From Callorhinchus milii (Eukaryota), in NCBI RefSeq assembly GCF_018977255.1, contig NW_024705357.1, positions 1-51,900 on the forward strand: a stretch of 51,900 bases of DNA, given 5' to 3'. Both the position numbers and the translations under genes were made by a program. The notes beneath the pieces are model-generated. The model was not told where the DNA came from. It searched no databases and saw only the letters and a program-made list of their open reading frames with translations. The stretch's first letter is position 1; each line of letters begins with the position of its first letter. Below, one piece after another: positions 1-51,900 of this stretch.

Positions 1-600
1 AACTCCTGCAGCGCTTGGTGTTCCTGGTAAGTTTGCTCAAACCGTACTATCTGTGCCACTCAGCATTTACTCTGTGCTCTCACTGCAAACTCCTATCATG
101 TTACCTCATTATCGTACTTATCTCGCTCCATTTACTAATGAGAATTATTGCAAAGCGTGAGACCTCGCAAAGCCCTTTACATAATTTTACTGTGAAATAC
201 AATGACTGTGTATTTGTAGGCGATCGCAGCAGCCTGTCATTTTCACCGAACCTTATGGACATGTTCCTAAACCTAAGGGCAATATCTATTGGGTAAACAT
301 CAAAAGCAGATGAGCTCAGATGGTTACACTCCTGCCGAGTCAGTTTGCCTCAATCTAGTCAGAGGGTTATGGGCCCAAATTTGCCACTTTGTTCTCGCCT
401 CAGCCAAACCGTGTTCTTATCCCAGTTTCATCGTAGAGTCCAAAGACAACCCAGGATCCTCGACTCCACCACAAATCAACTGCTACACACAATTGCCATG
501 AACCGCACATTATCTGCTCCATTTCACAATGTGATAAGCTGATAGAATTTATCGATGCTCTCTGTTGTCTCCAACTTTGTTATTGCCCACCCCCCCCCCC

Positions 601-1480
601 CAACAACAACAACAACAACAAGATTCCATTTATAGAGCGCCTTTCACGTCAGGAGGACGTCCCAAGGCGCTGCACAGTTGGGTCATGACCCGAGCAGGGG
701 GGAAATGGTCAGGGTGAGGGGAGGGAAGGGAGGGAGAGAGGAGGGGGGAAATGGTCAGGGTGAGGGGAGGGAAGGGAGGGAGCGAGGAGGGGGTAGAGAG
801 TCGAGAGGGGAGCTGAAGGCACGGTCAAAGAGAAAGGTTTTGAGACCGGCCTTGAAGGAGGAAAGGGAGGAAGCGGCGAAGGCACTGGGGGATGGAGTTC
901 CAGAGCCTGGGTGCTGAGAGGCTGAAGGCCCGACCACCGATGGTAGGGCGGTTGGGGCGGGGGACGTGGAGCAGACCGGAGCCAGAGGAACGGAGGGTAC
1001 GGGCAGGTAGGTCGGGGGATAGTAGGTTGGAGAGGTAGGAGGGAGCAAGGCCGTGAATGGCCTTGTAGGTGAGGATGAGGATCTTGAAATCAATCCTCTG
1101 GGGGATGGGGAGCCAGTGGAGGCGAGCGAGGGTGGGAGTGATGTGATCGCGAAGCCTGGTGCGGGACAGTACACGAGCTGCAGAGTTCTGAATGACCTGC
1201 AGTGTGGAGGGAGGTGGAGGGAAGGCCGGCGAGGAGAGAGTTCCCATAGTCCAGCCTTGAGGTGACAAAGGCGTGAACCAGGGTTTCAGCAGCGTGAGGG
1301 GTGAGGTAGTGCCAAAGTCTGGCGATATTCCGGAGGTGATGAAAGGCGGTGCCAGTTGTGGTGCGGATGTGAGGGAGAAAGGACAGCTCAGGGTCGAACA
1401 AAACGCCGAGGTTCCTGACTGGCTTTGAGAGGTGGAGAGTGCAGCCTTGGATGCTGATGGTGTCAGCGCCTCCAATCCAC
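601..1480 (-). mobile_element. 5'-truncated L2-clade LINE in the GPCR copy A intron
   Basis: Minus frames give L2 RT C-terminal motifs (FDPELSF..HI, VHAFVTSRLDYGNSLL, LHWLPIPQRIDFKIL). (GTT)n tail at 601-620 and a ~42-bp tandem duplication in the 3' UTR at ~701-790. Confidence 0.92.
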
Positions 1481-1743
1481 TAATACCACTCCTCCGCCGA
1501 CGTACACACATCACTCCATCCATACATTTCGAAAAGAGTAGGGGTTTCTTCCGATCTTGTTGGACATATTAAGAAAAATTAAGAAAAATAGTCTCTTTGT
1601 TTTCTGTCACTCTGTGATTGCTGTTTTGGGGACATTGCTCAATGCAAATACCTTTTCTATCGACGGCTACATAGACATTCACTGCACTTTACAGATTATC
1701 CTTCTGAAATTTTGGTATATACGCCGATTATTTGTATTAGGAA

Positions 1744-2060
1744 TCCTGTAGCTCAGCGGATAGAGCACTTGCCTCGCAAGTTAGAGACCTGGGTTTCATT
1801 CCCGGCAGTGCGGAACCTTCGGCAAATTTCCTTACTCCATGCGCCTGAGAATAATAATTTAAAGAAAAAAATATTAATTTTGTTACTCAATTCACGTTTC
1901 TGGGGACACTGCTGTGCGCAGTTGATTGATTCATTTGGCGTTTTGCCAACAAACAAACAGACAATTTACCTTTCAATATATTCTGTGAAGCGCTTTGCGT
2001 CGCCAAGAAGACATAAAAAGCACTATATTAAATGCTAGGATTATTATTCTTATTCCTATT
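1744..2060 (+). mobile_element. tRNA-headed SINE with L2-like 3' end (mirror copy ~12340-12652, minus strand)
   Basis: A-box/B-box head (tcctgtagctcagcggatagagc...gggtttcattccc), family core (gggacactgctgtgcgcagttg), tail tgaagcgctttgcg...aaatgctaggattatt. Confidence 0.85.
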
Positions 2061-2433
2061 ATTACGTGTCAAAGGTTATAGTCGAAAATCAGAAGCACAA
2101 GTTGTAATATTTGCTGAAGTATTATATTCCACTTGAATTTAGAATTTGTGTTGAAATAACACACAAATGAAACCACATGAATGTTCCGACATTTATTGTC
2201 CTATTATTTGCAGGTTATGACTACTTTTATAAGTAACGCACAATTCTCTTCTAATGTTTTCGTTGGTGAACTGAGCTTAATTTCTAACTGGTATTCAGAC
2301 TTAAAATGCTTTGTAAATTGTTTGCAGGGAGAAACGTTTTTTTCAGTTGTCAATAGTCATTCTTTGTTTCGAACGCTATAATTAATGATCCTCAATGTGC
2401 AGAAGTTTTTTACGCAGTATATGGACAATGTGT

Positions 2434-2550
2434 AGTCCTGCAGTTCAGTGGTTACTGAATTTGTCCGGCAAACGAGAGGACCTGGGTTTGATTCCCGGGC
2501 AGGAGAAGGCAAAACCTTGGGCACGTTTCCTTACCACACTTCTCTATTCG
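2434..2550 (+). mobile_element. SINE head fragment (mirror ~11840-11955)
   Basis: gtcctgcagttcagtggtta...gacctgggtttgattcccgg...aaccttgggcacgtttcctta matches the other SINE heads. Confidence 0.75.
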
Positions 2551-5500
2551 AGTAGCATCGAGAGGAACGTGTTACCAGTCGTTTTTCGGGTAATAGTCCC
2601 TAACCCTAGAAAAAAAAGGAAGTTAATCAAATAAAGATGAATCTGATCAGTCTTTCTTCTTATTTCTTTCTCAGTTAATTTGATGGCGATTGTGATCTTG
2701 TGCCGGGGACAGTGCGGTCTCTCCACATGCATCACCCGCTACCTGGTGGCCATGTCAACGGCGGACACTCTGGTCATTATCTTTGACGTTATTTTGGAGC
2801 AGATAAAATCTTGTATTACTTGCTTTTCGTTTCATGCGTCTGACTCCTGTGTGTAACCTTCACGCCATCCTGCTTTATGCCTCCACAGACAGCTCAGTGT
2901 GGCTCACACTGGCTTTCACCTTTGATCGTTGTGTCGCTATTTGCTGCCAGAAGCTGAAAACAAAATATTGCACTGGCAGCACAGCGACTGCGGTTATAGT
3001 GACAGTGTTCGTGCTGAGCTGTGTAAAGAACATCCCCTGGTATATAAAGTATGAACCTTTCTTCATATCAGAAAATATGTGGCTGCAGTGCCTCCCAGGA
3101 CGCAGATTTCTCTCAACCACATGGTCACCATTTGAGTTGCTTCACTACACTTTAAACCCGTTGCTACCATTCGCGTTGATTCTGTTGTTGAATTCTCTAA
3201 CAATGAGACATATTTTCGTCTCTAACAGAGTTCGTAAGTCACTCCGAGGCCACAGCAATGGGAAGAATCACAGTGACACAGAGATCAGGAACAGGCGAAA
3301 ATCCATGGTTTTACTGTTCACCATTTCAGGCAGTTTTATACTGTTGTGGGCCATGTATTTTATCATATCCCTATTGTATCGATTAATAACAATGGAGATT
3401 GTGAAACCTATCGTCTACTTATTTAACTTTCTAGAAGTTGGGGACATGCTTCGCCTGCTCAGTTGCTGTACAAACACGTTTATTTACGCGGTGACTCAGA
3501 CTAGATTCAGACAGGAGGTAACGAGGGCCATCAAGTGCTCATTTGCTGCTATTCTTAAATTCTTTCAATTTTAAAACCCACAGTCGAAATCTTCCGATCA
3601 ATTGAAGTGAGCGCAGCTGTCCTTCCAGTGTCCAGTCACCACGAATCCGCTTTGGGATAGAGTTTGATAGAGAGGGCAATTGGGGAGAAAGAAAGTGACA
3701 GAAAGAGCACCTGTTTGGTCAGTGTGAACCGTGTGGAGAAAGTGTATTTGAAGAGAAAGAGAGAAATGGTCATAGCAAAGAATTGGTTGTGTTTCGGAGG
3801 AAGAGATTGTAATAAAGGGAGAGACTGTGTTTGAAATTGTGTGTGTTTCTACACTGATGCGATTAGGTTGTATAAAATAATATGAGGAAATATTCTGAAC
3901 ATTGGAAGTGAGTGCAGCTCTCATCCCAATTCATAGTCACCTTGAGCTGTCGGTCAGTTAAAATTGAACAGCGTGACTTTATGTGATAATAATCACATAA
4001 ACTAGAATTGTTCTCGCCGAAGACTAATGAAACATTAACTTGATAACTTTATTGTATTGCTATGTCATTTGCCTCTAATAGAAAATTACTGAACATTTGT
4101 ACTCTTGTGCTTTCAAATGAAATTTCGCTGCTGTCATTAATTTTGTGTCTTTTGTAAAATTGCAAAATAATGTATTATAGTTTCTAATGTCCTTACTTTT
4201 CTTCTCGTTTACCTGGTTAACTGTTTGAAATGACAAGTGTATGTTTTCCTTTTGTAAAATATCCTGGCTATTCATGTGGAAACCGTTGCAGTGTGAGAGA
4301 GATGATCAGTGTTAGGTGAAGAGTGAGGTGGAGAAATTGTTTAACTATAAGGATTTCCATTGTTTCTCTCCAATCAATCATATAGAGAAGGAAGATGGAA
4401 TGTTTTCGTAAGATGTTTTGTGGGATGAGGAAGGGCGCGGCGCTGATGTGGAGTAACAATTAGGGAAACGGAGTTTGTGAGATGAAGCAGATTCAGGTCG
4501 CAAAAATATGTTTGTTAACATGTATAAATATCGGGCACTTATCAGCATGCAGTTGGATCAGACCCGGGAATGCAGAAGATAATGAAGATGACGGGAAGAA
4601 AATGATAGCAAGAGTATAATCTATTTTTGCCAAATTAACTATATTGTTCTGTATCATGCACATTGTTATATAAACGGTGTACAATTAATTTCCATCTGTC
4701 TGTTTGAGCTTCATTGTCTCGACGTTTCGAATCACTCAAACACACAAAAAAAATTTGAGCCCACAATTTGATTTTAATTCAATAAACTATTGAAATATTG
4801 CAGTAAAAATCAGTCAATACACGTGCACCAGGTACACACAATCCTCATTTCTAAGCTGCCCCATTTGTCCGAACATTTGAACACTCACCAGTCCTGCACT
4901 AGTGTCACACACATCTAACATGTCGGGAGCATCACTGGTTACACTGAGCGGATCTGCACTCTTAGCACAAGGATTTTCTGTGGGATTGTCATCCAAGACA
5001 CAAGGAGACAACGTACCTCTCTAACATGTTGGTGTCAGAGCCATGCATTGTTTTACACAGTTTTTCAAACGTTTTATAATGATCCGATTTGGAGATGATT
5101 TCCACATTGTTTGCTCACCCCGTCTTCCCCTTGGTTTCCCCAAACCCCTCCCCCCACACAAAAAGCCCCCACATCCCCACCCTCCCCACCCCACCCAACA
5201 TTGGTTTTCGCCTCAACCAACCATTCCTCTTAGTCATTTCTCTCCTCGTTATTATTCTTCCAGTTGTTCAGTCACTGCACACAGAAATTCTGGAACATTC
5301 TCGCTCAAGCCCATCGCCTTCCACCACCCTTCCGTTTCCTCACGGCGCAGCTGATGACCTTCACCTTTGATCATGCTGACAGTTACCGTCCAAATTATCT
5401 ACAGCTCAGCATCAGGCCCCGTCACTCCTAAGCGCTCTGGGCCCTATCCTGCGTAACTGGCGCTAAAACAGTTCACGTGTTTTTTATTGTTGCAACCGGA

Positions 5501-5899
5501 TCCCCCTCCACGTTGCTTGCCTTGGGACGTCCTCCTGACGTGAAAGGCGTTCAATAAATGTAATCTGTTGTCGTTGTTTTTGATAGGGATTGTATAGGGC
5601 AGAAACAAATAAACTATTTCTATTGGGATAATCCATAACAAGGGGCTGTATTTTAAGGTTAGATCCAGGCCATATCGGAATCAAATCAGGAAGCTATATT
5701 TTTTCCCTCAAAGGAAGAAGATCTGTCCCCCGAAAGACTGTGGATTGTTTGGATTTCCGATCCCTGAGATCGAAATATGTCCCAACTATCAAATTGGTGG
5801 AACAGAGTTTATAAATAAACTATTGTTAAAACACAATCAATTACAAAATTAAAGGCATACTATTATTTCAGAAGTTCCTCTATCACTTGTGGGTAGATA

Positions 5900-6065
5900 G
5901 AATCTACGACTGTTTATGGAACTTGCTTTACGCAATTGGCTGCCGCACTTGCCCACAAACGTACGGTCAAGTCACTTCATAGTGTGTTCTGCGAAGTGCT
6001 TTGGGACGTCCTCCCGACGTGAAAAGCGCTATATCAAATGCAAGGATTATTATTTGTATTATTAT
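5900..6065 (+). mobile_element. SINE 3' half
   Basis: ttggctgccgcacttgcccacaaa...ctttgggacgtcctcccgacgtgaaaagcgctatatcaaatgcaaggattattatt. Confidence 0.8.
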
Positions 6066-6162
6066 AGATAGTTGCAGTAACTTAATTTCCCGTTCCACCC
6101 TGAGGCCATTGGTGACTGCGCAGAACACTAGAACACTTCTATATTCTACCTAAATTTATGTC

Positions 6163-9100
6163 AACAACAACAACAACAACTACAAGATTCGATTTAGAAA
6201 GCGCATTTTACGTCGGGAAAGGCGCTATACAGTTGGGTCAGAACCCGAGCAGGGGGGAAATGGTCAGGCTGAGGGGAGGGAAGGGAGGGAGCGAGGAGGG
6301 GTAGGGAGTCGAGAGGGGAGCTGGAGGCACGGTCAAATGGAAACGTCTTGAGTCAGGCCTTGAATGAGGATAGGGAGGAGGCAAGGCGAAGGCAATGGGG
6401 GATAGAGTTCCAGAACGTAGTGGCTGAGAGGCCGAAGGCACGTCCACCGATGGTAGGGCGGTTGGGGCGTGGGATGTGGAGCAGACCGGAGACAGAGGAA
6501 AGGAGTGTACGGGCAGGTAGGTAGGGGGATAATAGGTCGGAGAGGTAGGAGGGAGCAAGGCCGTGAATGGCCTTGTACGTGAGGGTGAGGAACTTGAATT
6601 CGATCCTCTGGCGGATGGGGAGCCAGTGGAGGCGAGCGAGGGTGGGAGTGATGTGTTCCCGAAGTCTGGTGCGGGACAGTATACGAGCTGCAGAGTTCTG
6701 AATAACCTGCAGTGTGGAGGGAGGTGGCGGGAAGGCCGGCGAGGAGAGAGTTCCCATAGTCCAGCCTTGAGGTGACAAAGGCGTGGACCAGAGTTTCAGC
6801 TGCGTGAGGGGTGAGGCAGTGCCGTCGTCTGGCGATATTCCGGAGGTGATGGAAGGCGGTGCCAGTTGTGGCGCGGATTTGAGGGAGAAAGGACAGCTCA
6901 GGGTCGAACAGAACCCCGAGGTTCCTGACTGGCTTTGAGAGGTGGAGAGTGCAGCCTTGGATGCTGATGGTGTCGGCGCCTGAGGTGCGGTGGTGCTGAC
7001 GTGAACCAATCAGGAGGGCCTCGGTTTTGCGTCCGTTGAGCTGAAGAAAGTTATCTCTCGTCCAGGACTCGATGTCGGACAGGCAGCTGTCAGGACATCG
7101 GTGGTCGTGGAGTTGAGGGTCGAGGAGGAAAGTTAGAGTTGGGTGTCATCCTCATACATGTGGAAGTTAACCCCATTTCTGCGGATGATTTCACCAAGGG
7201 GGAGCCTATAGAGGGTGAAGAGGAGGGCACCAAGGACAGAGTCCGGAGGGACAATGCACGAGACTGTGCCGCGCCCGAGGAAAAACCATTCGTGCAAACA
7301 AAGTGAAGACGGTGGGAGAGGTACGACCTGAACCACTCAAGGTCAGGGCCTTGAAAGTTGAGGTGGGAGAACAAGCGGTGGAGTAGGATAGCGTGGTCGA
7401 CCCTATCGAATGCTGCCGATAGGTCGAGGAGGACGAGGAGGCAGAGGGAGCCCTGGTCACAGATGGTCAGGATGTCATTGGTGACCTTGACCAGGGCAGT
7501 TTCTGTGCTATGGGCAGCACGGAAATCTGACTGAAGGGGTTCGAATAATGAATGCGTGGAGAGGAAAGAGCGCAGCTTGGAGGCGAGAAGTCGTTCCAGG
7601 ACCTTGGACAGGAAGTGAAGGTTGGAGATGGGCCGGTAGCTTGATAGCTGCGACGCATCAATGGGGGGTGTTTTCAAGGTGGGTGTAATGTTGGCAATTT
7701 TTAAGGGAATGGGAACAGAGCCAAAGGAGAGGGACAGGTTGACGATGTCTGTTATGTATGGGGCGAGGAGGTGGAGCTGGGAGATAAGGAGCAGAGTGGG
7801 GATGGGGTCAAGGGAGCACGTGCTGAGTTTCAGAGATAGAATGATTTTGGTGACGGAGGGTGGGGAAAGGGGTACGAAATTATGTAGGGGAGGATGGGTT
7901 GGAATCGGAGTATGGAAGCGAGGGGGTGTTTGTTGGGTGGATGTTGGAGGGGAAGTAACTGTGGAGCGAATTCGCTTGATTTTGGATTCAAGGAAATGCA
8001 GCATCTCCTCGCAATGAAGGTTGGAGGAGATGACCTACGTGGGGTCGTGGGGGGGATGGAGGACTCGAGATGTGGTAGAAAACAGTAGCCTGGGGTTGTT
8101 CTTCTCCTCCAGGATTATCCTGGAGTAGAAGGATAATTTGGACCAAGCTTGAGTGGACCGGTAGATTTTGAGGAGGTCCAGCCAGTTTTGTCGGTGGACC
8201 TTTAGGCCAGATTTGACGCAGGTGCATTCAGCGGCCCGCACCTGGCTCTTCAGTGAGCGGAGGTGGATGGTGAACCAGGGGGACAAGCGAGAGTAGGAGA
8301 CAGTACGGCAGGTGATGGGGGCAAGTGAGTCGAGTGTGGAGGGCTGGGTGTTGTGGAAAGGGTGAGAGGAGAAGAGAGGTCAGTGAGGGTTGAAGGCCAG
8401 AGGGAGAGGAGTTCAGAGGACTCCAAGGCAGCGTTTAGGGATTGTGGGGGTAACTTCTTCCAGGGTCGTTAGAAGATGGTGGTGGTTCTAGTGGAGGTGG
8501 AGAGGGGATGGAGGTGGTGAAGGAGATGAAGTGGTGATCAGAGACAGCCTAGTTTGTAATGGTGACATCCGAGACACTGAGGTCCCAGGCGATCACCAAG
8601 TCGAGTGGGTGGCCGTGACTATGAGTGGGGGAGTTGATTTGGAAGGATAGATTAAGCGAGCAGAGCAGGAAAGAGAAGTCTGAGGAGATGGAGCAGGAGG
8701 GTGTGAAGTGCAGGTTGAAGTCGCCCAGGATGCTGAGGTGATCAGAGCAGAGGCAGAGAGATGTAAGAAGTGTTGAAATATCGGAGATGAAGGGAAAGGT
8801 TTTAGGGGGCCGGTAGAGGAGGAGGATTTTGAGTGAGAGGAAGGAGGAGTGGGAGAGGCTAAGGTGCACACAAGAGGGGAAAGAGTCAGAGGAGTAGGGC
8901 ATAGGGCATGTGGTGTTCTTGGGATAAAGGCTACTCCAGCGCCACGGCGGTTGGGGCGAGTGATGTGGTGGGAGGTGTAGCCGGGTGGTGTGGCCTCCGT
9001 GAGGGGGAAGGTGTTGCCTGGGGTGAGCCAGGTTTCCGATAAGGCCATGATGTCAGTGCTCTCATCAAGGATGAGATCCTTGATGACCAGAGCCTTGTTA

Positions 9101-9650
9101 CAGAGGGAGCGGATGTTTTGTAGTCCGATTTGGATGGAGCGGTTGACAGAAGGGTGTGTGGGAGGGCAGTGGGTCCAGGTTGTGAAGCAGGGGTGTGGGA
9201 AATGGGGATAAAGGAGGAGAGGTTGGCTCCCCGTGTCTGTGTCCGTGGTGGCTGGCGAGTGTAGTGGGGAATGGGGCAGTCGGTGTGGCTGCTGCTGGAC
9301 AGCCAACGCCGAGTGCCACGGTGAGCCCGGCGGAGGATTCCCAGGCTGGAGCAGAGGATGGTTGTAGGAGGGTCAAGTGGGGATAGAAGGCGAGAGGGAC
9401 GGAGAGAAAGGAGGACAGAGCGGGAGACATGCAGAGGGGGGAGGGTTTCGGGGAAGAGAGGAGGGAGGGGGTGAGGGGCCTTGGGTCATAGCGGCAGCCA
9501 TAGTGCGCACATGGGGACCAGGAGCGAGCTGTCAGGTGGATGGAAACATTATCCCATAGGCTGGGGCTGGGACAGCCAACCCAACAGGACCATGGTGGGC
9601 CCTGATGTGAGCCCTGGGGAGGGTCGCAGAGGTTTTTATTTTTTTGTGCG
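6163..9650 (-). mobile_element. Near full-length decayed L2 LINE ORF2 (APE endonuclease + reverse transcriptase) with multiple frameshifts
   Basis: Endonuclease motifs LQNIRSL, LSETWL, RRGAGVA (8593-9306) and LLYRPP, ILGDFNLH, HGHPLDLV (8549-8902). RT motifs YRPISNL.FLSKVLE, QSDFR..HSTETALVKVTND, LLDLSAAFD, YEDDTQL (7090-8004). (GTT)n tail at ~6163-6180. 5' boundary approximate. Confidence 0.93.
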
Positions 9651-9729
9651 CGCACACTCCTGAAAACTAAATTGAACATGTACATCAAGTTTCCATCCTT
9701 GGCCCCCTCCTCTTTCTGATCTATATGCA

Positions 9730-10640
9730 CCTCTTGGTGATGTCATCCGCAGACAAGGGGTACAATTCCACATGTATGCAGGTGACACCCAACTCAATTT
9801 TTACACCTCTCTTTGCGACCCCCAGTCCCCTGATATTGTGTCAGCTGCCTGTCAGATCACACGGGCTGGATGAGGGCCAACTTCCTTCAGCTGAACGTTG
9901 ACAAGACGGAAGCCATACACTTTGGCTCGAGTTAACCTCTGGAATCTCACGGTTATCACATCCTCCACCAAACTGACTTCCCCTTAAAACTCTCCGAAAG
10001 CGTACGCAATCCAGGCGTCAGGTTCGACCCCCAATTATCCTTTCTCCCCCAAAACCTGTCCCTCACCAGCACCGCTTTGTTCCACCTCCGGCTGGTTTGC
10101 TCCAACGCCCTCCTCTCCGGTCTCCCATCCACTACCGTCCATAAAATCCAACTCATTCGGAACTCTGCCGCCCGCATTCTCACCCGAACCAAACTCCGCT
10201 TCCCGATCACCCCCAGTCCTGGTCAGACAGCATTGGATCCCTATCCCAGAGAGGATCCACTTCAAGATCCTCAGCCTTGTATTCAAGTCCCTGCACTTCT
10301 CTGCACCCTGCGACCTCACTGACCTCCTCTCTCCTCAAAACAGAACTCGTTTCCTTCGTTGTTCCGGGTCTGGCCTTCTCCTCGTCTCCCGAGTTCTCCA
10401 CTCTGCGGCCGTGCCTTCAGCCACTATGCCTCGAGGCTCTGGACCTGCCTTCCTCACTGCCTTAGTGTCGATCCCTCCCTTCCCATTTTCAGGTCTCTGC
10501 TTAAGAACTTCATTTTCGACATTTGGCCACTTCCCCCCTCACCTCCCGAAGCTCGGTCCCGGAATCCGTCACTGTTAAGTGCTCTGAGACGCCCTCCGGC
10601 GTAGAGGGCGCTGTATAAATCCATGTTGTTGTTGCTGTTT
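9730..10640 (+). mobile_element. Decayed L2 LINE 3' fragment (divergent subfamily)
   Basis: ORFs 10077-10322 and 10359-10604 give LLSGLP, IQLIRNSAARILTRT and RAFSHYASRLW. Ends gagacgccctccggcgtagagggcgctgtataaatccatgttgttgttg. Confidence 0.85.
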
Positions 10641-10693
10641 TGTGTGCGAAAGAGAGAGACGGAGAGACTGTGTGTATGTGGGACAGAATGAAT

Positions 10694-10723
10694 NNNNNNN
10701 NNNNNNNNNNNNNNNNNNNNNNN
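10694..10723. other. Assembly gap (30 N)
   Basis: Run of N. Confidence 1.
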
Positions 10724-10794
10724 TGGTGGGGCGTATCCCCTGGATATCCCTTCTTAGAGACAGGAACAAAGCGAAGACGTACCAGAATTTATTT

Positions 10795-13700
10795 ATTTCG
10801 ACTGTGGGTTTTAAAATTTAAAGAATTTAAGAATAGCAGCAAATGAGCACTTGATGGCCCTCGTTACCTGCTGTCTGAATCTAGTCTGAGTCACCGCGTA
10901 AATAAACGTATTTGTGCAGCAATTGAGCAGGCGAAGCATGTCCCCAACTGCTTGAAGGTGAAACACGTGGACGGTAAGCTCCACAATCTTCATTGTTGCT
11001 AATCGATACAATACGGATATGATAAAATACATGGCCCACAACAGTATAAAACTGCCTGAAATGGTGAACAGTAAAACCATGGATTTTCGCCTGTTCCTGA
11101 TCTCTGTGTCACTGTGATTCCTCTCAATGCTGTGGCCTCGGAGTAACTTACGAACTCTATTAGACACTAAAATATGTCTCACTGTTACAGAATTCAACAA
11201 CAGAATCAACGCGAATGGTAGCAACGGGTTTAAAGTGTAGTGAAGCAGCTCAAATGGTGACCATGTGGTTGAGAGAAATCTGCGTCCTGGGAGGCACTGC
11301 AGCCACATATTTTCTGATATGAAGAAAGGTTCATACTTTATATACCAGGGGATGTTCTTTACACAGCTCAGCACGTACACTGTCACTATAACCACAGTCG
11401 CTGTGCTGCCAGTGCAATATTTTGTTTTCAGCTTCTGGCAGCAAATAGCGACACAACGATCAAAGGTGAAAGCCAGTGTGAGCCACACTGAGCTGTCTGT
11501 GGAGGCATAAAGCAGGATGGCGTGAAGGTTACACACAGGAGTCAGACGCATGAAACGAAAAGCAAAGTAATAACAAGATTTTATCTGCTCCAAAATAACG
11601 TCAAAGATAATGACCAGAGTGTCCGCCGTTGACATGGCCACCAGGTAGCGGGTGATGCAGGTGGAGAGACCGCACTGTCCCCGGCACAAGATCACAATCG
11701 CCACCAAATTAACTGAGAAAGAAATAAGAAGAAAGACTGATCAGATTAACGTTGATTTGATTAACCATTCTTTTTTTTCTAGGGGCTAGGGATAATTAGC
11801 CCGAAGAACGACTTGCATCACGGTTTCTGCTCGATGCTACTCGAAGAGGGATGTGTAGAGTAAGGAAACTTGCCCAAGGTTTTACCCTCTCCTGCCAGGG
11901 AATCAAACCCAGGTCCTCTCGTTTGCCTGACAAACTCACTAACCACTGAACTGCAGGACTACACATTGTCCATATACTGCGTAAAAAACTTCTGCACATT
12001 GAGGATCATTAATAGTAGCGTTCAAAACAAAGAATGACTATTGACAACTGAAAAAAACTTTCTCCCTGCAAACAATTTACAAAGCATTTTAAGTCTGAAT
12101 ACCAGTTACAAATTAAGCTCAGTTCACCAACAAAAGCATTAGAAGAGAATTGTGCGTTACTTATATAAATAGTCATAACCTGCAAATAATAGACAATAAA
12201 AGTCGGAACATTCATGTGGTTTCATTTGCGTGTTATTTCAACATAAATTCCGAATTGAAGTGGAATATAATACTTCAGCAAATATTACAACATGTGCTTC
12301 TGATTTTCGACTATAACCTTTGACACGTAATAATAGGAATAAGAATAATAATCCTAGCATTTAATATAGTGCGTTTTATGTCTTCTTGGCGACGCAAAGC
12401 GCTTCACAGCATATACTGAAAGGTAAATTGTCTCTTTGTTTGTTGGAAAAACGCCAAATGAATCAATCAACTGCGCACAGCAGTGTCCGCAGAAACGTGA
12501 ATTGAGTAACAAAATTAATATTTTTTTCTTTAAATTATTATTCTCAGGCGCATAGAGTAAGGAAATTTGCCGAAGGTTCCGCACTGCCGGGAATGAAACC
12601 CAGGTCTCTAACTTGCGAGGCAAGTGCTCTATCCGCTGAGCTGCAGGATTCCTAATACAAATGATCGGCGTATATACCAAAATTTCAAAAGGATAATTTG
12701 TAAAGTGCAGTGAATGTCTATGTAGCCGTCGATAGAAACGGTATTTGCTTTGAGCAATGTCCCCAAAACAGCAATCACAGAGTGACAGAAAACAAAGAGA
12801 CTATTTTTCTTAATTTTTCTTAATATGTACAACAAGATCGGAAGAAACCCCTACTCTTTTCGAAATGTATGGATGGAGTGATGTGTGTACGTCGGCGGAG
12901 GAGTGGTATTAGTGGATTGGAGGCGCTGACACCATCAGCATCCAAAGCTGCACTCTCCACCTCTCAAAGCCAGTCAGGAACCTCGGCGTTTTGTTCGACC
13001 CTGAGCTGTCCTTTCTCCCTCACATCCGCACCACAACTGGCACCGCCTTTCATCACCTCCGGAATATCGCCAGACTTTGGCACTACCTCACCCCTCACGC
13101 AGCTGAAACCCTGGTTCACGCCTTTGTCACCTCAAGGCTGGACTATGGGAACTCTCTTCTCGCCGGCCTTCCCTCCACCTCCCTCCACACTGCAGGTCAT
13201 TCAGAACTCTGCAGCTCGTGTACTGTCCCGCACCAGCTTCGCGATCACATCACTCCCACCTTCGCTCGCCTCCACTGGCTCCCCATCCCCCAGAGGATTG
13301 ATTTCAAGATCCTCATCCTCACCTACAAGGCCATTCACGGCCTTGCTCCCTCCTACCTCTCCAACCTACTATCCCCCGACCTACCTGCCCGTACCCTCCG
13401 TTCCTCTGGCTCCGGTCTGCTCCACGTCCCCCGCCCCAACCGCCCTACTATCGGTGGTCGGGCCTTCAGCCTCTCAGCACCCAGGCTCTGGAACTCCATC
13501 CCCCAGTGCCTTCGCCGCTTCCTCCCTTTCCTCCTTCAAGGCCGGTCTCAAATCCTTTCTCTTTGACCGTGCCTTCAGCTCCCCTCTCGACTCTCTTCCT
13601 CCTCCTCGCTCCCTCCCTTCCCTCCCCTCACCCTGACCATTTCCCCCCTCCTCTCTCCCTCCCTTCCCTCCCCTCACCCTGACCATTTCCCCCCCTGCTC

Positions 13701-14396
13701 GGGTCATGACCCAACTGTGCAGCGCCTTGGGACGTCCTCCTGACGTGAAAGGCGCTCTATAAATGGAATCTTGTTGTTGTTGTTGTTATTGTGGGGGGGG
13801 GGGGGGTGGGCAATAACAAAGTTGGAGACAACAGAGAGCATCGATAAATTCTATCAGCTTATCACATTGTGAAATGGAGCAGATAATGTGCGGTTCATGG
13901 CAATTGTGTGTAGCAGTTGATTTGTGGTGGAGTCGAGGATCCTGGGGTTGTCTTTGGACTCTACGATGAAACTGGGATAAGAAAGCGGTTTGGCACAGGC
14001 GAGAACAAAGTGGCAAATTTGGGCCCATAACCCTCTGACTAGATTGAGGCAAACTGACTCGGCAGGAGTGTAACCATCTGAGCTCATCTGCTTTTGATGT
14101 TTACCCAATAGATATTGCCCTTAGGTTTAGGAACATGTCCATAAGGTTCGGTGAAAATGACAGGCTGCTGCGATCGCCTACAAATACACAGTCATTGTAT
14201 TTCACAGTAAAATTATGTAAAGGGCTTTGCGAGGTCTCACGCTTTGCAATAATTCTCATTAGTAAATGGAGCGAGATAAGTACGATAATGAGGTAACATG
14301 ATAGGAGTTTGCAGTGAGAGCACAGAGTAAATGCTGAGTGGCACAGATAGTACGGTTTGAGCAAACTTACCAGGAACACCAAGCGCTGCAGGAGTT
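10795..14396. repeat. Right arm of the inverted duplication
   Basis: Reverse complement of 1-3590, including the shared intronic L2 and SINEs. Confidence 0.97.
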
Positions 14397-14506
14397 GGGT
14401 AGTAAACGGATTCAATCTTAATAATAACTTGTAATGCTGAAGAGCCCATCTCTGTGTCTGTGGTCCAGAAGGGAAGCACATCTATGATATATAGTGATGC
14501 ATTCAT
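10811..14506 (-). CDS. Class A 7TM GPCR, GPR139/142-like, copy B, intact; exon 1 14506-14371, exon 2 11712-10811; 345 aa
   Basis: Exon 1 is MNASL...ESVYYPTPAALGVP+G ending at a gtaagt donor (phase 1). Acceptor ttctttctcag| gives V-NLVAIVIL. Motifs YLVAMSTAD (TM2), VWLTLAFTFDRCVAIC (TM3), RRKSMVLLF (TM6), CCTNTFIY (TM7). 136+902 nt = 346 codons including stop. The family call is by recalled motif resemblance, not a search. Confidence 0.88.
12915..13790 (+). mobile_element. 5'-truncated L2 LINE in the GPCR copy B intron (mirror of 601-1480)
   Basis: ORF 12991-13566 has the same L2 RT motifs; (GTT)n tail at ~13771-13790. Confidence 0.92.
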
Positions 14507-16744
14507 ATGAGCCTACATTTTATAAGCTGGAGGAGATACTCCATTGGGATTGCCAGGTTGTTATTTGCAGGTGATTAAAAAACAAGTTTTTTGATAATTG
14601 GCACACGTGTAAAATCGAAATCGAGATTGCTGTTGTGGGAAAAACAACAATCTCAAATGGGAAATTCAGAATATCGCCACGTCATTGCCGTTTTTATTCA
14701 ACAGATTGTTAACTCCATGAACCTCTATTTAATGCAATGTATTGGATGATCTTGATGCGAATATTCTTGTTTTTGTACCAAAACTAAAAAAATGCTTTGC
14801 GCATCACAGCTTCGGTTACCAGCCATCTCTGTCAACCGCTGAGAGACGTCGTCCTGAGTGAAAGTCATTGTGGCTAAGTCACAATCTTGTTGTCCATTGA
14901 TTTATACATATTAATTCGTGAATATAATTTGGATTGTTTGAGCATCAGCTTTATGTGGTACCTGAATGCATTTGCGCTATTTTATTTCATCAATTTATAT
15001 ATAACCACATGAAACCGGTTGTGTTCTTGACACCGTGAACATGGAGAAAAGGTCAGATGGATGCCAAAATTTAACCAGTAGAACCATTTCACCATTTTAT
15101 TTTAATTATAATAAACCTTGCCTTTGATAGACTGCCTTTCATGACAGCTAGAAGTCTCAACGCGCTACACAGAATACATTGTACTGTGAGTTGACTATAT
15201 ATATTGTGGCAGCCAATTGTATACGACAAAGTCCCACAAACAGCCATGGATTTCGTGACCGCAGTATCATTACTATTTTGAAGATATTAATGACAATCGA
15301 CTACCAAATACGGTCCTACGTAACCTGATGTAAACAAAGGCGATTTGAGAAAGCAAACTTGCCGTGCTTTTCGCCTTGCCAGTAATCGAACCCAGGCCTT
15401 CTTGCTTGCAAGGCAAGCGCTTGAACTATTGACCTGCAGGAGTGCCCATTTATATTTAAAAACATCATAAACTACCAATGCATCTGGCTTTGTATTTATC
15501 TTACAATATGATCCAAATTTTCAATTCATTCTCACAGTGATATCCCTCCTCTTGAAGCAATGATAGGTCTTCAGATGTGCTGTGTATTTCTCTTGTTCAG
15601 TATTTCAGGTAACTGTTCAATTGGTCGCTCACTCGCCTATTAGTTTGAAAATATGGGTTTAAGCCTAAGTCCAGACATTCAACTCTGAATCTTGAGAGAC
15701 GGTCAATTGCAGTGATGATGGAAGACGGCCCTGAATTATTTGCCGTCCTCCAGCAGATATACTCAGCCTCGGTCGAATGTAACTTTTCAGATTTACTGTT
15801 TAACTGGACATTAAAAATCCGTGATACTTTTTTGTTCAAAACAGACACTAAACATCATTAAGCCTCACATATATTTTCAAATATTTCAGCTGGGGAAGCA
15901 CAGAAATTTATGTCATGTAAGAAGGCCTTTCTGCCCATTGTGTATGTATCTCGCTCCGTGATGAACAATCATCTCAACCGAAATTATCTCTTCTTTCCCC
16001 ATACTGTTGTAGCTGACTCTTGTATGTCACTTCCACTCCCTCAAGTATCATGCTTGATTCAATCATAATTCGTGGCTTAAATCCATCCTCAAGGTCCAAA
16101 ATTAGTCCCTGTTTGGCCACAATAAACTCTATCAGCTACTGTACTGACCTCAGCCAAATGTTATTTCGACTGCAGGATCATCCGTGAGGGAAACGACAAC
16201 CCCAGGATTCTCTTCTCCATTAGCACCCACTTCCTTCACCAAACATCCTGTGCCCCAGTCATTCTCTCTGCCAATTCCAAATGTTAGGACATGCGATCTT
16301 CATCGGCTCCGTGAAAGAGATCATCCACTCTGCATTGACAGGCCAAACCCTACAACCTCCACCCACTTAACCCTCCAATAATGTCTCCGACAATCTTTCA
16401 TTCCTATTAACAGATTTTGCAACTCCCGAACTTCTTCATAAACACTGAGGTCCCAATCTCCTGAGGAGCAGCTACATATCTTGGCCCATCTACATGCTCT
16501 TAAGTGACGGTCCTTTTCGTAACCTGCTTTTCCTATCCAAGTGAATCATTCTTCGCTTCCTCGCTCTTTCTTTTCCGCGCAGTCCCTCTCCCTGATTGAT
16601 AACTCCGTCCTGGTCAACACAAACACTGACATTGTTCCCATGTGTGACTCAGATGTTCTAAGCCTCCCTGTTCTCATGGACCGGTTGTCCCCAAAACATA
16701 ATTGACCATTCGTTTGAAATATATGTCTCCAAATAAAATACATA

Positions 16745-17250
16745 ATTTTGTATTCTTGCCTGCCGATTGCCTCTCATCTCGAATTCAAGATCCGCATTCT
16801 CGACTTCGAATTCAAGATCCTCATCATCGCCTACAAGGCCACTCACGGCCTTGCTCCCTCCTACCTCTCTGACCTGCTATACACCTACTTATATGCCCGT
16901 ACCCTCCGTTCCGCTGGCTCTGGTCTGCTCCACATCCTCCGCACCAACCGCCCTACGATTTTGAGAAGATTCCAGACTTGCGGTGAGAAGGATCGTAGAT
17001 TCAATCTGTTTGGGATAGGGGAGGGAATGGATTGGAACAGGAAGAATAGTGAAAGGCTCATGAAGTACAGTGCGCGAAAGGTCACTGGCGGCAGAAGATT
17101 GGATAATAGCTGGAGTATCAGGGGGCAGAGCAGTAGAACAAGTTCGCCGTTGAGACACGGGTGTGACATATGCAAAAATGAATTTCTGGTGGGCCCAAGT
17201 GGAAAGGTAGAGGCGTAGAAGGGCCATGTTACAGATTTGAAGTGATTCGA
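16745..17250. mobile_element. Two abutting L2 fragments (plus 16745-16955; minus ~16955-17250)
   Basis: Plus: EFKILIIAYKATHGLAPSYLSDLL. Minus: HSLPYPKQIESTILL, resembling HWLPIPQRIEFKIL. Confidence 0.7.
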
Positions 17251-17610
17251 AGTACGACATAAGCGGCTTAAAGGACATTTGTGGAGTCTAACAAGATATT
17301 CAGATTCTAAACCAACTGCACAATTCATGCTGGTCCATTCTGTCAGGTCCTGGCAGTAGAGATCTTAAGTCGAGCAGTCGCTGACCTCAAGCGCTCACCA
17401 AGCACTTGCAGTTTTATAGGCAAACGGGTGGAACATCAATGGAACAAATCGCAAAAATACTGCACAAGCTGGAAATCTAAAAACAAAAATAGAAGTAGTG
17501 AGCACCCAGTAGTACAGATATATGGAGAAATGAAAGTGTGTCAACGTTTCGGGTCCACGACCGTTCGACATAAAATCAATGAGAGTATTCAAGAGAGGAC
17601 AGGACCAGGA

Positions 17611-17956
17611 AACAACAACAACATTTATAGAGCGCCTTTCACGTCGGGAGGACGTCCCAAGGCGCTGGACAGTTGGGTCAGAAACCGAGAAGTGGGGAAA
17701 TGGTCAGGGTGAGGGGAGGGAAGGGAGGGAGCGAGGAGGGTGTAGAGAGTTGAGAGTGTAGCTAAAGGCACGGTCAAAGAGAAAGGTCTTGAGACCGGCC
17801 TTGAAGGAGGAAAGGGAGGAAGCGGCGAAAGCACTGGGCGATAGAGTTCCAGAGCCTCGGGGCTGAGAGGCTGAAGGCCACCTTTCTCTTTGACCGAGCC
17901 TTCGCCTCCTCTCTCGACTCTCTAACCCCTCCTCGCTCACTCCCTTGTTGTTGTTG
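17611..17956. mobile_element. Back-to-back L2 3' ends (minus 17611-17878, plus 17880-17956)
   Basis: (AAC)n at 17611-17622 and (TTG)n at ~17945-17956; internal segments are reverse complements of each other. Confidence 0.8.
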
Positions 17957-18249
17957 ATACCCAAAGTATGGATGCTACAGAATTGTAAATGTGTGTTGCA
18001 TTACTGGTTAAAGTTCCCGTGACGCATTCCCGTCTTTTCAAATGAGAAGTTGAGATGAGGACCCATCTACTTGTCGAGGTGGACTTCTGAAGTTTGCTTG
18101 GCACTTTTCGGTCCAACAAGGTAAAATGTAGCTCTGTCCCACTCAGACGTCCATGTCGTTTCAAATGCTCAAAGCACAGAACCACAGAAACTAATGGGGA
18201 GAGACTGGAGATGCCAGTTTTATTCTCCCTGGCTCAGATATGGTTAAAA

Positions 18250-19220
18250 TGAGACAGAATAGAAGTTTTCAAAATTATTCCCCTAACCCTTTATTATCAT
18301 GGCCATCTAATTTGCTTAAAAGTCTCTTATGTGGCGACTTATCGAACGCCTTTTGAAAATCCATACAAACGACATCAATTGCACTGCCTTCATCAACTAT
18401 CTGCGATACTTCATCACAAATCTCTGTCATGTTTTTCGAGCCATGATTTGCCTTGACAAATCCCAATGGTGGTCCTTTATTAACCCATATTTTTCTCAGT
18501 GAAGATTTGTCTTATCGTGATTATAGTCTCCAGAAATTTCCCCACTACTGATGTTCAACGAACTGGCGTCTAGTTCCTGGGTTTATCCTTATGCGCTTTT
18601 CTGTACAGGGAAGTAACATTTCCATTCCTCCAGTCTTCTGGCAACACCCAAGTGTCCAAGGAGGAATGAAAGTTTGTGGTCAGAGCCTCCCTTGTTTCCA
18701 TCGTTGCTTCCTTCAGAAACCGAGGTTGCATCCAGTCCAGACCGTCTGTGTTATCTTCCTTATCTACTTTAAGCACTGTCAGACGTTTCAGTAACTCCTA
18801 TCGGTTTATTCTTATCTGATCTAATTTCTTTATATCCTCCGCCGATTATGTGGCATTGGCTGCATGCTTATATTTCGGGATGATAGATGCAAAGTACACA
18901 TTCGATACGTCAGCAATGCCCTCTGCCTCCCCAAGAAGATTTCATATTTGATCCTTAATTGGACCCACCCTAACTTTGAGTAACATTTTATTCTTTATAT
19001 GCTTATAAAATATCATTGGGCTACACACTAATCTTTTCTCATATAATCTATTTGCCCACCTTGTATTCTTTTTCTATTCTCCTCTATATTTTCTTTATAC
19101 TCTTTGATTATCTTTTGGATTTTAGACGTGATATTCATCATAAGACTCCTTTTTCTATTTTATTTTAATCCCGAATTCCTTATTCGTCTGGGGAGGTTTG
19201 GATGCCCTACCATTACCCTT
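18250..19220 (-). mobile_element. CR1-clade LINE RT fragment
   Basis: GFVK...IDVVCMDFQKAFDKSPHKRLL (18275-18466) and PEDWRNGNVTSLYRK (18570-18776). Boundaries approximate. Confidence 0.8.
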
Positions 19221-19294
19221 CGTGTGGTAGCGTTTATTTCTTTCCGAGAACAATCTACTCCTTGTAGGATTCCCATTGCTCGATAGAACACAAG

Positions 19295-20075
19295 TACTTA
19301 TGAACATAAGAAATAGTATCATGAGTTGGCGATTCGGCCGATCGAGCCTGACCCGCCATTTGATAAGATAATGGCTGATCTTCTAACCTTGTTCTGTTTA
19401 ACTGCCCTTTTCCCACATCCCTTAATCCCTATAGCTTGTAAAAATCTATCGATGGAAGTGCTCAATATGTTCAATGACTGAGAATCTGCAGCTTTCTTGG
19501 TTAGTGAATTCCACAAACTCACGGGGCTCTGATTGAAGAAATATTTTCTCAACTCAGTTCCAACTGGATGATGTTTAATTCGGATACCATGACACTCCAG
19601 TTTTAGGTTCTCCAACGAGGAAAACAGTCGTATAATATATCTGCACTGCCAATATCCTGAATAATCGTATAGGTTTCCATAAGATCACCTCTAATTCTTC
19701 TGTGTTCCAGAGAATATAGGCCTAGTCAACATGTCCTCGTCGGACAACTCACTCACCCAGGAAACAATCTATGTTGCACCCACACTAAGTCGGTGTATTC
19801 CTTTCTGAGATAAGTAGTCCAAAGCTGCATCCAATATTCTAGATGCGGTCTCAACTGGACGCCATACCATTGTAGCAAGTAATCCCTATTCTTGTCCTCC
19901 AGCCAATTTTTCATAAAAGCTGACATGCTATGAGCCTTTCTAATTGCTTGCTGTACCTGCATACTAACTTTCTGTGATTGTTGTACAAGGACACGAAAAT
20001 CCCTCTGAACATTAACACTCCAAATATCTTCCCCTGTTCTCCGTCTGCCATCTTCTTGGCCACTCACCTAGCCTG
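19295..20075 (-). mobile_element. CR1 LINE 3' fragment
   Basis: LRPHLEYWMQLW and RKYFFNQSPVSLWNSL; 3' tail read on the plus strand as atgaacataagaaatag. Confidence 0.85.
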
Positions 20076-20164
20076 TCTATTTCCTTTTGCATTCTTCGTG
20101 TGTCATCCTCATAGCTTGGTCTCCCACTTATCTTCGAATCATTGGCGAATTTAGATACGATACG

Positions 20165-20480
20165 TTCTGTAGCTCAGTGGTTAGAGCACTCGCTTTGCAA
20201 GCGAGAGACCTGGTTTCAATTCCTGGCAGGGCGAAACCTTGGGCAAGTTTCCTTACTCCACACGCCAAACAATAATAATCCCATCCAAAACCCAAAGCAA
20301 TAATAAATTGATCAATTTCAATCCACTACTGTTTGTGGGACATTGCTGAGCGAAATTGGCTGCCGCGATCGCCCACAAATATACAATCAATTCACTTTAC
20401 AATGTTTTCTTTGAAGCGCTTTGGGACGTCTTCCCGACGTGAAAAGCGCTATATCAAATGCAAGTATTATTACTATTATA
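20165..20480 (+). mobile_element. Full-length tRNA-headed SINE
   Basis: tgtagctcagtggttagagcactcgctttgcaagcgagagacctggtttcaattcc head, family core, and gtgaaaagcgctatatcaaatgcaagtattatt tail. Confidence 0.9.
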
Positions 20481-20484
20481 TTCC

Positions 20485-21070
20485 CTCATCTAAATGATTC
20501 ATATAGACTGTAAATAATTGAGGCCTAATCACTGATCCTTGTGGTAATACACTAGTCACATCTGGCCAATCTGAGAAGTAGACATTTATCTATACTCGTT
20601 GTTTTCTTCCTGTGCACCACTCTCCAATCCATGCTATTATATTACCTTTAATTCCATGGGTTTTCATCTTATGCAGCAAACTATTATGCTGCCGCTTGTC
20701 GAATGCCTTCTGTAAATCGAAATACAACACAACTACTTGCTCTCCCCTATCTAACTTGCTAGTTGAATCTCGAACATCTCTAAATAAATTGTTAATCACG
20801 ATTTCCCTTTCGTAAAGCCATACTGACGCCGCCTAATCATGTTTCGATTTTCTAAATGCCCAACGATAATGCAACTAATTGAGGGCTCCAGAATTTTTTC
20901 GACCACTAATATCAAACAAGCGTTCTCCAGTTTTTTGTCCCCTCCCTTCTTAAAAATCATGGTTACTTTTTCGACCTTCAAGTAAAGGGGAACCATCCCA
21001 GATTCCTGAGAATTTTGGTCAACGCTTAAAATACTGAAACATGAATTGACATTTTTTATCGGCGCAACTA
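20485..21070 (-). mobile_element. CR1 LINE RT fragment
   Basis: YFDLQKAFDKRQHNSLLHKMKTHGIKG and RRQYGFTKGKS. Confidence 0.85.
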
Positions 21071-21169
21071 AAACTGGAATTATTTTTTTCATAAAGAAAT
21101 AGAAGCAACACTGAGTATATAAACATACAACAATTTGTGTCTAACTCTCATTGAAGATTGTGATGTACC

Positions 21170-21350
21170 TTCATGGCCGGTCTCAAGACCCTTTTCTTCG
21201 ATCGTGCCTTCGGTTGCCCTCCCAATTCTCTTCCTTCCCTCACCCATATACCATCCCTCCCCCATGTTCGAGTCCTGACTCCTGACTGTCCAGCGACTTG
21301 GAACATCCTCCCGACGGGAATAATTTTGTTGTTTTTGTTGTTGTTGTTAC
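21170..21350 (+). mobile_element. L2 3' end fragment
   Basis: AGLKTLFFDRAF followed by the family 3' UTR and a (GTT)n tail. Confidence 0.75.
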
Positions 21351-22174
21351 CAATACAGCCATGGCACACACATTTATTTTGGAATAAATTATCTCAATTA
21401 AATTTGGTTATTCAACATATTATTTATAAATTTTACAGTAATATCCAAAATGTAAGACAGAAGTTCGGTTAAATTGGCAACGATAAATTCATCAGCATTA
21501 CAATTTCTTAATTTCTTTCTTGTGGGCGAGCTTACCCGTGTTTCTTTAGAATAAATGATCTTAAAAAAAAATGATTGTTTAATTTATTATTTATAAATTC
21601 TACAGTAATATTAAAAATGTAAGATGACAAATTCAGTTAAACAGATCAGTACTGTCCATTACACCCAAAAACTGCTCGCATCAAGCAATCCCAGAGCCTC
21701 AGCATTTGAGTCGATGGACAAATGAGGCGTATCAACGCAATCGGAAAAAAGACCTTTGAACCAGCAGTCGGCATTTTAAATTTCGCTAATCGTATACAAA
21801 GGTGTTGTTTTGCTGAAAGAAAGGGAGTGTTGCTCAGTAAAAAGAGAGCTTATTATCTGAAGAGGATTAATCTTTTCGGGAATGTTTCAATAAATGTTGC
21901 GTTTTTTTGATGAACTAATAGTATACAATCAATCTTGGTCTAATTCACTGTGTGATAAGCAATCATGCAGATGCTTTATTAAAATCTATCACGAACAAAA
22001 TCATCCCCCTTGATTCCAACCTTGTGGACTAAAAGCTGCCTCAGCTGTTTCCTTCATTGGAAATGAAAGTTATCTTTGCTTTAAAGTGTCAACGCAAAAT
22101 CGTAACAAATGCTGTGTCCAATTGAACCAAAAGTAGAGCGTCGGAAAATTAATGGTGAATTTGACGCAGCTGGT

Positions 22175-22600
22175 TTGTTCAAGATCCTCGTCCTCACCTT
22201 GAAGGCCATCCATGGTCTTGTCCCCTCCCATCTCACTGAACTGCTGACTCCCTACCAACCTACCCACAGCCTCCGTTCAGGGGGCTCTGGTCTGCTCCAT
22301 GTCTCCACCCCGACCCGCACTCACATCGGTGGCCGGGCTTTCAACCTCACTGCCCCCACCCTCTGGAACTCCATCCCCCGGTCCCCTCGCCTCGCTTCCT
22401 CCATTGCCTCCTTCAAGGCAGGTCTCAAGAACCTTCTCTTCGACCGTGCACTTTGGTTTACTCCCACTTCTTCGCCTTCCCTCACCCCTGCACCATCCCT
22501 CCCCCATGTTCGGGCCACGATACCTGACTGTTCAGCTCTTTGGGACGCCCTCCCCACTTGAAAGGTGTTCTAGAAATGTCATGTTGTTGTTGTGTTCACC
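22175..22600 (+). mobile_element. L2 3' fragment
   Basis: FKILVLTLKAIHGLVPSHL...GRAFNLTAPTLWNSIP in ORF 22109-22561, then a (GTT)n tail. Confidence 0.88.
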
Positions 22601-24899
22601 TTGTATTTTGTTGCTCCAAGTACATCGTTCTCGGGATGGTTCAAAACCCGTTCTGGCGGACCTCATGTGACTTAACAGTGACCTCCCTGAACGATCGCGG
22701 ACAACCAGAGCTGAATTGGATCGAGAGGGTCGATGTTGTACAAGCTAAGTTTAAGCCCTAACGCATAGGGTTTTCTGTGTTCGGCAAGAAGCTTGCCTCA
22801 CAGTGCTTTCATTGACAAGCTTTGGAATGTTAAACAGAGTGCTCGAAGCACTCCTGCGATCCTGCGGCGACAGCTCAACGGAATTAGGGATACAAGATAT
22901 ATTCTGAGATAATGATTTCCATGAAGATCTGCGATGTATGCAATTCCTAGTACGTTTACAATATGTGCTGCCCAGCGATTTGAGGCGTCCCCTCGACATG
23001 ACTTGCACTGTATCATATATCAGGATTAAAAATATGATTTTGAAAGCCACCGTGTAACCATTCTGGTTTGTTGCACTCAATTGATTGTTCGATGATAAAC
23101 TTCCTACAATTAAATGAAACCCTCCTCGTCTTTACTACGCTTCGATGCTAACTAACTTGGTTTCGTGTTTGTCAGTCAGTTACACACTAACTGCTCAACA
23201 TCAAAAGCACTGTAAGGCAGAAAATGATTTACTTCACGAAGAATTTTAACAAGACACTGAATAACTCAATCAACTGTAGTGTTTAAAGAAGTTGCTGTTA
23301 ACGAATATTATTCAACGTAAATGTTTCAGCAATGAGACTTGTTAAATAATAATACAAATAGTAATCCATGCATTTGATATAGCGCTTTTCGTGGCTTCTG
23401 GAAGTCAAAGATTCACAGAATTTTCGGAAAAGTGAATTGACGGTATATTTGGATATATTTGCAGTACCCAATTAAGCAGCGCAGTAACCCACAATTCCTC
23501 AAGCACTAAAATACCGACTGTCACAGTGCACGCTAACCTTTCGACGTTTTATGGCTTGTGATAGTGATTGACTTTATTGTCGTGGATTCATTATACTGTG
23601 GTGTTTCCTCTTGTTGCGCAACAATATTCTGAGATTTCAAATCAATTCAGATTGATGTTCTGCAGATATTATGTCCTGTTTGACACGGCATACATATACG
23701 TCAAACGTTTAATCACATTATACGTAGCAGACAGTCAAAATTCTAACATCGGTACCTCTACATGACTTGGGGTACAAAATTAGGAAACGTAGATAATTGA
23801 TATAAATTACAGGCATTTCCATGCGATACGAAACAATCAGGTGGTCGACATCATTGGTCATCAGTTCAGCAGAAACTTGTGAGTAGAGAACTGAAATACA
23901 TGGTTGTAAGAACACAACCCTTTAAAATCTCTTATCATCAATTTGAATAAAGATTTGATACTTTTCTTCAGTCACCGATTAATGACTCTTTCCTCCGACT
24001 CCTAGTTAAACATTATTTCTTCCAATCCCAACATCCATGATATTATGCTGGGAGTTGTACTGCAGAGTTGAATCAACCGAGGCATTCCTTCCCCATATTC
24101 ACCGCCATTTTCGAAACTTATTTCCATGATCATTCCATTCTTAGACAGTATCCAATTCCCAATGGTCGATTGGTGGTTTGATGTAGATGACTGATGTGAG
24201 CACGCGCCTCACAAGCGAGAGAAACATTTTCGATTCAGGCAGGGTGAAATATTTGCAAGTTTCCTTGCTCCACGCGCCTCTCCTTACAATGCGGTAAAGA
24301 GGAACTCTCCTGTTAATCGACTCTCGTGTCTCTTTTCCAGTGGAAATAAATGCTACATTAAAAGAAAGTAATAAATCTGTCACTCAATACACAACTATTT
24401 GTGGGACACTGCTGTTTCCAATAGGTTGACGAGTTTTGACCAAAATACATGCAGTCAATCCACTTTACCGAACATTCTGTGAAGCGCTTGGAGACGTCGA
24501 TTAGATGTGATAAAAAGCTATGAGAAATGCAAGGATTATTAAAATTGATATTTTTTGGGAGATGTCAACATCTCCTGGAATCCTTCATCCTAAGCGATAG
24601 ATGATGTGCAAGTAGAAATTAATTATGTCCTCTTCCTCTATGTCAGAAGGCCCATGGCCTCGTTTTCTTGTTTGGTTCTTTTGACCCAGGAACAGTCCAT
24701 CCTCTTTGTTCGCATTCCTTCCCTCCGCCATTACATGCTTCCAATTTTTAGCATCATCTGCAGTCTTGGAGTCAGTATCCACATCCATGAGGAAGACATG
24801 TATATCTACTTTCCCATTTCAATTTGCGAAACAGCCACTGATATTGGCTACCGTTGCTTCCCGGACATCACGAACGATTTGGTCACCTGTGTAGGAGGG

Positions 24900-26245
24900 T
24901 CATAGAATCATAGAATCATAGAATCGTACAGCAGAGAAAGAAGCCATGCAGCCCATCGAGTTTGTGAAGGCTCTTTGAATAGAGCGATTAATGTCACTCC
25001 CACTCCCCAGCCCTTTCCCCATAACCTGCAAATCCATCCTCCTCAAATGCCTCAAAGATTCGAACAACTCGCCGCGTGAAAAAAATTCTTCTCACCTCCC
25101 CAGTGGAAACGGTTGTTCCCTTTCTAACCTATCAAATCCCTCATGGTTTTGAAGACCTCTAATAGATCTCCTCGTAACCTTCACTGCCCCAATAAGAATA
25201 ATCCTAGCCTCAATAGCCTATCCTCATAATCAAGGTCGCTCATTCCTGGTGCCATTATTATAAATCTCCTCTGCACCCTTTCCAATGACTTAACATCCTT
25301 CATAGAGTGTGGTGCCCAGAACTGGGCGCAGTATTGTAACTGAGGCCTAACCAATATTTTATATAGGTTAATCATAACCTCCTGACTCTTGCACTCTCTG
25401 CCCCTATATATAACACCTATTGTACCAAATGCCTTTGGTCGAGCTTTAGCTACCTGTCCTGCCACCTTCAAAGATTCATTTTCCTGCACCCCTAGGTCTC
25501 TCTGTTCTTTATCCCCCTCAAGATTGTATTACCCAGTCTATATTGCCTCCCCTCATTCTTTCTACCAAATGCAATACCTCGCATTTCTCCGCATTGAAAC
25601 TCATCTACCATTTTTCTGCCCATTTTACCATTCTGTCAATGTCTTCTGCAGTTGGCTCCTATCCTTCTCATTGTTTACTACCCTACCTAACTGTGTGCCG
25701 TCCGACAACTTGGAAATAGTGCTTGCTATACACACGTCCACATCATTTATGTATATTAAGAACAGCAGTGGTCCTAATACCGATCCCCGGGGGACGCCAC
25801 TGTACACTTCCCTCCAGTCAGAAAAGCAAGCGTTCACCACAACACTCTGCTTTCTGTCTCCCAGTCAGTTCTGGATCCTTGCTGCGACTGTCCCTTTTAT
25901 TCCATGGGATTCTATCTTTCTTACAAATCTTTCATGTGCACTTTGTCAAATACATTTTGAAAGTCCATATGAACTACATAAATTGCACTAGCTTTATCAA
26001 CCCTCTCCATTACCTCATCCATAATTTTTATTAGATTTGTTAGACAATATTTTCCTTTAAAAAATCGATGCTGGCTGTCCCTTATTAACCCATATTCTTC
26101 TAAGTGAATGTTTAGTCTATCCCGCGTTATAGTCTCCAGCAGTTTCCCCACTGCTGGTGTTAGACTGACTGACCAGTAGTTCCCAGGTCTTCTGCATGTC
26201 CGCTGTTCCACCATTGGTGAATACGCTTCCCACGATGCAGTCAAT
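24900..26245 (-). mobile_element. CR1 LINE RT-to-3' end fragment
   Basis: SGVPRGSVLGPLLFLIYIND, LVRPQLQYCAQFWAP, MDFQNVFDKV; octamer tail seen as (catagaat)x3 at 24901-24924. Confidence 0.92.
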
Positions 26246-27552
26246 CAGTGCCACAAACTCCCTTCATCTATTATTCCGCCTTTCTCCTTCCCTCCACTTG
26301 AACAGGTGGACCCTGAAGACATTACTAATCCACTCTGCCTTCTTTCACCACTTCACTTCCCCACCGTCTCGGCGTTGAGCTCCGCCAGTACCAAGCATTA
26401 TTATTAAAAATATTATGCATCCGCAACTAATAATTTGACTGCCAACCCACGTCGGGAGGCAAAACCAACAATGTTAAACACCTTGAGACTTCCTACAGAA
26501 GAGACAGTCTCTATATAAATATTAATCTGTATTATATGCTACACAGCCTCACATGCCAAAAAGCTCAACAGGAGAAGGTAATCCATGAACCGTCGCATTG
26601 TCGCCATTCAGCAAGAAGCCTTTCCCACCAGAGTTTGACGATGGAAAGTGTTTACTAAAGGTGACGAGTTTCAGTATCACATCCGTGATCCCACAGCAGT
26701 GTTTCCTTGATAGGTTTACGTGACCTTGTTGTCAGGCTGATAACTATGGGCGTTGGGCTACACTCAGTTATATGTTCAGTGGCTTTATCTCCACCAAGTT
26801 GAAGACAATATTGATGTGAATAAAGTTTTGGTGAGAAAGAATCAAACTAATCCTTGCATTATTTAGAGCTTCATTGAGACAACAATTACAACAACGAATT
26901 ACATTAAACATCGACTTTCACAAATCGCTTTAAAGTGAAGGATTTTGCGCTCGATCTGCAGATTAGGATGAGAGAGGGGTGGAGAGCATGGAGAGGGGAG
27001 GAGGGATAATCGCTTAAAATACGGTTTAAAACGGTGGTCTTGAAATGGATGCGAGTGAACGATATATTTTATTAGATGTTGTAGATCCTCTTCCACCTTT
27101 AAAAGCTACCATGGGATCTTTATTATCCAACTGAACATTCAAGGTTTGAATGATCAACATTAATTTGAGGGGATTATTACGTCTTGGAAAAGCGACCCAT
27201 TGATCGATTTACTCCTCGGTAAACATAAGCATGTGTGAGGAGCGATGAAACTTGCCTATGGTTTCACGAGGCTCGGGATCGAACCCGGGTCCTCTGGTTT
27301 GGGAGTCGAGGATTATTCCCACTCCGCCACAGGGCTCCGTTCAATTAGTAAAACAAAAGAAACATGATTTGTTTTACTACATTTACAAATCAAATTAAAT
27401 AAATAGTAACTGGAAGTGTAATACCTAACTCAAGCATTCGTTGTGTTCTCCGTTTATTGTTACATATAATTAAGTAAAACTTTATCTGACAAGTTGGTGT
27501 GAGGTTATTGTGGTTTCCTCTGACAGATCATCCCTATGTACAAAGTGAAGGT

Positions 27553-27591
27553 AGTTTTTGTACGAGACTTGCAGTGCAGTCTATCACTGTG
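27553..27591 (-). other. RSS-23 of V1
   Basis: CACAGTG (27591-27585) + 23 nt + ACAAAAACT (27561-27553). Confidence 0.95.
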
Positions 27592-28580
27592 GTGAGACGG
27601 AAGGCACAGTAATACACAGCGCTGTCAGACACCACCAGCTCTGAGATGGATAAACTGGTGGATGAATTGGATGTCTGTAGCTGAGCAGAGAAACGATTTC
27701 CAAACCCTGTTCCTTTTCCTTGATTATCGCCAGAATATATCCAAATTATAAACTCCGGCTGTTTGTCTGGGTAATGTCGGTACCAATAGAGATTGTAATC
27801 ACTTTCAGTTGTGGAATATGTACATTGTAAAATCGCAGTTTCTCCTTCTTTCTTAACCATCGTGGCAGCTTTCTGACTGACGGAATCAACATCACAGAGT
27901 TCTGTAATAAACATGGAGCAGCACGAACATATTATTCACTCGGTGCCTGAGTTATTTTTTGAGTGCCTTTGAACGTCCTCCCGACGAGAAATGCGCTACA
28001 CATAAGTCCTATGTTAACAACGAAATTATACTATTCAATGTATTTTATATAAAGCATTATCACATTGTTGGGAGGTCTTTATACGCTTCACAGAATTTGC
28101 TGTCGAGTTAAGTGCTGTGTACTTTGGGGGGGCGAAACACGATAGACAATTTCGCACAGCAGTGCCTAAAATAAATCAGTGCTGGAATGTATTACCAAAT
28201 AGTTATTTTTTAAAAAAGATTATTTTCCTTGGAATATAGATCAGACAAAACACTAAACACGTTTTTGAATTGAATTATTATTTGGAAGAGTTACTACCTC
28301 CGGGTTACGAAGCAAGGGGGATTCTACTTACTGCTGTTTAAACAGAGGCATGCGTGTGCTTGAGCAGAGAGGAAACAAGCTTATGTATTCATCCTGCCCG
28401 GGAAACGAATCCCTGTCATCTCACTTGCGAGGCGAGAACTCTAACCACTGAACTAAAGGTTTCCCTCCACCAGTTGTTTTTTGAAATGCAGTTGACAATC
28501 AGCATCGACATGAATGAACTCAACACCACCTCACCTGACATGAAGGTTCCCAGCACAAGACAGACAGCAAGCAGCCTCAT
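27592..28580 (-). CDS. V1: TCR alpha/delta-type V segment, apparently functional; leader 28580-28535, V exon 27901-27592
   Basis: Leader MRLLAVCLVLGTFMS+G|gtgag. Acceptor tttattacag|. V reads DSVSQ..EGETAILQC..LYWYRHYP..RFS..SDSAVYYCAF with C23, W41 and C104 intact, followed by a consensus RSS-23. Confidence 0.92.
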
Positions 28581-28649
28581 TGCTGTTCTTCAGTCTGTGT
28601 GGTTGTGTCTGTGCCATCAGTTTGCTGATAAACCGCAGTGATTGTCGGC

Positions 28650-28684
28650 ATTGGCGGAAACACAGTCTCACGTCACCTCATTGG
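28650..28684 (-). promoter_or_regulatory. V1 promoter motifs (CCAAT x2, CRE-like TGACGTGA)
   Basis: Minus strand reads CCAAT (28684-28680), TGACGTGA (28675-28668) and CCAAT (28654-28650), 70-105 nt upstream of the leader ATG. CRE-like boxes are typical of TCR V promoters. Confidence 0.5.
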
Positions 28685-29349
28685 CATCTCAGCCGCGTTT
28701 CAACGCAACAACCAATTGCTTTTATACCGCGGCTTTCACCAGTTTCCAGGTGAGGGAATCAACTCACTCAGATCCTGGTAATCCTGGAACCCAAAGCTCC
28801 AACGGGAGGGATGATAATAACCGTAATATAATAATGGTTTGCATTAGGCATGAAGTCTTAGCGGGCCTTCGATTCGCCTGAAAACGCTTCACAGCTTACA
28901 ATGTAAAGTGAATGTATTGTGGCAGCCAAATATGCACAGCAATGTCCGACCAGCTTTCGTGGATTGAGTGACCAATTTATCACCATTATTTTTTAAAAAA
29001 ATTATTAACGGAGAAAAAGCAAACAAGCAATAAGTTTCCTGCCTATTGCTGGGTAAATAGAGCTTTGTGCCTGAAGGAAATTTGACCAACATTTCGCGCT
29101 GCCGGGAATCGAACCCAAGTCATTCTCGAGCGAGACATGTGCTCTTACCACCGTTATTATAAAAACGGTTGACCATGGGATCATTGAGTTGTTCTATGCT
29201 TCCCTGTTGGCATCATTGAGTTTTTTGTGTTACAGTCTGATGAGCTGTCAATGTGATGTTCTCTTTGTATCTCTTTCTCCTCTTCCTTCCCAAAGGAAAT
29301 CGCTGCAGCGGCCAAGAGAGACAGAAGCTCAAACCCACTAAACACAGTC

Positions 29350-29388
29350 AGATCTTGTACGAGTCTCTGACTGGTTTCCATCACTGTG
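29350..29388 (-). other. RSS-23 of V2
   Basis: CACAGTG + 23 nt + ACAAGATCT (variant nonamer). Confidence 0.9.
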
Positions 29389-30245
29389 TGGTTGGAGAGC
29401 ACAGTAATACACAGCGCTGTCAGACAGCTCCAAAAGGAAGATGGTTAAACAACAGGATTTTGTCGAGGTTTGGAGCTCAACAGAGAAGCGCTTCTCAGCA
29501 AAGTCTGCTTTATATGTGTTACCATTGGAATACTTCTTAAGCATATACTGTGGTTGTCTTTCTTGTTGTTCCCGATACCAGTGTAAATAGTAGTCGCTCA
29601 GAGACGTATCATCATGACAATCAATGGTCACACTTCCTCCTTTTTTCCCAGTCACTGAAGCCACCTTCTGTGTCACAGAGTCTCCCTGGGTCAGGCCTGA
29701 AAGACAAGAGCGTGGAGTCCTGCAGCTCAGTGGTTACAGCGCTCGCCTCGCAAGAGATACGACACGGGTTCGGTTCCCGGACAAGACAGGGCACAAGCTT
29801 CGGCAAGTTTCCTTAACACACACACCAACGATTACCCAACCATAACGAGAAAACTATTAGTGAGTCAATCAGCCGATTGCTTTCCGTGAAAAATAATACC
29901 ATCAAATAGAATATAAAAGCCTTTTAAAGTGCGTTCAATAAATCCTTTATTATTCAGGGGACACTACTCAATAAAATTAGCTACCGAGTCTTCCCCACGA
30001 AATACACAGTCACTGCAATTTATCGTATATTCTTTGAAGCGCATTGAGGCTTCTCGAAAACATGCTGAAGCGCTGTATCAAACGCCATTGTAATTATTAT
30101 TTCGTTTAATAATTTGAGCAGACAAGTGAAATCGATTCAGTTAAATGATTTAAAAAAATGATTGAAAGATTTAAAATTGTTACCATGGATTACCTATTAA
30201 AATGGCAACGAGAGCCAGAAACACACTGGCTCCCTCCAACCCCAT
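29389..30245 (-). CDS. V2: TCR alpha/delta-type V segment, apparently functional; leader 30245-30194, V exon 29696-29389
   Basis: Leader MGLEGASVFLALVAILI+G|gtaatc. Acceptor ctttcag|. V reads LTQGDSVTQ..VTIDC..LHWYR..RFSVELQ..SDSAVYYCALQP. Confidence 0.9.
29713..30100 (+). mobile_element. SINE in the V2 leader-V intron, antisense to V2
   Basis: Head ggagtcctgcagctcagtggttacagcgc...gggttcggttcccgg begins ~17 nt from the V2 acceptor; degenerate core and tail follow. Confidence 0.8.
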
Positions 30246-30282
30246 CACTCACTCCACTGCTGAGCTCTTTAGTGGATAAGAT

Positions 30283-30335
30283 ATTGGTGTTGATCGGAGA
30301 TCGCTGTGACTTCACTTCCCAAACAAGTGACGTGA
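30283..30335 (-). promoter_or_regulatory. V2 promoter motifs (CCAAT, CRE-like); paralogous block at 40595-40675 upstream of V8
   Basis: gatattggtgttgatc is shared by V2 and V8. tgacgtga at 30328-30335 (V2); tgacatca 40648-40655 and tgactca 40669-40675 (V8). Confidence 0.45.
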
Positions 30336-31257
30336 ACATATTCATTTAATCTATTGAACGGCTGGTGAGGAACATACATGGATATTGTATTTGTTAACGC
30401 TCTATTTGATGTGCCACATCAAATCTAATAAATTCTGTATCTTAAATCTAAATATAGACTCACATTCATCATTATTTTACTGTGTGACACGATGCACAAT
30501 GTAGATATACAACTAATAATGCAGCAACAATAAGTTGACAAAAGTTATTTTTTCACTAAATAATTTAAACTTTTCGACATAACGATAAATAGCACTGATT
30601 TTAATAATGGTGTCAAGTTCCTGATTATTGTTAATAAGTGATAATTCCAGTTGGACAACGTATTGTTTTCCATCTGTTGAAGCATTAACCGAATTGCAAT
30701 TTCACCTTTTTTTTTATATTATTATTCCAGCATTTGATCACCTTTGAAGAACAGCAAGCGTCGCTCTTCGGCAGGACCTGGGGTCAGGGAATTCTCTCAG
30801 GTCCTGTCAAACTGCAAGCCAAAGATCTCCCAGGTTTGCTGGTCCTCGATGGACAAGCAACAGTTTAATTTAGAAGAATTTAATCAGTTTGTGGTTTTGC
30901 AGTGAAAGACATTCCCTGTTACCATCTATTTAATTCGATTTCTAAAAGATTTAGCTACATCCTAAATGTCTATATATTTTTGTCAGTTAAGCATCTTCTG
31001 TTATCTCCAGTGCTGAGTCATGTATTGCCGATCTCAATCGTTGTTTTTATAATATTATCCCTGGCATTTGGTACAGTGTATTTCATTATTTCTCTACATT
31101 AACTAATATCAACGTCTGTGCCAATTTCTGCTTGAGGTTGGAAAGTAGGCACGTGTTTTCTCTGAGCGACACAGCAGCAAAATCACTGCTTATCAAATAG
31201 GGCAACTGTCAGGAATAGCACCTGTTCTGAGACGCATCCCTTTCTCTTCTCTTTGGA

Positions 31258-31296
31258 GGTGTATGTACAGCCGTGTAATCTGATAGCAACACTGTG
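31258..31296 (-). other. RSS-23 of V3
   Basis: CACAGTG + 23 nt + ACATACACC. Confidence 0.85.
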
Positions 31297-31746
31297 AGTC
31301 TGATGGCACAATAATATGTCGCCATGTCAGATAGTGCGACGGGGAAGAGAGTTAAGCTGTATCTCTTTGTGTTCGTGTCCAGATTAGTGCTGAAACGTTG
31401 TTTTGCAAATTCAGCACTGAACGTGTCCCCACCATAATTGTGTCTCCGTGTGTACAGAGGAGGATCTCCAGGATACTGAAGGTACCAGTACATTAAGACA
31501 TCCGTGAAATCAGCAGAGTATGTGCAGCTCATATTTGCTGTCTGACCTTCACCAACAGACACTTCCATCTGTGATGGTTGAACGCTGATGGCATTTGCTA
31601 TTCCTGTATCCAGAAAAAAGCATGTTATTCACTGTCACACAAAGGCCAGAGGAAAAGCACCAAATTGTTTGAAGAGTGAGAGAAAATGACTCACACATCA
31701 GCGCCCATAGCATTGAATTGAACAGCACCAACTCTTTCCTCTCCAT
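31297..31746 (-). pseudogene. V3: TCR alpha/delta-type V with an open V exon (31603-31297) but a stop predicted at the leader-V splice junction
   Basis: V reads ISVQPSQMEVSVGEGQTANMSC..MYWYLQYPG..RFS..SDMATYYCAIR. Leader MERKELVLFNSMLWALM+T|gtgagt (31746-31695) joined to ag|GA gives TGA. Confidence 0.7.
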
Positions 31747-32629
31747 TTTCCAATGGGAAAGTAATTGATATAATGGAAGAGTTGGAGATAAAAGGTTGCG
31801 TCTTGAATTGTCCTTGAAAACCGTGATGGGAGCAATATTCAACGCAGCACTGCTGAGCAACTTCCTTGCGTCAGAAGATTGGGTTACAAGCCCCACCTCC
31901 GGATTTGAGAAGCCTGTACATTAATATGATTGTAATTCTGTGAGTGTACTGCAGTGTAGTGTCGAGTCATGTATTTGTTGGAAAGTTTGCTAGTCAAACG
32001 AAACACCAGGGTTCGATTCCCAGGCTGTCCGAAACATTAGGCAAGTTTGCTTCCTCCACACGCCTCTGTTTGCCAGGCAGTAATTAGATTGTTACCTGGT
32101 TGGCTGATTGCTTTTCTGGGGAGTAATTATTACTTGAAAAATGAATAGAAATAATAATAATTTCGTCACTCAATCCAAGCATCCTTGTGGGACACTGCTT
32201 AATGTCGGAAAAGAACAACGAGAACCATATTGCATTTGTTGAGCGCCTTTCACGACGCGAGGACGTCTTAGACAGAGTTATGTGTCCGAGCTGGGGGTCG
32301 GGTTGGGGCAGGTTGGAGGGTGGTGGGAGAACCCATGGGAGAAACAGGAGATCGATAGCACTGACGAAGAGGAGGGTGTTGTGATGGGTCTTGAAGGTGG
32401 CAGGGGATGTGGCGATGCGAGGTGAATGCGTGAAACGACATAAAGGACTTCACAGGATAGACTGTCATGTGCGGGGACTGTATTTTATGTCTGTTCTGCA
32501 TTCCGTCTTCTTTCTTATTGTCAAACATACAATACTCCAAATGTATTTGAATGTTTTCCTTTGCAGACAACACTTAACAACCTGGTACACCTGGCTTTCA
32601 TTACTTGTGGAGTCCTGTAGCTCAGTGGT

Positions 32630-32930
32630 TAGAGCACTCGCTTTGCAAGCGAGAGACCTGAGTTGAATTCCAGGCAGGGCGAAACCTTGGGCAAGTTTCC
32701 TTACTCCACACAGAGCCTAATAATAATCCCTTCAAAAAACAAAACAATAATAAATTGGTCATTTTCAATCTACGTTTGTTTGTGGGACATTGCTGTGCGC
32801 AATTGGCTGCCGCGTTCGCCCACAAATATACTGTGATTTCACTTTACAGTGTGTTCTGTGAAGCGCTTTGGGAAGTCCCCCCGACGTGAAAAGCGCTATA
32901 TCAAATGCAAGGATTATTATTATTATTATT
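32630..32930 (+). mobile_element. Full-length SINE with a tRNA-Ala(TGC)-like head
   Basis: gagtcctgtagctcagtggttagagcactcgctTTGCAAgcgagagacctgagttgaattcc, family core, tail ...aaatgcaaggattattattattatt. Confidence 0.92.
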
Positions 32931-33131
32931 AATGAACTGAAACGGTGACTTTTCCAGCTAACGCTTCCATTTATTCGCTGAATTGGTTGTGACGCATAAT
33001 GTTATGGAGCCACAGCAAACTGATTGACTTGTGGTGAATGTGGATTCCCATGAAGTTCGCTGCACGCAAAGTCTGACTCTGAACACACAGAGGGTTGATC
33101 AGACGGATAGACCAACTCACGATGCCAGGGT

Positions 33132-33545
33132 AAATATTGTACGAGCCTGTGGCTGGTTCCCATCACTGTGAGAATAGAGGGATAGACAGCACAGAGATGC
33201 ACAGTGCTGTTGGATAACAGCGGCTTAGAGATGGATAATCTGGTGACAGATTGGGAAGCGAAAAGATGAGAAGAGAATCGATTACCATTTCAATTTCCTT
33301 TCCTTTCCTGCTTATTATCTGACTGTCTTCCCAATGTATAGTCTGGTTTTTTGTCTCGGCAATGTCGGTACAATAAAGTAATAATAATAGGTCTTGCATT
33401 TGATGTAGCACTTTACACGTCTTATCTATGTATAATTTAAAAACATAATATGTATAATCTTATAGATTATAATAATATCTCTCAGTCATGGAATGGAAAC
33501 ATTCAAAAGTGACAGATTCTCATTCTTTCTTCACCATTGCGTGCA
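33132..33545 (-). pseudogene. V4: decayed V of the V1 family with RSS-23 and an AT-rich insertion
   Basis: AMVKKE*ESVTFECFHSMTERDY...LYRH...*NGNRFSSHL..LSISKPLLSNSTVHLCAV. RSS CACAGTG (33170-33164) + 23 nt + ACAATATTT (33140-33132). Confidence 0.85.
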
Positions 33546-33684
33546 GTCTACAGTGTTTTACAGTTTCGCCCTCTTGAGGTCAAAGAGTTATGCAACAACT
33601 CTGCCTTGATGTTTGATGCCATACTTGAAGTAAAGCAATGGTTGTGATAATAATGTGTTGTGGTTCCCAGTGGCTTATATCAAC

Positions 33685-33748
33685 TGAGGCTCAGAGTACA
33701 GTAACACACACCGCTGTCAGTCACTGTAAGGCCACAGATACTGAAGAC
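33685..33748 (-). pseudogene. V FR3 relic
   Basis: Minus frame FSICGLTVTDSGVCYCTLS resembles LTISxLxxxDSAVYYC; no intact RSS. Confidence 0.55.
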
Positions 33749-34874
33749 CCCCTCCCACACCCTAAATCCTCGCCCCACAATTATGTTGAGCTGTTCTGAG
33801 CCCCAAAGGGAAATTTTCAGTGTAATAGTTCACAATGTAATACAGAATTGAGCCACTGACAATTGTACAGTGTTGCATTTACGTATTGATTCGAAAGCGG
33901 TGAGTAGGAACCCGGTTGTTATTCAATCGGCGTATTGCTTTCGGTGGATCACATTTCCTCCAACATAGTAATATTTATACATTCATTGAAGCCACGACTC
34001 TTTGTGGGTCACTGCTGTGTGCAAACGGCTTTTGCGTTTCACGCACAAAAATTACAGTCAATTCAGTTCATATAATCGATGAGGCGCTATTGGACGTCTA
34101 GAAGTCATCTCGTGTCAAGCGCAAAGATTATTAATATCAAATGAGTTGACTTTGTATTTTGCAGGCCACCAATCTGGGATTGAGAGTGCACCACATTATT
34201 ATTGTTTTTAGTCATTTAAGGGTTTATTATCAAACGAAAGCGATCCACAAATCGACTAACTAACGGGTTCCTACTTCCTGCTTGGTAAACAGAGGCGAGT
34301 AGTGTAAGCATATTTGCCAAACGTTTCGGCCTGTATGGGAATCGAACACAAATCTTCTGAGCTGTGAGACCAGTGCTCTCACCAGTGCGCTGCAAAATTT
34401 CAGAAATTCATCGTATTCGCTTAGTCTTATCCCATCCACTTCCCACGCTCTTTATGGGATATATCTGTTCGCAATTTGGCTGCCGGGACCTTTAAGTCCA
34501 ATCCAAGATGTGATCAGGCGTCAAATCAAACGCAAACGATAATTACACATATGTCGGGAGACGTATCAAATAGTCTCACAAAACTTTATAAAATTCTGCG
34601 TGTCGGGGAATGGCATTTCGACTGTTTTCTAAATTCCATCTTCTTCCTTAGAGTCAAAAAACAAACAGATCAAATTGCTTTTATTGTTGTATTTGCAGCC
34701 CAGAGTGAACCAAAATAGTCTCGCCTGTTGTACTCAATTCGCTTATTATTTTAAACTCTGCGTTTACATTTCACACATTTGTGTGAATCTTCAGCAGACA
34801 GATTGACTTGTGGTGAACGCCAGACTTCCTGAAAACAGACTACTCGCCTCAGCGCCACCTCACACATCTTCGAT

Positions 34875-34913
34875 AGTTTTTGTACGAAGTTAAGACTGGT
34901 TTCCATCACTGTG
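34875..34913 (-). other. RSS-23 of V5
   Basis: CACAGTG + 23 nt + ACAAAAACT. Confidence 0.95.
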
Positions 34914-35729
34914 GCTCTGAATGCACATGAATACAAAACAGAGTCAGACATCTCTAACTGGGAGATGGTTAATTTGCTGGATTTTTTGGAGATCTGCAGC
35001 TCATCTGAGAAGCGAATTTTAGCAAAATTCGCTTTATGGTTGGAGTAACCGCTACAGCTCCGCAGGATATACTCGGGTTGATTTTCTGGGCGTTGTCGGT
35101 ACCAGTATAAACAATAGCTGCTCAGTGATGTAGAATAATCACTGTGCAAAGTCACTTGCCCTCCTTCTGTCGCTGTCACTGAAGGCTCCGACTGAATAAC
35201 AGAATCTCCCCTGGTCAGACCTGAAACAAAAGTGTAAGTTAAATTGAAAATGAACAGATTGAAAAAAAAATACCTGCGTTTGATATAGCGCTTTTCCTCG
35301 TCTTTAATCGTTTCCCATCGCTTCACAGAATACACTGCGAATTGAATTGGATGTCTATTTTGTGAAAAAAAACCTGGCAGCCAATTGCGCACAGCAGTGT
35401 CCCAGAAACAGTGCAGATTGAATGACTAATTTATCATTTTCTTTCTTTGAATTATTGTTGCCCCCGATAAAACGATCCACCAATTGACAGAGAAACGGAT
35501 CGTACAATTTCCAAGTGGAGTAATTCATCAAGCCCAATGTTTAGCCCTGACAGGTATCGAACCCGAGTCATGGATTGCGAGTTGAGCGCTCTGTACACTG
35601 AGCTGCAAGACTCCACCGAATAAAGCTATGCAACCAACATGGAGCATTGGCTGAAAGATCGGCTATTTGCCTTAATTGATTACCTCGTAGAAAAGCAGCC
35701 AGAATCACCCAGATCAGAATTCCCTCCAT
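34914..35729 (-). pseudogene. V5: TCR alpha/delta-type V, open reading frame but C23>S; leader 35729-35684, V exon 35220-34914
   Basis: Leader MEGILIWVILAAFLR+G|gtaatc. V reads DSVIQ..VTLHSDYS (first Cys TGT>AGT)..YCLYWYRQ..RSCSG..SDSVLYSCAF. Confidence 0.75.
35280..35615 (-). mobile_element. SINE in the V5 leader-V intron
   Basis: Reverse complement of head (ggagtcttgcagctcagtg...gggttcgatacc), core and tail. Confidence 0.8.
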
Positions 35730-36724
35730 CGTCTGAGCTCTATCTGCAGATGCCCATTGATTACTTGTTGGATAATTTAGACGATTGGCTCCAGCCCCAG
35801 CAGTGACTAGGTGTGCTGTGGCCCAATAGGTAAAGTGCAGAAGGTCCTCGTGATCAGAAGCACTTTGCAACCAATTATTCTTTTATGACTCAAACCAGAG
35901 AAAAATAAGATCGTGGATCATAGCTGAACAGAAGGAGGCTATTCGCTCCACTGTGACTGTTTCTATTCTACTAAAGATCTAAACAATCATTCCCACTCCC
36001 GAAACTTTCCCCCTCGCCATGCAATTTTATTTTGAGTTATAAGTTCCAGTCCAATTCCCTTTTGACAGATACTATCGAATCTGTTGCCACCACACTATCA
36101 GGATGTACATTCTAAACTGTAACAAATCTACTGATGAAATAAATGTTTGTCAGTCTCCCCTCTAATTCTTTTGCCAATTAACTTCAATCTGCGAAATTAA
36201 TTCAGAAGCTCTAAAAGTTTCATATGGAAAAGAAATATGATGTATGATATTTACAAAGAGTTAGGAATGAATTTCTATACACGATTAAATTATGTTTCAC
36301 ACAAAAAAATATCACAACACGATGTGCACAGTTTACCTTCATTGAGGAAAATGGCCCGAAATCTGTTGCCAAATGAGCAAAGACATTATGAAAGAGGAAC
36401 ATCTCAAAGCATTACATGTGATATAACCTGAAGTTTAGTGACTATCTATTAGCCAATTGCCAGGCAATTAACTGTATAGTATGTTCTGTGAAACCCTTTC
36501 TGACGTCTCGAAGACGTGATAAGGCGTCGCATTAAGTGTAAGGATTAATAATATTTGTTTCACTCTTTCAATACATGAACCACTCTGTCACGCTTTGCTT
36601 GTGGTTGGCAATTATTCATGTGTTTCCTCTGAGAGACATAGCAGCAAAGTCAAAAGCTGTGAAATAGGTTAACTGTCAGGACTATCATTTGTGCTGAGAT
36701 TTAACCCTTTCTCTCCTCTTTGGA

Positions 36725-37065
36725 GGTTTATTTACAATGCTATAGTCTGACAGTAACACTGTGTGTGTGATGGCAGGGTACTTTTGCTGTCAGCTTTAGA
36801 CACGGGGAGTCCAGCTACAGTGGGTCTCTTGCACCCCGTGTCCAGATTTTTTGTTAAACATTATGTTGCAAATTCAGCAATGACAGTCCCCATAATATTC
36901 ATGTCTCCTTCTGTACAATGGAGGCTTTCACTGGATGTTGACATTCCCATAACGTTAAAACATTGGTGAAATCAGCAGAGAAGGTGCAGCTCAGGGTTAC
37001 AGTCTGGCCTTCAGTAACAGATACTTCCATCTGTGATGGTTCAACGCTGATTCCATTCGCTGTTC
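36725..37065 (-). pseudogene. V6: decayed paralog of V3 with RSS-23; no leader found
   Basis: GTANGISVEPSQMEVSVTEGQTVTLSCTFSADF, then frameshifts and stops. RSS CACAGTG (36763-36757) + 23 nt + AAATAAACC (36733-36725). A SINE 3' half at ~37095-37335 sits where the leader should be. Confidence 0.88.
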
Positions 37066-38339
37066 CTTTTGACAGAGAGGACATGTCACACAAAAAAGAT
37101 GATAATAATCCCTCCAAAACTAAAAACAATAATAAATGGGTCATTTTCAATCTATGACTGTTTGTGGGACATTGCTGTGCGCAAATGGCTGCAGCGTTCG
37201 CCCACAAATATACAGTCAATTCACTTTACAGTGTGTTCTGTGAAGCGCTTTGGGACGTCCTCCCGGCGTGAAAAGCGCCATATCAAATGCAAGGATTATT
37301 ACTATTATTATTATTATTGTTATTATTATTATTAAGCGTTTGTGTCCTGAAAGTGCGTGATAACGGAGGTGGAAACCATATTCAACATGGCACTTAGGTC
37401 TGATTCAGAAGATTGTGGTTACAAGTCCCATCTCCTGATTTGGGGCCTGTATAATCTAAGATGTTGTTCAGACGCAATACTGGGAGCGTATTCATCATTG
37501 CGGGAGGTGTTAGCATTTGAAGAAGAGGTTAATCCGAGATGCCATCAGCCTCATCAAGTGAACTGTGATCAGCAGATGGCGGCAGAAGTTTTCCACGCAA
37601 CAATTCTTACATAAAACCATGGGCAGCCCTTCCCACAATACAGCTCCATCTCAGTAAGGCGATAACCAGGTCAGTTTATTGTCCATTTCACGGAGATTGA
37701 AGCTATGACACAGCCACAACACTTCAGAGTGCATTCTTTGAAGCGCTTGGATACGTTTCACAAACGTGATCATGGGCTATATTAATAAAAGCTTATCATT
37801 AATATTATTATAATTATTGAAGCAATCTGTCCCTGGAGTTTCCTCAGTAGGTGGGGTGCATGGAATTCTTAATTGGTTTTGGATGTGCTCCAGCTACGGT
37901 GATGGATTTCATCATGAGTCAGACTCCCGACTGACCAAAAATCTGATACTTTCATATCTTCAGAATCGCCTGGAGAAGCACCTTCCGCTTCCTGGTAACA
38001 ACGACAGCAACTTGCATTGACAACAACTTGCATTGACACAGCGACATCCACGAAAGGTAGCGTTCTGGAGCGTTTGACAGCAACCGCCAATTTAGGGCAG
38101 AGGGAGTGGGCAGGTGACCTTTCGTACGATTGAAAAGGAATGTATTGAGGCAGTGAATTTGGAGAGAGGGAGCAAGACGGAACGATCGAGATGGAGAGTT
38201 CCAGATATTGATCAGTTCACGGACAGTTTGGTCTTAGCTTAATGCAGTTTCCTTTCCACTCAGAAGCAGATTCGCTTTCATACTGCACTAAATCCCCCAA
38301 TTCATCGGGATGAAGGCCTTTATCTCTTAAAGCCAAGGC

Positions 38340-38899
38340 AGTTTTTGCACGAGAATGTAACTGACTCCTATCAATGTGGTGTACTCTCCCGGGAGAGCGG
38401 ACGCACAGTTGTACACTGCAGCGTCACTCATCTGAACACCATTCATGGTTACAAAGAAACTTTTGTCAGGTTCACTCATTTTAGCAGAAAATCGTTTGCT
38501 TCTGTCACTCCCTTTGCCGTTGCTGTTTGAAGCTCTCCGCCAAAGAAACATTGGGCTGTTTTCCGGAAGTATTATTGGAAGCCGAACATAAGAACACAAG
38601 AACATAAGGAATAGGAGCAGGAGTAGGCCATTTGGACCCTGAGTGAAGAAATATTTCCTCAACTCTGTTCTTTTGGACTGACGGATGAATTTAAGATTGT
38701 TAGCCCTGGTTATAGATTCTCCTACCAGAGGATACAGACCATCAGAATCTACTTTATCAGGCCTTTAAGAATCTTACATATTTCAAACAAGTCATACATC
38801 TGGGCCGTTGTGTTATGGGTACAGTTAGCTTTAAACCTTTGGCCCATTTTCAAGCTGAACGAGGAATAGTCTTGTGATATAGAATCTTTTGACTCATGT
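38340..38899 (-). pseudogene. V7: V pseudogene split by a CR1 insertion
   Basis: 5' half DSISQDYSSFSLKMGQRFKANCTHNTT (~38899-38785). 3' half ILPENSPMFLWRR..KRFSAKM..SDAAVYNCAS (~38585-38379). RSS CACATTG (38378-38372) + 23 nt + GCAAAAACT (38348-38340). Confidence 0.82.
38586..38782 (-). mobile_element. Short CR1 3' fragment inside V7
   Basis: aacataagaacacaagaacataaggaataggagcaggagtaggccattt is the reverse complement of a CR1 3' end; MRKYFFTQ motif. Confidence 0.8.
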
Positions 38900-39199
38900 C
38901 TGGAACAAGAATGTCCAACATAATTTGTCTAGCAAGGCCAAGTGGGCCGGTAGCAGCCATCAGTCGGAACCCAGCATTTTACATAATGCCTTACTATGTC
39001 TCCCGGCATCTCAAAACCCTTCACATGATTCTAATTATCAAGTGTTCTGTCTGTGTGTTGATCAGAAAACATGGCAGCTTAATTAAACAGAATATTGTCA
39101 CACGAACAGCGATGAAGCAAGTGAAATTTCCTGGTTATTTGGTATATTGTTGCCCAGGGTATGAGGAGCAACTCGATTGTCTGTAAGAACAGTGCAACG

Positions 39200-39550
39200 T
39201 AGTCGTGCAGCTCAGTGGTTTAGAGCATTCGACTCACAAACCGGAAGGCCCGGGTTCGATTCTCGGCAGGGCGAAACGTTGGGCAAATTTCCTTGCTCCA
39301 TCAGCTTCTTTTCCTTGAAGTAAATGTTAGTCCATTACCTGATCGTTTTTCCGGTGGTAGTAATTCCTTCAAGCCAATAATAATATGGTCACGCAACCCA
39401 AAGCACTTTGTGGGACAACGCTGTGCAAAATTAGCTGCTGTATTTCTCCTACATAACTTAGAGTCAATTGATTTTGAAGTATATGTTGTGAAGCGATTTG
39501 AGACGTCTCCAAGATACAATATGGCGCTATTTCAAATGCAATGATTATTA
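39200..39550 (+). mobile_element. SINE
   Basis: gtgcagctcagtggtttagagc...gggttcgattctcgg head, core, tail ...caaatgcaatgattattatt. Confidence 0.85.
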
Positions 39551-39910
39551 TTAACTCGGATCTTTCCTGTTCAATAAACCCATTAACCCATTTGCTTCGC
39601 CTGGGTAACCAACGCTCCAATAAATACATGAATAAATAAATCAACTAAAAAAAATAATATGACGATAACTCAATTCACCACTGTTTCTGAGTCACTGCTG
39701 TGAACAGTTACGCCAATTCAAATATACCGCCAATTCACTTTACAATATATGTGATCTCTGCTTCCCTCATGGGATAATCAAGTTGTTTGTGTGACAGTCA
39801 GATCTGCTCTCATTGTGCTCTTCTCTTTGTGTCTTTGTCTCGTCTGCTTTCCCACAGGAAATCGCTGCTGCGGCCGAGAGGGAGAGAAAATCACACCACT
39901 AAACGCCGTT

Positions 39911-40557
39911 AGTTTTTGTACGAGTCTCTGACATGTTCCCAACACTGTGTGGTTGAAGAGCTCAGTAATACACAGCACTGTCAGACAGCTCCAACAGTGA
40001 GATGGTTAAAACGGTAATTTTTTTGGAGGTCTGGAGTTGAGAAATGAACCGCTTTTTAGCAAATTTTGCAATATCTGTAAAACCACCAGAACCCTTTTGA
40101 AGCACATACTCTGGTTGTGTTTCTTGTTGATCTCGATACCAATGTAAACAGTAGCCGCTCAGAGACGTATCAGAATGACATTCCATGGTCACACTTCCTC
40201 CTTCTTTCTCAATAAGTGAAGCCACCCTCTGTGTCACAGAGTCTCCATGGGTCAGGCCTGAAAGACAAAAATGTGAATTATTGTATGTCAGTGATTGAAA
40301 CACACATCTCGTAAGCGAAAGGACCTGGGATCAATGCCCATGGTGGACATGGTTAACCCTAGGCCAGTTTACTTTTCCGGGGTTAATAATCCAATCAAAA
40401 TAATAACAATTTCAATGTGGTCAGTGAATCCATGACTGTTTGCAGGGCGTGGAAAAAATACATAGTCACTGCGCTTTACAGTACATATTGTGAACCGCTT
40501 GATACCTATTAAAACGGCAGCCAGAGCCAAACACACACTGACTCTCCACAGCCCCAT
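39911..40557 (-). pseudogene. V8: paralog of V2 with C104 TGT>TGA; leader 40557-40506, V exon 40257-39950, intact RSS-23
   Basis: Leader MGLWRVSVCLALAAVLI+G|gtatc. V ends SDSAVYY*. RSS CACAGTG (39949-39943) + 23 nt + ACAAAAACT (39919-39911). Confidence 0.92.
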
Positions 40558-42168
40558 CATTCCCTCCACAGCTGCGCTCTTTTGTTACTAAGATATTGGT
40601 GTTGATCTGGGACGTACACCTCCGAGAGAGGTGACACTTGATTGCTATGACATCAATTCCTATTCAAGTGACTCATCTATTGCTCAATGTGGGAGGGAGG
40701 TTAATTTGTCACAGTTTATCCTCTTGAGGGAGGGGAGAGTGTGTCTCCTTCCAGTTAATTCAGTTTGGTGACAGGCTTGGCAGTGAAAATGTGAACCGGA
40801 TTTGCATGTTTCCAGGATATTACAAAGGAAGGATGGAACAATAACACAGAGGTTTAGAAGTTAGGGTGAGCATCTTGAATTGCCACACTGCCGCCAAATT
40901 CTAGAAATGCACTACGCAATCCCACCGTCTGGACCCCATCCCCTCCGAGCTTCAAGACCCAAATCAAGACCCTTCCCTTGGACCTTGCTTTCGATCAACG
41001 TGCTTCCACCCCCTGCCCTCTAAACTCCCCAATCCCGACCACAATTTCTGATTATCCAGCAATTTGGGACTATCTCCCGTAGTGAAGGGTGCTGTACAAT
41101 TATAATGTTGTTGTTTTGGTGAGACGTCTCACAGAACTTCACAGAATATGCTTTAAATGGTTATGACTGCAGACTTATTTTGTAGGTTTTCAGCATAACA
41201 CAGAGTTATGATGGAGCAAAAATATATAGAGATGTAAAGACTAGGGTTTCTTAGATATCTCTGCCCCAGTTAGTTGAAAGGTTGATTCCTGCAACTTTCC
41301 GGTCTAGGCGTCTGCTTTACAGTAGTTTTGGGTGCAAAACACAACTCTTCTGGCATAATCCATGGCTAACCCTTATTGACAACGTTCGACAATTCAATGT
41401 TATTTCACGTTTACGCAGTATCTTCCACAATCGGAGGTCATGCCATTGCGTGACTGAAAGAGACAACAGCAACAACAACTTGTCGATCAGCCATAATCTA
41501 TTTCAATGGCGGAACAGGCCCGAAAGACCACTGAGTTCGCCATCTCCTCTTCCTTTGTTCCATCGCGCAGAGCAGCGTCCAAGAGCGCTTGGCAGTGGCG
41601 GAAATGAGGTGTATGTCAAGCTGCAGCGGAGTTACAAGAAGACGGAAGGCTGCCTTCAGTATAACTATTTGGAACAATAGTAATAGTCGATAAATGTCGT
41701 AGGACGCTTTAAACGAGGTGCCACATCCCAAAGTACTTTACAGTAACCATTACACAGGACAGTGTATTTGTGTATGCGTAAATTCCTTACATCTTTCAAG
41801 GAAAATCAAACGTTGTGAAATGCTTTGCCAAATATAATTGATAAGAAGTTTCTTGGAATAATGCAATGGAATAATTAACATCCACTCAGACAGGCAGAGG
41901 GGACTTCAATCCAATACCTCACCTGAAGGACGGATAATAATTTGTCTTCCGAATTCAACCCGAATTGAAAAATATTTCACTTCGCATCTTAGTGTTAATT
42001 AAGGATTCAATTTGAAAAGGCGCTCATTTAGTTGGCACGAACTTCTACCATCACGATAAGTCTGACGGTAATAGTCTTATCGTCCCCGAGTGGCCTATGT
42101 GCCAATCTCCAGCTCTGCCTTGAAATTTGATGCAGAACTACAAATAAAGCGATCTGTCAAAGTTTTTG

Positions 42169-42354
42169 NNNNNNNNNNNNNNNNNNNNNNNNNNNNNNNN
42201 NNNNNNNNNNNNNNNNNNNNNNNNNNNNNNNNNNNNNNNNNNNNNNNNNNNNNNNNNNNNNNNNNNNNNNNNNNNNNNNNNNNNNNNNNNNNNNNNNNNN
42301 NNNNNNNNNNNNNNNNNNNNNNNNNNNNNNNNNNNNNNNNNNNNNNNNNNNNNN
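42169..42354. other. Assembly gap (186 N)
   Basis: Run of N. Confidence 1.
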
Positions 42355-42737
42355 TGGCTATCTTTCTTTTACTTTAGCTTTGTATCTATTTATCTGTAAG
42401 TCCATTTCTTTTTTCATTGATTTCCCTTTTCACTCCCTTCTTTATTAACAGCGCATTTGATAAATGACTTGTTGCCCCCAGGAAGCAATCCTCGGATCGG
42501 CTACCAAGCAGATCAAGCGGTTTCCTACTTCCTGACAAGTGTGTTTGTGGTGTCAGGAAACTTGCCTCAGGTGTTTCCCCGCCCAGGAGTCGGTATCAGT
42601 TCCCCTTGCTTGACATTCTGTCCAATGGGCCTTAACGCTCAATTTCTGCACGAATGTACCCTCTCTGTGCCCCCACACCTTTCTCACCTCTGTGAAGTCT
42701 CACATCACCATATTGTCCTCCCTTTCCTCCACACACT

Positions 42738-43091
42738 AGGATTTGAACGGGTCTCCCCGCCCTTTCTATCACGGTGGAAGGGGCCACATGTGTGCAGTGA
42801 CAGGTGGCCTCATCTGTCGCTTGCTGGTCGGAGAAGGTCAAAAAGCTGAGCTTCTTGGCAATGTCCAGTGAGACAGAAATGTGATCCCGGTAACTGGTCC
42901 CCGGCTTTCCTCTCCAGACGCCCGTATGTGCAAGAGGTGGGAGAGTACCTGGCCTGGCCTCTGTCGGTACCAGTAAACGTCGGTGTCACCAACGCAGTCA
43001 GTGGAGTATCTACAACGTAACCCCATTGCCATCCCCTCCACACCTGGGGATTGGATAAGCTGCAGAGACACGGAAAATCTTTGGCTCGACC
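42738..43091 (-). pseudogene. Leaderless TCR delta V with a CDR1 Cys (supporting V delta of a NAR-TCR cassette), frameshifted; RSS-23
   Basis: LIQSP..EGMAMGLRCRYSTDCVGDTDVYWYRQRPGQ, then frameshifts to FSVSLDIAKK and LTFSDQQATDEATCHC. RSS CACCGTG (42776-42770) + 23 nt + TCAAATCCT (42746-42738). No hydrophobic leader exon was seen between it and the upstream J. Confidence 0.8.
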
Positions 43092-43934
43092 CTGCAGGTT
43101 CAATACTTTGCAGTAAGGAAACCGATGTTCACAATTTATTTCTCTGGACGATTTGATTAACCGGGCGTCTGAGACACGCGGAAACGTATCACTATGGTTA
43201 AGAGTCTACATACCCAACTGATAAATCTACGTATCTCAGCAACACCTGGAAATCCCAGAGACAGTGTGATGGAATGGAATGCAAACCCTTTCCCTGAAGG
43301 GACACTAACTGCTTAACTGTTCTCTGAGAGTACCAAGTTGGAAAGAGTCAACGCTTAGGTGAGCCCAAATTGTCGTCAGGGTAACTGCAGGAGGCTTACC
43401 AGCCAAACTCACATAGCTGGCTATTTATAGCCCTGTTTGGCAAGCTTTCCCACTGCTTGCCCAGCTAGGACCAACCCTTACATTGGCGTGCAAGGTGAAG
43501 AGGAGCCGAGCGGAAGTGTTAGCTGCCCCGAGTTACTGGTAGTATATAAACAATATAATAATATTCATTGCATTTGATATAGCGCCTTTTGCATTGCAAA
43601 TAAACCTTCCAAGACAATCTTCTGAGATCTGCAGTTTCGTTCAGAAATATCTGTCTTCCTTGCGTGGAGAGAGCACTGTGCTCTGTTCACCCAATCCCAC
43701 AAGTTGAGCTACCGGATGATATGAGTCAACACTTTTGGACGCCAGTGTGACCAACTGCTGGGATGTTAACAGCTCAAGCTCTGCATTTTGCATGTCTTTG
43801 CTTCCTCTTCATGGTGCAGATAACAATACAATTAGGATATGGTTTTGCGCGGTTTAAATTGATCTTCTGCAGAACATCATTTGTTTCAAGTGCTTCCAGG
43901 AGACTCGGCTAGAAAGCAATTGGAAACATGTGTG

Positions 43935-44300
43935 CAGTCCTGTAGCTCAGTGGGTAGAGCGCTCGCCTTGCAAGCGAATGGACCTGGGTTCGATTCCCGA
44001 GACGGATGAAAACTTGTGCAAGTTTCCTTTCGCCACCAACCTCTGTTTACTGAACTGTATGAAGGAAACTTGTTGTTAGTCGGCTACCCAATTGCTTCCT
44101 GGGGTAAATAAGGCCTTCAAAAATAATAAAAACGTGGCTCACTCAATCCCCGAATGTTTATGAGGCCCTGCTGTGCACAAACTACTGCTGTCTTTCGCCC
44201 GCAGCAAAAACAATTTGCATATATTCCGTGAAGCGCTTTGAGACGTTAAAATAAAGCAATATATCAAATGCAAAGTTTGTTTTTATTATTGTTATTACTA
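43935..44300 (+). mobile_element. SINE in the J-to-supporting-V intron
   Basis: gtcctgtagctcagtgggtagagcgctcgccttgcaagcg...gggttcgattccc head; tail gtgaagcgctttgagacg...aaatgcaaag. Confidence 0.85.
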
Positions 44301-46611
44301 AGCATTTATTGCGGCGTATTCAACAGAGGGAAGCATTGCAAAGCAAACCGCTGCACATGACTTGCCCTGAAGTGCATTTACTGTGTATTTTTTAGGCAAA
44401 CTCGTTTGAAGGCCTTTCGAACAGATTCAACAGAAGGCATGAGGTACTGTTGTTTATTGTGCGAGTTATAGTGACCGATATGTCCTCCACAGTAGTCTCC
44501 TGCCCAGGTTTCTGAGACACAGACAGCTTGGGGTCTGGAGGTCAGAGAAACCAATTTATCTCAGTCCATTATTAGAATTTTTTGACCAACATACACAGCC
44601 TACGTTTCTAGCTAGCCCTCTCACCTCTGAGCCAAATCTTTTGTGAGTTAAAGCACCACTCCCAGAACATTCTAGGTACTCGAGATCCCACCGTGTAGTG
44701 TTTAGGGTCCTTCGTAAGCATCCAGGACCTGTTTTCCATTCCTGACAGGTTGAAACATGAGACAAATTTCCATAATTTCTTTTGTTTAACATGCAGTAAT
44801 TAGGGACGCAGTTGTTAACAAATGGAAGATCGCTTCAGTGGATAATAATCCTACAAAATGACAATTTTTTTTCACTGCCACCCGACAAAAATAATAAATA
44901 GGAGCTATTTTTAATTGAATCCACGTCTGTACGTTGGGCACACATGTGTGCTATTGGCTGCGGCATTTCTCCCTCAATACTAGCACTCAATTTACGTCAA
45001 TTCAGTTAAAACAATGAAATTATCTGTAATTGAATTGAGCCTTGCCGCAAATTACTGCAATTCAGCGAAAGTGGCGTTAAGCAGAAGAGGAGCGTTGGAG
45101 AACAGTTGTATTCGACACAACAATTTGTCGCACAATCGAAACTTCTCAAAGGGTTTGGTTGGATTTTACTCTGAAGTGTATTAACATTGTGTTTCAGCGC
45201 CAGGGACGGTCATACTGGTAAAAGCTGCCTTTTCATTCCCTCACTGCAATTTTATTTCATATCTCAACCAGCAAATATTTCACGATCTATCTCAGTATGA
45301 GTTTCATCCCTATTTGTTTAAATTATTTTGTTTCTGGCAGTTACATCCCGCCTCGCACCTGCCAGTTTCAGTTATTGTGCTTTCCTCTTGTACCTGTCAC
45401 TAACGCCCGAAATGTTGCAGTGTCTATCCTTGTTAACGTATTGATGGTAAACAGAAACACTTCGCCTCCTTTGCCTGTCATCTTTCGGCTTTAGCAAGGT
45501 AGCCGTCTGTGCTTTATACGCTGTGCACACTTGGTGAAGCACGGTGATCACTCTGTCTCCCCTAAGCTATGGAAACCACACAATTCTCTCGCTATTCTCT
45601 GGTCGCTCTCTTTCTGTCTTGAATTCCCATTTTGTATTCTACCTCATTGGCCTCACCTTTTGTTACGTCTTCATTGAGTGCTCGGCTCCCACATGGCTAT
45701 CCTATATATTATCCGATATTAAGCGTATTACTTCTATACATCTCTAATATATGTGCAGATAGATAATTTGGCTATTCACTTTTCAAAGGAGTTTCTTGCT
45801 CAATCAATTTCAATCTGACTCACAATCCTTTCTTCTGTCTCTCCCAAATCACTGATCACTGTAACTCACTCTCCACTCCATCACTCTGTGTCCTAATCTC
45901 TCTCTCTCACTCTTGCTCTCTCCACACCCCACACCCCCTTCACTCCCTCTCGCTTTCCCACCATCCTCCTTTGTCCGACTACCTCAGTTAATAGTACCCT
46001 CTCCTCTGAATCAGAAATTCGCGGATTTTAGTTTCACGTTAGGAATTTTCCATCTCATGCGATGTGACATTAGAGTGCATTGTATGAGATCTTTCCTTCA
46101 GATCAAACCGAGGTTCCATCTGGTTGTTCTGATGCACGTGAAAGCTCCCTTGGCACTATTTGAAAAAGGAAGGGAATTGTTCCAGAGTCGTGGCAAAGAA
46201 TTCCCCAAACCAAATTTATGCCTCGCTCTATGGCAGCTTGCGTGACGCTGCTATGTGCAAACTGCCTGCCAATATTCGCCGAGAACACACTCTTTAGAAC
46301 ATATCTTGAGAAGCACTTTGTAACCTTCTCCCGACCTGAACGGCGCTGTTGGAAAGGGAACGATCACTTGGTTCATCATGTTGGAAAGCTGTCTCAAAGC
46401 ACTTGACAGAACACCTTGTAAAATGGATTGACTTTGTGTTTTTTGGGAGTAATGTGGTAGCCATTTGGGCACAGTGGGGTGCCAAAAAAATTGATCGATT
46501 GAGACACCAATTTTTTATTCAGGGTTTTATAACCCCAGGAATTAAGTCGATCGCCACTTAACCAAATGACGCCCAACCAAAAGGAAAAGCTAGTTTTTCA
46601 TTGGAAAAGAG

Positions 46612-47170
46612 TTGTGTTTGTGTGTGTGTGTGTTTGGCTGAGTGAGTATGCTTGTGTGTATGTGAGTGATGATATGTGTGTGTGTGAGTGAGTATGTGCA
46701 TGTGAGTGAGAGTATGTACCTGTGTGTGTATGTGTGTGGAGTGAGTATATGTGAGTGCGAGTGTGCATGTGTGTGTTTGAGTGTGTGAGTGAGTGAGTAT
46801 CTGTGCGTGTGTGGGTGTGTGAGAGTGAGTGAGTGTGTTTGTGTGTGTGTGAGTGAGTATGTGTGTGTGTGCGAGTGAGTGAGTGAATGAGTATGTGTGT
46901 GTGTGAGTGAGTAACTGTGTGAGTGAGTGAGTGAGTGAGTGACTGTGTGTGTGTGAGTGAGTGAGTTTGTGTGTGTATGAGTGAATACATGTGTGTGAGA
47001 GTGAGTGACTCTGTGTGTGTGAGTGAATGAGTGAGTAAATATGTGCGAGAGTGTGTGTGTGCGTGAATGGGTATGTAATTGTGTGCGTGCGTGTGTGTGT
47101 GTGTGTGAGTTGGTATGTGAGTGTGATTATGTGTGTGTGTGTGTGAGTGAGTATGTGTGCGTGTGTGGGG
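46612..47170. repeat. Compound (TG)n/(TGAG)n microsatellite, ~560 bp
   Basis: Direct reading. Confidence 0.98.
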
Positions 47171-47226
47171 AGTACATTGCTGCAGTGGAAGCGAAGGAGC
47201 TACAGGAAGATTTCGAGGTGACTTAC

Positions 47227-47627
47227 CCGCAGTGACAGTCAGGCGGGTACCATCTCCGTCCCTATACGTTACACCCAGTGACCGGTTGAACCAAGACCGG
47301 CAGCAGTACTTGGCGCTGCCTTCTATTCTCAGGGAGAGGATTTCCAAGGTGAACGCTCCGAGCGAGGCGTAGGTGGATTCCGCGAAGCGTCCCGGAATGG
47401 AGAGTAACTCGGCTCTTTGCCCGGATACTGTCGGAACCAAGATGTGGTGTCCAGGTGGCGGCTCAGACAGCAGCTGATCATGGCGGACTGACACACCTCC
47501 CTTACCAGGCTGTCTGGGGTCCGTGTGACCCTCCGACAGAGCAGACCTACACCAACATGAGCAGCACAGTCATGTCTCACCCTGGAGTCACCCAACTACC
47601 AGAATAGCCCACTTCCCCAGCTCTCAT
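47227..47627 (-). pseudogene. NAR-TCR/IgNAR-type V joined in frame to a J, with leader exon 47627-47581, 34-nt intron and V-J exon 47546-47227
   Basis: GLLCRRVTRTPDSLVREVCQSAMISCCLSRHLDTTSWFRQYPGKEP [1-nt deletion ~47411] ELLSIPGRFAESTYASLGAFTLEILSLRIEGSAKYCCRSWFNRSLGVTYRDGDGTRLTVTA+G|gtaagt. The short WFRQ-to-GRF distance (no CDR2) and the GDGT J motif are NAR hallmarks. The leader has a 1-nt insertion and a TGA. Confidence 0.82.
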
Positions 47628-47659
47628 AGCTTACTCTATACATGTGTCAAATAGAAACG

Positions 47660-49130
47660 ATCATAGGAAATTACTGCCTGTAATGATTATTTTTATTATT
47701 TTAAATTTGAATGGATAGGTGTAAAATAATAATAATAATAAATTATTGGCTTTAATTAGTATTTTTATTAATTTAAAATTAAACTTGTAGAAGTATAAAA
47801 TAATAATAATAATAAATCACTGATTGTAACTTTATTTTATTCTTTTAAAATTGAACGTTTAACAGCATTAAACAGTGATAATAATATGTTACTGGCTGCA
47901 TTTATTTTTTACCAAATAAAATTAAATTGTCGACGTAATAATCAGTAATAACAATAACAAATAACTGCGTAGTTGACACTTTTATTGTTTTAAAATTAAG
48001 CATATAGATGTACTAAATAATAATAAATGACTGGCTGTAATTATTATGTGTATTATATTGAATTTAAACTTTTAGATGTATCAAGTGATAGGAATAATTA
48101 ATTACTGGCCGAAATTATTCTTTCTTCTATTTTAACATTAAACGTGTTTGTGTATCAAACACAAGAAAGAATATTAATGAATTACTGGATGTAATTATTC
48201 TTTTTTTTATTTTAAAGTTAAGCTTGCAGATGTGTTGAACGGCAATAATAATAATAGTGAATTACTTGCTGTAATTATTAATCGTTTAATTTGAAATTTA
48301 AACTTATAGATGTTTTCAACAGTAATACATGTTAATAGTTGAACTCGGTATTATTATTATGAATCAAAAATATAAATCTATGAAACAGCAATCATTATGT
48401 TGATTAGAAGCAGTTCCTCTAATATTATTTAAAATTTAAAAGTGTAAATGTATGAAAGAGTAAACATAATAGTAAGAACAACATTATTGCATTATTATCT
48501 TTTTATTTGTACTATTTCAAAGCGAATCGGTTGATGTAATAAGCCGTAATAATAATTATAATTGGAACTAATTATTTCAAAATAAACGATAGGTGTATTA
48601 AACACACTAATTATTATACATTTTTTAGAAGCAATTACTCCTCTTATAATATTTTAAAATTAAACTTGTAGATACACAAAAGAGTAGTAATAATAATATT
48701 AATGAGCTACTGGCTGTAATTTCTTGGCCTAATTATTATTATTTAAAATATAATATATGGATGTGTCAATGAGTAATCATTATATATAATAACAGTAATT
48801 CTTCTTATAATATTAAAATTTTAACTTGTACATGTCTTAAACAGTATTAATAATAACGGAGAATTAGTAGCAGTAACTCGTCTTTAGATATTATTTTAAA
48901 AGTTAATTTTAACAATGTACTATCAGTAATAAATGTTATTAATAGAACTAACTATTATTTCAAAATGAAATGTAAACATGCATCAAACAGTAATCATTAT
49001 ATGTAAAGCAGTAATTCCTCTTCTTACGTTATTGTAAACTTAAATTTGTAGATAAACCAAACAGTAATCAGAATAAACACAAAAATAATAATAATATTAA
49101 TAGTAACAATAATAACAACTAGCAATTAAC
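47660..49130. repeat. Degenerate AT-rich minisatellite with a unit of ~70-80 bp
   Basis: Recurrent ttactggctgtaattatt...ttaaaattaaacttgtagatgt...aataataat, with unit starts near 47670, 47742, 47817, 47888, 47961, 48027, 48101, 48181 and 48261. Confidence 0.8.
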
Positions 49131-50034
49131 GTAGGAACCCGGTTGATAGTCGATTGATGTATTTATGCTGAAATATAAAATCAACACACTTTACAGTGTA
49201 ACCTGTAAAGCGCTTTCAGGCGCTTAAAAACGTGTTAAGGATCTGCATCAAATGCTACGCTAAGGAGGGAATCAGTAGATGTTGTTACTTACATCGAGAG
49301 AGCGACGTCCATGTCAACCATCAAAGCCATTTCGTGGAGTCTGCGGAGAAGTCCGACGAACACTCGAGTAACTCTCACTGCGAACTGTCTGTCTCCTCAC
49401 AGCTCAATGCGTCTCAACCGCGGTCCGTGTTTGAGAAGCTTTGTAACGTTGGCCACATGCGGTGATGAACAGAGTGAGACCCAATGGGATTTATTGCCTG
49501 ATTCTCATGTTGCCGGGAAGCCACGAATGTTCGGTGAGTATGAAGCCGTTTGACCGTCGATGGGAGGATTCCTCTCCATTGGTAATAGCAGCTCTGGAAT
49601 TGGTCACTCGATCCACGACTCTTTGTGTGACACTACAGTGTGCTCACGGCTGTCGCGTTTTTTTTCCCCCAAAGCACACAGTCACTACGCTTTAAAGTAC
49701 ATTCTGTAAATTAACAGAGTAAATTAAGGGAAATTGTTTGCACTGACAGGCGGGTTGGTAGGTGGAGGCCACATATTTAAGATAATTCGCAAAAGAATCA
49801 GGAGAAGGAGGAGAAATGGATTAATGCAACGATTTTTTCTTCACGATATGGAACGCATTGCCCGTCTACAGACATCCCAACCAGCAGCACCATCTTATTT
49901 GCTGAAACGTTTCAATCCCTTTACAATGTATAACATCTAACGTGACAGCTCTTGAGTGTCTCTTCGCTCACGAAAACAGTTTTTATCTGTTAACGTATGG
50001 CTTATAGTACACAGATAGTTCGGGACACATGTGC

Positions 50035-50330
50035 TTAATAATAATAATAATAATAATCCTTGCATTTGATATAGCGCTTTTCACGTCGGGAGGACGTCCC
50101 AAAGCGCTTCACAGAACACACTGTATAGTGAATTGACTGTATATTTGTGGGCGAACGCGGCAGCCAATTGCGCATAGCAATGTCCCACAAACAGTCGTAG
50201 ATTGAAAATGACCAATTTATTATTGTTTTGTTTTTTGAAGGGATTATTATTAGGCCTGTGGAGTAAGGAAACTTGCCCAAGGTTTGGTGCTGTCTGGAAT
50301 TGAACTCAGGTCTCTCGCTTGCGACCGATG
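50035..50330 (-). mobile_element. SINE
   Basis: Reverse complement of the family tail, core and partial head. Confidence 0.9.
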
Positions 50331-50485
50331 GGGAGCTGTTAGATGAACTGGATGGACTTTGGCCTTTTTTAATCTTGCATTTCTTCTGCTCTGAGGTAGC
50401 TGATGAGGCAGCCTTTCCTCTGTTATCAACAGGAACCTTTGCACCACCAAACCTTCACTGGAATGCAGTAGCTACTGAAGACTGG

Positions 50486-51727
50486 AGTTCTTGTAGAGTG
50501 GTGTGCATCATTTATGTCACTGTGTGAGCCGCAATGCACAGTGATACCTGCAGAGTCAGCGACCTGCAACTGACTCACCATTAATCGTACGGTTGTGTTT
50601 GATTTCAGCAACGCCACAGAGAAACGGGATTTGGCCCAATCCGCTTTGGCTTCATTCCCTCCTGAATATTTCCAAACGATAAATTCTGGAATCCGTCGCC
50701 ATATTGTCGGTACCAGTAGATGATGTACGATGTGTTGTGAGTAGAGTAGGTGCACTCGATTGTTACTGTGTCGCCTTCTCTCTTAGATATTGATGAAACT
50801 TTCATGGCAACAGAGTCTTGGTGACTGGCGTCTGGGTGCAATTCATAAAGAAACATATCAATCATCCTTCCCAGATTTTACGCTAACCCTCAGACTTGCT
50901 TCTCCTTATAATAATCCTTGCATCTGATATAGCGCCTCATCGCCCCTTTGAGACGCCTGAAAGCGCTCCGCAGATTATACCTTATTATAATTCACTGTAG
51001 TAAAGTGAATTGACTGTGTGTTTTGCGTGCAAAACTCGGCACCAATTTGCACACAGGCGTTTTCTGCAAACTGTCGTAGCTTGAGTGATCAAATTATAAT
51101 TATTATTAATTTTGAATGGACTATCTCAAAGAGAGATCCAACAATCAACTAACAACTTGCTACGTAGACTGCTATGTAGACAGAGCCGTGTTTATAGAGT
51201 AAGCAAACCTGTCAACATTTCGCAGTCCCGGGAAACAAACACAGGTCCTCTCATTTAGGATTCGGTTACTCTAACCACCAAGCATTATGTTCTCTCAACA
51301 TTTCTCAATCAGCATATTTTATTCCTTTTTGAATATCTATCGACGTGAGCTCAACAATCTATTGTAACCTCGCCTTTCAAATCGATCAATTATTTTTTCT
51401 CCCCACTTCCCTGAGATTTTTGTTTATTATTTTGAACTTATACTTACTAATTTTCTTAATATTGATACTAATCTATTTACAATTTCATAGTCAATTCACA
51501 ATTGACTTCGAGTGATTCAAATGACACAAACTCGTTTAGGAACGTTACTGCGAAGACGGTAAACTTCCTCAAAACTCGCCATCATCCTAACTGTGTTTCC
51601 CTGTATTTAATAATCAGCATTTGCACTGTGTTTCTCTATTTCTAATAATCAGCATCTGAACTGTATTTGCCATCGACTTACCGGTAAACAATGTCGCAAG
51701 CGAAAGGCACAAACTCAGAACATACAT
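50486..51727 (-). pseudogene. V10: TCR alpha/delta-type V with two 1-nt frameshifts; leader 51727-51682, V exon 50831-50525, RSS-23
   Basis: Leader MYVLSLCLSLATLFT+G|gtaagt. V reads DSVAMK..EGDTVTIECTYS..YWYRQY [fs] RRIPEFIVWKYSGG..RFSV..VADSA [fs] YHCALRL. RSS CACAGTG (50524-50518) + 23 nt + ACAAGAACT (50494-50486). CCAAT at 51744-51740. Confidence 0.88.
50910..51290 (-). mobile_element. Degenerate SINE in the V10 intron
   Basis: Tail (ataatccttgcatctgatatagcgc), core and head recognisable on the minus strand. Confidence 0.7.
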
Positions 51728-51900
51728 GGCTGTTGTTTCATTGGTGTAAACAGGGTATGTTTTAATAGACTAATGATCACTCTGTGTTTATATATCCACT
51801 CGGGGGACAGTAGCGGCCCCTTATGGAAGTAAACTGCACCTATTTAACCTCATCATTATGTTATTCTCTTCATCTACTATTTCAGTGTGGAAGCAAGGGA

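Follow-up and report, generated by a model that had tools for sequence, protein, structure and literature searches.

Mosaic divergence between inverted duplicates of a class A receptor gene in Callorhinchus milii, and its possible origin in patchy gene conversion

Two neighbouring receptor genes at the start of contig NW_024705357.1 of Callorhinchus milii (assembly GCF_018977255.1; positions 1 to 51,900 of the forward strand, 51,900 nucleotides in all, hereafter the window) differ in one short patch by a dense run of amino-acid replacements. The first-pass annotation attributed the patch to diversifying selection on ligand specificity in an expanded family of orphan receptors. The question raised by the locus is whether selection on amino acids accounts for such a patch, or whether the divergence between the two genes has another source.

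An inverted pair of two-exon receptor genes

The gene pair consists of young inverted duplicates of a two-exon class A receptor gene. The arms of the duplication, window positions 1-3590 and 14396-10795, are 96.7% identical over the 3605 columns of the blastn alignment. The background divergence of copies A and B is about 2%, with 11 indels over 3.6 kb, and the homology between them stops 16-20 bp beyond the stop codons. The order and orientation of copy A relative to copy B rest on a join of 30 N. The arms and gene models are organized as follows:

1..3590, plus strand: arm 1, which carries copy A and is truncated by the left edge of the window (blastn, per-segment differences)
1..26, plus strand: final 26 nt of copy A exon 1, followed by a GTAAGT donor and identical to copy B 14396-14371; the remainder of the exon lies outside the window
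2675..3574, plus strand: copy A exon 2, from the end of TM1 to the stop codon, with a broken reading frame; TTTCTCAG acceptor immediately 5' of 2675
2812..2826 (about 2815-2822), plus strand: copy A frameshift in the ECL1 segment, two 1-bp losses in T runs, net -2 (alignment with copy B)
10694..10723, no strand: run of 30 N, 88 nt beyond the copy B stop codon (sequence)
10795..14396, minus strand: arm 2, which carries copy B (blastn against arm 1)
10811..11712, minus strand: copy B exon 2, intact, an ORF of 298 aa (Pfam 7tm_1 E=6e-18, AlphaFold2 model)
14371..14449, minus strand: copy B exon 1, ATG plus 26 codons plus 1 nt, GTAAGT donor (weak, repeated tblastn matches to N-termini of the family)

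Splicing of the two copy B exons gives a protein of 326 aa with no internal stops, and the intron interrupts TM1. The Pfam 7tm_1 profile matches copy B with 65.7 bits against a cut-off of 30.5 (E=6e-18) and the copy A ORF with 59.5 bits (E=4.6e-16). The tblastn match to copy A exon 2 falls into two frames, 2680-2814 and 2822-3571, and the frameshift could be either a genuine lesion or a homopolymer-length error of the assembly.

The divergent patch and the mosaic profile of the duplicate

The comparison of the two arms identifies the following segments of raised divergence:

2466..2642, plus strand: non-coding island in the intron, inside a tRNA-derived SINE, 31 difference events, 17.5% (A/B alignment)
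3197..3263, plus strand: coding island, cytoplasmic end of TM5 and ICL3, 9 differences per 67 bp (codon alignment)
3371..3436, plus strand: patch in copy A, ancestral-type version, 29% G+C (21/22 residues as in the Callorhinchus protein P0001)
10949..11014, minus strand: patch in copy B, derived or odd version, 42% G+C (alignment, outgroup comparison)

The codon alignment of 3371-3436 on the plus strand with 11014-10949 on the minus strand contains 15 nucleotide differences in 12 of the 22 codons, and all 12 are amino-acid changing. This observation of the first-pass annotation is confirmed, and each of its counts was reproduced, including the two residue differences in the first 121 codons of the ORF starting at 2834 (codons at 2990 and 3008) and the seven replacement and two silent changes of the TM5-ICL3 stretch at 3197-3263. 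Its statement that none of the patch differences is purely synonymous is true per codon and fails per nucleotide, where the Nei-Gojobori method counts 13 replacement differences and 2 silent ones, the latter being third-position changes within the double-hit codons AAA/GAG and TTA/GTG. The differences are distributed over the three codon positions as 8, 5, and 2, there are 3 double-hit codons compared to 3.2 expected, and the 10 unchanged codons contain no silent difference.

The exon-2 product of copy B was modeled using AlphaFold2 with a mean pLDDT of 78.6 and a pTM of 0.75, and the helices of the model correspond to the end of TM1, TM2-TM7, and helix 8. In the numbering of the model, the TM6 helix comprises residues 201-238, the loop 239-247, and the TM7 helix 248-273. 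The patch (residues 232-253) thus covers the end of TM6, the whole of ECL3, and the start of TM7, as had been proposed. The clustering of the differences is far beyond chance: none of 20,000 permutations of the exon differences placed 15 of them in a 66-bp window (maximum 13), and the binomial probability for the patch window itself is 5e-8. The patch is bounded by identical flanks of 107 bp upstream and 24 bp downstream.

Divergence along the duplicate forms a mosaic, with values in order of 0/400, 2.4%, 17.5% (the intronic SINE), 1.8%, 5.1%, 22.7% (the patch), and 3.2%. One 400-bp block is identical between the copies, and three short islands, located in the intronic SINE, in TM5-ICL3, and at the end of TM6, ECL3, and the start of TM7, reach 13-23%. 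In the head of the SINE, the derived states are divided between copies A and B. Decay of CpG dinucleotides was rejected as the cause of the SINE island, as inspection of the alignment by eye found that most of its differences are not CpG transitions. The segment of the TM5-ICL3 island is conserved across the receptor family. ECL1 and ECL2 contain zero A/B substitutions, and their sole differences are the two 1-bp deletions of copy A in ECL1. Selection on the ligand pocket fails as an explanation for the SINE and TM5-ICL3 islands because neither lines the pocket, whereas the substitution-free ECL1 and ECL2 do.

Silent divergence is raised together with replacement divergence. The value of pS reaches 0.132 within the patch and 0.084 over the tract 3197-3517, compared to 0.021 substitutions per site in the non-coding segment 401-2465. 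The silent excess over 3197-3517, a tract whose limits were picked after inspection of the data, is about fourfold relative to the non-coding flank (Fisher p=0.006, Poisson p=0.005), and omega over the same tract is about 1.05. The full 3' part, 3197-3571, has 6 silent differences in 83.5 silent sites, for which a Poisson estimate by hand against the non-coding rate gives approximately 0.01, uncorrected for the choice of the split. Amino-acid selection cannot raise silent divergence in this way. The dN/dS of the patch is 2.2, and its ratio of 13:2 does not differ from the neutral expectation of 11.5:3.5 (p=0.29; binomial test on two sequences, with low power). The excess of replacements without a silent excess, expected under diversifying selection, is not seen in the patch, since its pS is raised. 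The features expected of a conversion tract, clustered differences, identical flanks, and raised neutral divergence inside, are all present.

Most of the change occurred on copy B. With P0001/P0121 as a single, protein-level outgroup, 16 residue changes were assigned to copy B and 2 to copy A (p=0.001), and copy B accounts for 11 of the 12 changes in the patch; at one patch site, three residues (Y, H, and N) occur. P0121 is a longer isoform of P0001 from the same Callorhinchus gene and not a fourth copy. The patch had also been read as a sign that copy A was functional until recently. The derived patch lies on the intact copy B, and copy A retains the version common with the Callorhinchus relative, so that the patch carries no particular information on the recent function of copy A. 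The decay of copy A was rejected as the source of the replacement excess, considering the 2 polarised changes on A and 16 on B. The protein-level match of the copy A patch to P0001 is compatible with conversion or with a burst of changes on copy B. From A to B, the patch underwent 11 weak-to-strong and 2 strong-to-weak changes, with G+C increasing from 29% to 42%, whereas none of five further changes polarised to copy B is weak-to-strong. The weak-to-strong excess is marginal (approximately 0.1 by estimate), given that the ancestral patch is 71% A+T.

The 'probable GPR139' family of cartilaginous fishes

Pfam 7tm_1 matches and a protein search bear out the description of the two genes as class A paralogues of an expanded orphan family. 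The search returned 1565 matches at E <=0.001, and the best 120 of these, whose E-values range from 1e-135 to 1e-87, are all 'probable GPR139' proteins or the Callorhinchus homologue. Sharks, rays, and chimaeras together account for well over a thousand distinct proteins of that name in the database. Among the matches listed, the closest relative is Callorhinchus milii A0A4W3JJF8 / A0A4W3J223, and neither window gene is present as such in the protein database. Judged by sequence, copies A and B belong to this chondrichthyan expansion. Their exon-2 products share 51-57% identity with the shark proteins (Heptranchias, Heterodontus, Pristiophorus, and others) and 80-84% with the Callorhinchus protein. 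Common to the family and the window genes are the two-exon structure with an intron in TM1 (Heptranchias genes), an aspartate in TM2, a DRC/DRF version of the DRY motif, FILLW in TM6, CCTNTFIY in TM7, and the same three hypervariable extracellular segments, ECL1, ECL2, and ECL3. The ECL3 patch of copy B is unlike that of any listed family member, and the best match besides the Callorhinchus gene shares 6 of 22 residues. The listed shark members are spread over many contigs and scaffolds.

The only solved structure at E <1e-5 is that of human GPR139 (PDB: 7VUG, 7VUH, 7VUI, 7VUJ, and 9M42; E=2.6e-13), which aligns from TM1 to helix 8 and is likewise an orphan-type class A receptor. It is distant from the window genes, and the alignment is gapped in ECL2, ICL3, and ECL3. 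Vertebrates have one conserved GPR139 gene, in contrast to the lineage-specific multigene family described here. Orthology to human GPR139 is not supported, given the modest E-value of 2.6e-13, the several gapped loops, and the 1565 matches, which do not indicate a one-to-one relationship; the name of the family reflects similarity only. In the literature searched, cartilaginous fishes are described as having a small complement of GPCRs and of olfactory receptors, and no account of the 'probable GPR139' expansion was found.

The three extracellular segments are hypervariable across the family, and the shark paralogues recombine. In nine paralogues of Heptranchias perlo, omega is 1.5 in the segment equivalent to ECL3 (LRT p=0.35 against 1, with low power) and 1.37 in the three hot segments together (p=0.18), compared to 0.31, significantly below 1, in the backbone. 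Their pS is about three times higher in the three hot segments than elsewhere (0.09-0.13 versus 0.04). The PHI test detects recombination among the nine genes (p=0.0008), and 36% of the informative site pairs fail the four-gamete test. The tree of the patch itself is better than the backbone tree by 11 lnL units. The sister genes L002 and L004, located about 0.3 Mb apart in this independent shark assembly, reproduce the pattern of copies A and B, with 11 nucleotide differences in the 66-nt ECL3 equivalent and 9 in 657 backbone nucleotides. The patch of L002 is close to that of the non-sister L005 (2 nt apart), and 8 of the 11 L004 states recur in other paralogues.

Origin of the patch and the neighbouring V segments

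Patchy interlocus gene conversion, acting in a hypervariable segment where diversity is tolerated or favoured, fits the locus better than a burst of adaptive mutation, and we assign it a probability of approximately one half. The analysis establishes the mosaic pattern, the raised silent divergence, the derived state of copy B, the hypervariability across the family, and recombination among the shark paralogues; that conversion, not point mutation, produced the patch, and that patch diversity is selected for, we infer. The 3' third of copy B (approximately 3197-3517 in copy A coordinates) would have received a discontinuous tract from an unsampled paralogue or, alternatively, would have been spared the homogenisation to which the remainder of the two copies owes its similarity. 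The densest island would lie on the outer vestibule since the family tolerates, and perhaps favours, diversity there (omega of about 1-1.5 versus 0.3 in the backbone). The lean of the patch towards replacement changes, with 2 of 15 differences at third positions, counts against conversion. A tblastn search of the window for a third copy found copies A and B only, and short-word blastn with both versions of the patch found only chance 8-11-mers in the window, so that an origin by locally templated mutation was rejected. A search by region of a database of 5.8 billion proteins for a patch like that of copy B gave two word-sharing candidates, none of which scored. A very old donor is excluded because the unchanged patch codons carry no silent change and only 2 of the 15 differences are third-position. 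The first-pass annotation had itself named a conversion patch from a distant paralogue with saturated silent sites as evidence against its proposal; the conversion half of that scenario fits better than selection, whereas a pS of 0.13 and the 10 unchanged codons free of silent difference are far from saturation and rule out a distant donor of that kind.

Gene conversion combined with diversity of the binding site is known from olfactory receptor clusters, MHC, and KIR. As in those systems, a homogenised scaffold carries short variable segments that are reshuffled among paralogues, silent divergence is raised, and omega is near or above 1 in the variable segments. The present case differs in that conversion between the duplicates is deduced in the absence of a donor. 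Hotspots of GC-biased gene conversion can mimic positive selection. They share with the patch a clustering of weak-to-strong changes (11 versus 2) and an apparent dN/dS >1; the bias of the patch is marginal given its A+T-rich ancestor.

An adaptive burst is possible, with the odds against it. In this scenario, positive selection for a new ligand specificity would have fixed about 12 independent replacements in copy B after the duplication, within ECL3 and at the tops of TM6 and TM7, and copy A would have retained the old version before decaying. It agrees with the 13 replacement and 2 silent differences, the omega of 2.2, and the charge swaps, with the polarisation of the patch changes to the intact copy (the copy A patch is identical to that of the Callorhinchus relative at 21 of 22 residues), and with the three-state site. 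The location of the patch in the hypervariable vestibule of the family, where the Heptranchias omega is 1.5 as opposed to 0.3 in the backbone, and the lack of a donor in the window or the protein database also speak for it. However, the burst requires dN in the patch to exceed the neutral divergence of the duplicate about 10- to 15-fold (0.31 versus 0.021-0.033), and omega is not significantly above 1 in the pair or in either Heptranchias test. It also leaves unexplained why silent divergence is raised, why islands occur in the intron and ICL3, why ECL1 and ECL2 are free of substitutions, and why the changes are biased from weak to strong. Of the proposed diversifying selection on ligand specificity, the family-wide hypervariability of the segment stands, whereas an omega above 1 is not significant and silent sites are raised as well.

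False duplication and mis-polishing are common hazards in the assembly of multi-copy families, and the pattern could have arisen if reads of a third paralogue were polished into copy B, or if copies A and B were two alleles of a single locus whose haplotypes had been placed head to head on either side of the N gap. The 30-N run lies 88 nt past the copy B stop, exactly at the end of the homology with copy A, and the two 1-bp T-run losses of the copy A frameshift are typical of long-read errors. An artefact is nevertheless improbable: about 2% divergence with 11 indels per 3.6 kb and three dense islands greatly exceeds ordinary heterozygosity, sister paralogues in an independent shark assembly have the same pattern, and copy B is a complete, spliceable gene of 326 aa. 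The least probable reading invokes neither selection nor a donor, and explains the patch by a local mutational cluster, such as one error-prone repair event, or by neutral drift in an unconstrained segment of copy B. Randomly scattered changes would give the observed N:S ratio, codon-position distribution, and number of double hits, and the omega of about 1 over 3197-3517 also agrees with this reading; nevertheless, neutral drift cannot give 23% divergence beside a flank at 2%, and the conservation of the patch in copy A and the Callorhinchus relative indicates constraint in that lineage. At 15 changes in 66 bp, the patch exceeds the density known for germline multi-nucleotide events. Deamination of cytosines of the AID/APOBEC type, including hypermutation extending from the adjacent V cluster, is excluded by a spectrum that is mainly A:T to G:C (8 of 15 changes are such transitions), with only 2 of 15 changes from G:C to A:T. 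The first-pass interpretation is thus supported in part: the class A orphan family, the location of the patch, and its hypervariability hold, dN/dS >1 is not significant, and the conclusion about copy A function does not follow. A dense, all-replacement patch between young paralogues resembles positive selection, and here the silent sites, the non-coding islands, and the family precedent favour mosaic conversion.

The wider point concerns the family, in which three extracellular segments evolve at omega >=1 on a constrained backbone. It is conceivable, although quite unlikely, that the 'probable GPR139' genes of cartilaginous fishes form a large undescribed ligand-recognition repertoire, perhaps chemosensory, that swaps short cassettes at ECL1, ECL2, and ECL3 on a scaffold homogenised by conversion. 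The ECL3 of copy B would then be a newly gained cassette kept by selection, and copy A an old-type gene in decay. A chemosensory repertoire would help to explain the sense of smell in fishes that have very few olfactory receptor genes of the classical type, and, if expressed in sensory or immune cells, the family would be a new receptor repertoire of vertebrates.

The receptor genes were noted to lie next to a TCR locus, and a cluster of V segments does adjoin them; such proximity is weak evidence for an immune role, given the spread of the listed shark genes. The antigen-receptor V segments, with 23-spacer RSS, are located 16-39 kb away. Five ORFs match the Pfam V-set with E from 4e-19 to 3e-9. 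TCR alpha chains lead the single-domain PDB matches, which does not prove the chain type. RSS-23-like sites (heptamer, 23-bp spacer, nonamer) follow eight minus-strand V-like ORFs at their 3' ends.

The duplicated receptor pair and its divergent patch

The window opens within an inverted duplication (1-3590 on the plus strand versus 14396-10795 on the minus strand; 96.7% identity), each arm of which carries one two-exon class A GPCR gene, copy A on arm 1 and copy B on arm 2. The products of both copies match Pfam 7tm_1. Copy B is a complete gene with a spliced product of 326 aa and no internal stops. Just the final 26 nt of copy A exon 1 fall within the window.

Features of the receptor pair
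2675-3574, plus strand: copy A exon 2, frame broken near 2815-2822
14449-14371, minus strand: copy B exon 1 (ATG, 26 codons plus 1 nt, GTAAGT donor)
11712-10811, minus strand: copy B exon 2, preceded by a TTTCTCAG acceptor
10694-10723: run of 30 N, 88 nt past the copy B stop codon
3371-3436, plus strand, and 10949-11014, minus strand: 22-codon patch in copies A and B

The tblastn match of copy A exon 2 divides into two frames, with one T missing from each of two T runs. These separate 1-bp losses, located 7 bp apart at 2812-2826 in the ECL1 segment, could represent a true pseudogene lesion or a homopolymer-length assembly error. The N run starts just beyond the end of the homology of copy B to copy A. 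Between the copies lies a non-LTR retrotransposon (7090-9306, minus strand; Pfam RVT_1 6e-16) whose ORFs encode an endonuclease and a reverse transcriptase, and fragments resembling its 3' part are found at 755-1523, 6238-7009, 12869-13636, 16748-17218, and 22109-22670.

The counts of the first-pass annotation were reproduced: the patch contains 15 nucleotide differences in 12 of its 22 codons, all 12 with an altered residue; the initial 121 codons of ORF 2834 contain two residue differences; and the TM5-ICL3 stretch (3197-3263) contains seven replacement and two silent differences. According to Nei-Gojobori counting, the patch differences are 13 replacement and 2 silent, the latter both at third positions within double-hit codons. 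The clustering is real, since none of 20,000 permutations produced a 66-bp exon window with 15 differences (binomial P = 5e-8). The placement in TM6-ECL3-TM7 also holds in an AlphaFold2 model built from a 53-sequence family alignment (pLDDT 78.6, pTM 0.75), in which the patch comprises the last 7 residues of TM6, the 9-residue ECL3, and the first 6 residues of TM7.

Mosaic divergence and the origin of the patch

Divergence between copies A and B along the duplicate
First 400 bp, 1-400 versus 14396-13997 (exon 1 end and intron start): 0 differences
Next 2 kb: 2.1%
Intronic tRNA-derived SINE, 2466-2642: 17.5%
Exon 5' half: 1.8%
TM5-ICL3: 9 differences in 67 bp
107 bp after the TM5-ICL3 island: 0 differences
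Patch: 22.7%

The difference-free first 400 bp suggests recent homogenisation between the arms. ECL1 and ECL2 are pocket-facing loops and, in the rest of the family, hot spots; between A and B they contain no substitution, and their sole differences are the two 1-bp deletions of copy A. Ligand-pocket selection cannot account for the SINE and ICL3 islands. The tRNA-derived SINE family has at least 10 copies in the window that are 71-76% alike, including 2430-2620, 11760-11965, 1744-1835, 12557-12648, 20164-20263, 29712-29821, 32606-32711, 39199-39294, and 43931-44029; the copy in the GPCR intron contains the non-coding divergence island.

The nearest relative, and the only close one in the database, is one Callorhinchus gene with two isoforms (P0001 and P0121; A0A4W3JJF8 and A0A4W3J223). 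It shares the patch of copy A at 21 of 22 residues. Upstream of the patch it differs from both copies at 13 positions, most of them within the ECL1 and ECL2 segments, and its C-terminal tail diverges as well. With this gene as the outgroup, 16 residue changes are assigned to copy B and 2 to copy A (p=0.001), or 5 and 2 with the patch left out. Therefore, the odd patch belongs to intact copy B, and frameshifted copy A is nearly unchanged. That copy A was functional until recently, as had been proposed, is not implied by the patch, but its near-ancestral state does agree with copy A having been disabled recently, or with a mistake in the assembly. The Callorhinchus relative is without 22 ICL3 residues and has an unrelated C-terminal tail past the start of helix 8. 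These oddities could stem from a faulty gene model at a lesion, in which case the relative may also be decayed.

For the diversifying selection on ligand specificity previously proposed for the patch, the counts give no significant support: the ratio of replacement to silent differences is 13:2, and 11.5:3.5 would be expected under neutrality (p=0.29). The pS of the patch is 0.132. The tract 3197-3517 has 6 silent differences per 71.8 silent sites (0.084; omega about 1.05) versus 0.021 substitutions per site in non-coding positions 401-2465 of the duplicate, with P values (Fisher p=0.006, Poisson p=0.005) that are optimistic because the tract limits were picked after inspection of the data. 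From A to B, the patch changes are weak-to-strong in 11 cases and strong-to-weak in 2, and raise the G+C content from 29% to 42%. A bias of this type is associated with conversion, but here it is marginal.

The best reading of the patch is patchy interlocus gene conversion, to which we assign a probability of roughly 0.5. The 3' third of copy B would then have received a discontinuous tract from an unsampled paralogue, or have escaped A/B homogenisation. The densest divergence island coincides with a hypervariable segment of the family. A saturated, distant donor had been envisaged, but the 10 unchanged patch codons contain no silent difference, which argues against a very old one. An adaptive burst of point substitutions on copy B is a less probable alternative: it requires a patch dN 10-15 times the local neutral divergence, and is at odds with the neutral-like ratio, the raised silent divergence, the mosaic of the duplicate with its SINE and ICL3 islands, and the marginal weak-to-strong bias. 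The conversion and selection readings are compatible, and selection may determine which converted patches last. The 30-N join beyond the copy B stop codon speaks for an assembly or haplotype artefact, which we consider improbable, and a mutational cluster arising without selection is a minor possibility, slightly less probable still.

The receptor family and paralogues of Heptranchias perlo

The database search identified 1565 proteins with E of 0.001 or better, the best 120 of which, bar one Callorhinchus milii protein, are shark, ray, and skate sequences (45-57% identity) that all bear the name 'probable' or 'putative G-protein coupled receptor 139'. The sole solved structure matched, human GPR139, is distant (E=2.6e-13), and the name therefore marks similarity, not orthology. 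The backbone and ICL3 are conserved across the family, which lacks any consensus in three segments: at the TM2 end/ECL1, in ECL2 with the adjoining helix ends, and at the TM6 end/ECL3/TM7 start. No account of the chondrichthyan 'probable GPR139' expansion was found in the searchable literature, and genome papers on cartilaginous fishes stress few GPCRs and few olfactory receptors. In kind, the phenomenon is already known: a multigene family of receptors that combines gene conversion with variable segments for binding.

Nine recent paralogues from one chromosome of Heptranchias perlo, 88-97% identical, served as the precedent.

Codon-model omega in Heptranchias (p versus omega = 1)
ECL3 equivalent: 1.5 (p=0.35)
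ECL1: 1.43 (p=0.47)
ECL2: 1.15 (p=0.68)
ECL1, ECL2, and ECL3 pooled: 1.37 (p=0.18)
Backbone: 0.31 (significantly below 1)

Amino-acid diversity in the extracellular hot segments is at least tolerated. Pairwise pS among the nine paralogues averages 0.09-0.13 in these segments and 0.04 in the backbone. The four-gamete test fails for 36% of informative site pairs, and p=0.0008 was obtained in a PHI-type permutation. The sister pair L002 and L004 (CM068639.1, 138.3-139.3 Mb, together with L005) differ at 11 of 66 nt in the patch, 0 in ECL1, 2 in ECL2, and 9 of 657 nt in the backbone, and thus resemble the A/B pair, in an independent genome, in the concentration of differences in the ECL3 patch. 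The L002 patch is within 2 nt of that of non-sister L005, 8 of the 11 distinguishing states of L004 recur among other paralogues, and the patch's own tree beats the backbone tree by 11 lnL units. These mosaic results therefore indicate that short extracellular segments have been reshuffled among paralogues with a homogenised scaffold.

The neighbouring V cluster

V-like ORFs are located on the minus strand at 27534-50755 (27.5 to 50.8 kb). Pfam V-set is matched by five of the seven scanned, eight end in an RSS-like signal (CACAGTG heptamer, 23-bp spacer, and ACAAAAAC-like nonamer), and the best single-domain PDB matches are TCR alpha chains, which makes the description of the receptors as next to a TCR locus reasonable. 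As evidence of an immune role this neighbourhood is weak, because the listed shark family members occupy many different contigs and scaffolds. Mammalian TRA/TRD loci are also flanked by receptor genes, those of olfactory receptors, a parallel that may be fortuitous.

The ORF at 46598-47494 (minus strand), for which a Pfam search returned no match, contains a V framework-3-like end ('YCC') and a J-like 'GDGTRLTVTAG', followed by about 200 His/Thr residues translated from a microsatellite of CA type; a V-J remnant, germline-joined or decayed, is one possible identity. A second N run, 42169-42354, is positioned within the V cluster.
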